Below are positions 1-64,000 of a stretch of 64,000 nucleotides of DNA, piece after piece. The notes under the pieces were generated by a model. The model was not told the DNA's origin and ran no database searches. It saw only the letters and a program-made list of their open reading frames with translations. The number at the start of each line of letters is the position of its first letter. The stretch's first letter is position 1. Source of the DNA: Macrostomum lignano (taxonomy: Eukaryota); the NCBI GenBank assembly GCA_002269645.1, contig NIVC01000149.1, forward strand, positions 186,001-250,000, written 5' to 3'. The position numbers were made by a program, and so were the translations under genes.

Positions 1-3000
1 TTGGATAGAGATCGTGAAGGCAGGAATAGATACTTGGATAGAGATCGTGAAGGCAGGAATAGATACTTGGATAGAGATCATGAAGGCAGGAATAATACTT
101 GGATAGAGATCATGAAGGCAGGAATAGATACTTGGATAGAGATCATGAAGGCAGGAATAGATACTTGGATAGAGATCATGAAGGCAGGAATAATACTTGG
201 ATAGAGATCATGAAGGCAGGAATAGATACTTGGATAGAGATCGTGAAGGCAGGAATAGATACTTGGATAGAGATCGTGAAGGCAGGAATAGATACTTGGA
301 TAGAGATCGTGAAGGCAGGAATAGATACTTGGATAGAGATCGTGAAGGCAGGAATAGATACTTGGATAGAGATCATGAAGGCAGGAATAGATACTTGGAT
401 AGAGATCGTGAAGGCAGGAATAGATACTTGGATAGAGATCGTGAAGGCAGGAATAGATACTTGGATAGAGATCGTGAAGGCAGGAATAGATACTTGGATA
501 GAGATCATGAAGGCAGGAATAGATACTTGGATAGAGATCATGAAGGCAGGAATAGATACTTGGATAGAGATCATGAAGGCAGGAATAGATACTTGGATAG
601 AGATCATGAAGGCAGGAATAGATACTTGGATAGAGATCATGAAGGCAGGAATAGATACTTGGATAGAGATCATGAAGGCAGGAATAGATACTTGGATAGA
701 GATCATGAAGGCAGGAATAGATACTTGGATAGAGATCATGAAGGCAGGAATAGATACTTGGATAGAGATCATGAAGGCAGGAATAGATACTTGGATAGAG
801 ATCGTGAAGGCAGGAATAGATACTTGGATAGAGATCGTGAAGGCAGGAATAGATACTTGGATAGAGATCATGAAGGCAGGAATAGATACTTGGATAGAGA
901 TCATGAAGGCAGGAATAGATACTTGGATAGAGATCATGAAGGCAGGAATAGATACTTGGATAGAGATCATGAAGGCAGGAATAGATACTTGGATAGAGAT
1001 CATGAAGGCAGGAATAGATACTTGGATAGAGATCGTGAAGGCAGGAATAGATACTTGGATAGAGATCGTGAAGGCAGGAATAGATACTTGGATAGAGATC
1101 ATGAAGGCAGGAATAGATACTTGGATAGAGATCATGAAGGCAGGAATAGATACTTGGATAGAGATCATGAAGGCAGGAATAGATACTTGGATAGAGATCA
1201 TGAAGGCAGGAATAGATACTTGGATAGAGATCATGAAGGCAGGAATAGATACTTGGATAGAGATCATGAAGGCAGGAATAGATACTTGGATAGAGATCGT
1301 GAAGGCAGGAATAGATACTTGGATAGAGATCATGAAGGCAGGAATAGATACTTGGATAGAGATCGTGAAGGCAGGAATAGATACTTGGATAGAGATCATG
1401 AAGGCAGGAATAGATACTTGGATAGAGATCGTGAAGGCAGGAATAGATACTTGGATAGAGATCGTGAAGGCAGGAATAATACTTGGATAGAGATCATGAA
1501 GGCAGGAATAGATACTTGGATAGAGATCGTGAAGGCAGGAATAGATACTTGGATAGAGATCATGAAGGCAGGAATAGATACTTGGATAGAGATCGTGAAG
1601 GCAGGAATAGATACTTGGATAGAGATCGTGAAGGCAGGAATAGATACTTGGATAGAGATCATGAAGGCAGGAATAGATACTTGGATAGAGATCGTGAAGG
1701 CAGGAATAGATACTTGGATAGAGATCATGAAGGCAGGAATAGATACTTGGATAGAGATCATGAAGGCAGGAATAGATACTTGGATAGAGATCATGAAGGC
1801 AGGAATAGATACTTGGATAGAGATCATGAAGGCAGGAATAGATACTTGGATAGAGATCGTGAAGGCAGGAATAGATACTTGGATAGAGATCATGAAGGCA
1901 GGAATAGATACTTGGATAGAGATCGTGAAGGCAGGAATAGATACTTGGATAGAGATCGTGAAGGCAGGAATAGATACTTGGATAGAGATCATGAAGGCAG
2001 GAATAGATACTTGGATAGAGATCGTGAAGGCAGGAATAGATACTTGGATAGAGATCATGAAGGCAGGAATAGATACTTGGATAGAGATCATGAAGGCAGG
2101 AATAGATACTTGGATAGAGATCATGAAGGCAGGAATAGATACTTGGATAGAGATCGAAGGCAGGAATAGATACTTGGATAGAGATCATGAAGGCAGGAAT
2201 AGATACTTGGATAGAGATCGTGAAGGCAGGAATAGATACTTGGATAGAGATCGTGAAGGCAGGAATAGATACTTGGATAGAGATCATGAAGGCAGGAATA
2301 GATACTTGGATAGAGATCATGAAGGCAGGAATAGATACTTGGATAGAGATCATGAAGGCAGGAATAGATACTTGGATAGAGATCATGAAGGCAGGAATAG
2401 ATACTTGGATAGAGATCGTGAAGGCAGGAATAGATACTTGGATAGAGATCATGAAGGCAGGAATAGATACTTGGATAGAGATCGTGAAGGCAGGAATAGA
2501 TACTTGGATAGAGATCATGAAGGCAGGAATAGATACTTGGATAGAGATCATGAAGGCAGGAATAGATACTTGGATAGAGATCGTGAAGGCAGGAATAGAT
2601 ACTTGGATAGAGATCATGAAGGCAGGAATAGATACTTGGATAGAGATCATGAAGGCAGGAATAGATACTTGGATAGAGATCGTGAAGGCAGGAATAGATA
2701 CTTGGATAGAGATCATGAAGGCAGGAATAGATACTTGGATAGAGATCGTGAAGGCAGGAATAGATACTTGGATAGAGATCGTGAAGGCAGGAATAGATAC
2801 TTGGATAGAGATCGTGAAGGCAGGAATAGATACTTGGATAGAGATCGTGAAGGCAGGAATAGATACTTGGATAGAGATCATGAAGGCAGGAATAGATACT
2901 TGGATAGAGATCATGAAGGCAGGAATAGATACTTGGATAGAGATCATGAAGGCAGGAATAGATACTTGGATAGAGATCATGAAGGCAGGAATAGATACTT

Positions 3001-6000
3001 GGATAGAGATCATGAAGGCAGGAATAGATACTTGGATAGAGATCATGAAGGCAGGAATAGATACTTGGATAGAGATCATGAAGGCAGGAATAGATACTTG
3101 GATAGAGATCATGAAGGCAGGAATAGATACTTGGATAGAGATCATGAAGGCAGGAATAGATACTTGGATAGAGATCATGAAGGCAGGAATAGATACTTGG
3201 ATAGAGATCATGAAGGCAGGAATAGATACTTGGATAGAGATCATGAAGGCAGGAATAGATACTTGGATAGAGATCATGAAGGCAGGAATAGATACTTGGA
3301 TAGAGATCATGAAGGCAGGAATAGATACTTGGATAGAGATCGTGAAGGCAGGAATAGATACTTGGATAGAGATCGTGAAGGCAGGAATAGATACTTGGAT
3401 AGAGATCATGAAGGCAGGAATAGATACTTGGATAGAGATCATGAAGGCAGGAATAGATACTTGGATAGAGATCATGAAGGCAGGAATAGATACTTGGATA
3501 GAGATCGTGAAGGCAGGAATAGATACTTGGATAGAGATCATGAAGGCAGGAATAGATACTTGGATAGAGATCGTGAAGGCAGGAATAGATACTTGGATAG
3601 AGATCATGAAGGCAGGAATAGATACTTGGATAGAGATCGAAGGCAGGAATAGATACTTGGATAGAGATCATGAAGGCAGGAATAGATACTTGGATAGAGA
3701 TCGTGAAGGCAGGAATAGATACTTGGATAGAGATCATGAAGGCAGGAATAGATACTTGGATAGAGATCATGAAGGCAGGAATAAAAACTTGGATAGAGAT
3801 CATGAAGGCAGGAATAGATACTTGGATAGAGATCATGAAGGCAGGAATAGATACTTGGATAGAGATCGAAGGCAGGAATAGATACTTGGATAGAGATCAT
3901 GAAGGCAGGAATAAAAACTTGGATAGAGATCGTGAAGGCAGGAATTAAAACTTGGATAGAGATCATGAAGGCAGGAATAGATACTTGGATAGAGATCATG
4001 AAGGCAGGAATAGATACTTGGATAGAGATCATGAAGGCAGGAATAGATACTTGGATAGAGATCATGAAGGCAGGAATAGATACTTGGATAGAGATCATGA
4101 AGGCAGGAATAAAAACTTGGATAGAGATCGTGAAGGCAGGAATAAATACTTGGATAGAGATCGTGAAGGCAGGAATAGATACTTGGATAGAGATCGTGAA
4201 GGCAGGAATAGATACTTGGATAGAGATCATGAAGGCAGGAATAGATACTTGGATAGAGATCGTGAAGGCAGGAATAGATACTTGGATAGAGATCGTGAAG
4301 GCAGGAATAGATACTTGGATAGAGATCGTGAAGGCAGGAATAGATACTTGGATAGAGATCGTGAAGGCAGGAATAGATACTTGGATAGAGATCATGAAGG
4401 CAGGAATAGATACTTGGATAGAGATCATGAAGGCAGGAATAGATACTTGGATAGAGATCATGAAGGCAGGAATAGATACTTGGATAGAGATCATGAAGGC
4501 AGGAATAGATACTTGGATAGAGATCATGAAGGCAGGAATAGATACTTGGATAGAGATCATGAAGGCAGGAATAGATACTTGGATAGAGATCATGAAGGCA
4601 GGAATAGATACTTGGATAGAGATCATGAAGGCAGGAATAGATACTTGGATAGAGATCGTGAAGGCAGGAATAGATACTTGGATAGAGATCATGAAGGCAG
4701 GAATAGATACTTGGATAGAGATCATGAAGGCAGGAATAGATACTTGGATAGAGATCATGAAGGCAGGAATAGATACTTGGATAGAGATCGTGAAGGCAGG
4801 AATAGATACTTGGATAGAGATCGTGAAGGCAGGAATAGATACTTGGATAGAGATCATGAAGGCAGGAATAGATACTTGGATAGAGATCATGAAGGCAGGA
4901 ATAGATACTTGGATAGAGATCATGAAGGCAGGAATAGATACTTGGATAGAGATCATGAAGGCAGGAATAGATACTTGGATAGAGATCATGAAGGCAGGAA
5001 TAGATACTTGGATAGAGATCGTGAAGGCAGGAATAGATACTTGGATAGAGATCGTGAAGGCAGGAATAGATACTTGGATAGAGATCGTGAAGGCAGGAAT
5101 AGATACTTGGATAGAGATCATGAAGGCAGGAATAGATACTTGGATAGAGATCGTGAAGGCAGGAATAGATACTTGGATAGAGATCGTGAAGGCAGGAATA
5201 GATACTTGGATAGAGATCGTGAAGGCAGGAATAGATACTTGGATAGAGATCATGAAGGCAGGAATAGATACTTGGATAGAGATCATGAAGGCAGGAATAG
5301 ATACTTGGATAGAGATCGTGAAGGCAGGAATAGATACTTGGATAGAGATCATGAAGGCAGGAATAGATACTTGGATAGAGATCATGAAGGCAGGAATAGA
5401 TACTTGGATAGAGATCATGAAGGCAGGAATAGATACTTGGATAGAGATCATGAAGGCAGGAATAGATACTTGGATAGAGATCGTGAAGGCAGGAATAGAT
5501 ACTTGGATAGAGATCATGAAGGCAGGAATAGATACTTGGATAGAGATCATGAAGGCAGGAATAGATACTTGGATAGAGATCGTGAAGGCAGGAATAGATA
5601 CTTGGATAGAGATCGTGAAGGCAGGAATAGATACTTGGATAGAGATCATGAAGGCAGGAATAGATACTTGGATAGAGATCATGAAGGCAGGAATAGATAC
5701 TTGGATAGAGATCATGAAGGCAGGAATAGATACTTGGATAGAGATCATGAAGGCAGGAATAGATACTTGGATAGAGATCATGAAGGCAGGAATAGATACT
5801 TGGATAGAGATCATGAAGGCAGGAATAGATACTTGGATAGAGATCATGAAGGCAGGAATAGATACTTGGATAGAGATCATGAAGGCAGGAATAGATACTT
5901 GGATAGAGATCATGAAGGCAGGAATAGATACTTGGATAGAGATCATGAAGGCAGGAATAGATACTTGGATAGAGATCATGAAGGCAGGAATAGATACTTG

Positions 6001-7750
6001 GATAGAGATCATGAAGGCAGGAATAGATACTTGGATAGAGATCATGAAGGCAGGAATAGATACTTGGATAGAGATCATGAAGGCAGGAATAGATACTTGG
6101 ATAGAGATCATGAAGGCAGGAATAGATACTTGGATAGAGATCATGAAGGCAGGAATAGATACTTGGATAGAGATCGTGAAGGCAGGAATAGATACTTGGA
6201 TAGAGATCGTGAAGGCAGGAATAGATACTTGGATAGAGATCATGAAGGCAGGAATAGATACTTGGATAGAGATCATGAAGGCAGGAATTGATACTTGGAT
6301 AGAGATCGTGAAGGCAGGAATAGATACTTGGATAGAGATCGTGAAGGCAGGAATAGATACTTGGATAGAGATCATGAAGGCAGGAATAGATACTTGGATA
6401 GAGATCATGAAGGCAGGAATAGATACTTGGATAGAGATCATGAAGGCAGGAATAGATACTTGGATAGAGATCATGAAGGCAGGAATAAAAACTTGGATAG
6501 AGATCGTGAAGGCAGGAATAGATACTTGGATAGAGATCGTGAAGGCAGGAATAGATACTTGGATAGAGATCGTGAAGGCAGGAATAGATACTTGGATAGA
6601 GATCATGAAGGCAGGAATAGATACTTGGATAGAGATCATGAAGGCAGGAATAGATACTTGGATAGAGATCATGAAGGCAGGAATAGATACTTGGATAGAG
6701 ATCGTGAAGGCAGGAATAGATACTTGGATAGAGATCATGAAGGCAGGAATAGATACTTGGATAGAGATCATGAAGGCAGGAATAGATACTTGGATAGAGA
6801 TCATGAAGGCAGGAATAGATACTTGGATAGAGATCATGAAGGCAGGAATAGATACTTGGATAGAGATCATGAAGGCAGGAATAGATACTTGGATAGAGAT
6901 CATGAAGGCAGGAATAGATACTTGGATAGAGATCATGAAGGCAGGAATAGATACTTGGATAGAGATCATGAAGGCAGGAATAGATACTTGGATAGAGATC
7001 ATGAAGGCAGGAATAGATACTTGGATAGAGATCATGAAGGCAGGAATAGATACTTGGATAGAGATCATGAAGGCAGGAATAGATACTTGGATAGAGATCA
7101 TGAAGGCAGGAATAGATACTTGGATAGAGATCATGAAGGCAGGAATAGATACTTGGATAGAGATCATGAAGGCAGGAATAGATACTTGGATAGAGATCAT
7201 GAAGGCAGGAATAGATACTTGGATAGAGATCATGAAGGCAGGAATAGATACTTGGATAGAGATCGTGAAGGCAGGAATAGATACTTGGATAGAGATCGTG
7301 AAGGCAGGAATAGATACTTGGATAGAGATCGTGAAGGCAGGAATAGATACTTGGATAGAGATCGTGAAGGCAGGAATAGATACTTGGATAGAGATCGTGA
7401 AGGCAGGAATAGATACTTGGATAGAGATCGTGAAGGCAGGAATAGATACTTGGATAGAGATCATGAAGGCAGGAATAGATATTGGATAGAGATCATGAAG
7501 GCAGGAATAGATACTTGGATAGAGATCATGAAGGCAGGAATAGATACTTGGATAGAGATCATGAAGGCAGGAATAGATACTTGGATAGAGATCATGAAGG
7601 CAGGAATAGATACTTGGATAGAGATCATGAAGGCAGGAATAGATACTTGGATAGAGATCATGAAGGCAGGAATAGATACTTGGATAGAGATCGTGAAGGC
7701 AGGAATAGATACTTGGATAGAGATCGTGAAGGCAGGAATAGATATTTGGA
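1..7750. repeat. 33-bp satellite, unit TTGGATAGAGATC(A/G)TGAAGGCAGGAATAGATAC, about 235 copies, truncated by the window start
   Basis: Near-perfect head-to-tail units. One common dimorphic site (CAT/CGT), rare 32- and 31-bp deletion units and AAAA variants. No unique spacers. Confidence 0.98.
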
Positions 7751-8338
7751 TATATTTTTTAGCTTAGCGACAAACATCTCCACCTGCTAGCTCGGCCAGA
7801 TAATATTAATTGCCCTTGGAGACTCAGATAAATTTTCAAAATTGTTTCCAGGCAGTTGATGATTGACAGGTTCGAGCAAATTTTCGGGGACGAAGAAATC
7901 GCCTTTTGTCTCCAAGCGAAAAGGGGGAACTGGGCCCAGGGTTGCTAGGCCTGAGTTATGCTTGGATCCCACCCCGCACAAGTCTGCAGAGCTGCGGTGG
8001 AGTCTGCGACACAGCGCATGTTTGAGCTGCATCGGACTGCTCAGGTTTAACAATGTTTTTTTCCGCTATCTTATCGCTGCAGCCGGCAAAGCTCGATGGG
8101 AGACGGGGTGGATGAAAGGCCGAAGCCTCGTTTTGCTTTTAATCTTAGCCGCTCCGAGTTCGCTTTGCGAGGCCGGCGCCTCCACACAAAGCGGCCAATT
8201 TTTTGAATCGGGACCATTTTTTGCCGGTTCAGCTGGCGCGGAGGTCGAATATTCCCATGAATCCCGACCGCATGGCTGATGCGATTTGGGCCAAGTTGGC
8301 TCTGCTGTTTGCAAGTGCTTCACCTGCCTTCATTGTTA

Positions 8339-8872
8339 GAGTGGGTGTGGAATGGTGGGGCTGTTACTGAGGGTGTTACAGAGTGGGTGTGGAATGGTGG
8401 GGCTGTTACTGAGGGTGTCACAGAGTGGGTGTGGAATGGTGGGGCTGTTACTGAGGGTGTCACAGAGTGGGTGTGGAATGGTGAGGCTGTTACTGAGGGT
8501 GTTACAGAGTGGGTGTGGAATGGTGGGCTGTTACTGAGGGTGTCACAGAGTGGGTGTGGAATGGTGGGGCTGTTACTGAGGGTGTCACAGAGTGGGTGTG
8601 GAATGGTGGGGCTGTTACTGAGGGTGTCACAGAGTGGGTGTGGAATGGTGGGGCTGTTACTGAGGGTGTTGCAGAGTGGGTGTGGAATGGTGGGGCTGTT
8701 ACTGAGGGTGTTACAGAGTGGGTGTGGAATGGTGGGGCTGTTACTGAGGGTGTTACAGAGTGGGTGTGGAATGGTGGGCTGTTACTGAGGGTGTCACAGA
8801 GTGGGTGTGGAATGGTGGGGCTGCTACTGAGGGTGTCACAGAGTGGGTGTGGAATGGTGGGGCTGCTACTGA
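8339..8872. repeat. 42-bp G-rich minisatellite (GAGTGGGTGTGGAATGGTGGGGCTGTTACTGAGGGTGTCACA), about 12-13 copies
   Basis: Direct tandem units; 14-aa periodicity in the ORF track. Confidence 0.95.
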
Positions 8873-10506
8873 GTCTGTTACGGTGTGCAGTGGGTGCAGA
8901 ATCGTGAGGCTGTTACAGAGGGTGTTACGAATGGCAATAGAATTTATAGCTGTGTCACAAGGTAAATGTGAGGGTGTTGCAATTGTTATAGAAATCTGAA
9001 GCTACCTGTCTGCCTTAATGCCATTGCGTGAGGTGCGACGATGCGAGCCTCTATTCATTATGACTGCCAGCTCCAGGTGCATTGACTTTGGTGCAAAAGT
9101 GGGTGCTACAATTGAATTTTTTAAACCTCGACTCAGACTTGAGGGGTTTGAGTCGATGTGTCACAACGTCAATCTTAATTTCATAGCCTCAAAGCTTGGT
9201 CTAGTGGTGCAAAAATGCGGTTTCCCTTCCACATCCCAGTGAACATTGTCGCCCCTATTAATCTATCAATCATTTTAACAAATTGTCAATCAAAGCCATC
9301 CCAACGCGTGCCTCGCCCACTACAAGTTTTTACGGTTCACAAAGAAATTCACAAAAGTTGATTGGACTGGCTGGGTGCTAGAAGCAAACACTTCTCTGGC
9401 CTTCGTGTCTGCCTGCCCCGTCTGTCTCTCCGAAGCGAGCACAAACTGTTTTGAATGGCATCGGCGAGCAACAGGTGGCTTCAAGCAAGCCCGGGCCACT
9501 TCTGCTTTCGTCTCTCTCGGCCACGGCACACCCGGGCAAGCCTCGGGGTGCCGGGGAGGGGGGGGTCGTGCGCCCCTCCCCTCTCCCCCTCACAGTATTC
9601 AGGTTACAAGTGTAGACGGGCGATGGACCAGCGCTGCGGGGGGGGGGGTTGGGCCATAGACTAAACACACTCCAGTCCCAAGTCGGGCTTTGACAATGGG
9701 CTTGTTTTACTCTCTTGTTAAAATTGAAAATTTTCGAACAACCTCTTCTGCGCCTGTCTGTGGATTGAAGCAGCTCCGACTATCGATTGAACAACAAAGC
9801 CGAGGATTTTCTGTGCTTCTCTTTGTCAAGAGCTCGTCTTCAACTGCACACTCCCGCTCCCTGGGGGCACACAAATGAAGCGCGGGCATGTGGCAAGTGA
9901 AGAAGATCGAAATTTCTAGTGCAAGAAAGAAGTTGAAAGAGGCAGTTTGTTGAAATGCAGTGTGAAGTGACAGAGGAAGAGATAAGGCGCCGGGCGTGAC
10001 TGAGGGGGGAGGGGGGCTTCACTGGGGCACATAAAGGTGTGGCTGATTTTGACAGCCATTCATTTTTGCTGCACGTATTCATAGATGCGGATCGCGGCCC
10101 TCGTATCAATTGTTAATATCACGGCCGGCTGCAACATGCTTCGTTAAAAATCTGTTCCTACAGCGAGGCTGTGCTGCACTAATCAGCCTGTCAACCTGTC
10201 CATCATCAGTCAGTTCGTGTCAGTGCTCGATTTTGGCTGCTTGATGGACACTGCGTTGATTGCACTGACAAAGCTATGGGCTGGATTTGGACATATGATC
10301 GCTTTTTCTGTGTACCTGCCTGCCTGCCTTATCAATGTTTCTGTTTGACATGCGCCACACTAATGCAGGTGTTATTTGAGCATAATTGCGCCCCCCCCCC
10401 CAGACTGGAGGTTTTAAGCTGTGAGGGAGATGGCATGGAAACCAGGACTCCAGTTTAAAAGCTTGAGATTGGAGCAGATAGAGATAAGGAAGAGACAGAT
10501 GGAGAG

Positions 10507-10862
10507 TGCCTGGTGGACAGTGGCAGAGACAGGGGAGGCTGGCTGGTGGACAGTGGCAGAGACAGGGGAGGCTGGCTGGTGGACAGTGGCAGAGACAGGG
10601 GAGGCTGGCTGGTGGACAGTGGCAGAGACAGGGGAGGCTGGCTGGTGGACAGTGGCAGAGACAGGGGAGGCTGGCTGGTGGACAGTGGCAGAGACAGGGG
10701 AGGCTGGCTGGTGGACAGTGGCAGAGACAGGGGAGGCTGGCTGGTGGACAGTGGCAGAGACAGGGGAGGCTGGCTGGTGGACAGTGGCAGAGACAGGGGA
10801 GGCTGGCTGGTGGACAGTGGCAGAGACAGGGGAGGCTGGCTGGTGGACAGTGGCAGAGACAG
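10507..10862. repeat. 33-bp minisatellite (CTGGTGGACAGTGGCAGAGACAGGGGAGGCTGG), about 10-11 copies; unrelated to the 1-7750 satellite
   Basis: Identical tandem units. Confidence 0.95.
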
Positions 10863-11323
10863 GGTGAGTGGCGGTCAGAGATGGGGAGAGCAGGGCAGGA
10901 GACTGTGAGCGGTGTCCGGTGGCCGGGCATCCATCATTTTCTTATCAATCAAGCTGGGTGGCTGCCCGCTGTTCGTCTCGCGTGCGACACCCCGCAGTCC
11001 CTCCTCGCCTCCCCCCTTTCAGGCGGCGCCGCTGGTGGCACGTCGGGGGGGGGGGGGGGGTTCGGGAAGAAGGAAGAGGGGAAAAGATTGAAAAGGAATG
11101 AAAAGTAAATAAAGCTGCGGATTCTGCCGCTAAGCCCGCAGATGGGCGGTCGGGCTCTCCGCTGTCTCGCTCGTGTCTTGACACTTTTTTGATAGATTCG
11201 GTGGACTGCCGCCGCTGCTGCCGCCGCTGAGCTGAGCCGCTCCTGCGAGGGTTTCGCGTGTCCGGCAAGTAGCGATGAAAGCGGCAGAAATCAAATCAAA
11301 ATCATAACTTAGAAACCGAATAC

Positions 11324-11520
11324 TTTTGATGTCGGACTATGCCACTTTTGATGCCACTTTTGATGTCGGACTATGCCACTTTTGATGCCACTTTTGATGT
11401 CGGACTATGCCACTTTTGATGTCGGACTATGCCACTTTTGATGTCGGACTATGTCACTTTTGATGCCACTTTTGATGTCGAACTATGCCACTTTTGATCT
11501 GCCATTTTGATACCGGAATC
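11324..11520. repeat. 22-bp minisatellite (TTTGATGTCGGACTATGCCACT) interspersed with shorter TTTGATGCCACT units
   Basis: Tandem units read directly, degenerate at the right end. Confidence 0.85.
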
Positions 11521-12386
11521 TGCCACTTTGCATTGGTTTCTGTTCAATCAGATTGACTCAAGTGACCAACGCTTTACCAGCCATTAGAGGCTGGCAAGAC
11601 TTTTCCCGTGCAGCTCAAGGTGGGCAAGAGGCGATTCATAAAATATGCGAAAATTCTTTCATATTTTCGTATTTTCCCAACGCCTGCCTCCTTGACTCGC
11701 AAGCCCCCCCCCCCTTATTTCCATTATCAGAGCCTCTGACTGACGTCTGTCTGTCATGGGCGACTGCAGACTTGAGTAGCACCGGACTCCCCCCGTCTCT
11801 TCCAGTGAAGCGGGCAGCGGCCAATCTGATGAAGGAGAGAGGCTGGGCAGTCCGCTTCCCTCTCTCTCTCTCCTCTCCTCTCTCAGCCCCATCAATTACG
11901 CAAAATGACAGCGCCTTATCAAGCCGGGGAGCTGCTTGTCAAAAACCCAAGGCCTCCTTGCCCCCCCCTCCTCCCTTCTCCGCTTGCGGCCCCCCTGGGA
12001 GGCTGGGAAAGGCGGAGGACGAGTCCAGACTGATGGAGAAAATGGAGGAAGGGAGACTGCGGCGCAGGGGGGGTAGAGTTCTTGGCGGGTCCGGAGAGAG
12101 CGGCGAGGGGTCAGCGGCAGCAGCGACTGCCTCTCGGGCTCCTCGAGTGACTCCTCAGAGAGCGGAGCTTCTGGTCACTCAGAAGGGATTGGGAAAATTG
12201 AAAGCCTTCAAGCCCGCTTTTGCATGCGCACTCAGCGGCCCCCCAGCTGCCCTCCTGCAAGTTTTGATTAGATCGTGTCACATGGGAGGCAGAGGCGGGC
12301 AGCGCTGTCTTGTGACAAGAGGTTTTGGCACGGCACAGGAATTCCGGGGTGCAAAAGATGAAGTAGTGAGCGCGGTTAGTTAGAAT

Positions 12387-12727
12387 CTGAGATCTGGGAT
12401 CTGAGATCTGGGATCTGAGATCTGAGATCTGGGATCTAAGATCTGGGATCTGGGATCTGAGATCTGAGATCTGGGATCTGAGATCTGGGATCTGGGATCT
12501 GAGATCTGGGATCTGAGATCTGGGATCTGAGATCTGGGATCTGAGATCTGGGATCTGAGATCTGGGATCTGAGATCTGGGATCTGAGATCTGGGATCTGA
12601 GATCTGGGATCTGAGATCTGGGATCTGAGATCTGGGATCTGGGATCTGAGATCTGGGATCTGAGATCTGGGATCTGGGATCTGAGATCTGGGATCTGGGA
12701 TCTGAGATCTGGGATCTGAGATCTGGG
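12387..12727. repeat. 7-bp two-variant tandem repeat (CTGAGAT / CTGGGAT)
   Basis: Alternating and clustered heptamer variants, about 48 units. Confidence 0.95.
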
Positions 12728-13387
12728 GAAATCTTCAAATCGGAATATTGGGATTGCAATCTAAGATGACACAGGCGGTCTGTGTTTCTGTAGTTAAGAA
12801 AAATAATTGTAAAAAGCATTTTACTTGTGAAAACAGCAGAGTGAGTAACTGACTGCAGCGGCACCCACCGCAGAAGTTCCGCATTTTTCCCCAATTTCGC
12901 TTTCAATTTTCCGTGTCGGGGCTTTTTGCCTGACGAATTGCGGTAGAAATCTCTCAAATGGGATTCGGCGCGAACAGCAGCAGTGATCCCAGAGGCCATA
13001 AGATTGCACTCCGCCTCGGTGACTGCCGCGGTGCGGTAGGTCCCTCCCTACACCTGCTCCTCTTTGTGGCCTAAAAAGTGGCGCGCCTAAAAACAACAAA
13101 AATCCAACTTCTGGCTTCGGTTTCAAAATTGATGAAGCGGAGGCTGGATTGTAACGATCGCCGCGGAGTGGCTGGGGTGGAGTGGGGAAGATTATCCCCA
13201 GCCCTCCGCCCCGACGCGGTCGAGACTTTCTGCGCCGTTTCCTAAGATTTTCTGTCTTTAAAGAGCCGGCCGCCCTCCCCCCCCAGTCGACCTCCCTAGT
13301 GACAAGTGGCCCAGAAATTCTTGTTGCTTTCTGCTGTCGCCGCCGCCAGAACAGTCAGGGGACTTCACCTATTAATTATTCTGCGAA

Positions 13388-13945
<558 letters not shown>

Positions 13946-16523
13946 AATGTCACAGGTGTGCATCTGATTAACCAGCATCAGCACGCACATATTCCAAGCG
14001 AGCAAGATTGCTGTCTATGTCTACCTGTGTGCAGCACAGCACAAACTGTGCTAGCCGCAACGCAGCCCCGTCTGTCTGCCTACTCGCCTGTCTGTCAGGT
14101 GATTTGTTGTTTCACTTTTTAATCCTTCATTCCCGCGGGTTGCTGAAATAATTCTGCCCGGCAACTCGCAGCCCGGTCGGAGCAGCCGCCCGCCCCCACT
14201 CCGGCGCAATCGCCCGCTGCCTGTCAAAACTGCTGGGCTCGCGTCTTCCTCTGCAGACCTGCCGACTGCAGCGGCCAGCGCCCGCCAGCTTTCCTTCTCT
14301 CTGTCTGTCTGTCTGTCTGTCAATTTGTTGACAGCTAATTCGTTCTCCCCACCCCATTGCCCCAGCAGCAGTGGCCTGCCAGTCCAGTCAAGTCCTGTCA
14401 ATCGAGAGCCTGAGGCGCAGGCAGTGTGCTTGCTGGAACAATTATTGTAACTTGCGCCTCTGTAACTCTGTATGCTTGCCCAGCACTGAACTCCCCCCCA
14501 CTGCTGCCACTGCTGTATTGTATTCTATTATAGTATTTCCCACCGCTGTCACCCTCACTGGGGTGGCATGGAAGCAACGAGATTTTTTCTAAGCATATCA
14601 GAGAATCAAGTCTTCTTAGTTGTGATCTTCGGCTGGCACGACTTCTGCCGGCTTGCTGGAGCTGCTGGATTATTGAGCAGCGAACCGAGTTGAGTATAGG
14701 AAAGCCAGGATTTCCTTGAAGATGCGCATAGACAGGGGATGAGATGCTGCTGTATGATGAGGCTCTTGCAGCATCTTCTTTTCCCCTGCTCTCCCAGTCT
14801 CCCGCGCCCCTCCCCAATCCGCTATCGCACTGACTCACTTCAAACTGACAAGGGCGGACAGACCTGAGAGGACTGGGGGAGAGGCGGATAGGAAAATAAT
14901 AATTCAAAGGGATCTGGGATTAGCTAACGGCTCGATTAAGCCGACTGGGGAATGGGAGGTGAGGCGGCAGTTTGACGTCTCAGCTGCTCCGCCCCGAGTT
15001 CAAGTCTCTCTGGGGTGGGGAGCGGGTGCTCAGCTGACTGGGGGGTGAGAAAACTTCATCCTGCCAGCTCCCCCCCCAGCAGTAGGACTTTGATGGGGAC
15101 GGACAGACTCCGCCTCGTAGGGGCTCGGGTCAGTTGGGCCAGACTGCCAGCCATGACGGCTCTCACGGGGACGGCAGCATTGAGGGCTGGCTTGGCTGGC
15201 AGTGAGGACTCTCTCCCTTCTCCCTTTTGCCAGTTCAATCACCTCGGCTCGCTGGGCGAACTGAAGGGGAAAATAGACGGGAATGAGTAAAGAAGGGAGC
15301 CGCTGTGCGCGAGTCCCAGTGCCAGACCCCTGCGTGCTCGGCCTGTATTTCACCTTAGCCTGCCGCTGCAGTGTCGCGGACCGGGCTGAATCTGAAGTCG
15401 GGGAGGGGAGAGCAATGGAGAGATGGGGCGGCACGGCCGGTCAGTTTGGGATTTGAGCAGGCGCTCATCCTCCCCCAGAGTCCAGTCGCAATTTCTCCTC
15501 TATACCCTGACCAGTCAGTCGCCCTTGACGGCAGGGATGTGAGAGCTGCCGAGGCGGTGGGGCAGTGGCAGGCCGAGCTGACTTTGACGCATGTACAAAA
15601 CTGCGCACAGCTCGCCCTCCCACTCTCTGCCCCCCCCCCTGGCTGTCTCTCGCTCTCTCCGCTCCGCCAACCGGTGGACGCCGGGCCCAGCCCCTGCCCT
15701 ATCGCTGCGTGCCGCCACCCCCATCGAGCCCTCGGGCCGTGGCTGCAAACTGGAGGGGTGAACGGTGACTGATTGACTTGACTCGCCCTCCACCCCTCCC
15801 CCACACACCTCCCACAGCCCCCCTCTCGCTCACCCTCCTTCTCTGCCTGCTTTTCATGCGCTGAAGACCCTCCCAGCTCGAGCCGCCTCGGTTCTCCTCC
15901 GCCGCCGCCGCCGCCTCCTCCATTCGCTTCTTTTCGCGATGAAACCGAGACACTGACTGATCGGAGCCCCGGGAGCTGCCAGCGGATTCTTTAATTATTG
16001 TCGAATTCGAATCAGCTGCCAGAAGCATTCGAAACACAGTTTGAGCCGGCCAGCCGCCGGGACGCAGCTGCTATTCGAACCCTCCGCACGCGGCGTCAGC
16101 GCTTCATCAAGCTTCATCAGCGACCATAAAAATATCCCCCTCCCTTCATCCAACCCACTCCGCTCCGTCTCTTCACCGTCAGTAAGACGAGACGCCCCCT
16201 CCCTGCTTGCCACATATCGCCTCTTCCTCTGATCCCAGCAGCTCCAAGCCGAAGAATGGCCCACCTGATCCCGCCGCCCCATCCATTCCTGCTAGCTTTT
16301 GAAGGCTGATAAACCTCTTCTCAGCGTCAAATCCTCCCGATTCTCACAGGCCCGCCTCTGCCTTTCTCCGAGCCGATACCCTAGAAAGCCGCTCGGATAA
16401 ATTTTCAACAAGAAGCTTTCACTCCCAAATCCCGGCTCCTCAAAACTTTTATCCTCTCCGTTTCCCTACTCGCTCTCCTCGCCCGGCGCGGGCCAGTCGG
16501 CACAAACAGCGACAGCAGCCGGC

Positions 16524-17033
16524 ATGGGAATATTTCCTCAGATCGCCCCGGCAGAGGTCCTCGTGCTCAGCTGTCCGCTCTGCCACTTCGTCACGCACCA
16601 CGTGGACAAGCTGGAGGCGCACTTCACCGCCAAGCACCAGCACCAGCACCTGAACGGCGACGCAGCGCGCGAGCCGGCGGAGGCAGCCGACGCCGACGCT
16701 GACGGCTCCCGGTTCAACCTGCTCCGCTGCTCTGTCTGCGCCAAGGTCAGCAACTCGGCGGCCTTCATGTCCGAGCACTTGGCCATCGCGCATCCTGGCG
16801 AGTCCGGCTCGAGTACGGGTGTTGAGACCGTTTTCCGCGGCCTGCTCAAGCCGACCGCCGTTGCCACCAGCGCCACCGGAGACGCAGCCGGGGCTTCGCC
16901 GTCCCGCCGGTGCCTGTTCTGCCCGTTCCGAGCGGCCAGCGTTGCGGAGCTGAGGCGGCACTTCGAGTACCACGGCCTGCGCAACGTGGCGGGCCTGAGC
17001 TGCGCCGAGGCCGATGGGACCGCCGCACCACTG
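16524..17033 (+). CDS. Coding exon with three dispersed C2H2 zinc fingers; probably the first exon of a transcription factor, possibly the TALE gene at 24213-25769
   Basis: Cx2Cx12Hx4H (CPLC..HFTAKH), Cx2Cx12Hx4H (CSVC..HLAIAH), Cx2Cx12Hx3H (CLFC..HFEYH). High GC3; ATG in GGCATGG context; phase-0 donor CTG|GTGAGT after 17033. Confidence 0.85.
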
Positions 17034-17084
17034 GTGAGTCCGGCATTCCTGTCATTGAGTTCAGCTGCTTTCTGGCCATTCTGG

Positions 17085-17712
17085 TTATAGAATCTAGTCT
17101 CATTCGTCTCATTCTGGTCATAGAAACTAGTCTCATTTACATCTCATTCTGGTCATAGAAACTAGTCTCATTCGTCTCATTCTGATCATAGAATCTAGTC
17201 TCATTTACTCTCATTCTAATCACAGGATCTAGTCTCATTCCTAGTCGGAATTTTCATTTTGACCATAGAATTTTGTGTCATTCTGGACATAGAGCTCACT
17301 CTTATTCTGGTCATAGAGCTCACTCTTATTCTGGTCATAGAGCTCACTCTTATTCTGGTCATAGGGCTCACTCTTATTCTGGTCATAGAGCTCACTCTTA
17401 TTCTGGTCATAGAGCTCACTCTTATTCCGGTCATAGAGCTCACTCTTATTCCGGTCATAGAGCTCACTCTTATTCCGGTCATAGAGCTCACTCTTATTCC
17501 GGTCATAGAGCTCACTCTTATTCCGGTCATAGAACTCACTCTTATTCCGGTCATAGAGCTCACTCTTATTCTGGATATAGCTCACTCTTATTCCGGTCAT
17601 AGAGCTCACTCTTACTCTGGACATAGAGCTCACTCTTATTCCGGTCATAGAACTAACTCTTTTTCTAGTCATAGAACTCACTCTTATTCTGGTCATAGAA
17701 TCTAGCGTCATT
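17085..17712. repeat. 24-bp intronic minisatellite (TTCTGGTCATAGAGCTCACTCTTA) with degenerate flanking copies
   Basis: Homogeneous core with diverged units on both sides. Confidence 0.92.
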
Positions 17713-18606
17713 CTGGTTTTGGCCTCTGTCTGGTCTAAATCGAAAGAAACTAGAAATTAGACATCAACACTTGAGCAGCTCGATAGTGTAGCAAATGACA
17801 CACTGGCTCAGTCAAATTCCTTCACTACGAGCTAAACTCATTAAAAGTTTGCTAATAGGGAAACTCTGGAAAAACAAAATGAAGGCTTGAGTAAGCTTCG
17901 AGACATTGCTGAATTCACTCAAGTTGCTGGCCCGGGGGACACTACGGGGGGCACCGGGACCGCCTGAACTGAAAACCGGAGACTCCCGAGCTGCTCGAAG
18001 GCCTCGGTAAAGAAATATTCCGCCTCTCTCTGTGAGAGGATCGGCATTTCCCAGGAAAATGAAAAAAAGTTTTTTTCTGAATTCATGGCTCGATTGCTTG
18101 GCGAGGCTGCCCCCCCCCCCAGTAGGCTGGCATTGCTACATTTTAATCGAGGGGGGCGGGCGGCGGCTGAACCGCTCTTTGAAGGGGTCGCCAAGCGGGT
18201 TGTGCTTGCTGCTAGCGAACCGAATTCTACAGAGCATTCCTCGGCCCCGTAGACTCGGCGTTCAGAGAGATATTTGCCAAGGCTGGGCTGCTTTGCTACA
18301 TCACGGGGTCCTCTCTCAAAAATGATTAGCATTGCGGGTGCCTGACTGCCTGCCATTTGACTGCCACTACTGCAGAGAAAACACAAGAACCAGTCTAGAA
18401 TCAGGCCTGCGTTTACGAGTTCAAATATAGACATTGTCACTTAGCTCTCCAGTCTCTTATAGCACAGAGGCGCAGGCTCTCAACCAGTCTTTGTTTCACT
18501 TACCAGCGCTTCAAAGGCCCATGCAAGCCTGCATGTCGTTTTCGAATCCGATACAGTCCAGAGTTTTTTCAGTTTACGGTCGTGCTGTTTCTGACCTGGA
18601 TTTCCG

Positions 18607-18611
<5 letters not shown>

Positions 18612-18690
<79 letters not shown>
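18612..18690. repeat. (CT)n microsatellite
   Basis: About 40 CT units. Confidence 0.97.
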
Positions 18691-18695
<5 letters not shown>

Positions 18696-18984
18696 ATTCG
18701 ATTCATTCGCGTCAAAAGTTTTTATGACCATGCCATGCAGAGTAGAAATAGTATTGGAATATTAGTTCAGGCTCGAGACAGTCGCTGGCAGGACCTGCCT
18801 GCATGGGGTGGGCCCGCGGCTTCGGCACGAATTTCCGCTGCCTGCTGGCGAGCAGCATGCGGGACTGCCTGTCTGTCTGGCCCGGCTGCAGCCTGTGGGT
18901 GGTCCGCCTTCCACTTCTCCTGCTTTCTGATCTCCTCAGTTGGACTGGCAAAAGTGTCAATGATGCTGACAATTGCTTCGAGCC

Positions 18985-19320
18985 GGCATCCTGCCACTTG
19001 ACTGCCACTACTTGACTGCCACTATTTGACTGCCTGCCATTTGACTGCCAGCCATTTGACTGCCACTATTTGGCTGCCTGCCGTTTGACTGCCACTATTT
19101 GACTGCCTGCCATTTGACTGCCACTATTTGACTGCCACTATTTGACTGCCACTATTTGACTGCCACTATTTGACTGCCTGCCATTTGACTGCCACTCTGC
19201 CACCACTTGACTGCCTGCCACTTGACTGCCACTATTTGACTGCCTGCCATTTGACTGCCACTATTTGACTGCCACTATTTGACTGCCTGCCATTTGACTG
19301 CCACTATTTGACTGCCACTA
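18985..19320. repeat. 14/15-bp minisatellite (ATTTGACTGCCACT / ATTTGACTGCCTGCC)
   Basis: Two interleaved unit variants; an isolated seed-like copy sits near 18340-18370. Confidence 0.9.
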
Positions 19321-20224
19321 AGGGTCAGCAGAAAATTTGTGACAGTCAGATGGCTCCCAGTCAAACGTCAGGTTCCTTGCTTTGGTTTGAGTTAAAAAAT
19401 CTGCGCCGGATTTTTGAGTGAAAATCCCTGCCTAAGGGATTAGGATGGACTATGGGAGATTTGAGAAGCTGAAAATTAACGAGCTGGAACTCGGTGAAGC
19501 TGGGGACACGCGATGACGTGATGCAATTTCCAAGACTCATACAGCGTCTGTTCCATTGCTTCCGCTCTGCTCCCTTCCCCTTTGAGGATCGAAGATCCAA
19601 CGATTCTTAGAAAAGGAATCCTTCAGTATCAATGTCCCCTGGAGCAGATCAGTTCGGCGATCGGGGTCCCGATCCCGTCTGTGAGCTGTGGTCGGAGCGG
19701 CACCATGAGATCACACAATGGTACTCGACCACGCGATTAGGAAGGGAAGATGCGGAGCGCGGGGGACGGCCAGGCTCTGCAGCCGAGCTAATGACATGGG
19801 CCAGTAAAACATAGGAAATGCAAACACAAACAGGGCATAAATTTTGCAACTGACTTTATACCAGGGGGTCTGCGCAGCGACATCGGTGAGAAAGTTCCCC
19901 CCAGGTCGCGCTTTTTTGACATTACAAGCCACGGTTGAAGCGTTATTAACATTGAAGCTGGCAGAGACATGCAAAGGTAGTTCGGCATGCGGACCGGCAC
20001 TAAGGTGGGGCCCAATGGGTCGCTGACTCCAAGGGCCACAGAGCCAAGATGAAAATTGCGCAGAAGATTGCCGAGCAGCAGAGAGAGAGAGGGGGGGACG
20101 GCCCGAATTCTAAGGTAGAAACCACACAGGGCATGTGGCACCCTGAGTGTTAAGTGTTGGCATGAGTGCGGACTGCAGTCAGGTAGGTTTGCGTAATTGC
20201 GCAGTGTCAACCGCTTTTGCCTTT

Positions 20225-20608
20225 ATCTTTGGATTGGGCGTTCCGGCTTCTGTCAGGACTGTCTCAGGAGCTCCTCAGCTGCATGTGACCGTGTCCTTCA
20301 GGCTTCTGTCAGGACTGTCTCAGGAGCTCCTCAGCTGCATGTGACCGTGTCCTTCAGGCTTCTGTCAGGACTGTCTCAGGAGCTCCTCAGCTGCATGTGA
20401 CCGTGTCCTTCAGGCTTCTGTCAGGACTGTCTCAGGAGCTCCTCAGCTGCTGTCCTTCAAGCTTCTGTCAGGACTGTCTCAGGAGCTCCTCAGCTGCATG
20501 TGACCGTGTCCGCCAGGCTTCTGTCAGGACTGTCTCAGGAGCTCCTCAGCTACACCTGACCGTGTCCTTCAGGCTTCTGTCAGGACTGGCTCAGGAGCTC
20601 CTCAGCTG
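20225..20608. repeat. 56-bp minisatellite (GGCTTCTGTCAGGACTGTCTCAGGAGCTCCTCAGCTGCATGTGACCGTGTCCTTCA), about 6-7 copies
   Basis: Tandem units; one has an internal deletion. Confidence 0.92.
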
Positions 20609-20815
20609 TTCCGTCTTGATTCCATCTTATTCTTTGACTCTTTCCTGCTGGCTCCCCCTCATCAACCACCTTCGCTCTCACCAAGTCTTCCCTGTTTCTT
20701 TCTCTACATCTTTATTTTCATTCTCCCTCCCTGTTTACTTCCTTTCCGTTGCTCCCACCTTCAATCTGTTGCACAGCCTTCCCCCCATTCTCGCCTGCAA
20801 TTTTCTATTCCCAAG

Positions 20816-20943
20816 ACGACATGCTGGAGGTCCAGTCTGAGCTGCAGGAAGCGGGGGGCCCGGCACCCTCTACTCGGTCAAGCAGCCGACGGAGCAACAA
20901 GCTAAAATATATTTTTGCTATTCCAACCGGAAGTTCGGCTTGA
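20816..20943 (+). CDS. Possible short exon (DDMLEVQSELQEAGGPAPSTRSS...) within the zinc-finger/TALE locus
   Basis: Long pyrimidine tract ending CCCAAG|, then GC3-rich codons. No strong donor found; 3' boundary uncertain. Confidence 0.25.
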
Positions 20944-22989
20944 TACCCGTGTGAAAATTTCTGGGACAGGAAAAGCCCAGCGCGACTGCCATGAGTCTTC
21001 TTCTTCTTCTTCTCTCGCTCTCGCTCTTCTCCCCCGACGCTGGGGCATAAAAGGCGGGCCTCAAACTCGCATTTGCTGCAATGCTTTTAAGCCTGCCAGC
21101 TCATCGCGTCTTTTGTGGATGCCAGCCAGTTACTCTGTGTATTATCCAACCTCTGCAGTGCCATCAGGCTGGGGGCATTTTAAACCCGCCTGGCATGGAG
21201 AGCAGATTCAGGTTTTATACAAAAGACGAACTGGCAGTGGGTATTTACCCTGACAACAAGACGCAGCCTCCCCCCCCGTCTGGCACAGCCGGCCTGCCGT
21301 GCATCCGATATCAATAATTGGCACAGGCTAGGCAAAGATGCAGCTATTAGTTGGAAACTGGCTTACAGGATCAGGTTGAGATTCGGATACCTTTTTAGTC
21401 GTTTTGGGAAGAAATAGAGAGAGAGCGCGAGAGACAGAAAGAGGATTTCTGCTTCTTAGCCGGCGATTCCGCGGAAGCAGCAGAACGGAGCCTTGGGATG
21501 ACAGCGGGGATGGCTGTCAGCTGAGCCAAGGCCTGGGCGCCGGGCCTAAAAGGCAGGATTTTTCTAAAAAATGAAAGGATCTCTGCATGGGGAGAAGCGG
21601 CTGCGTGACAGTGACAGCTGGCCTCCACCCCCCCCCCCCACGGCCTCCCAAATTCACCGTAGCGGGGGGGAGGCTGCAGCGGCAGCAGGCAGCATGCTGC
21701 AGGCTGGGCTCACCTCGGACTTCCCAAAGCACTAACTCTCTCTCTCTCTCCTCCCCAGCCCCAGCGGCCTCAACCTCTTGCCGATTGCCTTTCTCAAGCG
21801 GCTCCTACTCTCTTCTGGATTCTCCCTGCCAGGTCTCTGTCTGAGAATGGATGCACCTGATGTCACCTGACCGCGAATTCAATGCCACCTCGTCAGCTCC
21901 CTTCGATAGGTCTCTCAACTGCCAAGAAAGCTGGGCTCTCTGTGGAACCATCTCTGCGGAAGATCTTCTCCTAGAAGCAAGGCAATAGGGGACACCCCAC
22001 TCCCACTCAGCCGTCTATGCCGCCGCCGACTCCCCAGGGGGGGGGGCGCCCCGCCGAGCTGGGAGTCAGCAGTTAAGAGAAACATTAGGATGGAACACGG
22101 GAGGAGCTAAGGAGCTGGGACAAATGAGGGACAGGAGCAGAATGGGGCTGCGTGCTGGGCAGGGAGGGGCGACAGAAGGGGCTGAGGGCGAGGAACCCAA
22201 ATGGCTCCCGGTTTGACAGATGACACTGACAGATAAGAGAAAAGGCGGCTTTGAATTCTCCAGCCTTGCAGTGCCCCAGGTTTGGGTGGTGGGGGCGGGG
22301 AGACGGCTCTCGGGCTCGCGTGCTGCCCCCCCCCCGTGTCCCGTCGCTCTTTGACATGCCAGCTGTCGGGCTACAACTGTCACCCCAGCCTGCCCTGCCG
22401 AGCCGCACACTTAGGGCCGAGACCCCCGGGGGGTCGCCTCTCGCTTCAGCGACATCCATTTCTACTGATCTATCAGGCCTTCTGCGGCCCCGTCGCTAAC
22501 AAGCCGCGTTCCCCGCCAGACCGGCTCTCCCCTCCTCTCTCTTGGCCGGTTATCACTTTAATCGCATAAATAAATCCCCCAGCTAAAGAGGCGCTTGGAA
22601 CCCTCCAATTTTCCCATTGGGCGGCTGGGCGAAATCTTGTTGACACTTGGCCCCTTATCCTCGGCTGAAATCGCTGCTAACAGTGGGTGGGGGAGCATCC
22701 GGCAGACAGCTTTCGGATGTCCGTCTTTGCAGGGCTGCATGGCAGCAAGGCTTTGGGGCTGAGGCCGGGACTGCTTGACAGGGGCACCTGGTGCACTGCG
22801 ACAGCTACTTCTAATCCTGCCTGTCTCTTCCAACTTCAATGCCCTTTGACATGCTGACTGTCTGTCGCTGTTTTTCTGTTTCTACTTTAGCCCTGCTGCT
22901 ACTGCCCTTGCTGTGGCATTCAGCCTAAGCCGGCAAACCCCGGCCTTTGGGTGCTTTCATAATAGCAATCCGGCCTGCTCAAGGCTCGT

Positions 22990-23310
22990 GTCTCCTCTCA
23001 GCTCTATTCTCTTCTCACTTCTGTTCTCTTCTCCTCTCTCATCTTTTCTCTTTTCTTTCTTTTCTTCTCTTCTCTATTCTCTTCTCTTCTCTTAACCGTT
23101 CTCTCCACTTTCTTCCATCTACTCTTCTCTTCTCTTCTCTCCTCTTTTCTCTTCTCTTCTTTCTTCTCTCCTCTTGTCTCTCCTCTTGTCTCTTGTCTCT
23201 TCTCTATCTTCTCTCTCTTCTCACCTCTTTTCTATCTTCACCTCTCTCCTCTTTTTCCCTTCTCTTCTCCTCTCCTTTCTTTTCTCCCATCCATCCTCTC
23301 ACCTCCTCTC
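22990..23310. repeat. Polypyrimidine low-complexity tract (TTCTC/CTCTT)
   Basis: Almost purine-free on the + strand. Confidence 0.9.
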
Positions 23311-23734
23311 GACATTAATTAAGAGTAGCCTTGTTGGAAAGCTTTCTGGCTTCCGGATTACTTTTTCGTTGCTGCTTCTGGGCAATTTCACAATTCTGCT
23401 TTTCTACTCGGACCTGTTTTTAAGCGCATCGCAGCCGCACTAAAAGAGAACTTTCCCACCGTCGAGCAGAGCAGAAGCAGCAAGTTGATCTGTTTTCTGT
23501 CAACAAGCAGAACTGGGGCGCGAAAGACCGCCAGGCCTGATGGACAGATGTTTACTGGGGATAACCAGGAGGGCCCTGGGTCAGCTGGATCGGATCAGCT
23601 GCCTCACTTTGCCAGTTTCTCTGTGGTTTGAATGCATCTAGATTTTCTTCGAAACACAGAAGCAAACTGGAATATAGTTAGTATTAGTGTCCGTCTGTCT
23701 CACCGTCCGTCTATCCGTCTGTACGAGTGTATAT

Positions 23735-24180
<446 letters not shown>

Positions 24181-24212
24181 TGCAAGAATCTCCAACCGAT
24201 TGGCATTCGCAG

Positions 24213-25769
24213 ACGAGCCGCAACGGCCTGGCCGATGAGGCGGCAGCTTCAGAAGACGAGGAAGCAGCCGGCAACGCGTCTGCCGCATCCGCTGCTGCGG
24301 CTGCCAACAAGTCGCCTGAATCCCCGGTGAACTTGGACACAAAGTCGGCACCGGCAAGGCGCAAGCGACCTGCGAACGAGTCGCCCGCCAGGCAGCCGCA
24401 CAAGCAGCAACTGCAGAAACTGCAGCAGCAGCAGCAGCAGCAGAAGCGGCGTCACCTGCCGCAGCCGCTGCCCCTGACGCCCCCGCCGCGGCCAGCGCTG
24501 CCTCTGCAGTCACCGACGCCGATCTCCTCAACTGAGCGCGTCACCAACGGCGGCGGCTCCGCGCCCAACGTCAAGGTCGAGGAGCTCGCCGCGGTCAATT
24601 CCGGTGATGAAGTCGATGAAGAAGACTTGGAGGAGCTGGAGGAGGAGCTCGACGAGGGGCCCGACGCGCTGAACAACCACTCCGGCTCCGAGGACACCAC
24701 CGAGTCGGCCGGCGGCTCCGACGGCTTTCTGTCCTACGCAGCCGCCGCCGCCGCCGCAGCCTCCTACCCGGGCTTCCCGTTCTTCAGCGGCGCCCTCGGC
24801 CCGATGGCGCTGCACCACTCGTTTGCCGCCTTCGCTGGCCAGGCGGCCGCTCCGCTGTTCTTGCCGCCGCCGCCGCCGCCTCCGCCGCCCCCGCAGACTA
24901 CAGGCAGCGCCACCACCACCAGCAGTCTGGAGCTGCTACGCAAGAGTTTCCAGCCGTCCAAGTCCAGCGCATTCCAAACTCCGTCGCATCCCTCCCAGCT
25001 GCCTCAGCCGCTCACGCAGTCGGCCTCATCCTCCTCGTCGGCAACCTCCGTCGTGGCCTCCGGTGAAGTGGCTGACGCAGCAGTCAGGGAAGCCCAGCCG
25101 GCAACAGACAGTCCCGGCTCCGATGCCGGCGTGGAAAATCAGCATCAGGCGCAGCTTCTCCAGCAGCGACATCGTCTGCAGCACGGATCCGGCGTGTCCG
25201 CGGCTGCCGCTTCGCCGTCCTCCGCAGTTCTCGGCTCTTCGCCTTGCAGCGGCGGCGGCGGTGGCGGAGGCGGCAGCGTCGGTTCTCTGCGCCTTGACTG
25301 GTGCTCCATCAAGCGGGGCTCGCGGCCCAACCTGCCCTACTCGGCGCGCAGGAAGCTGTTCCACTGGCTGGCCACGCACCTGCACCAGCCCTACCCGTCC
25401 GAGGAGCAGAAGGAGGCCCTGGCTAGGGACACCCAGCTGACCAAGACCACCGTGAACAACTGGTTCATCAATGCCCGACGCCGCTACGTGAAGCCGCTGC
25501 AGGAAGGCCGCACGGTGCCCGGATTTGATCTCTACCGGGTCGCCGGGCTGCGGTCTCCGGAGCCGCCCTGCTCTGTCGACAGCAGCGGCGGCGTCATCGG
25601 CGTTGGCGGCGTCGGCTCGACTTCGCCCGACTCCGCGGCCATCTCCGTGTCGTCTCCCCCGCCGCCGACGCAGCAGCCGCCGCTGCCAGCACCGCCGCCG
25701 CAACAGCAGCAGCCGCAGCTTCCTACGGTGATGCCGCTGAGCGAGAAGCTGGAACCGAGCACGCCCTGA
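24213..25769 (+). CDS. Terminal exon of a divergent TALE-class homeobox gene (Meis/Prep/TGIF-related homeodomain at about 25314-25500)
   Basis: [61 protein letters not shown] has the TALE loop [10 protein letters not shown] and WFINARRR (I50). Flanked by poly-Q/P/A/E tracts. Acceptor is either TTCGCAG|24213 (phase 0) or TTGCAAG|24187 (phase 1). Confidence 0.93.
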
Positions 25770-26934
25770 TGATGAGGAACTTTTTCTGAGCTCAAGCCTG
25801 CAGCGCGTCTGCTTCTTTGGTCAGAACGGTGGCTGTTTTGCTGGGTGAAATGAATTAATTCAAGTCAAAGCGGGAGATCATTATTTAACAGTCGCGCCAA
25901 AGTCTTCAATTAACCCCCATCCCCGATGGCTGCTTCTGAGGTTGCCAGAAACCCAGCAGCCCAGTCTCTCTGCCTCATCACTTTTCAATAAGGACTGCCA
26001 GGGCGGCAACCTGTAGCGCTCTCTGCAGCAATAACCTGTTGCATTTGGTTGGCTCTAAGGTGTACAGCAAATTCACTTAGGACCCAAATTGCTGTTGGAC
26101 ACCATCTTGACCCACGTTGACCTTGGCTGTCCAGACATTTGTCAGTCCGCTCCTCTCCTGAGCTCAAATCTGCAGTTTCTGCCACAGCTGAGTCGAAAGT
26201 AAATAAAGTATTCCAGTGCCGCAATAATTGCTGCTTTCGCGGCAGCAAAAATAATAGCAATTTTTCGGATTTCCCTTGTCAGTATTTGTCACGTTAGACC
26301 CGCCGCTTACTACTGCGACTAGTGTGCAATGCATTCTGCCTGCTCCCCCTTATCTATATCTCGCACTGCTCAGCTGTTTCAGAAATCATGAAAAAAATGT
26401 CAGAAAAACGCCTGAAGGCACCCAGTAACAAGCTGAATTTCTGCTTTCTCATTCTGTTTTTTTCCTCCTACTAATTGCGGCAATTTTCCTTCCGTAATTC
26501 CGCCGTTTGTTTCTGTTTATCGGTTCTGTTGACAACAAAAAATAAATATTTGAACGCGCGAGTTTCGTACATACTACTTACTAGCGCCAGGCTAGTAGCA
26601 ATAAACGTAAATAATTCTGAAAATTGACTTTAAAATATTTTTAACAAAAATGTAAGGAATCGGATGGGTAGCCACTGAAGGATAGCTGGAGCTAGCAGAG
26701 AGCACTGAGAGAACAGAGAGCAGTGAAGTACAATATTGGAGATGGTAATGGTAACTTCTAGTGGCCCTTGCTTCAAGAAACTTTTTTTTAGATGAGAGCG
26801 TTCAAGATAAATAGGAAATCACGAATCGTCCCAACTGTAGTTCCTGCAGCTCAGGTCAGGTGACAAGGCCGCCGATCAACTCAAATCAACTCGATCAGCT
26901 CATGCGCTACCTTCGAGCCACACGCAGTAAATTC

Positions 26935-27090
26935 AAAACCGAAGAACCCACCTGGACGGCACGGCAGCAACCCCCCGTCCATAGCGACGACGCGTCGGCC
27001 GTTCAGTAATTAGCGGAATGGGCGTCCGTGCCTTCCCGCTGTGTCCCCCCGGGACTGCCTTGTAAGTACAGTAAGTCAAGTAAGTCAAAG
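26935..27090 (+). mobile_element. Probable retroposon 3' end remnant with an AGTAAGTCA-type tail
   Basis: GCGGAATGGGC..TGCC motif resembles the SINE-like ends at 28075 and 58500; followed by a short repeated tail. Confidence 0.35.
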
Positions 27091-27187
27091 AGTCAACTGC
27101 AAGAGCAATGAGCATATTAGGCCCCAGCTACTAGCATATGCAACTTCAAGCTTGTGACTGTAAGTATTGAATAAGACAGATTTCTCC

Positions 27188-28027
27188 TGCAGAGGACGGC
27201 TTTCTACTGCAAAGGCGCACCGGTCGGCGACACCCGGAGAAGAGGCTGTCCCTCCTCGGCTACGCGGACGACCTCGCCCTGCTGTCCACGACGGTCGAAG
27301 GCGCCCAACGGCTGCTGGATGGCCTGACTGTGGCGGCTGCGAGGTTCGGCCACGTCATCAACGCCAAAAAGACCGAGGTGCTGACGGTGCCCCACGATCT
27401 ACCCACCGAGATTCGACTCAGAGACGGCGATGGCCCTGGGACGGTGCTCCCGAGGTGCGCTCAGTTCCTCTACCTCGGCGGGCTGGTGCCGGACGTCAGC
27501 GACGATCTGGCGAGATGGCGCGGCAAGGCCTGGGCCGCCTTTCGATCTGTTCGGGCGGTGCTGCTCTCAAAGGCCCTGTCGGTCAGCGCCAGGTAACAGC
27601 TGTTCCAGGCTGTTGTTGAGACCGCTCGACGCGGCGCATGCGGCTCTGGTTCGTGCCGCGTTCGGCGCCCGCCGCGGCCCCGGCAGCGAGACGACCGACT
27701 CCCTGTACCAGCGAGCGCGCCTGACGCGGCCTTCTGTCCTGCTAAGCAAGCGACGTCTGCGGCTTGCCGGGCATGTCATCCGGGCCGAAGCCTACTGCCC
27801 AGAGCCGCTGCAGGACGCCCTACTGGGGACTCCGCAGGGACCGCGCAGGCACGGACAGAGACGAGCGGCTCGCTATATCGACCGTCTTTTCGATGATGCG
27901 CGAGCCCCCAGCCAGGCAGCCGGCGTGAAGCACGTCAGAGACCTTGCCCTGAAGCGCGCGATTTGACGCCCCCCCCCCTTTGGCCAGTTGTGTGTTCGGC
28001 GCGAGGCGTGACATTATTATTATTATT
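27188..28027 (+). mobile_element. Non-LTR retrotransposon (RTE-like LINE) 3' fragment, decayed
   Basis: Translates to ...LLGYADDLALL...INAKKTEVL...FLYLG...RRLRLAGHVIR (RT catalytic YADD and C-terminal region). Has an in-frame stop and a frameshift; ends in an (ATT)n tail. Confidence 0.92.
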
Positions 28028-28074
28028 AGATTCCTCGGTTAGTATGAATAGTTTCCTCTATTGGTACTCGTAGA

Positions 28075-28175
28075 TGCCCAAGTTAGTGGAATGGGCAGCA
28101 ATGCCTCTCGCCGGTTGTGCGACAATATTGCTTAAAGTGCGCCAAGGTGCACACAGTACACAGTCGCCTTTAATA
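28075..28175 (+). mobile_element. SINE-like 3' fragment
   Basis: GGAATGGGCAG(C/T)AATGCCTCTCGCCGGTTGTG(C/T)GACAAT..GCTTAAA is shared with 58500-58550; AATAAA follows. Confidence 0.6.
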
Positions 28176-28633
28176 AAAAGCAATTTACCGGTAGGAGCTA
28201 GCAGAGATCGCTTAAGTACAATAGGGATAAGCAGAGACCTTGAAGGAAGTCGGACTTGGTTTCAGACCAACTAAATTCCATGCAGGAGCTTGGCAGCTTT
28301 CTTAGAAAGATACTTATTTGGTGTTACGCCTTTCCATAATATAGGGCCTAAGGTATTTGCTAACGAAGTCAGCTGACCTCCACCAGCGGTACTTGATTAA
28401 TTTTCTTCTGAAGAAAATGGGATTAAAATGGCAGAGTTTAGTCTCAAGTCGCATTGGTCTGCCAAAAGTAATTGCTAACTCGGTCTGTTTAAACAGTGTT
28501 GACCTTGTTTCTATGAGCAAAGCGGCGAGAACAAAGGAAAATACAGATGTTTAAATAGCAATTATTGCAGACATCAATTTGGAACGAAGGGCGAGGGAGC
28601 GAGAGGAAGTTGCACCGCTGGCCCGCAGAGCCT

Positions 28634-28717
28634 CAATTAGCCACGCTCTGATAAGCCGTGCGCTGATAAGCTGGGCTTATAAAATGCAAAGTCGACTGAT
28701 GCGAAGCTCACTCAGTC
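28634..28717 (+). promoter_or_regulatory. Candidate promoter of the neuropeptide gene: two TGATAAG (GATA) sites, TATAAAA and an Inr-like TCAGTC
   Basis: TGATAAG at 28649-28655 and 28664-28670, TATAAAA at 28678-28684, TCAGTC at 28712-28717; ATG at 28802. Confidence 0.5.
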
Positions 28718-28801
28718 GCTGGAAGGCTACGATTGTCAATCAGAAAGTTCCCAGTCTTAGTTGAGCAGAGAACTTTAAAAAATTCTACTGAAGGAAACTT
28801 C

Positions 28802-29074
28802 ATGCCAGCTTTGATGCATCTTCGAGGCGCTCAGCTGCTGCTTCTGCTACTGCTGCCGATTCTGCTGACGGCTTCGCCGGCCGCTCATCCGCAGGCCACC
28901 GCGCCCAGCCCGCGGCAGGTCCTGGCGCACCATCCGCCGCAGGGGCCGGTCCCGGTCTCGAATCCCTGCCCGAAGCCGAAGCCGCCGGGCAGCGAGAAGG
29001 AGCTCCGGGACTACTTGAAGTGCCTGGAGAAGTACTTCGATTCTGAGAAGGGCGGCTGGTGGGGCCGGCGCTGA
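28802..29074 (+). CDS. Secreted neuropeptide precursor, NPY/NPF-like (PP-fold), with atypical GGWW-amide C-terminus, 90 aa, apparently single exon
   Basis: Leu-rich signal peptide, Pro-rich segment, helix SEKELRDYLKCLEKYF, then GGWW-G-RR-stop (amidation Gly plus dibasic site). Tyr at -10 and -17, Leu at -13 and Pro at -29 from the amidated end, as in NPY/NPF. Confidence 0.8.
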   Translation: MPALMHLRGAQLLLLLLLPILLTASPAAHPQATAPSPRQVLAHHPPQGPVPVSNPCPKPKPPGSEKELRDYLKCLEKYFDSEKGGWWGRR

Positions 29075-29864
29075 TAAGAGAGAAACTCGGACAGCCTCAG
29101 CGCAGTAATGCTATATTCCTATATTTCTCTCGATATTATATTTTCTTGCAGCTGTCGCTACAGAGTTTTGCGCAAGACAGGAAAAACAAACATTTTAAGA
29201 CTTCGAGATAAGATTCCGTAAACTAATTCTTGATCAGCGTTTGCAATATATTTAATGAAAAATACACGTGTCAACGCCATTCTCACCATAATGGTAATCT
29301 TCGTTGGAATAACTCGGTGATTAATTATTTGGGCTCTAATTGCAATAATTGACAGGCCATAGTTAAGGTACTAACCTCTCATCATCAGTAGTACAGTCAC
29401 ATGATAAAGAAACGAGGATATGCCACGCGGAGACTATAAACATATGGTTAACAGAACGATAAGAAAACAAGGATATGCCAGTCTGAAAAAAGGCATATTA
29501 AAAGTCTACAGATTGATGTTCGGTGCAACACGCATACATTTCTACACACTGATAGCGCAGAGAACGGTCGGATAAAATACAAGGACCAAACTGAATGCAT
29601 GTATAGATCGGCGAGTTTTATCAGTTGATCCTTCTATCCGTCTGACTGCATTCCGAAAATAAGTTTGCATTCAAGTCTGGTAAATTTGGAGAAGAGAAGA
29701 ACGGGTAATTATCAATTGTATCGAGGATATACCTTATTCTGCATTTTGACGAAATTCTTGAAATTTAATATTGATTTTACTTTATTTGTTTTATGCTCAA
29801 AACCATAAATATCGCGATCGGAGTCATCCCCGGCTCATTCTAAACTTCTATAAACAACAACAAA

Positions 29865-31040
29865 TTACGCAGCCCTGTGAGGATCTGTGTCACTGTACCG
29901 CGTTGCTGCCGGAATCCGTTCTGCTCGTACCGCATGTACGGGTCCAGCACCGACTGCAGACGATCGAGCAGCAGCCGGTTGAAGAGCTTTGCGGTGCAGG
30001 ACATCAGCGAGATCCCGCGGTGGTCTTCTTTCCGCGTTGTCCCTGCATTCTTCGGGATCGGCACGATGTGCGCAATTGTCCACTCGGTGGGCGCAGGAGC
30101 GCCGGCGAGCACGCGGTTCATGACGCCTGTGACCTGGGAAGTCACACAGCGGAGCCGCAGCGCTTCGACTGGGACTTCGTCAGGGTCGAGCGCCTTGCCG
30201 CCTGATGTTTTCCGAACGAACAGCACAACGTCCTGGGCTGGTGACTGGGCTGGTGCAGAAGTCCTCCTCAGCTTTCTGCGCCCCGTCAGAGTCCGGACGG
30301 CCGTCCACACTGCGCGGCTCTTCACGTCGGGGCCGGCTGCAGTGATGGACCTGACGGCGTCGTCGACAGCGGTCTGCTGCCGCTCTTCTAGAAGGCGCTC
30401 AAACGCGTCTTCAGCGTTACCCGTGGGCCACCGGTTTCTTCGGAGTCACTCGATGTTGCAAGCAGTGCTTGCCTGATGGTCGGGTCGACCCGCATCAGTC
30501 GCAGGAACAGCGAAGCGCAGTGCACGCTCTGCCGAAGGCGCGGTCCGCGGTCGTCTGCGAACGTGTACAGGAGGCTCCAACCGTCTCCAAAAAGGTCCTC
30601 AAAGTGGAGCACCGGCTCAGCCACGATAGAAAACCTCGTGCAGAATGATGAGGTCCAGATGTAGGTCGTGGGTCAGCTGGACGAGGATCATGCGACGCAG
30701 GGGGCATCAGAGTTCGGCAGTTCATCGTGCCGAGTCTAAGGCGTCCACCTGGTACAGCTGGAGCCAGATGAAGGTTGGCCTCATGGTCCCCGGCTCCACC
30801 CGGCGGATCCATAGTTGGAGTTGCAGGGACTCGGGGCAAAGGCGCCTGACCGCGCCACGGAGTAGCCCTCGCCGGTTGCGCTCGCGCTGCCGTTCAGTGC
30901 GACGTTGCGCGCTGCGCCGACCTTTGCGAGTCACAACTGTGCTGAACTTTGCTGCCGCAGCCGAAGCGCGGCCGTCCGAGCCAACCGAGGTCATCCGCGG
31001 CCCGATGATCTGGCTGCGATGCCAGATGTCAGCACTATTA
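29865..31040 (-). mobile_element. Non-LTR retrotransposon (RTE-like LINE) 5'/middle fragment, internally deleted
   Basis: Endonuclease start LRLGTMNCRTL, then RT N-terminal blocks ALDPDEVPVE..IVPIPK..HRGISLMS..AKLFNRLLL..EQNGFRQQRGTVTQI; breaks off before RT motif A. 5' boundary approximate. Confidence 0.88.
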
Positions 31041-31469
31041 AAATCTTTAAGCATGATGAGAACTTTAAGAAGTTGAGAGAAAATAATTGAGAGAAGAATT
31101 TTTTACCGGGAAAACTTTTTAACCAAGCGCATGCCTGTAAATTCGAAGTCAGGGCCGCTCTTTAATTGTACACCAGGCAGTTGTGTAATGTGAGTGTGAG
31201 TTTGAGTGTGTGAGTCGTCTCTGAATTTAACATTTTTGCTCACGCACATGTCCGTCGAGGTCAGTAGTGAAAATAATCGTTGTGATTTCCGAAAAGAAAC
31301 ACGCTTCGTTCGCGGTAAAAGTGTTAGTAAACTATTATTATTTCATTAAGATAAAAAAAATTTTGAGTGCATTTTTTCTTTTTTATGTCAGTTTGATTTG
31401 CAATTTTAATATGAAGTCTTGCAGTAGTTGTTATACGCATTGTGTTCAATTAAATTGTCGAGAGAGTTT

Positions 31470-31847
31470 GGGTCTCCCTAAAACACGCCCCGCACCGCCC
31501 TGCAGCGCTACACATTAAAACAAATTAGACTATAACTGAAGACACTTCAAAAAGCGTTTTTTGTTAAGCTTCAAAGTTTTTATTAAATTAAGTTTTTTTA
31601 CTATGAAATATAAAATTCGGTGAATAATAAGTGATATTATTAATAATATTAATAAAAAATTAATAATATAATTTAATAATGAAAACAACAATATTAAAAA
31701 TAAAACAATATTTATATTAATAATTAAAGATATTTATTCCATTACTCGTACAACAAATAGTTTTTTTGCAATCAAATACTGCATTGACAAAAAATGTTAT
31801 AATGTGTAGCGGTTCGGGGCGGTGAGGTGCGTGTTTTAGGGAGACCC
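31470..31847. mobile_element. 378-bp MITE with about 47-bp imperfect TIRs starting GGGTCTCCCTAAAACACG and 8-bp TSD GAGAGTTT (Merlin-like)
   Basis: TSD at 31462-31469 and 31848-31855; AT-rich interior. Confidence 0.88.
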
Positions 31848-31868
31848 GAGAGTTTCGAGAGTCAGAGA

Positions 31869-32126
31869 GGCTTTTCATATTACCAATTCCAGAACCAGAA
31901 TCGGTTCGGATCTTCCAAGAAAAACAGCAGTATAACTATTTAATTCTGTTGAATGTTTGACTGCCTTAACAACCTCACTTAGCACAATTTTTCACTTTTT
32001 TTGGCGATTGTCGTTCAATAATAAAAACTTTATAGCACGTATCTCCCTCTAGTTATGGAGACAAAAAGTTATACTTCACAAATTGGTTCTGGTTCTGGAA
32101 CCAGAACGAGCAATATGAAAAGGCCC
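31869..32126. mobile_element. Degenerate MITE with GG(C)CTTTTCATATT termini (possibly PIF/Harbinger-like)
   Basis: Inverted termini plus internal CCAGAACCAGAA / TTCTGGTTCTGG motifs; no clean TSD. Confidence 0.5.
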
Positions 32127-32238
32127 ATGAGATCGAATGTAGTGAATTCCCCCGAGAGAACGATAATCGATTAGGACTAATATCCCACCAAGCACAAACC
32201 AAACCCACAAATTTATATGTTCATTCTAATGAAAGATC

Positions 32239-32350
32239 GGCTATCCTGTAGTTTCGCACGTTAAATTATTTTACGGAATTATTTCGCCCTCTATTCAAGG
32301 GTGGAGGGGGTTGGGGGTAATAATTTAACGTGCGAAACTACAGGATAGCC
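32239..32350. mobile_element. 112-bp MITE with perfect 32-bp TIRs (GGCTATCCTGTAGTTTCGCACGTTAAATTATT) and 8-bp TSD GAAAGATC (Merlin-like)
   Basis: TSD at 32231-32238 and 32351-32358. Confidence 0.9.
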
Positions 32351-33632
32351 GAAAGATCTATTAGTATTTTAGCCAATGACTTGATTCTTTGATAGCTTAG
32401 ACTGTAAATCTGCTAGAACTTAAAATATTATTAATTTAATTTTAAATGTTTCAAAATTGTCTTTTCTTTTGTGTGTATACACATATATAACTTTCACCAA
32501 CACATTTTCAGACACATCTTCCAACACTTCTTACAACAGTTGAAATTTTGCAAAAAGTGTTGGAAAAAGTGTTATAATAGTTAACTCTCGTTGACATATT
32601 TAGACACATTTTCTAATACTTATGACACTTTTTGCAACATTGTAAGTATCAGAAGATGTGCCTGAAAAGTGTGGGCGAAAGTGAGCTAAAGTGTGGACTA
32701 TAGTATCTTTTTGATGGGGTTCTTATAGGTTGATTTGAAATTTAAGTTTTATTTAATTAAGGCAAAATTTTATATACCTAATTTATTTTCAATAGATTAG
32801 GTATGCTTCTCTTAAAATTTAGATATAAGAATCAATCCCTATGAAAAATCTCCCTACCCTAAAACCCTCTATTCCCCATGCCCCCAAGTGGTTAGATTTA
32901 AGCTATATATAGTTAGATTGAAGCTAAAAAATGAAGCTTAAATTTGAAATAAATGGCAAAAACATTTGAAGAAACAAAATTATAGTTGTATCAAAACTAG
33001 AACTATTTTATATATTCTAAGTTCAAAAAGTCTTCTACTGCGTAGGGGTTCTAGTGAGGTTTTTGAAGTTTTATTTTTTATAGTTTTTTTACATTGTTAG
33101 ATAGATCTTTGTGACCAAAATCCAAAATGGCCTCACATTTTAGATTTGGCAAAGGAATAAAAAAGTTATGCCACATTTACTATATATTTTTTTCGCAATT
33201 TCCTATTGCACTTTTATATTACAATTTGTGACCTTTTTTGCGAAAAAATATATAATTTTCACATTCTTTTGCCTGTTATTCTTTTTTCCCTAGACTAATT
33301 TCTAAAAGCTTGGTGTCATTTTTTTGCTTTCTTTTCATACTTTATTATCTCTTCAAGCCTCTCTTAATCTGCTTATGATATTGTCTTGTTCAGCTAGTTG
33401 AAGTAGTGTGTCCAAGCACCTGAAATGTTCTTTATTGGTTAATTTTTTTTCTTCAATAATGATTTTGAAAATGAAATGTATTTTGCTTACACATGTACTA
33501 AACAATGTATTAAACGGAGTTGGCGTCGCTGACCAGGCAAATGCCAAGGGTCGCTTTTTAGGATCGTCTTGTGCTGGGGTTAAAAAAATCCAGCAACTTT
33601 CCAACAGAAGCCTCCATTGTTGACCTCCATAC

Positions 33633-33791
33633 TGTTGTGCTTTTGGCTTTTAGCCTTTAGCAATTGTCAGTCTAGCAGTCTGTTGACCTCTGACGCGTCT
33701 ATTATTTATTTCATAACTTAATAGCATGGTTCAATTTATCAACGCAGTCGCGTAACAAAAATGTCTATGGCAAAGCCATCAACCCACAACA
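33633..33791 (-). repeat. 3' LTR (159 bp)
   Basis: Six substitutions relative to 37815-37973 by manual comparison. Confidence 0.95.
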
Positions 33792-33827
33792 CCCTCCCTC
33801 TTCTATAGGTAGGTGTACAATTATCAT

Positions 33828-36800
33828 TCAGGTGCGATAAAAAATTCTAGTTTTCTTGGCCAAGCGTTCGTTTCGCCTGGGTGACGGCTTGGATTGAACT
33901 CCAACCTCAGTCTGTTGCTGTTGTGCTCTCTCAGCTTGTTCTGTTCCCGGTAGTATCTCAGTGTCTGTCAATGACGGACGCGTCTGTTGGCCATCGTCAC
34001 TTGGACTGCTGCCACCGGGCTTGGAATCCCCCATTTCCGTAGTTCCGTGAGCCTCAAGTACCTCACCGATTCGTAGTTGATCGAGGTGGGTCTTTAGATT
34101 TCGTCCAGTCTCTGTGGTGACAACTGCTGTGTTGCTGCCAAGCATTTTGGCGAATCTCACAGTTCGTGGCTCATGAGAACTCGATGCACGGTAGATGAGT
34201 GATTCTCCTGGGATCCACTTGGACTGAGTGCTGCTCTCCGAGATGGGGAGTCTTATTTGTCTGCCGTTCAATAACTCGGACGGTGATGCTTGCTGCTTCC
34301 CTTTGGCAGCTCTGTAGAACAGTAGAAATCTGTCAATACTTCTTTGGGATAAACCATTGGTCTTGATTGTCTCTTTGACGGTTCGCACCATTCGCTCTGC
34401 AATGCCGTTGCTCTGTGGATGGTAGGCGGGCATTGTGATGTGCAAACAGCCAATCTGGGTGAGCCAGCCGGTCACCGCTTCGCTCATAAAACTAGGGCCG
34501 TTGTCTGACACGAGACACTTGGGCACCCCCTGTTGTGAGAACAATCTTCTAAGTCTGGAAATGACTGTGTCAGCCTTCATGTCGCTCGTGATGAAGACTT
34601 CCGGGTATCTCGAGTGCGCATCCACAATGATGAGTAGATACTTGCCCTCTATCGGACCGGCAAAATCAATGTGCACTCGCTCCTAGGGGTTGTCAGGTTC
34701 TGGCCACAAGTGCCGAAAGTTCTTATTTCTGGACTTGTACGCGTTGCACACGTTGCATCGTCCAATGTAGTCAGCGATGTCACGGTCCATCTGTGGCCAC
34801 CAGAACTGTTCCCTCAAAATTGACTTTGACTTTTCCACCCCAAGGTGTGTTGAGTGTACAGCTGCCAGGGCAGTTTCTCTCAGGACACGAGGCAATACAA
34901 TTCTGTTCATTCTGTAAATAATTCCATCATTGACAGTTAGCTCATCTTGAACCTTCAAGTAGCTGAGTAGGTGTGGGTCGTCAAATAGATTATTGTTAAT
35001 TATGGCTGCGCCCAGGCATCTGAACTCCGGGTCCTCTCTGGTTGCGTGTGCAATGCGATCTAGCTGAATTACTCCCGGGTTGTCAGCTTCGAGGAGTCCA
35101 ATCAATGCTATCTGTGCTTTCGGCTTAGCGGGCACCAGTCAAGATAGCGCATCCGACAGCATTAGCTTTGATGGTTGATACTGTATGACATAGTCATAAG
35201 CAGCTAGCATGATTGCCCATCGTTGTAGTCGAGCTGAAACTCTAGTGGGCAGCTGTTTGTCTGGCGCGAATATGTATGTGAGGGGCCAGTGATCAGTTAT
35301 CAGTGTGAACCTCCGGCCATACAAGAACCGATGGCATCTTTGAATGCACCAAACCAGTGCCAGGCCTTCACACTCTATTTGCGAATATTTTGTTTCGGCG
35401 TCAGACAGAGTCTTGCTCATGTACAGCACGACTTGACCGCTTTGTGTCAACACTCCGCCCAGAGCTCGCTGAGAACTGTCACATTCCAGTTCAATGGGCT
35501 TCTCCGGATCAAATATTTGAAGACTCGATTGATCAGAGAGAGTGACCTTGATTTCGTCAAATGCTATTTGACACTCCTTTGTCCACTCAAAGTCCTCATT
35601 TTTCTTTCTTAGTCGATTGAGAGGCTTGGTCAGTGCAGCTATGTTTCTGATGAACTTGCCACTAAAATTTACGAGACCCAGGAAGGATTCAAGCTCGCCA
35701 ACATTCTGCGGTGGTGTCATGTCCTAGATTGCTTTCACTTTGGCTGGGTCCGGCTTGAGCTGATCTCCTTCCAATAAGTAGCCTAGAAATTTGATCGAAG
35801 TCTTGCGGAATTCACTTTTTGCCGTGTTGATCTTCAATCCTTGCTGGTTTAGTCGATGCAATACTTCCGTCTCATGAACTGTTAATTGTTCTACGCCTTT
35901 GCCGCATATCAATATGTCGTCTATGTAGGCAATGACGCCAGGAATTCCTTGTAGGACTTGGCTAATGTATTGCTGGAAGATCGCAGGTGCTGTTTTCACT
36001 CCGAACGGAAGCTTGTTGAAAGTGAACATCCCAAATGGTGTTGACATTACTGTCAGCTCTTTGGAATCTTCATCTAGTGGGATCTGGTGATAAGCTTTCT
36101 CTAGGTCCAGACGAGTATAAATCCGGCTGCCAGCAGCAGTTGCAATCACTTTGTCAGGTGCAGGCATCGGATATGAATCGTTGATAAGATGAGAATTGAT
36201 TGGCACCTTGTAGTCGACGCAAAGTCTGAGCTTTCCAGAAGGTTTCTTGACCACGACAATTGGTGAGGCCCATTCACTGAACTTGACAGGCTTGATGGTG
36301 TCTTCTTCAAGCAACCAATCGATTTCATCCTTGACTCCCTATCTGAGTGCGAAGGGTAGCGGCCTGGGTTTGCAATGAATTGGAGTGGTTCCTTCCTTGA
36401 TCTTAAGAGTTACTGGTGGAAATTCGCATGACTGGGTTGCCGATGTGCAGCTGTTGTCTACAGCGTTTAGCATGAAATTGAGCTTGTCTCGGCCAACCAG
36501 AATAAAGTTCCTCTGCGATTCCACAATGAAGAATGTGATTGGAATGAACTCGTCATTGTACTCCAACTCAGTGTTGTGTGTTCCAAAGACCTTCATCTGC
36601 GTATCAGCGTATGTTGTCAGAACAGTGTCTGTAGGTGTCAGCTTTGGACACCCAATCGTTTCCAGATCATTTTTGACATTACCGAAACTCCTGCCCCAAT
36701 ATTGATTTGTGCGTTCACGCTAAGCATCGACCCGCTCGTGTGTCTGAGCCTAACAGGCACGGTGTAGCTATCAACGGGATGTCGATTGTGAAAACAATCC

Positions 36801-37786
36801 TCCTGTTCAGCTTCGCTTGCATCTACAAAGCTTGTGGTCCTTGGGCACACTGCAGCTCGCCTAAATTGACCAGATGCTGACGGGCTTTTGAACAATTTTC
36901 GGCCTTTGCCAAAACCAGTTGATTTCGTTTTGCAAACTGTTGCGAAGTGGTTTTGCATGCCACATTTGTTGCACGTTTTTCCTTTTGCAGGACACCCTCC
37001 ATTGGAGCCATGCATTGTGCCACATCTGCCACACTTGGGGCTTGTAGAGTGGGAGCCTCTGGCCACCGATGCTGAAATTTTCATTACTTCAGAAGACTGC
37101 GGCTGACTGGTGCAACCCTTTAGTATTTGCGTTTGTGATAGGTTCTGGTGCACCTCAGCGATGTTGATAGCTGTCTCAAACGTGAGAGTGCTGAAGTCCT
37201 GTTCCAATAACTTGCTGATGGCCACCTTGTCATTCAAACCGAATACGAGCTGATCTCTCAGTCTCTCATCTCTGGATAGGCCAAACTGACACTTGTCTGC
37301 TTGCATGCAGAGTTGCTGTGCATATTCACGAATGCTCATTGATGCCGTGTGAGTGATATGCTGGAAATTGAATCTCTCAGCCATGACGAACGTCTTTGGT
37401 TCCAGGATGCTGGCCAGTAGTTTGGTCAGTTCATCGAAGCTCTTTTCTCCCAGCTTCTTGGGAGCAGCTCGATCTGCCAATGCGTCGTACAGCTTGGTGC
37501 TGAGCTTCATCAGCAGCAGCTTGTTTTTCCTGTCGTCCTGCCAACCGTTGAGTTCGCTGCACAGTGTGAATCGGTCCAACCACCTCTGGAAGTTCGAACT
37601 TTTATCAAGTTTTTCGATGTCAACTTGCTGTCCTCTCGATACTTGTGCGCTTGGGTTCTGCGCTGTCGCTGTTGCCGACTTTGTCGCTTGGACTGATTTC
37701 GACGAGATTGCAAGTGGTGGTGCTTTGTCGCTCGAAACCGTTTTACCAACTCCTTTAGTTGGCGATGCTGGCGTACTTCCAGGCAT
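33828..37786 (-). pseudogene. gag-pol of the Gypsy element, broken by one frameshift and four in-frame stops
   Basis: Gag with two Cys/His knuckles (CGRC..H..C, CNKC..NH..VC); degenerate protease motif NIGAG; RT (LCVDY, YIDDILI); RNase H (ECDSS, TDH.PL); integrase (H..H..C..C, HIDFAGP, SDNG, NGIAERMV). Confidence 0.93.
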
Positions 37787-37814
37787 TTTCGTAGCCTATG
37801 CTTGCCGACGCCAC

Positions 37815-37973
37815 TGTTGTGCTTTTAGCTTTTAGCCTTTAGCAATTGTCAGACTAGCGGTCTGTTGACCTCTGACGCGTCTATTATTTATTTCATAACT
37901 CAATAGCATGGTTCAATTCATCAATGCAGTCGCGTAACAAAAATGTCTATGGCAAAGCCATCAACCCACAACA
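37815..37973 (-). repeat. 5' LTR (159 bp)
   Basis: Matches 33633-33791. Confidence 0.95.
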
Positions 37974-38893
37974 ACATAAATGAAGAATTCGCATCCACAA
38001 CTGCATTGCCATCATCACATCTCAAAAATGTGAGCAGAAAATTAGAATTTTTTGTTTCTCATCTGAAAAATAGTTGCTAAATTCCATTCGTCTACTATAA
38101 GTAGACACAAATATACCACAACAAAATATAATTTTTTGACCTTGTGGAAAGCTTTCCTTGAAAATGTCTCTCTTCCAGTCATTTAGAATTGCATGATGTA
38201 TACAAAAAAGCTATAAAATCCTTGTAGCTACATCATTCCTTTGACTGCGGCAGATTTTTCATTTGGCAATGACAATTTATATGTATTGATGGAAAATTTA
38301 TATCTTCCTTGCGGAAAGTGCTAAGGAGATGCGGTTTTTTGCTTTTGGTAATTTGAAGCCCCTATTTATGAAATCCAGTGGCTTTTCTAGGTAGCTCTTA
38401 TAATAACGCAATGAAAAGAAAGAATAAAATTTTACATTGTTTGTATAGGGGCATTAAGAAAAAAATTTCATCCCAATTTCCCCAAAATTTATCTTTTAGA
38501 TCATTTTCTGTGTATAGTCAACGGCCATTTTGTTATATTCATTCATTTAAAAGCTCAAATTTCAATTTGTATTTCATACCCCCATTTTTCATGAAGGACA
38601 CATTTCTGTTTTTTTGTTTTTTGCTTCAACTTTCAGTGCCTATAACTTCTATTGTAGGGCATATTACACATCATTTCAATACTCATAGGAAAGTATATTT
38701 TGTATACTTTCAGACATATATTTTGGATTTACTTATTTATATCATTTAGTGCCTCTTTGATCCAATTTGCATAACACACATTTGTACATTCTTCATTTTT
38801 GGGACACATTAAACAAAGCTCATTGGAACCCCTACTTCAAGTTCTAGTACTTTAGTATTAGGCCTATCAGAGTATTAATAAGGTATTTTATTA

Positions 38894-39656
38894 GGCAGTG
38901 CTTATTTAGCCGGCACCGGCCGAATAAGTTTGCTACTATTTAGCCGGCAGTCCTGCTCCACTGCCAGTCAAATAAGCTTGTCACTATTTAGCCGGCAGTC
39001 TTGCCCCACTGCTGGTCAGATAAGCTCGTCACTATTTTAGCAAGCAATCCTGCCCCACTGCCAGTCAAATAAGCTTGTCATTATTTAGCCGGCAATCCTG
39101 GCCCCCAATGGTCACGCCATTATATATATTTATTTGAGATATTTAAACTTTGGGCAATACAAAGTAGGTACAGCGAATATAAATCAATGCAGATTCAGTA
39201 AAATTTATTACTTGCCTTCAAGTTTGTTTAATTGGTTCTAGAAGTCTTGCATATTCCAAAAATTATTTGTAGCAACAGAAGACACATAAACAAATTAAAA
39301 ATTAGTTATGCATGCTTTATTTTCACTTTAATCTCTGAATCAAAACCACTCATTAAAGCCAAAAAACCACTGCAAACACCTTTATCGAAAAACTCCAAAA
39401 TTGTAGTATAAATAAGTAGCTTGTAGTATGTTAAATTATTAATTTAAGGTCATGACAAGCAGTAGTGCGCAGTTATAAAATGTGTATCTTAACCAGCGTG
39501 GCCATTGGGGGCCAGGATTGCTGGCTAAATAGTGATGAGCTTATTTGACTGGCAGTGGGGCAGGACTGCCACCTAAATAGTGACGCGCTTATTTGACTGG
39601 TGCTGGCTAAATAGTAGCAAACTTATTTGACCAGTGCCGGCTAAATAAGCACTGCC
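38894..39656. mobile_element. 763-bp non-autonomous Mutator/foldback-like element with modular TIRs and 9-bp TSD ATTTTATTA
   Basis: Termini GGCAGTGCTTATTT..AAATAAGCACTGCC; TSD at 38885-38893 and 39657-39665; arms built from 48-bp subrepeats, more of them on the left. Confidence 0.9.
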
Positions 39657-40500
39657 ATTTTATTATTCAAATAATATAAATAATAGATGTCTACCTTCAC
39701 TAGTATTAACTTTTAAAAAATCAAAATGAGCTTCTAAGGAATTTAACAAAAAAATCCTATTAATTTTTTATAAGGAAGTTATTAATTTTATATTAAATAT
39801 TGGGTACCAAAAAAAATCAATTTTAAATAAAAAATTAAATCAAATCAAAATGCCAGATAATAAGAAGCATGGGCACACAAACACTTGGCAACTATTATAT
39901 AAATATTCACTATAGACTGAAAGTATTTCCCCTCAGCTATGCAATGCTATATCCATATTTTCATGCCTAGAAATAAGCTAAGGTAATCAATAGGTAATCT
40001 TCTCTCTAGTTCTACTCTTGATGAAAATTCTCTTTTTCTTGCTTCTAAAACTGGTCTTAACAACCTTAGGACTAGGCTTATCTTAAACCAGATCATGTTG
40101 GACTGCTTATATTTCACTATGAAAAAAGAAATCCAACATTGTTATATGCATGCACAACTGCTAGCCAACCTAGCTAATTAGCTTACTACTAATAGTAGTG
40201 TACTTATGTTATAAATTGGAAATCTTAAACTTGATAATTTCTATAATGAAAACATTATTATTATTTCTGTTTCTGCTTTAACTTTGTTTTAATCATTTTT
40301 GTCATTTTATCATATGTAGCAGTGCTTGTATTACATGTACTATGTTGGCTCACTGTTGATTTCCTAGACTAGTTCATGCGCTTACAGTGAATCATATTCA
40401 TATAATTTGAGCATCTAGACTTATATTTTGTAAAGAGGGTCCTGTATTACTAATATAACATATATTATCAAATTTATCTTTATTAATTTTTCATGCTGTA

Positions 40501-40683
40501 ATGGCTGCTCCAATTGAAGAGCGCAACCAGGATGCCACAGTCTATGTTGGCGGACTCGATGAGAAAGTGACAGAAGCCATCGTATGGGAGCTGTTTCTGC
40601 AGGCTGGCCCAGTTGTCAATGTGCACATGCCCAAGGACCGAATCACTGGCCAACACCAAGGCTATGGCTTTGTTGAATTTCAG
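40501..40683 (+). CDS. SF3B4: Splicing factor 3B subunit 4 (SAP49), exon 1 (RRM1)
   Basis: [23 protein letters not shown]...[18 protein letters not shown] matches the conserved SF3B4 N-terminus; phase-0 donor CAG|GTATGC. Confidence 0.97.
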
Positions 40684-40859
40684 GTATGCGTACTTATACT
40701 TTTATCTGTTCTGCCTCTAGTAGCAATGGACATTGCCCGGTTTTGTATTTCTGGCTGTGACCCGCTGCTACCCCCAGCAAACCCTTGATTGAGGCTACCG
40801 CAATGCCTCCTGTGCGCAGCTATGCCAAACCCTATCAAAGCCTCCCCATGCCGCTGCAG

Positions 40860-41756
40860 ACGGAGGACGACGCGGACTACGCCATGAAGATCATGAACAT
40901 GATCAAGCTGTACGGCAAGCCGATGCGCGTCAACAAGGCCTCGGCGCACCAGAAACAGATGGACATCGGCGCCAACATCTTCATAGGCAATTTGGATCCC
41001 GAAGTTGACGAAAAGCTGCTATTCGACACCTTCTCCGCTTTCGGCGTCATCCTGCAGACGCCCAAGATCATGCGCGACCCGGAGACTGGCAACAGTCGCG
41101 GCTTCGCCTTCATCAACTATGCAAGCTTCGACGCCTCGGATGCCGCTATCGAGGCCATGAACGGGCAGTACCTGTGCAACAGGCCCATACAGATCAGCTA
41201 CGCCTTCAAGAAGGACAGCAAAGGCGAGCGGCACGGCAGCGCAGCTGAGCGACTGCTGGCCGCGCAGAATCCGCTGTCCCAGTCGGACAGGCCGCATCAG
41301 AATTTCGCAGAGGCGCCGGCGATGCCGCCTCCGCCGCCTCCTCCTCCGTCCATGTCAATGTCCATGCCGATGCCGCCAACAACGCCTGGCATGATGTCCG
41401 CGCCCCCGCCCCCGCCTCCGCCTCCGTCGATGCCGTATCCGCCGCCTCCACCGCCGCCGCCTCCGCCCCAAGGTATGCGGCTGCCGCCGCCGCCGCCTCC
41501 GCCGCCCAGTCCGCATTTTGGCGGAGGCGGCGAAGGAATGCGCGGCGGACCGCCGCCCAGACCGCCCATGGGCATGTGGCCGCCGCCGCCTCCGCCCCAC
41601 GGCTATCGGATGGGAATGGGCGGCCCTCCGCCGCCTCCGCCCCCGCCAATGGGCGGCATGAGGTTCCCGCCGGGCGGAGGTGGCGGCCGGTATCCGCCCC
41701 CGCCGCCGCCGCCTCCGCCCATGCGACCGCCGCCGCCGCCAATGCATCAAAAATAG
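40860..41756 (+). CDS. SF3B4: SF3B4 exon 2 (end of RRM1, RRM2, Pro-rich tail); spliced product 359 aa
   Basis: Acceptor CTGCAG|ACG; [20 protein letters not shown]...[18 protein letters not shown]...[25 protein letters not shown]. Confidence 0.97.
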
Positions 41757-42096
41757 AATTTTATATATCATTGCTCATCTTGGCTAGGCCCTAACTCTTG
41801 TTGGATGTACTTTAATTCCTAGAAAGCGAATTTGGCTTTCGGGTCTATTGTAAAACATCTCAGTCCAGCAAGTAGGCTTTTTGAGGCCCTTTTGTCGATG
41901 CATTTGCTCTGCTTTGACTCCGCGTGTCTAACCGCGAGATGAAATTGAATTCTTACTCTTAGTAGTAGTAGGTGCATGCGGGGTAGTGCACAACGCCAAA
42001 ATCCGGCTTTTGTATTGTAAAATTTGTTAATCCCGTCTAGCATACTGATGGCATTGTTTAGCTCTACGGGTCAGTTGGCACATTAATCTTTAAAAT

Positions 42097-42102
42097 AATA
42101 AA
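42097..42102 (+). terminator. Candidate polyadenylation signal of SF3B4
   Basis: AATAAA about 340 nt after the stop, followed by GT-rich sequence. Confidence 0.45.
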
Positions 42103-42281
42103 TACACCGTTTTGTGACTGGCTCATTAACAAGAGGCAGCGGCTGTCCTCCTGCTTATCTTCTTGTAATTCGTTGATGTTTTCTTATGCGTTAAAAATTA
42201 TTTTATAAATTTATTCGATTCCTCGAATATATAGTTGCGATTACTTAAAACTGGTGTATTGACTTTGTTACATGGTCTAAG

Positions 42282-43528
42282 GCTGAGATGTCAAGAAACC
42301 CTCACCGCATAGGCTGAGATGCTGAGAAACCCTCACAGTCTGAGATGCTGAGAAACCCTCACAGAGTCTGAGATGCTGAGAAACCCTCACACAGTCTGAG
42401 ATGCTGAGAAACCCTCACAGTCTGAGATGCTGAGAAACCCTCACAGAGTCTGAGATGCTGAGAAACCCTCACAGTCTGAGATGCTGAGAAACCCTCACAG
42501 TCTGAGATGCTGAGAAACCCTCACATAGTCTGAGATGCTGAGAAACCCTCACAGTCTGAGATGCTGAGAAACCCTCACACAGTCTGAGATGCTGAGAAAC
42601 CCTCACAGAGTCTGAGATGCTGAGAAACCCTCACACAGTCTGAGATGCTGAGAAACCCTCACACAGTCTGAGATGCTGAGAAACCTTCACAGAGTCTGGG
42701 ATGCTGAGAAACCCTCACACAGTCTGAGATGCTGAGAAACCTTCACAGAGTCTGGGATGCTGAGAAACCCTCACAGAGTCTGAGATGCTGAGAAACCATC
42801 ACAGAGTCTGAGATGTCAAGAAACCCTCACACAGTCTGAGATGCTGAGAAACCCTCACAGAGTCTGAGATGCTGAGAAACCCTCACACAGTCTGAGATGC
42901 TGAGAAACCCTCACACAGTCTGAGATGCTGAGAAACCTTCACAGAGTCTGGGATGCTGAGAAACCCTCACACAGTCTGAGATGCTGAGAAACCTTCACAG
43001 AGTCTGGGATGCTGAGAAACCCTCACAGAGTCTGAGATGCTGAGAAACCATCACAGAGTCTGAGATGTCAAGAAACCCTCACACAGTCTGAGATGTTGAG
43101 AAACCCTCACACAGTCTGAGATGCTGAGAAACCACCACACAGTCTGAGATGTCAAGCAACCCTCACACAGTCTGAGATGCTGAGAAACCATCACAGAGTC
43201 TGAGATGCTGAGAAACCCTCACAGAGTCTGAGATGCTGAGAAACCATTACACAGTCTGAGATGCTGAGAAACCATCACAGAGTCTGAGATGTCAAGAAAC
43301 CCTCACACAGTCTGAGATGCTGAGAAACCCTCACACAGTCTGAGATGCTGAGAAACCATCACAGAGTCTGAGATGTCAAGAAACCCTCGCACAGTCTGAG
43401 ATGCTGAGAAACCATCACACAGTCTGAGATGTCAAGAAACCCTCACACAGTCTGAGATGCTGAGAAACCCTCACACAGTCTGAGATGCTGAGAAACCCTC
43501 ACAGAGTCTGAGATGCTGAGAAACCTTC
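42282..43528. repeat. 26/28-bp minisatellite (TCTGAGATGCTGAGAAACCCTCACA(C/G)AG), about 45 copies, between SF3B4 and PBDC1
   Basis: Direct tandem units with several substitution variants. Confidence 0.96.
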
Positions 43529-43570
43529 ACTACAAAGCCTGAGACCCCAAACCCATGCTCCAGCTGCTCC

Positions 43571-44056
43571 ATGGTGGACCCCAACGCCGAGAACTACGTG
43601 AATGATGCGTCAGTTGAGCAGGCCTGGCTGTACAAGGCCTGTCGGCACGCGTCCACCCACTGGAATTTGCTCCGCCTGATGTCCGCCGACCCAGCCAAGC
43701 TGCGCCTCACTCCGCAAGACGACGCCATCTACGCGGAGTTCCGGGCCCGCTTCCCATGCTTGGCGGTTGGCAAGCTGGTTGAATCCGAGCTCAAATCCGA
43801 GGACTCCAAGAGCGCCTGGCGCCAGTTCTGCCAGCTATTCGAGGACACTGTCGGCGAGTACAATTTCGGCACCCTGCTGCGGCTGGACTCAGCGGGAGAT
43901 TATTCCGAGGCGAACACCACTCTGGTGCCCAGGATCCAGTTCCTGGCCGTGGAGGTGGCCAGGAATCGAGAAGGATTCAACCGCGGGCTGGACAGTCTGG
44001 TGCCCAGCCAGAGCGCCCTGGGAGCCGAGCCAGGCGATGTCAAGAACTGGGACTAG
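43571..44056 (+). CDS. PBDC1: PBDC1 / CXorf26 family protein, intronless, 161 aa
   Basis: LRLTPQDDAIYAEFR, ELKSEDSKSAWRQFC, YNFGTLLRLDS, TTLVPRIQFLAVEVARNREGFN match family motifs as I recall them. Confidence 0.92.
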   Translation: MVDPNAENYVNDASVEQAWLYKACRHASTHWNLLRLMSADPAKLRLTPQDDAIYAEFRARFPCLAVGKLVESELKSEDSKSAWRQFCQLFEDTVGEYNFGTLLRLDSAGDYSEANTTLVPRIQFLAVEVARNREGFNRGLDSLVPSQSALGAEPGDVKNWD

Positions 44057-45466
44057 GCGTGACTTGCCCTTTGCCGAGGAACTCTGCTTGCTTCATCTGC
44101 TTCTTCTTGACACTTGTGCTGTAGATCATCTGTACAGTGCTTGAGGGAAATTGTGTATGCCCGGGCTGCAGTTAGCTTGTAATTTCATATTCAATTTGTA
44201 AATGCTTCTTTCAGGACAGAAACTCTGTCACCTTTATAATAATTAATATTTGTCTTTGTTTATACTGTTTGAGTCACAGATACAAAAGTAACTAGATAGG
44301 CTACTCAGAACATTTTCGTGTAAGCTACTTTCAGTTCAGTAGTAAGTTAAACAGAAGCATTTTAATGTATTTTAAAGCCAACAGGCTCATTTATGGGCTC
44401 TTGCCTCTTACCCCAGCCTAAACCCTCCAACCGCGCCTTTCCACACTAACCCCCCGCCCTGCCTCAATTTTTTATTGCCTTAAAATTCCAGCCTAAAGCT
44501 GCCATGTACATTTCAGTGGACTGGCTAATGTACATTATGGCTGAACCAATTAGCAAGTCGTTTACGCCTGCAAGCTTGTGAGAATGTGAGCTTCTAAACT
44601 TATCAAAGTAATTTCAGCTGCCTTTATTTTTATAAAATAGCTTATGTTTTCTTCTTTGCTACTGAATTGAAAGTAGAAAGCTGTTTTACTAGGTATATAT
44701 ATATGCCTTAGTGGCCCATCTAGTTATGTTAGTATCTGCGGTTCTAGTTAACAGTTTTTATGTTGTTTCGATATGCATTTTGACTCACCGATTGGTTTAG
44801 CAAAGTTGCTACTCGTAGAGTTTGGTGTACCGTGGTGTAAACTTTAATCGCGCTTTTTTAACAATACAAATTGGCAAGTTTAGCACCCGAACAACATGTA
44901 TGTGGCCTTAAAGGGACTGTCGCTGAAGTGTTTAGCTTGATGACCGAGTTACAGATCCTGGAAATGGTTTGCTAATCAATAGATAGGTCTTGTTGATTTT
45001 TTATCATTTGCTTTTCTACTGCCACGAGAAGGAAGACTGTGGATTGTGTAATCACCTGGTTACATGTTGGGTAGTCTAAATCCCCTTCAAAAAATGTACT
45101 ACTCGTAGATCAGTTTACTACTGTCTTTAACCTTCAACAATACTTGAAAAGAGTTCTCCAGTTTGGGCACCTCATCATTTGGGACTGTCTAGGAAGGAAA
45201 TAATGGATTTGTCAACAAACCATGTCATCGCTCGTACTTGAAGCTCATAATTTCACAAGTGTCATATAAAGCCAATGAAGCAAGGCCTGAGCTAAGTCGT
45301 AGAAGTGGCGTGCATTTTATTTAACCCTGCTTGAGCTCATAGATATGGCTAAATTAGCAATCCATTACCTCTTACTTCCTTTGTCCATGGCAGCAACCCT
45401 TTCGTTAACACAATCTTTTTGTTTAGGACCAGTCAAACTAAGGAACCCCAGAGATATTCAGCCGTG

Positions 45467-45691
45467 ATGGACTACACAAGGGAACGCTTTGACAGCAGCC
45501 TGCTGGAGACGCCCACCTGGGTGCTGATTGTGTTCAGCGCAAGCTTAGTCACCCTCACCTTGCACTATTTCTACACCTTCGAGTCAGTGCGGCCCGGCCT
45601 GTTGGAGTTCAACTACACTGGCATCGCCAGACGCTCAGCTTTGAGAAGCAGAGATGCCAGCTTGCTGCGCCAGTCAGCCGACTGCTCCTGA
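45467..45691 (+). CDS. Small ORF (74 aa) with one hydrophobic segment, or the terminal exon of an unidentified gene
   Basis: GC3-rich island in AT-rich DNA; WVLIVFSASLVTLTLHYFYTF is TM-like; acceptor TATTCAG| 5 nt before the ATG. No family recognised. Confidence 0.55.
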   Translation: MDYTRERFDSSLLETPTWVLIVFSASLVTLTLHYFYTFESVRPGLLEFNYTGIARRSALRSRDASLLRQSADCS

Positions 45692-46659
45692 GGACTGTGA
45701 GCACATTCTGATCGCACCTACCTACATGTAATAGGACTAGTGCTGAACTAACTTTTTTAACTTTGAATCGGTAAAATACATAGAGTTTTGATGGGAAAAC
45801 CAGTGACAGCTGACGTGTAAAAACAATTTCCTAAGTACGTATATTTATCCATAGTTTTTTATTCAGTTTATTCAACCACAACAGGGACGTACTGCAGTAC
45901 AAGGATGCTACTCTCGATTTTCTTAGAAAATCGCTAAAAAAATTGAGCTCAGCGTCCTACTTGAATTGTTAATGCCGTCAAAAGTTGCAAAGTCAGCCAA
46001 GAGCTTCCTTGAAATTCCCTGTGGCTCCCACTTAGAGCTTCGACCCGACATGTACATGTAGATTACATGTGCACCGATCTTGATTCTGTGACTCATCTAT
46101 TTGCTTCTTGTACCCTATGGAATTGCTTTCTTGTGGGTGCATGTTAACTCGCATATAATCTTGTTAATGTGTTAAAACTATACTGTATAGTTACCGTTGA
46201 ATGATCTAATAAAAAATACAAATTCACCAATTAGCCAATAAAACAATTTGCATACTCAGTAGTTTGTTTTGTAATAATGATAACTAGCTATATTTTCCAT
46301 CGTTTTTTTTCCGAAATCAGATCAATCTGCGTGCTGAACTAGCAATATTGTTTTGCAAATCTTTAAACCAATTATCTTGAACGTTAAATAAGCCTAGCTA
46401 TGTGTTCACTTATTGAAGTAGCCCCGGAGACTAATGCGGAAGAGCTTAAACGTACTTCTACGGATACGTGAAAGCAGTCAGTGAACGCATCAACATGCAC
46501 GATGCAGCATTAGCGACTTATTAAATTAAATTTCGTTACGGAAATTGTTTTGTGAATAATATTCGAGTCGTACACTCGGCAACGTACTAAAGTTTCCATC
46601 CTGAAACTCGACGTGTGGTCAGAAACAAGTGGCAACTTATACAACTCTAGCCTTAACTC

Positions 46660-46760
46660 CCCCCTCTCTCAGCCTAAGCTAGGGCCTTGTGATGCAAATT
46701 GCATCACCCAAAGTTGAGACGAGAACCGTAGGCTTAGTGTGAATTGCGTCGTCACTTGTG
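46660..46760. repeat. Dispersed repeat end with hairpin TGATGCAA-A-TTGCATCA next to CTAG; AT-eroded second copy at about 48160-48250
   Basis: AGCCTAAGCTAGGGC...AAATTGCATCA...AGTTGAG...AGAAC is shared by both copies; hairpin plus CTAG resembles a minus-strand Helitron 3' end. Confidence 0.45.
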
Positions 46761-48774
46761 ACTGAGCCGCTGAGGATCTGAAAAAATACTTGTATTGGGA
46801 TTTTTGGATATTTTTTGCCTGAAGCGAGGTATCGCAAGTGTGTGAAATTTAAACCTTTAAAAGAAAAAAACATCTAAAGGTAGTGAATATCTCTAGAAAA
46901 TACACATAAGGTTTATTTATTCTGTTTATTTAATTTAGTTTTTGCTTTAGATAAAAACATTGAATTGATACGACGTTCTCGGTGGAAATTTGAATTTCTA
47001 TTAATATTATCGTGGCAATTTAAAATGTCATCAATCGTCGACCGCCGAGTCGTGATCAGAATTTTGAACTTTGCATTTTGTATAATTAGTTCATTCGTTC
47101 ATTTTCGATTATTTATTATGTCATTAAAGATGATTTGGCATCTTTAGGCAGTGCAATTCTTTCGCCCAAGAACCCAAATTCATTTTTTAATTATGCAGCT
47201 AGTCCAGACGCCGTCCAGACACCTGTCGTTATTCTAATTTTCTTTCAATCAGAATTAGGTCTTAGAGTCAAAGCCAAAAAAAATTGAGTAGCTACACAGC
47301 TAGCTTGAGTTGAATATTATTTTCCCTAGCTAGGATTTCATTAAAGGTATTCCAGTAGAAGCTTTATTTTCTATCAAAATAATATTGTTTAATGTCATGT
47401 CAGGCTTCAATCCAGACTTGTTTTTGTGTTTTGTTTAGTGTTGACTGTTTGTGTTAGGCTAAGTAATAAAGTCATGTCACTTGTCACAATCCTTATAGTA
47501 TATGATTTCTTACAATAAAGCATTGTATATTTTACAAAAACAAGTTTCTAAGTGCTTTTTATTTATATTAGGCTAAACAAATACCAACTTAACATTTAAA
47601 GTTGAGTATCCATCTGACTTTTTCTTCTACCTATAATATAAAAATTATTCTAAAAAATGGAAATTATCATACAATGAAGGTAATGAAGCCATATTAAAGT
47701 ATAAATACTTTATAATTTTTATCCATTTTAATTTAGTCTAGCAAATGAAAAATTATATCATTTCAATGCTAATAGGCCTATATATATATATATAGTAAAA
47801 TAATAATTGGTCTATAATAAAGCCTTTTATATAAATATAGCCTTTTATTGCCTCTATTATAGCCAATAGCCATTATTATAGATAGTGTCTAGTGCAGATG
47901 GACCTTAGTAGAGCAGATGCAATCTGGCATAGTCTAATATAGAAAAAGGGATGTCTAACATGGTTCAGGTTTAGACCTTGGCTACCATATGGTATATTGC
48001 CAAGTACAAATACTATAAACATGTTATAAATACAAAATTAATATGTCTATTGTTCTTTGAATAAAATTATAATATCCTTTACTTAGCAATATATTATAAT
48101 TTCTGTCTTAGACTTAAAATCAATTATCAATAAGTAGTAATAGCTTTAAGCTGATTCTAGCTAAAACTCTCCACTCTTGCTAGCCTAAGCTAGGGCTTTC
48201 TGATAGAAATTGCATCATATATAGTTGAGTTAAGAACTGTAAGTATAATCTAAGTTTAAGTTTAAGGTATATAGGTCCTAGGTAGGCTAAGATCTAAAAA
48301 AGTTGACCATTGGTTTCAGGATAAAAATTCAAGTGCTACTAACTATAAATACTAAAAGATTTACAAGTACTTTATTACATACAATTTTTATATATAAAAA
48401 TTGATAAATTGCATGTTTAAATTAACTTAAAGGTATTTTCTAGGAAATCTAATATTTTAAATCATTATATAATGACTATTTTAATATGAAATGACTAAAT
48501 ATCATAAGTAAATAGTGTAAATAGCATTCTTTATCTCACTTCTTTTTTATTGTACTTCATGAAATTTGATCAAATTCATAAATTTGTTTCAATTGCTAGT
48601 CTATTAAAACTTGATCCACCTTATGCAACCATCAGAGGCATCAACAAATAATGGTAATTTTTGTCCTTTTTTGAATTTTACTTGTTGCTAAATATCTTTG
48701 CTAAAGACTAGCTGGCAATGTTTTATCTGACTATTAACCCAACAAATGCAAAAAAACAATGCACTACTTCTTGT

Positions 48775-49412
48775 CAAGGAGGGCAGCAGCTCTTACTAAG
48801 AGAGATCTTGTCACCTTGAAGAGGAGGGCAGCGGCTCCTACTGAGACCTTGTCACCTTGAAGAGGAGAGGAGGGCAGTGGCTCAATACTGAGACCTTGTC
48901 ACCTTGTAGGGGAGGGCAGCGGCTCCTACTGAGACCTTGTCATCTTGTAGGGGAGGGCAGCGGCTCATACTGAGATCTTGTCACCTTGAAGAGGAGGGCA
49001 GTGGCTCATACTGAGACCTTGTCATCTTGTAGGGGAGGGCAGCGGCTCATACTGAGACCTTGTCACCTTGAAGAGGAGGGCAGCGGCTCCTACTGAGACC
49101 TTGTCACCTTGAAGAGGAGGGCAGCGGCTCATACTGAGACCTTGTCACCTTGAAGAGGAGAGGAGGGCAGTGGCTATGCTGAGACCTTGTCATCTTGTAG
49201 AGGAGGGCAGCGACTCCTACTGAGACCTTGCCATCTTGTAGAGGAGGGCAGCGGCTCCTACTGAGACCTTGTCATCTTGTAGAGGAGGGCAGCGGCTCCT
49301 ACTGAGACCTTGTCATCTTGTAGGGGAGGGCAGCGACTCCTACTGAGACCTTGTCATCTTGTAAAGGAGGGCAGCGACTCCTACTGAGAGACCATATAGT
49401 GGAGGGCAGCGG
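48775..49412. repeat. 41-bp minisatellite (GAGGGCAGCGGCTCCTACTGAGACCTTGTCACCTTGAAGAG), about 15 copies
   Basis: Direct tandem units. Confidence 0.94.
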
Positions 49413-50024
49413 CTCCCACTGCAGCATCTGGAGGTTCAGCTCTAATATACAAGCCTCAAATCGCATTAACTTGCTTATAAGCCTCATGAAGTTGCTTCTC
49501 ACCCCGCCGCTTGTCCTCGCAATTTCCTCTCAAGCCGTCTGGACTCGCGCCCAGTCTCCAGTTTGCACTTTCTGTGGCGCCTAAGTGGCATTGCCGCCGG
49601 GCGGGCTCTCTTTTTAAATTCATTTTCTATCCCGCTCTACTTGAGTCCACAAGCTGCCACCGCCGGGACGGGCTCTTGATTGCCTAGTAAAACTCGATTG
49701 CTGCCAGCTCTGCGAGTTATATCCCAGACTTTTCTCGGATAAGAAGTACATATTGGGAATAAACTCCCCTGTAGGATATCTTGTGTTGCTTTTATCTATG
49801 TTGTTGCCCTACTAAACTAAAGATAGCAGAGAATCTTCGCTGTCTTCATCAATCTTGAGCAAGGCCGAGAAAGATGACTAATGTTAGAGACTTTTTACGA
49901 AATCTCTGAGGGGAGTAGCTGTTATTTCTGTGCAATGGGAGTCGAAGAGGGCAGGCGAATGTTGGTCGGATAGGAAGAGCTCAGAAGGCTAAATTGAGTA
50001 ATTATAACGAGGGGGATAGGTATA

Positions 50025-50460
50025 GCTCAGAGAAGATTGGGGCTCAGAGAGGGTAGAGGACAGCTCAGAGAGGGTACAAGACAGCTCAGAGAGGGTACAA
50101 GACGGCTTAGAGAGGGTACAGGACAGCTCAGAGATGGTAGAGGATAGCTCAATAGGGTAAGAGAGCTCAGAGAGGATAAGGTACAGCTCAGAGAGGGTAC
50201 AAGAGAGCTCAGAGATGGTAAGGGACAGCTCAGAAAGGGTAGAGGACAGCTCAGAGAGGATAAGAGAGGTCATAGAGGATAAGGGGCAGCTCAGAGAGGA
50301 TACAGGACAGCTCAGAGAGGGTACAAGAGAGCTCAGAGATGGTAAGGGACAGCTCAGAGAAGATAAGGGAGATCATAGAGGATAAGGGGCAGCTCAGAGA
50401 GGGTAAGGGACAGTTCAGAGAGTGGATAGGAGCATATTATAGGGGCGGCTCAGAGCTCAA
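50025..50460. repeat. Degenerate about 21-bp purine-rich minisatellite (GACAGCTCAGAGAGGGTACAA)
   Basis: Recurrent CAGCTCAGAGA core. Confidence 0.85.
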
Positions 50461-50963
50461 TAAAACTCTGCATCCAGTATAATGTTGGCTAGTTGATTTA
50501 CCAATTTATATTCCGTTTTTCTTCTCTCGGTTAAGCCTCCAATCCATCATCATAATTTCATACAGATATATTTTCTAATTTGGCAGCAGGACTAAAGGGC
50601 TCAGCATTGAGAATGAATTTTCTTCATCTAGAGGCCGATCCTTTGGTCTGGCTTAATTCTCTTCGGGCATGACTAATTGGGATTCCGTTCACTTTCTATC
50701 TTCCCCATTCGTGGCCTGGGAGGCAGGACCTTAATCCTTCAAGCATTCAGTCAACCCGCTTCTTCCCGAGCCTTCTTTTATGTATCTTGCATGCAATTTG
50801 CTTCAAAGAATTTAATACCGAAATTTAACCTTGGAAAACCCGAGCTTGGCTTTTCCGATGTGCAGAAAATGTCTTCTCGGATACAATCCGTTCTTCTGGG
50901 GATTCTCTGTGAGGTCTGGTGTAGCTTTTCGTGACCTTCCAATTTCCTGGCTTTCTGCCGCAG

Positions 50964-51107
50964 GCCGGGCCGAGCTGCCTGCCGGCTGGGAGGCACACGA
51001 GGACGAGGCCGGGCCCTACTATTGGCACGTGCCGTCGGGCACGATTCGGCGGGAGCCGCCGGGACCCGCGGATCAGCCGGCCAGGCCGAAAAGTTTTCTT
51101 GGCTGCT
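50964..51107 (+). CDS. APBB: Fe65/APBB family gene, WW-domain exon (5' exons not located)
   Basis: ELPAGWEAHEDEAGPYYWHVPSGTIRREPP resembles the Fe65 WW domain; CCGCAG| acceptor and |GTGAGT donor, 144 nt, phase 1-1. Confidence 0.88.
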
Positions 51108-51134
51108 GTGAGTTTATTCGGCTTTGTTTAAATG

Positions 51135-51300
51135 CCCCTGACGCATTGGATGGTCAGGTCACGTGCCTCGCTTGTCTGATTCGCGCCCATGAGGGCCAAC
51201 CCCCAAGGCACAGAGTGTGCATCCCTAAATATTAGAAAGTCAGTACACCCTGTGTGAACGAGTGTATGAGTGCGTACTTGTGTACAGCAGGGGTCGGTAA
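51135..51300 (+). mobile_element. SINE-like central fragment in an APBB intron
   Basis: Exact 22-mer AGGGCCAACCCCCAAGGCACAG (51192-51213) shared with 58364-58385, plus similar downstream TG-rich sequence. Confidence 0.55.
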
Positions 51301-51339
51301 ACTTTTTTACCTTTTTTAGAACCTAGAGCATGACTGCGA

Positions 51340-51520
51340 ACCGGAGGAAGGAAGAGAGGAGATGGAATAAAGACGAAAGAAGGGAGAGAGGAGAAAGGAG
51401 AGCTGCGAGGGAAGAGAAGAGAAGAGAGGAAAGAAGGGAGTAAAGGAGAGGAGAGGAGAGAGTAGAGGAAAGTAGAGAGTGGAGAAGAGAAGAGAGATGA
51501 GAGAGAAGAGCGCTGAGAAG
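51340..51520. repeat. Polypurine (GA-rich) low-complexity tract
   Basis: Direct reading. Confidence 0.88.
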
Positions 51521-51714
51521 AAAAAAACATTGAGCGGGCCGGAGTTTGGCGACCGCTGGTGCAGTATTGGTGCGCTTGTACAAGCGTAGTTACTATTCGT
51601 GTTGCTATATGACTGTAAGTCATACTCCCATGGATAAATTGCGTTTTCTGTAGTTACTATAACCGCTACAAACCAGTTCTGTTTATGCAAAACTTCGTCA
51701 TCGAATTTTAACAG

Positions 51715-52037
51715 CCGTCGACGATTTCAAAATCTGCGGCGTCGGCGGCATTAACGGCGGCAGCGGCGGCGAATCGTCATCGACTGTCTCCTCACCGTCC
51801 ACAGCTTCGGCTGGCGCGGCCGCCTCTCCAACCTCAACGGCGGCAGCCGCTGCCTCCGGTGCCGCTGACGATCCGAACGGAGGCCCGGAGCTGCTATGCG
51901 AAAGCCTGGAATTCCGGGTCCGCTACCTGGGCTGGCGTTACCTGGACCCGGACGATGTGGCCCGGGCGGAGAGATCCAGCGGCGCGGTGAACCGCTGCAT
52001 CATGGCGCTGGCGGCTGCTGAAGCTGCCGGAGACCTG
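51715..52037 (+). CDS. APBB: Fe65/APBB exon, start of PTB1
   Basis: TTAACAG| acceptor, phase 1; FRVRYLGWRYLDPDDVARAERSSGAVNRCIMAL parallels Fe65 PTB1 (LGW..SSVAVNNCI); CTG|GTGAGT donor, phase 0. Confidence 0.88.
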
Positions 52038-52164
52038 GTGAGTAGCTTTTTAATAGTCAGTAGCTTAATATTGTGTCTTGCAAAGCCCTCGAAAGGGAAG
52101 ACCCGATGGTATATTTTGTTGTTGTTGCGCTCTTAAGGCTTGGTGGAAGATTGTGGCGCTTCCA

Positions 52165-53186
52165 ACCCTGCATAGCTGGCGCCCCTAACTCTGCATAGCT
52201 GGCGCCCTCCAACCCTGCATAGCTGGCGCCCCTAACCCTGCATAGCTGGCGCCCCCCAACCCTGCATAGCTGGCGCCCCCCAACCTTGCATAGCTGGCGC
52301 CCCCAACCTTGCATAGCTGGCGCCCCCAACCCTGCATAGCTGGCGCCCCCCAACCTTGCATAGCTGGCGCCCCCCAACCTTGCATAGCTGGCGCCCCTAA
52401 CCCTGCATAGCTGGCGCCCCCCAACCCTGCATAGCTGGCGCCCCCCAACCTTGCATAGCTGGCGCCCCCAACCTTGCATAGCTGGCGCCCCCAACCCTGC
52501 ATAGCTGGCGCCCCCCAACCTTGCATAGCTGGCGCCCCCAACCTTGCATAGCTGGCGCCCCCAACCCTGCAAAGCTGGCGCGCCCAACCTTGCATAGTTG
52601 GCGCCCCCAACCCTGCATAGCTGGCGCCCCCCAACCCTGCATAGCTGGCGCCCACCAACCCTGCATAGCTGGCGCCCCCAACCCTGCATAGCTGGCGCCC
52701 CTAACCCTGCATAGCTGGCGCCCCTAACCCTGCATAGCTGGCGCCCCCCAACCCTGGATAGCTGGCGCCCCTAACCTTGCATAGCTGGCGCTCCCAACCC
52801 CTGCATAGCTGGCGCCCCCAACCCTGCATAGCTGGCGCCCCTAATCTTACATAGCTGGCGCCCCCAACCTTACATAAGCTGGCGCTCCCAACCTTGCATA
52901 GCTGGCGCCCCCAACCCCTGCATAGCTGGCGCCCCCAACCTTGCATAGCTGGCGCCCCCAACCCCTGCATAGCTGGCGCCCCCAACCTTGCATAACTGGC
53001 GCCCCCAACCCCTGCATAGCTGGCGCCCCCAACCCCTGCATAGCTGGCGCCCCCAACCCCTGCATAGCTGGCGCCCCCAACCTTGCATAACTGGCGCCCC
53101 CACCCCCAACCTTGCATAGCTGGCGCCCCCAACCTTGCATAACTGGCGCCCCCACCCCCAACCTTGCATAGCTGGCGCCCCCAACC
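52165..53186. repeat. 23/24-bp intronic minisatellite (GCATAGCTGGCGCCCCCAACCCT), about 43 copies
   Basis: Direct tandem units with variable C-run length. Confidence 0.95.
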
Positions 53187-53327
53187 CTATAGAGACCAAT
53201 GTTTCCAGGCTCCGCATATCAATTTTCGTGCACGAATTCATAACCTGAGCAGAGCGAGTGCACCGCCAAGTTCTCCGATTGCTTATAGAGATCTGCAACA
53301 CTGCCCCCCCCTCCACTCTGCTCCCAG

Positions 53328-54314
53328 CAACCCCAGCCGGCTAGGCTGCTACTCAGCCGGCACAACCTCCGCCTGCTGGCTGTTGACTCCGTTGCCATTG
53401 ACAACGAGACTGAATCCGAGCAGCAGCGGGATCAGCTGATTCCCGCCCAGCCTCTGCTCGCCATTCGACTCTGGGGCGTCGGCCGGCGGAGCGGTGGCGG
53501 CGGCAGTGGCGCCGACTCGTTGGACTCTTCATCAACCGGCTCAGCCTCCGCCGCGGCCGCCGGTCGCCACTTTGCCTATGTGGCCCGCGACGACGTCAAC
53601 AAATACGTGTGCCACGTGCTGGACTGCCTGGACCCCGACGATGTCGGCGACTCCGCCAGCGGCACGGCGGCTGTGCGCATCGCCAATGCCGTTTGCCAGC
53701 GCTGTCGGCGGCTCATGTCGCTGCGGAGGCGTCGGCAGCAGCAGCAGCAGCGTCGTCAAGATCTGCGCCTGCCGGTGGACACCGACGCGCTGCTGTCGGC
53801 GTCTCCGTTTCCCTCCCCGCAGGAGGAGCCCAGCAAGTGCATCCCCTGCCTGTACCTGGGATGCCTGCCCGTGGACGGCCCTGGCGGACTCGACCGCCTT
53901 AACGACGCCATCAACACCGCCGTTGCTGAAGTGGCCGACGGTAGCCGCCAGGCGACGCCAGTCAACGCTCGGGTGTCGCCGTCCAGTCTGCGATTCGAAC
54001 CCGCGACTAACGCTGGCTCGTCGACGGCCTGCGGCGCTGTGGAACTGCGCGTCCGCTATCTGTCATTCATGGGGGTGAGCCGCGCTTCCGTCCGCCATGC
54101 GGGTTTCATCGCGCAGACCGCGCTCGGCGCTTTCGAGTGCCACGTCTGCCGCTGCGAGCCCAGCTGCGGCCCGCTCTGCCGCACTGTGGAGGCCGCCTGC
54201 AACCTGCGCTACCAGAAATGCCTGGACTCGCTGGCTGCCACGCCTGGCCGAGGCAACCGCCAGCTGCTGCAGCAGTCGGGCGACGAGTCTACGGCTGCGG
54301 GAGGCGGCGTCAAG
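53328..54314 (+). CDS. APBB: Fe65/APBB exon, rest of PTB1 and all of PTB2
   Basis: CTCCCAG| acceptor, phase 0; QPLLAIRLWGVG..FAYVARD..CHV (PTB1); LYLG..RVRYLSFMGV..CHVCRCEP..EAACNLRYQKCLD (PTB2); AAG|GTATGT donor. Confidence 0.93.
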
Positions 54315-54716
<402 letters not shown>

Positions 54717-54752
54717 CTAACTCATATCCGCACCCACCCGTTCATCCCGCAG

Positions 54753-54815
54753 TCCGACATTGTCCAGGCTGTCACCTCCCTATTCAGCGGCCTCAGGCGG
54801 CTGAGCATCAAGTGA
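54753..54815 (+). CDS. APBB: Fe65/APBB probable last exon (SDIVQAVTSLFSGLRRLSIK*)
   Basis: CCCGCAG| acceptor, phase 0, in frame with the preceding exon. Confidence 0.7.
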   Translation, partial: SDIVQAVTSLFSGLRRLSIK

Positions 54816-55721
54816 AACCCTGAGGCAACTCGGACGCAAATTTATCCAACTTATCGAATTTAGCATCAATTTATTGGTATTTGCTTTGGTTTCTAACCGG
54901 ACAGACCTCAGCCGCGGCTTCTTCATTCGACAAGCGCAGCCGCAGCTGCTCACTGATATTCCTCCTTCCATGGTATTTCGAATTCTGTATTTTTTCTGTG
55001 CGCATTTTCAAGCTTTTGTGATTTTTTTTAATTTCCAAATTTGTTTAAATGCGTCCTAAATTCGTGGCACCGTTTAAAATATGATGGGCTGAAAGCTTTT
55101 CCATGCATGTGCCGTCTCTTAACGGGGCAGAGTGCGGCAGCTCGGCGGCAAATGCTCTCGCTTGATTCATGCCCGCGAGGGTCGACCGAGAAGGCACCGA
55201 GAATGTACATGTCTGACAATCAGACATTCAGGCCACTGTACACTCTGCCATAATTAGCATTATGATTTTGTCTTTGCACTGATGCAGCATTCTAGTTTTG
55301 TTGACCATTGCAGATTGTTTAAAATGCTTCTTTTTCACATGAATTTCGCTATCTTTCACTGTCAAACCATGCTACTCGTTCTTGGCACACAAGTAGTACA
55401 GCTAATCAAGAATAAACCTTTTTCTGCAGCTGCTTCTCTACTTATCTGCTTTTTTCTTTAATAATATACTCACCTTATGTAGCCTGATTGCTCCTTGTGA
55501 TATTTTTTGATTCAATGTATAGAATTTATTATTATACTCATTCGATAATGTACTAATGCTCTTGTCTGGTATTTTTATTAAATGCCGTTTTATCTTAATC
55601 TCGTCTGTCAGACGTTTGGAGCGCCGACAGCCTTGATCATTCCTATAAAATTGCACTTTATCGGCTGCATAAATTGATAAATGAGACTGATTTTCCTGGC
55701 TTTTTTCTCTTTCTCTCAATC

Positions 55722-56705
55722 CCCATGAGAATCGCCCCATAAACTGCTTCAGATCCCAGTTGAATCAGCATGAGAATCGCCTCATAAACTGCTTCAGATC
55801 CCAGTTGAATCAGCATGAGAATCGCCTCATAAACTGCTTCAGATCCCAGTTGAATCAGCATGAGAATCGCCTCATAAACTGCTTCAGATCCCAGTTGAAT
55901 CAGCATGAGAATCGCCCCATAAACTGCTTCAGATCCCAGTTGAATCAGCATGAGAATCGCCTCATAAACTGCTACAGATCCCAGTTGAATCAGCATGAGA
56001 ATCATCCCATAAACTGCTACAGATCCCAGTTGAGTCAGCATGAGAATAATCTCATAAACTGCTTCAGATCCCAGTTGAATCAGCATGAGAATCGCCTCAT
56101 AAACTGCTACAGATCCCAGTTGAATCAGCATGAGAATCATCTCATAAACTGCTACAGATCCCAGTTGAATCAGCATGAGAATCATCTCATAAACTGCTAC
56201 AGATCCCAGTTGAATCAGCATGAGAATCATCTCATAAACTGCTACAGATCCCAGTTGAATCAGCATGAGAATCGCCTCATAAACTGCTACAGATCCCAGT
56301 TGAATCAGCATGAGAATCATCTCATAAACTGCTTCAGATCCCAGTTGAATCAGCATGAGAATCGCCTCATAAACTGCTTCAGATCCCAGTTGAATCAGCA
56401 TGAGAATCGCCTCATAAACTGCTTCAGATCCCAGTTGAGTCAGCATGAGAATCGCCTCATAAACTGCTACAGATCCCAGTTGAGTCAGCATGAGAATCGC
56501 CTCATAAGCTGCTACAGATCCCAGTTGAGTCAGTATGAGAATCGCCTCATAAACTGCTACAGATCCCAGTTGAGTCAGCATGAGAATCATCTCATAAACT
56601 GCTACAGATCCCAGTTGAATCAGCATGAGAATCATCTCATAAACTGCTACAGATCCCAGTTGAATCAGCATGAGAATCGCCTCATAAACTGCTACAGATC
56701 CTATG
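55722..56705. repeat. 45-bp minisatellite (CATGAGAATCGCCTCATAAACTGCT(T/A)CAGATCCCAGTTGAATCAG), about 21 copies
   Basis: Direct tandem units; 15-aa periodicity in the ORF track. Confidence 0.96.
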
Positions 56706-57326
56706 AGTAGTTTAATCGCTCCGTATATTTCGCTAATAATAGTTAATCGCATCTAATGCGGATTAGGATCTGATGGAATGTACGTGCCATATATTTGTCA
56801 CCGACCCTCATTTCTGAGCACGTCTTTCCTCTTTTGAGTTTTAGTTTCTTCAGTTCTGGTCCAATTAGTCTGTTTTTCTACTCTGATAATTTAACCGGCT
56901 TGAGCTGGACAATGGTGGAATGGGAGAGGGAGAGGGAGGAAGAGCACACAGGAGAGCACAAGCTATAAGAGCTGCTTCAACAAGCCTGTCTTTACTCGTA
57001 TTTGCTTCAAAACTGGCCTGCCTTAAGGAGAGACGAGATGAGAAGGAGAATAGCTGTTCTCTCTCTCTTACTCATTAATTGTGCTACACAATGGCAGGAA
57101 TCATGCTGTGGCTCTGTGAGCACACTCTCATCGCATGCAAACAGTGTACATTGGGTGCGTGCACGGTGGGGTGAACTCTATTGTGCTCGGCTTGAGCAGT
57201 GGCTGGCAGCTGAGAATAAGAAGGGCCTTGCATTCTTTCTGACTCAGAGCCAGCCCTAGAAAGCATCTCGGGTCTCCGCCAGTGGCTCTGCTTTTTTCCA
57301 AACTCCAAGCGAAAGCAAAACTAGCA

Positions 57327-57593
57327 ATGCTTCTCTCTGCCGGCTGCCTGCTCCTGACTGTGCTGCTGGGCCTCGGCCAGGTCGCCTCCTCCCTGACTCT
57401 GCAGGAGGCGCTGCAGGACGAGGCGAGGCTGATCCACTTCGACCAGTCGAAATTCCTCATCTGGGTGCACGCGCTGGTGGCTCTGGCCATCCTGTACGGC
57501 ATCCTGCTGTTCATCTGGAGCTTCGTCACCATCTTCATGAAGGTCACCGGCCGGACCAGGCAGCGCCGCAGCTACGAAAAGGAGGACAGTTGA
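57327..57593 (+). CDS. 88-aa type I membrane microprotein (signal peptide, short ectodomain, one TM helix, basic then acidic tail)
   Basis: MLLSAGCLLLTVLLGLGQVASS signal; FLIWVHALVALAILYGILLFIWSFVTIFM TM; KVTGRTRQRR juxtamembrane stretch; strong GC3 bias in AT-rich surroundings. Confidence 0.75.
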   Translation: MLLSAGCLLLTVLLGLGQVASSLTLQEALQDEARLIHFDQSKFLIWVHALVALAILYGILLFIWSFVTIFMKVTGRTRQRRSYEKEDS

Positions 57594-58244
57594 ATCCGCA
57601 CCAGCTGCGGCTTGTCGGGGATTAACTTATTAATTATCGGTTCATAAATTTCCCGTGTTGACCTAAACCATGCCCAGGTATGTAGTTGTATTTTATAACT
57701 GCTTTTCACATGCCAACTATTGAGAAATTTTAACCCCATGTGTCTTCCTTTTCTTTGTGCACTTCCCAAAACATTAACTTTATAAAGTGCATACTATAGT
57801 GACAGCTCTAAACCATTCTCAAACATCTTTGATATCGGTAAAAATAAATTAGTGAGCCATCTTAGTTTACTTGAGCCTGCTTCTTGATTGATGGATGACA
57901 TTTATGAATTTTGTTCTCTGACGTTTTGCTTCTTATTTTCATGAAGCAGACAGATCTCTTGCTGTAGTTTTTTGTCCACCATAAGCAGATTGCCTTCAGC
58001 TCCACCGCACTACTTGTAGTAAAAAGTCGAGAGAATGATTTATTATCATCTCTTTGATACCATCAAATTTAGTGCAGGTAAAGCCGCTTCTCTGAACTTT
58101 TTCATCCAATAATATGTAGGCTCACTTTTCAAACTCCATAATAAATTGCGACAATATGTAATATCAATAGTTATTAGACAACATATCTTTAGAACTCAGC
58201 TTGAGTTTGCACTTTTACTTCTTTGAAAATGCCAAAATACATGT

Positions 58245-58552
58245 ACACGTATTGCGATCCTGCTTTGCCAGAGGCCCAGGTTCGATTCCAAGTGCACTCA
58301 CATTAATTTGGGGCAAAATTGTAATTTCGGCTTGGCTCTGCTCGTGCAATTAACGGCCTTTTAAGGGCCAACCCCCAAGGCACAGTGAAGTTTACATTCT
58401 TAAATAAAGTTAGCGCCGCTGTACACTCCTGTGTGAGTGTGTGCTGTGCGTATGACTGCGTACGTATCCGCACGCTCGTGTGCCTGCTCAGAGGAGTCGG
58501 CGGAATGGGCAGTAATGCCTCTCGCCGGTTGTGTGACAATGTCGCTTAAAAA
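58245..58552 (+). mobile_element. tRNA-derived SINE-like element (partial head, central core, 3' domain)
   Basis: Pol III B-box GGTTCGATTCC at 58279-58289; core shared with 51192; 3' motif shared with 28075. Confidence 0.7.
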
Positions 58553-58684
58553 TGGGGAATACAAGCATATAGCAAATTAGCATATTGATTAACAGAAATC
58601 TAATAGTCATTTTTTATTCCACGCTCGTAGAGGCAGTGGGCTGTGTGCACCCTTGCACACTATAAGTAATCCATACTTATAGCG

Positions 58685-59440
58685 ACTGTTCATTCCCTAC
58701 CCCACTGTACACAGTGACGGTCAATTCCCTACCCCACTGTACACAGCTACTGCCCATTCCCTACCACACTGTACACAGCTCCATTCCCTACCGCAGTGTA
58801 CACTGTACACAGCTACTGCCCATTCCCTACCACACTGTACACAGCTCCATTCCCTACCGCAGTGTACACTGTACACAGCTACTGCCCATTCCCTACCCCA
58901 GTGAACACAGCTACTGCCCATTCACCTACCCAGCTGTGTACACAGCTACTGCCCATTCCCTACCACACTGTACACAGCTACTGCCCATTCCCTACCACAC
59001 TGTACACAGCTACTGCCCATTCCCTACCCACACTGTACACAGCTTACACAGCTACTGTCCATTCCCTAGGGCCCACTGTACACAGCTACTGCCCATTCCC
59101 TACCCACACTGTACACAGCTTACACAGCTACTGTCCATTCCCTAGGGCCCACTGTACACAGCTACTGCCCATTCCCTACCACACTGTACACAGCTACTGT
59201 CCATTCCCTACCACACTGTACACAGCTACTGTCCATTCCCTACCACACTGTACACAGCTACTGTCCATTCCCTAGGGCCCACTGTACACAGTGACGGTCC
59301 ATTCCCTGCCCCAATGTACACAGTGACGGCCCATTCCCTAGCCCACTGTACACAGTGACGGTCCATTCCCTGCCCCAATGTACACAGTGACGGCCCATTC
59401 CCTAGCCCACTGTACACAGTGACGGTCTATTCCCTACCCA
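58685..59440. repeat. About 32-bp minisatellite (CTGTACACAGCTACTGCCCATTCCCTACCACA) with several subtypes
   Basis: Direct tandem units. Confidence 0.93.
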
Positions 59441-59603
59441 TTCTCTCCCTATCCATTCCATAGAAAGTCAGAGCCGTTTGTAACCCCGAGCGAGCGTGCG
59501 CCTGCTTAGACTGTACGCGCTCAGCGGTCAGCGGTATGGCTGCCCAACTCCCTGCCTCCTCTCTGGCTTCTGGCCGCCTTGATTGTCGGCAGTTGCCCAA
59601 AGA

Positions 59604-59645
59604 AACCCTAACCCTAACCCTAACTCTAACCCTAACCCTAACCCC
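59604..59645. repeat. Interstitial telomere-type repeat (AACCCT)n, about 6-7 units
   Basis: CCCTAA units, one CTCTAA variant. Confidence 0.85.
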
Positions 59646-60169
59646 CTGCAAACTTAACCAACTGCCAATTAAAGCACTAAAAGCAATGACAGAGAAGATT
59701 GACAAATCGAGAAGAAAAAGAATACTTCGGAAACAGAACGAATACTTTGGTATATTTTGGGAAATTGTATTATTAAAATGAAAAACATGATTTCGTATTG
59801 CAGTTCCGCCTCGTCCTGTGTCAGCTAGGAACACAAAAAATTAAAATTATTTGTCCAAAGGCAGAGCAACGAGAGCATATAAACAATAGCAACATGTACT
59901 TTGAGGAAAGAGATCAGCATGTTACATGCATGTCAAATAAGTACAACTGGCTAAAACAGACAATAATTCCGCATTTTCAAGGCGGGAACCGAATTAGTCG
60001 AGTCATATTTCGCACTAAAACAAGCGTAGAGATACAAAAGATACAATAATGGCGATACCTAGGCATCAAACATAATGCGATTCAGCTGTGACTGATGATT
60101 ACCTCACATATTTCAATTCTATTATTTACTTTATTCAGACACCCAGTCTTGGGACACTGAGCTCTCTTT

Positions 60170-62038
60170 GCTAGTCACTACCGAATCTTGCAGTCAGTCA
60201 CTCCTGCGTCAAGCCAGTCACTCCAGTATCATGCCAGTCACTCTAGCATCACTCCAGTCACTCCAGCATCACTCCAGTCACTCCAGTATCATGCCAGTCA
60301 CTCCAGTATCATGCCAGTCACTCCAGCATCACTCCAGTCACTCCAGCATCACTCCAGTCACTCCAGCATCAAGCCAGTCACTCCAGCATCACTCCAGTCA
60401 CTCCAGCATCAAGCCAGTCACTCCAGCATCACTCCAGTCACTCCAGCATCAAGCCAGTCACTCCAGCATCAAGCCAGTCACTCCTGCATCACTCCAGTCA
60501 CTCCAGCATCACTCCAGTCACTCTAGCATCACTCCAGTCACTCCAGCATCACTCCAGTCACTCCAGCATCACTCCAGTCACTCCAGCATCACTCCAGTCA
60601 CTCCAGCATCACTCCAGTCACTCCAGTATCAAGCCAGTCACTCCAGCGTCAAGCCAGTCGCTCCAGTATCAAGCCAGTCACTCCTGCATCAAGCCAGTCA
60701 CTCCTGCATCAATTCAGTCACTCCATTATCAAGCCAGTCTCTCCAGTAATGCCAGTCACTCCAGCGTCAAGCCAGTCACTCCAGCGTCAAGCCAGTCACT
60801 CCAGTAATGCCAGTCACTCCAGCATCAAGCTAGTCACTCCAGCATCAAGCCAGTCACTCCAGTATCAAGCCAGTCACTCCAGCGTCAAGCCAGTCACTCC
60901 TGCATCAAGTCAGTCACTCCAGTATCATGCCAGTAACTCCAGCATCAAGCCAGTCACTCCAGTATCAAGCCAGTCACTTCAGTATCAAGCCAGTCACTTA
61001 GTATCAAGCCAGTCACTCCAGTATCACTCCAGTCACTCCTGCATCAAGCCAATCACTCCAGCGTCAAGCCAGTCGCTCCAGTATCAAGCCAGTCACTCCA
61101 GCGTCAAGCCAGTCACTCCAGTAATGCCAGTCACTCCAGCATCAAGCCAGTCACTCTAGCATCAAGCCAGTCACTCCAGCATCAAGCCAGTCACTCCAGT
61201 ATCAAGCCAGTCACTCCAGTATCAAGCTAGTCACTCCAGCGTCAAGCCAGTCGCTCCAGTATCAAGCCAGTCACTCCAGCGTCAAGCCAGTCACTCCAGT
61301 AATGCCAGTCACTCCAGCATCAAGCCAGTCACTCTAGCATCAAGCCAGTCACTCCAGCATCAAGCCAGTCACTCCAGCATCAAGCCAGTCACTCCAGTAT
61401 CAAGCCAGTCACTTCAGTATCAAGCCAGTCACTTCAGTATCAAGCCAGTCACTCCAGTATCAAGCCAGTCACTCCTGTATCAAGCCAGTCACTCCAGTAT
61501 CAAGCCAGTCACTCCAGTATCAAGCCAGTCACTCCAGTATCAAGCCAGTCACTCCTGCATCAAGCCAGTCACTCCTGCATCAAGCCAGTCACTCCTGCAT
61601 CAAGCCAGTCACTCCTGCATCAAGCCAGTCACTCCTGCATCAAGCCAGTCACTCCTGCATCAAGCCAGTCACTCCTGCATCAAGCCAGTCACTCCTGCAT
61701 CAAGCCAGTCACTCCTGCATCAAGCCAGTCACTCCTGCATCAAGCCAGTCACTCCTGCATCAAGCCAGTCACTCCTGCATCAAGCCAGTCACTCCTGCAT
61801 CAAGCCAGTCACTCCTGCATCAAGCCAGTCACTCCTGCATCAAGCCAGTCACTCCTGCATCAAGCCAGTCACTCCTGCATCAAGCCAGTCACTCCTGCAT
61901 CAAGCCAGTCACTCCTGCATCAAGCCAGTCACTCCTGCATCAAGCCAGTCACTCCTGCATCAAGCCAGTCACTCCTGCATCAAGCCAGTCACTCCTGCAT
62001 CAAGCCAGTCACTCCTGCATCAAGCCAGTCACTCCTGC
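60170..62038. repeat. 20-bp minisatellite (CATCAAGCCAGTCACTCCTG/AG), about 90 copies; degenerate on the left, perfectly homogeneous from about 61545
   Basis: Direct tandem units; overlaps the GPCR stop codon. Confidence 0.96.
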
Positions 62039-62640
62039 ATTACTTCATTTGGCTCATTCAGAGGCTGCATCTCAACAGTCTTTCTATCGTCGCCTCCCGC
62101 GCTGCCGCCGTTGCCGCCGACATGCGAGCCGGATCTTCGCTTCTGCATCAGCGAGCTGGCGTAGGCGCCAGGCCGCCGGCGCCTCTGACTTCTAGTCAGC
62201 AGCTCCTCGGCTCGCCGAACTGGCGCCCTGTTCACCGACTCGCTGCTGATGCAGCCGCTAGAGAGGCAAACCACGGCGCCGGCGAAGGCCACCCGCTGGC
62301 GGAAGGAGGCGACGCAGGCCAAGTAGACCCAGAAGCCGGCCGCAAAGCTGGCGTCCTGCACCGAGTCCAGCAGCTTGGTCAGCTGGGCCAGGTAGCGGCA
62401 CCAGCAGCTGTCGCGCGGGTTGCAGACTCCGCAGTTGGCGCGCATCACTATGGCAACGCATAGCGGAGCGGCCAGCAGGCAGCTGGCCAGAGACAGGGCC
62501 AGGTTGGCATAGTAACGGGACAGCTCGATGCGATGCGAGTCCTGTAGGCCGGAGCCCGGTGACGACGTCGGCGAGAGGAGCTCGCGGCGGCGACGGCGGG
62601 CGCGGAGCAGCAGATAGAGCAGGGCAGCGCTGAGGGCCAC
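62029..62640 (-). CDS. Class A orphan peptide-type GPCR, last exon (end of TM5, TM6, TM7, C-tail)
   Basis: Acceptor CACACAG|GTG, phase 0; VALSAALLYLLL, YYANLALSLASCLLAAPLCVAIVM, DASFAAGFWVYLAC..SFR; stop TGA at 62029-62031. Confidence 0.85.
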   Translation of the reverse strand: MALSAALLYLLLRARRRRRELLSPTSSPGSGLQDSHRIELSRYYANLALSLASCLLAAPLCVAIVMRANCGVCNPRDSCWCRYLAQLTKLLDSVQDASFAAGFWVYLACVASFRQRVAFAGAVVCLSSGCISSESVNRAPVRRAEELLTRSQRRRRPGAYASSLMQKRRSGSHVGGNGGSAGGDDRKTVEMQPLNEPNEVMQE

Positions 62641-62679
62641 CTGTGTGGCGACATGAGGAGCAGAAATTGATTTCACAGG

Positions 62680-63390
62680 TGATGTAGCAGACAGATACGA
62701 TTGATTGATAAAGACACCTGTGATAAAGACACCTGGAATTTTCCAGGTGAAGCAGACAAATACGATTGATCGATAAAGACACCTGTGATAAAGACACCTG
62801 GGATTTCCCATGTGAGGAGCAGACAGATACGATTGATCGATAAAGACACCTGTGATAAAGACACCTGGGATTTCCCATGTGAGGAGCAGACAGATACGAT
62901 TGATCGATAAAGACACCTGTGATAAAGACACCTCGGATTTCCCATGTGAGGAGCAGACAGATACGATTGATCGATAAAGACACCTGTGATAAAGACACCT
63001 GGGATTTCCCAGGTGTAGCAGACAGATACGATTGATCGATAAAGACACCTGTGATAAAGACAACTGGGATTTCCCAGGTGATGTAGCAGACAGATACGAT
63101 CGATTGATAAAGACACCTGTGCACCTGGGATTTTCCAGGTGAGGAAGCAGACAGATACGATCGATCGATAAAGACACCTGTGCACCTGGGATTTTCCAGG
63201 TGATGGAGCAGACAGATACGATCGATGGATAAAGACACCTGTGCACCTGGATTTCCCAGGTGAGGAAGCAGACAGATACGATCGATGGATAAAGACACCT
63301 GTGCACCTGGACCTGGATTTTCCAGGTGATGAAACAGACAGATACGATCGATCGATAAAGACACCTGTGCACCTGGGATTTTCCAGGTGG
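62680..63390. repeat. Intronic minisatellite, two related unit types of about 67 and 60 bp (GCAGACAGATACGAT(T/C)GATCGATAAAGACACCTGTG...)
   Basis: Direct tandem units filling the GPCR intron (62641-63451). Confidence 0.92.
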
Positions 63391-63451
63391 GGAAGCCCAC
63401 GGACAATTTTCGGCATCTACATTAATATCTAGCAAGTAGGGGCCCTCTGAC

Positions 63452-64000
63452 CTGCAGACCGAACGGGACCACAAAGATCCCAAAGCCTTTGTAGTAGATG
63501 GCAAAGTTGGCCAGCCTGTTCTCAGTTGTTGCATTGCAGGTCACGTGACAGGTGCGCCACAGGTGCAGCCCTGCCGACTGTCCCGCCGTTGATGCGCTGT
63601 CATTTTGTCGCGAGTGCCACTCCTCGGCGACATCGTAGACGACGGCAGCCGGCGCGTTGAGCGCCAGTCCGGCCACGCAGACGGCCAGCACGGCGCCGAC
63701 AGTTTCGCGGACGCAGCCGCGGGCGGCGAAGCGCAGCGGCCTCCAGACGCCCAGAAGCCTGTCGACAGTGAAGGCTAGAAGCAGATGGGCAGACACGAAT
63801 AGAAAGTAGTTCTGTAGGAACTCCAGCAGCTTGCAGCTGGCCACGCTGACCGTGTCAAGCTTCAGCACCGCCCGGCCGGTCGCGTGCATCAGTCCGCGAC
63901 CGAGGAAGTCGTCCAGCAGGCCGCTGACCAGCAGAACTCCGGCGTCTGACACGGCCAGCGCCGAGCAATAGATTCCGAATCTGTTCCAGCGGCTGAGCCG
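63452..64000 (-). CDS. Class A GPCR exon (TM2 to TM5), 5' end beyond the window
   Basis: ALAVSD (TM2), SCKLLEF (TM3 Cys), FTVDRLLGVWRPL (DRY-like), WRTC (ECL2 Cys), IFVVPFGLQ (TM5); CAG|GTCAG donor, phase 0, in frame with the 62640 exon. Confidence 0.92.

Follow-up and report, generated by a model that had tools for sequence, protein, structure and literature searches.

We describe in Macrostomum lignano a gene for a small secreted protein whose C-terminal 36 residues probably descend from the NPY/NPF (PP-fold) superfamily, of which they would be a divergent member with a probable disulfide staple and a non-canonical message end. The gene lies on the forward strand of a 64,000-nucleotide stretch of contig NIVC01000149.1, which is referred to here as the window. 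NPY/NPF peptides are defined by a near-invariant R-x-R-[FY]-amide end, which is read by their receptors. A PP-fold paralogue carrying a GGWW-amide message and a covalent staple would show the re-use of a hormone scaffold for a new target. It would also offer an orphan ligand to be paired with the described orphan flatworm-specific rhodopsin-type GPCRs. The most unexpected point is that the sole homologue detected is a bacterial protein.

The gene is real and transcribed in M. lignano, because it belongs to a transcript-built annotation, its copies are intact, its GC3 is host-like and its contig carries flatworm genes. The annotation was produced from RNA-seq and transcript assemblies only, plus TransDecoder (PMC5730564), and lists the ORF (translation: MPALMHLRGAQLLLLLLLPILLTASPAAHPQATAPSPRQVLAHHPPQGPVPVSNPCPKPKPPGSEKELRDYLKCLEKYFDSEKGGWWGRR*) as the single-exon gene Mlig021254.g2. 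The corresponding model is a 357-nt CDS in one unspliced block that ends in GGWWGRR*, in agreement with the earlier note, which had taken the gene to be intronless. Two M. lignano contigs code for one and the same protein, and PAA47850.1 is a variant of it with an additional Leu; at least three intact genomic copies of the gene exist. The homeologous contigs differ at 23 sites in 4.4 kb, and the single change in the CDS is synonymous, which is too few for inferring selection. GC3 of the ORF is 0.81 as compared with 0.74 in a neighbouring homeobox ORF, and flatworm genes and retroelements are present on the contig, with retroelement fragments adjoining the gene. Bacterial contamination was ruled out because the contigs concerned (345 kb and 395 kb) contain a homeobox gene, an RRM gene and retroelements, and GC3 is host-like. 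The TBONE/trans-splicing method used for the annotation has been described (PMC5730564). Given that the gene is named as 'g2' of a transcriptional unit, the AG next to the 5' end of the model is possibly a spliced-leader trans-splice acceptor. The features of the locus are compiled in Table 1.

Table 1. Features of the candidate gene and its surroundings (positions are those of the window)
Feature	Position	Strand	Basis or remark
Candidate TATAAAA box, possible core promoter	28679..28685	+	Lies some 31-37 nt 5' of the start of the annotated transcript; function suggested by sequence
AG (28714-28715) directly preceding the start of the gene model; start of partial CDS (28718)	28714..28718	+	Sequence and annotation
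Full-length CDS in one exon, 90 codons and TGA	28802..29074	+	Sequence and annotation; ATG at 28802, TGA at 29072-29074
Putative signal peptide, residues 1 to about 27, MPALMHLRGAQLLLLLLLPILLTASPA	28802..28882	+	Cleavage site judged by eye
Pro/His-rich N-terminal extension, residues 28-51	28883..28954	+	No dibasic site; single Arg (R38); no counterpart in the bacterial homologue
Putative 36-residue PP-fold module, residues 52-87 (NPY numbering 1-36)	28955..29062	+	NPF HMM, HHalign, AlphaFold, Foldseek
Cys56 codon, PP-fold position 5 (Pro in ordinary members)	28967..28969	+	Sequence and alignments
Cys74 codon, PP-fold position 23 (ordinarily polar and exposed)	29021..29023	+	Sequence and alignments
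SEKGGWW, residues 81-87, in place of the family end I/V-x-G-R-P-R-F	29042..29062	+	Identical in the bacterial homologue
GT where NPY/NPF genes have their conserved intron (penultimate codon, phase 2)	29059..29060	+	Forced by TGGTGG; unused in the annotated model
Gly-Arg-Arg-stop: putative amidation donor and dibasic site, no C-flanking peptide	29063..29074	+	In register with NPF G-K-R

The resemblance of the module to NPF/NPY is, as judged by profile and alignment comparisons, real but weak. The earlier note had assigned Tyr, Leu, Tyr and Pro to positions -10, -13, -17 and -29 and Cys to -32 and -14; with W87 as -1, these are indeed Y78, L75, Y71, P59, C56 and C74. The register which this implies was recovered by gapless alignment, by an NPF HMM and by HHalign. 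When an HMM of 41 NPFs, built with the candidate left out, was run against the 1041 six-frame ORFs in the window that are 30 aa or longer, the candidate ranked first (15.3 bits, E 0.0011; runner-up E 0.19). The alignment contained no gaps (HMM positions 7-32 on residues 55-80), and its extension placed G88-R89-R90 on the G-K-R of the family. Gapless alignments were likewise obtained with planarian NPY-1 to -11 and with spiralian NPFs. The HHalign score against the NPF alignment was 34.9, a value reached by none of 400 shuffles (maximum 18.7). When the candidate was combined with its bacterial homologue and compared with 22 NPFs, HHalign returned a probability of 93.5% and P 2.2e-7. The sole Pfam match of the mature part was Hormone_3, at E 0.026 and 15 bits, which is under the cut-off of 28.7 bits. 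At database scale, a mixed planarian-NPY profile retrieved 42 NPFs and neither an M. lignano protein nor a GGWW-type peptide. The sequence match to NPF is significant locally and not at database scale.

The overall plan of the precursor is that of the family, i.e., a signal peptide (basic n-region, Leu-rich core and small residues at -3/-1 by inspection), a single PP-fold peptide, and Gly followed by a dibasic site. In the candidate the signal peptide is followed by a Pro-rich stretch, an amphipathic helix and KGGWW-G-R-R-stop. The same succession of signal peptide, one peptide and Gly-dibasic site is found in spiralian NPFs (Schmidtea mediterranea NPY-1 to -11 as well as mollusc and annelid members; PF00159, Hormone_3). 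Also common to both are an N-terminal arm rich in Pro, including Pro8, and a helix with the motif ELRDYLKxL..Y[FY], in which Tyr20, Leu24, Tyr27 and an aromatic residue 28 are aligned gaplessly; the amidation Gly follows Tyr27-Phe28 at a distance of eight residues in either case. The NPF core residues Pro8, Tyr20, Leu24, Tyr27 and Phe28 are present, whereas position 5 has Cys for Pro and is flanked by Pro on both sides (positions 4 and 6).

By contrast, the end of the candidate reads K-G-G-W-W where spiralian NPFs have G-R-P-R-F/Y. The R-x-R-[FY]-amide end is absent (K-G-G-W-W-G-R-R), whereas all 41 compared NPFs have R-P-R-[FYL]. Cys has taken the place of Pro5 and of a polar residue at position 23, and the N-terminal extension of about 25 residues lacks a cleavage site. 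The annotated CDS is devoid of the conserved penultimate-codon intron. As the earlier note had stated, there is no C-terminal flanking peptide; KGGWW is followed by G-R-R and the stop codon. The two features absent here, the RxR[FY]-amide end and the penultimate-codon intron, are the most diagnostic ones of the family.

In npy genes of planarians an intron interrupts the codon for the penultimate residue (Collins et al. 2010, PMC2953531). Smed-npy-11, an 'atypical neuropeptide Y', has a long Pro-containing N-terminal part and ends in ...SRPRL-amide, and Smed-npy-10 lacks a C-flanking peptide (Collins et al. 2010, PMC2953531). They are flatworm precedents for NPY paralogues without the terminal aromatic residue (npy-11) or without CPON (npy-10). 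However, npy-11 retains Arg33, Pro34 and Arg35 and the conserved intron, all of which the candidate has lost while gaining two cysteines.

With Wamide/MIP peptides, including mollusc 'WWamide', the candidate has only the predicted amidated C-terminal Trp in common. Peptides of this superfamily comprise 7-12 residues, occur in multiple copies per precursor and have a W-x6-W motif and no PP-fold. Membership was ruled out because the candidate precursor contains one copy of a long helical peptide and neither internal repeats nor cleavage sites. A literature search found no mention of a GGWW-amide peptide family or of Mlig021254, so that, as far as this search shows, GGWW-amide is not an already published family. 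Neither the candidate nor its bacterial homologue had a match in NCBIfam or PHROGs.

Structure prediction is in line with the PP-fold proposed in the earlier note. The AlphaFold model, computed from a two-row alignment (mean pLDDT 76.6), has a helix at residues 65-83, which correspond to PP-fold positions 14-32; within the module, P55-P62 would form the polyproline segment, E65-K83 the helix and GGWW the tail. The only two Foldseek matches of this model in the PDB were an aPP-derived miniprotein and aPP (TM 0.56-0.65, rmsd about 1 Å), with E-values of 6-9 that are not significant for such short chains. In the model of the bacterial homologue the helix spans positions 14-31, and one of its three matches was an aPP-based miniprotein. 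A PDB sequence search with the family profile returned no NPY or PP chain and only two chance-level matches. The candidate is predicted to share the polyproline-turn-helix hairpin (helix 14-31/32) of aPP and aPP-derived miniature proteins (PDB 9d9a, 5wlb_B, 2k76). In natural aPP, however, the two arms are not joined by a disulfide, and the C-terminus is RPRY-amide. Since aPP already serves protein engineers as a miniature-protein scaffold, a natural disulfide-stapled PP-fold would be of interest to them.

Cys56 and Cys74 are 18 residues apart. This spacing is identical in the bacterial homologue, and both proteins are secreted and otherwise 55% identical. By contrast, none of the 41 NPFs has Cys at PP-fold position 5 or 23. 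Because both residues are co-conserved in a secreted homologue and never Cys in NPFs, they probably form a disulfide bond.

Taking the processing signals together, we propose that the signal peptide is removed from the prepropeptide and that the Cys56-Cys74 disulfide (PP-fold positions 5 and 23) forms in the secretory pathway, where it would tie the polyproline arm to the helix. A carboxypeptidase would then take off Arg-Arg, and Gly88 would be converted to yield a C-terminal Trp-amide. No dibasic site is present between the signal peptide and the PP-fold module; therefore the mature peptide may comprise about 60 residues rather than 36-39. The product would be a stapled PP-fold peptide, possibly of this length, in which K-G-G-W-W-amide replaces the receptor-contacting G-R-P-R-F-amide. 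With its message end replaced, such a peptide should act on a target other than the canonical NPF/NPY receptor.

Among 1.84 billion representative proteins, the sole homologue is WP_440994039.1, a 75-aa Sec-secreted hypothetical protein of Cysteiniphilum litorale (phmmer: 41.3 bits, bias 0.1, E 1.9e-5 for a database of this size; per-pair P about 1e-14). Cysteiniphilum litorale (Fastidiosibacteraceae) is a marine, invertebrate-associated emerging pathogen which infects invertebrates and humans. The two secreted proteins are 55% identical over 33 residues and share Cys5, Cys23, CPKPxPP, Ser13, Leu17, Tyr20, Leu24 and SEKGGWW. They constitute a two-member 'CPKPxPP...SEKGGWW' family defined by Cys5/Cys23 at fixed spacing, the CPKPxPP arm, the helix, SEKGGWW and secretion. 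Taken alone, the bacterial protein also aligns with the NPF profile in the register of the flatworm protein (P 2e-5, 0/400 shuffles), and its mature chain begins at PP-fold position 1. It differs from the flatworm protein by lacking the Pro-rich extension and the Gly-dibasic site, and a 12-residue tail, SDIRVKQNINIL, follows GGWW. Its gene is bacterial, with an RBS and low GC (GC3 0.29), and is located between a type I secretion/RTX locus and plsY, adjoining a phage tail-fibre chaperone remnant. The idea that the adjacent C39 ABC exporter handles this protein as a double-glycine bacteriocin was ruled out in view of the Sec signal peptide, the divergent orientation and the affiliation of the exporter with the RTX operon.

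Further members were sought in several ways. Word-indexed protein searches with the precursor or the two-member alignment returned only the query itself or the bacterial protein, and neither these searches nor the phmmer search of 1.84 billion representative proteins revealed an orthologue in other animals. When the two-member alignment was searched against 185,579 species-representative prokaryote genomes, and likewise against viral contigs and JGI metagenomes, no confirmed match emerged. A looser DNA pattern, C-P-x-P...C...G-G-W-W, occurred at no fewer than 80 loci in genome contigs; all those listed were out-of-context chance matches in GC-rich genomes, and AT-rich true matches could lie outside the loci listed. 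All nine matches of a viral pattern scan were due to chance.

A module common to a flatworm and a bacterial secreted protein suggests that this peptide type was transferred long ago between an animal lineage and a marine bacterium living in association with hosts, with animal to bacterium as the more likely direction. We tentatively propose, as one possibility, that an unrecognised disulfide-stapled GGWW branch of the PP-fold superfamily exists in marine invertebrates, and that Cysteiniphilum litorale acquired one copy from an animal and now secretes it, perhaps in imitation of a host peptide. Should the homology be due to transfer, a secreted version of an animal peptide-hormone fold would be present in a marine bacterium that is pathogenic to invertebrates and humans, and host-peptide mimicry would be directly testable. 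Capture from an animal would, if true, make this the first bacterial example of a PP-fold neuropeptide-like protein and an instance of animal-to-bacterium transfer of a signalling peptide.

The opposite route, which we consider unlikely, is that a small Sec-secreted, disulfide-bonded mini-protein of bacterial origin moved into the Macrostomum lineage and was domesticated there by addition of a eukaryotic signal peptide, a promoter and the G-R-R end. The likeness to NPF would then reflect convergence on a polyproline-helix hairpin and not descent. Such an origin would be compatible with an intronless gene in a genome averaging about 5 introns per gene (PMC5730564), with the lack of a C-flanking peptide and with the retroelement fragments next to the gene. 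Moreover, the single clear homologue is bacterial and without amidation signal, none was found in other animals, and at 41 bits it is by far a stronger match than the NPFs at 15 bits. On the other hand, only one bacterial protein was recovered although the library is dominated by prokaryotes. With no confirmed match in the 185,579 species-representative genomes, which for the looser DNA pattern refers to the 80 loci listed, and with a phage tail-fibre remnant adjoining it, the gene has the look of a rare accessory gene in bacteria. It also speaks against a bacterial origin that each of the two proteins on its own aligns with the NPF profile, in one and the same register, while they retain different consensus residues (ELRDYLK in the flatworm, LNE-Y in the bacterium), and that the flatworm G-R-R-stop falls exactly on the NPF amidation site.

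Even as a secreted PP-fold peptide, the product need not be a hormone or neuropeptide. It might instead be an exocrine effector, for example a gland, adhesive, seminal-fluid or defensive mini-protein, with the stapled PP-fold as scaffold and GGWW as structural cap or target-binding patch; we judge this improbable. The maintenance of SEKGGWW in a bacterial protein that cannot be amidated, with 12 residues beyond the motif, points to a reason for conservation that is independent of a C-terminal amide and to a role that needs no free amidated end. Likewise, the long Pro-rich extension has no convertase site, and the putative disulfide suggests a need for extracellular stability. Against an effector stands the G-R-R-stop in NPF register, the classical signature of amidated neuropeptides. 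Nor do two studies of M. lignano expression (reproduction-, germline- and position-specific transcripts) list the gene in the supplementary tables that were searched, which is a weak argument as these tables may be incomplete.

The amidated GGWW end, as proposed above, presupposes that the coding sequence is read through to GGWWGRR*. Were this a canonical NPF gene, the mRNA would be spliced at TG/GT (29058/29059) to an exon encoding x-[FY]-G-K-R, and GGWWGRR* would represent intron read-through in unprocessed transcripts. The GT is located exactly at the intron position of planarian and vertebrate npy genes, and precursor mRNAs make up about 7% of assembled M. lignano transcripts (PMC5730564). 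The earlier note was right about the location of this GT, which lies inside TGG/TGG. The GT is no independent evidence of a relic splice site: Trp is encoded by TGG only, so any Trp-Trp pair contains GGTG and the GT is automatic. A relic donor was therefore ruled out. Completion of a codon that begins with TG yields Trp, Cys or stop and never Arg, and residues 33-34 are already Gly-Gly rather than Arg-Pro. The spliced alternative C-terminus that the note had wished to see excluded was looked for within 16 kb downstream. No exon there supplies a canonical aromatic-G-[KR][KR] end, no RF-amide exon was found, and R[FYW]G[KR][KR] does not occur in any plus-strand frame; of 958 AG acceptors, one gave a loose fit (C-V-G-K-S) and is a poor acceptor. 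Finally, both Trp of SEKGGWW are kept in the bacterial homologue, which identifies the second Trp as coding sequence. Splicing to an RF-amide exon is thus largely refuted and, in our view, very improbable.

That the ORF arose by chance in a transcribed intergenic region and encodes no functional peptide is hardly credible: although the annotation says only 'hypothetical protein, partial', the ORF has a homologue in a distant organism at the per-pair P given above, the full grammar of a secretory peptide, several intact copies, host-typical GC3 and the top NPF-profile match in the window. Across the six frames of the window, just two ORFs end in [FYW]-G-[KR]-[KR]-stop, and the candidate is one of them.

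The reading of the 90-residue flatworm peptide as a variant of the NPY/NPF superfamily is partly supported: predicted fold, likeness, intronless gene structure and non-canonical end hold up. Its homologue in a bacterium is unexplained and potentially important.

Translation of the ORF (90 codons and TGA) yields MPALMHLRGAQLLLLLLLPILLTASPAAHPQATAPSPRQVLAHHPPQGPVPVSNPCPKPKPPGSEKELRDYLKCLEKYFDSEKGGWWGRR, then stop. With W87 as position -1, the residues singled out in the earlier note all lie where it had placed them, Tyr-10, Leu-13, Tyr-17 and Pro-29 being Y78, L75, Y71 and P59, and the cysteines at -32 and -14 being C56 and C74. The K-G-G-W-W end was also read correctly, and its second Trp is followed by Gly-Arg-Arg-stop. 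A six-frame translation of the window has only two ends of the type [FYW]-G-[KR]-[KR]-stop; the other one (...RLRFGYLFSRFGKK, then stop) lies within the span of a homeobox gene and is probably due to chance. The stretch separating the signal peptide from the PP-fold module (residues 52-87) contains no dibasic site, and about 25 Pro/His-rich residues may therefore remain on the mature peptide as an N-terminal extension.

Planarian NPY-1 to -11 (Collins et al. 2010, Table S5) and spiralian NPFs from the protein database align without gaps to the last 29 residues of the peptide, as in ...PQELRDYLKALNDYYAIVGRPRFGRS of Lamellibrachia versus ...SEKELRDYLKCLEKYFDSEKGGWWGRR. An HMM built from 41 NPFs, with the candidate left out, ranked it first among 1041 six-frame window ORFs of at least 30 amino acids (15.3 bits, E = 0.0011; runner-up E = 0.19). 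The gapless match (hmm 7-32, residues 55-80) covers the polyproline arm and the helix, not the C-terminal tail; when it is extended, G88-R89-R90 fall on the family's Gly-Lys-Arg. HHalign against 22 NPFs scored 34.9, with 18.7 as the best of 400 shuffles. The sole Pfam match of the mature part, Hormone_3 (E = 0.026), scored 15 bits, far under the gathering threshold of 28.7. Judged by HMM rank, register and shuffle test, the likeness to NPF/NPY is thus real and specific, as the earlier note had proposed, but weak.

The C-terminus departs from the family: all 41 NPFs end in R-P-R-[FYL], the flatworm peptide in K-G-G-W-W. Partial departures have flatworm precedents in npy-11, which ends in RPRL-amide, and npy-10, which lacks a C-flanking peptide (Collins et al. 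2010). The annotation of GCA_002269645.1 rests exclusively on RNA-seq and transcript assemblies (StringTie, TACO, TBONE, TransDecoder; PMC5730564), and the annotated CDS is one unbroken 357-nt block running from the 5' UTR to the ORF's own stop. It follows that the locus is transcribed and that the transcript, as assembled, has no splice in the coding region, in line with the suspected absence of introns. In planarian and vertebrate npy genes an intron interrupts the codon of the penultimate residue (Collins et al. 2010); in the unspliced flatworm model this codon is TGG. The GT that had been flagged there as a possible donor is present but uninformative by itself, because two Trp codons (TGGTGG) impose it. 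Were it used (TG/GT), the completed codon could only be Trp, Cys or stop. Just one of 958 AG acceptors in the 16 kb downstream, a poor one, gives a loosely fitting continuation (C-V-G-K-S), and no forward frame of the next 16 kb encodes R[FYW]G[KR][KR]. A spliced RF-amide C-terminus is therefore very unlikely.

When 1.84 billion representative proteins were scanned in full with HMMER, one non-self match emerged (E = 1.9e-5, 41.3 bits, bias 0.1; per-pair P about 1e-14), the hypothetical protein WP_440994039.1 of the gammaproteobacterium Cysteiniphilum litorale, MSNQVKKIIIGTTTVIISTMTVNTAFASYPLCPKPTPPVSIQDLKNYVNCLNEHYHSEKGGWWSDIRVKQNINIL. On a 44-kb bacterial contig, its gene is flanked by a type I secretion/RTX locus on one side and plsY-fpg-holA on the other; it has a GGAGG ribosome-binding site of its own, and its composition resembles that of the host (GC3 0.29). 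Directly downstream, a stand-alone 111-aa ORF resembles phage tail fibres in their C-terminal chaperone part (phrog_5668, E = 9.5e-8; Pfam Peptidase_S74, E = 0.0076), which suggests that both genes sit in a small phage-derived accessory segment between the T1SS/RTX locus and plsY. Both proteins share Cys5 and Cys23 (PP-fold numbering), CPKPxPP, Ser13, Leu17, Tyr20, Leu24 and the seven-residue SEKGGWW. The bacterial protein has a Sec signal peptide (AFA/S), its mature part starting at PP-fold position 1, and extends 12 residues past GGWW without a Gly-dibasic signal, in contrast to the Gly-Arg-Arg-stop of the flatworm peptide. Taken alone, it aligns to the NPF profile in an identical register (HMM P = 6e-4; HHalign 76.8%, P = 2e-5; score reached by 0/400 shuffles) and still has consensus residues of NPF that are gone from the flatworm peptide (CLNEHY versus LNEYY); a profile of both sequences reached 93.5% probability against the NPFs (P = 2.2e-7). 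No further relatives were found in word-indexed protein searches, in profile searches of viral contigs and metagenomes or in a pattern scan of viral contigs, and none was confirmed in species-representative prokaryote genomes by profile search and pattern scan, among the matches listed.

A PP-fold is predicted. AlphaFold2, run on residues 49-87 with the bacterial protein as sole alignment partner (mean pLDDT 76.6; 85 at model residues 11-20, P59-L68, and 66 at 1-10), placed a helix at residues 65-83, that is PP-fold positions 14-32. Foldseek against 350,542 PDB chains gave only two matches, both avian-pancreatic-polypeptide scaffolds (5wlb_B and 9d9a; TM 0.56-0.65, rmsd about 1 A), with E-values of 6-9 that are not significant at such length. 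The mature bacterial protein is predicted to form a helix at 14-31 and a low-confidence tail helix, and the aPP-based miniprotein 2k76 is one of three structure matches to it. Most of the 41 NPFs have Pro at position 5, position 23 is occupied by a polar residue, and Cys occurs at neither in any of them. Conservation of both cysteines in two secreted proteins with otherwise 55% identity makes a Cys5-Cys23 disulfide staple plausible.

The evidence is explained most simply by a secreted, amidated PP-fold peptide descended from NPF that would have shed both the conserved intron and the C-flanking peptide, gained the Cys5-Cys23 staple and exchanged its receptor-binding end for GGWW. Binding to Y receptors requires Arg33, Arg35 and the amidated aromatic residue, and activation of canonical NPF/NPY receptors by the peptide is therefore not expected. 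The best-conserved block is SEKGGWW, even in the tail-bearing bacterial protein that cannot be amidated, which suggests either a binding epitope whose recognition does not need the amide or a structural cap that packs on the proline arm. The pair implies gene transfer across kingdoms. The direction from animal to bacterium is favoured because a library dominated by prokaryotes has a single bacterial member, which is absent from species-representative genomes among the matches listed and adjoins a phage remnant, and because both proteins resemble an animal-specific family. Transfer from bacterium to animal, with the PP-fold reached by convergence, is a live rival, albeit an improbable one. C. 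litorale is a marine species reported from wound infections that followed contact with marine animals and as a candidate coral pathogen, which makes encounters with invertebrate hosts plausible.

The exact flatworm protein is deposited as PAA47850.1 (BOX15_Mlig021254g2, 'hypothetical protein, partial', Macrostomum lignano). Contigs NIVC01000149.1, to which the window belongs, and NIVC01000604.1 both encode it, with a synonymous T/G as the single CDS difference; in a third gene copy the signal peptide differs by one Leu, its run of CTG/CTT codons specifying seven or eight Leu depending on the genomic copy. The suffix 'g2' denotes the second gene of a transcriptional unit. The peptide gene and its upstream TALE-class homeobox neighbour (E = 5.7e-18) may be transcribed together and separated by spliced-leader trans-splicing, the peptide gene possibly being the trans-spliced downstream member; a TATA promoter of its own is also possible. 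The surroundings, with the homeobox ORF, retroelement fragments, an RRM gene, a PID gene and a satellite, are clearly flatworm nuclear DNA; GC3 is similar in the peptide CDS (0.81) and the homeobox ORF (0.74). The 33-bp satellite, which a 42-bp repeat array adjoins, has strong GC and AT skew and long spurious ORFs on both strands. Odd for a flatworm contig is a 363-aa ORF whose match to the gp6-like helical domain of phage baseplates stays below threshold (E = 6.5e-6; 26.3 bits versus a cut-off of 27).

Features of the window and, in the last row, of the bacterial contig
Feature	Position	Strand	Remark
33-bp satellite, unit TTGGATAGAGATCATGAAGGCAGGAATAGATAC	1-7752; 8338-8928		about 235 copies, 98% identity
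TALE-class homeobox gene, span	18718-25769	+	upstream of peptide gene
Second [FYW]-G-[KR]-[KR]-stop end	about 21310-21410	+
TALE homeobox ORF	23727-25769	+	same strand as peptide gene; Homeobox_KN
TATAAAA box	28679-85		upstream of gene model's 5' end; from sequence
AG dinucleotide	28714-15		precedes gene model's 5' end; from sequence
Start of gene model (5' UTR)	28718	+
Peptide ORF	28802-29074	+
Leu run	28832-28855	+	signal peptide
Synonymous T/G	28843
GT in TGGTGG	29059-60	+
Retroelement fragments	29840-30322; 33828-34673
363-aa ORF	55658-56749	-
RRM gene			in the neighbourhood
PID gene			in the neighbourhood
111-aa ORF	10323-10658 of JBPXJY010000023.1		directly downstream of bacterial homologue
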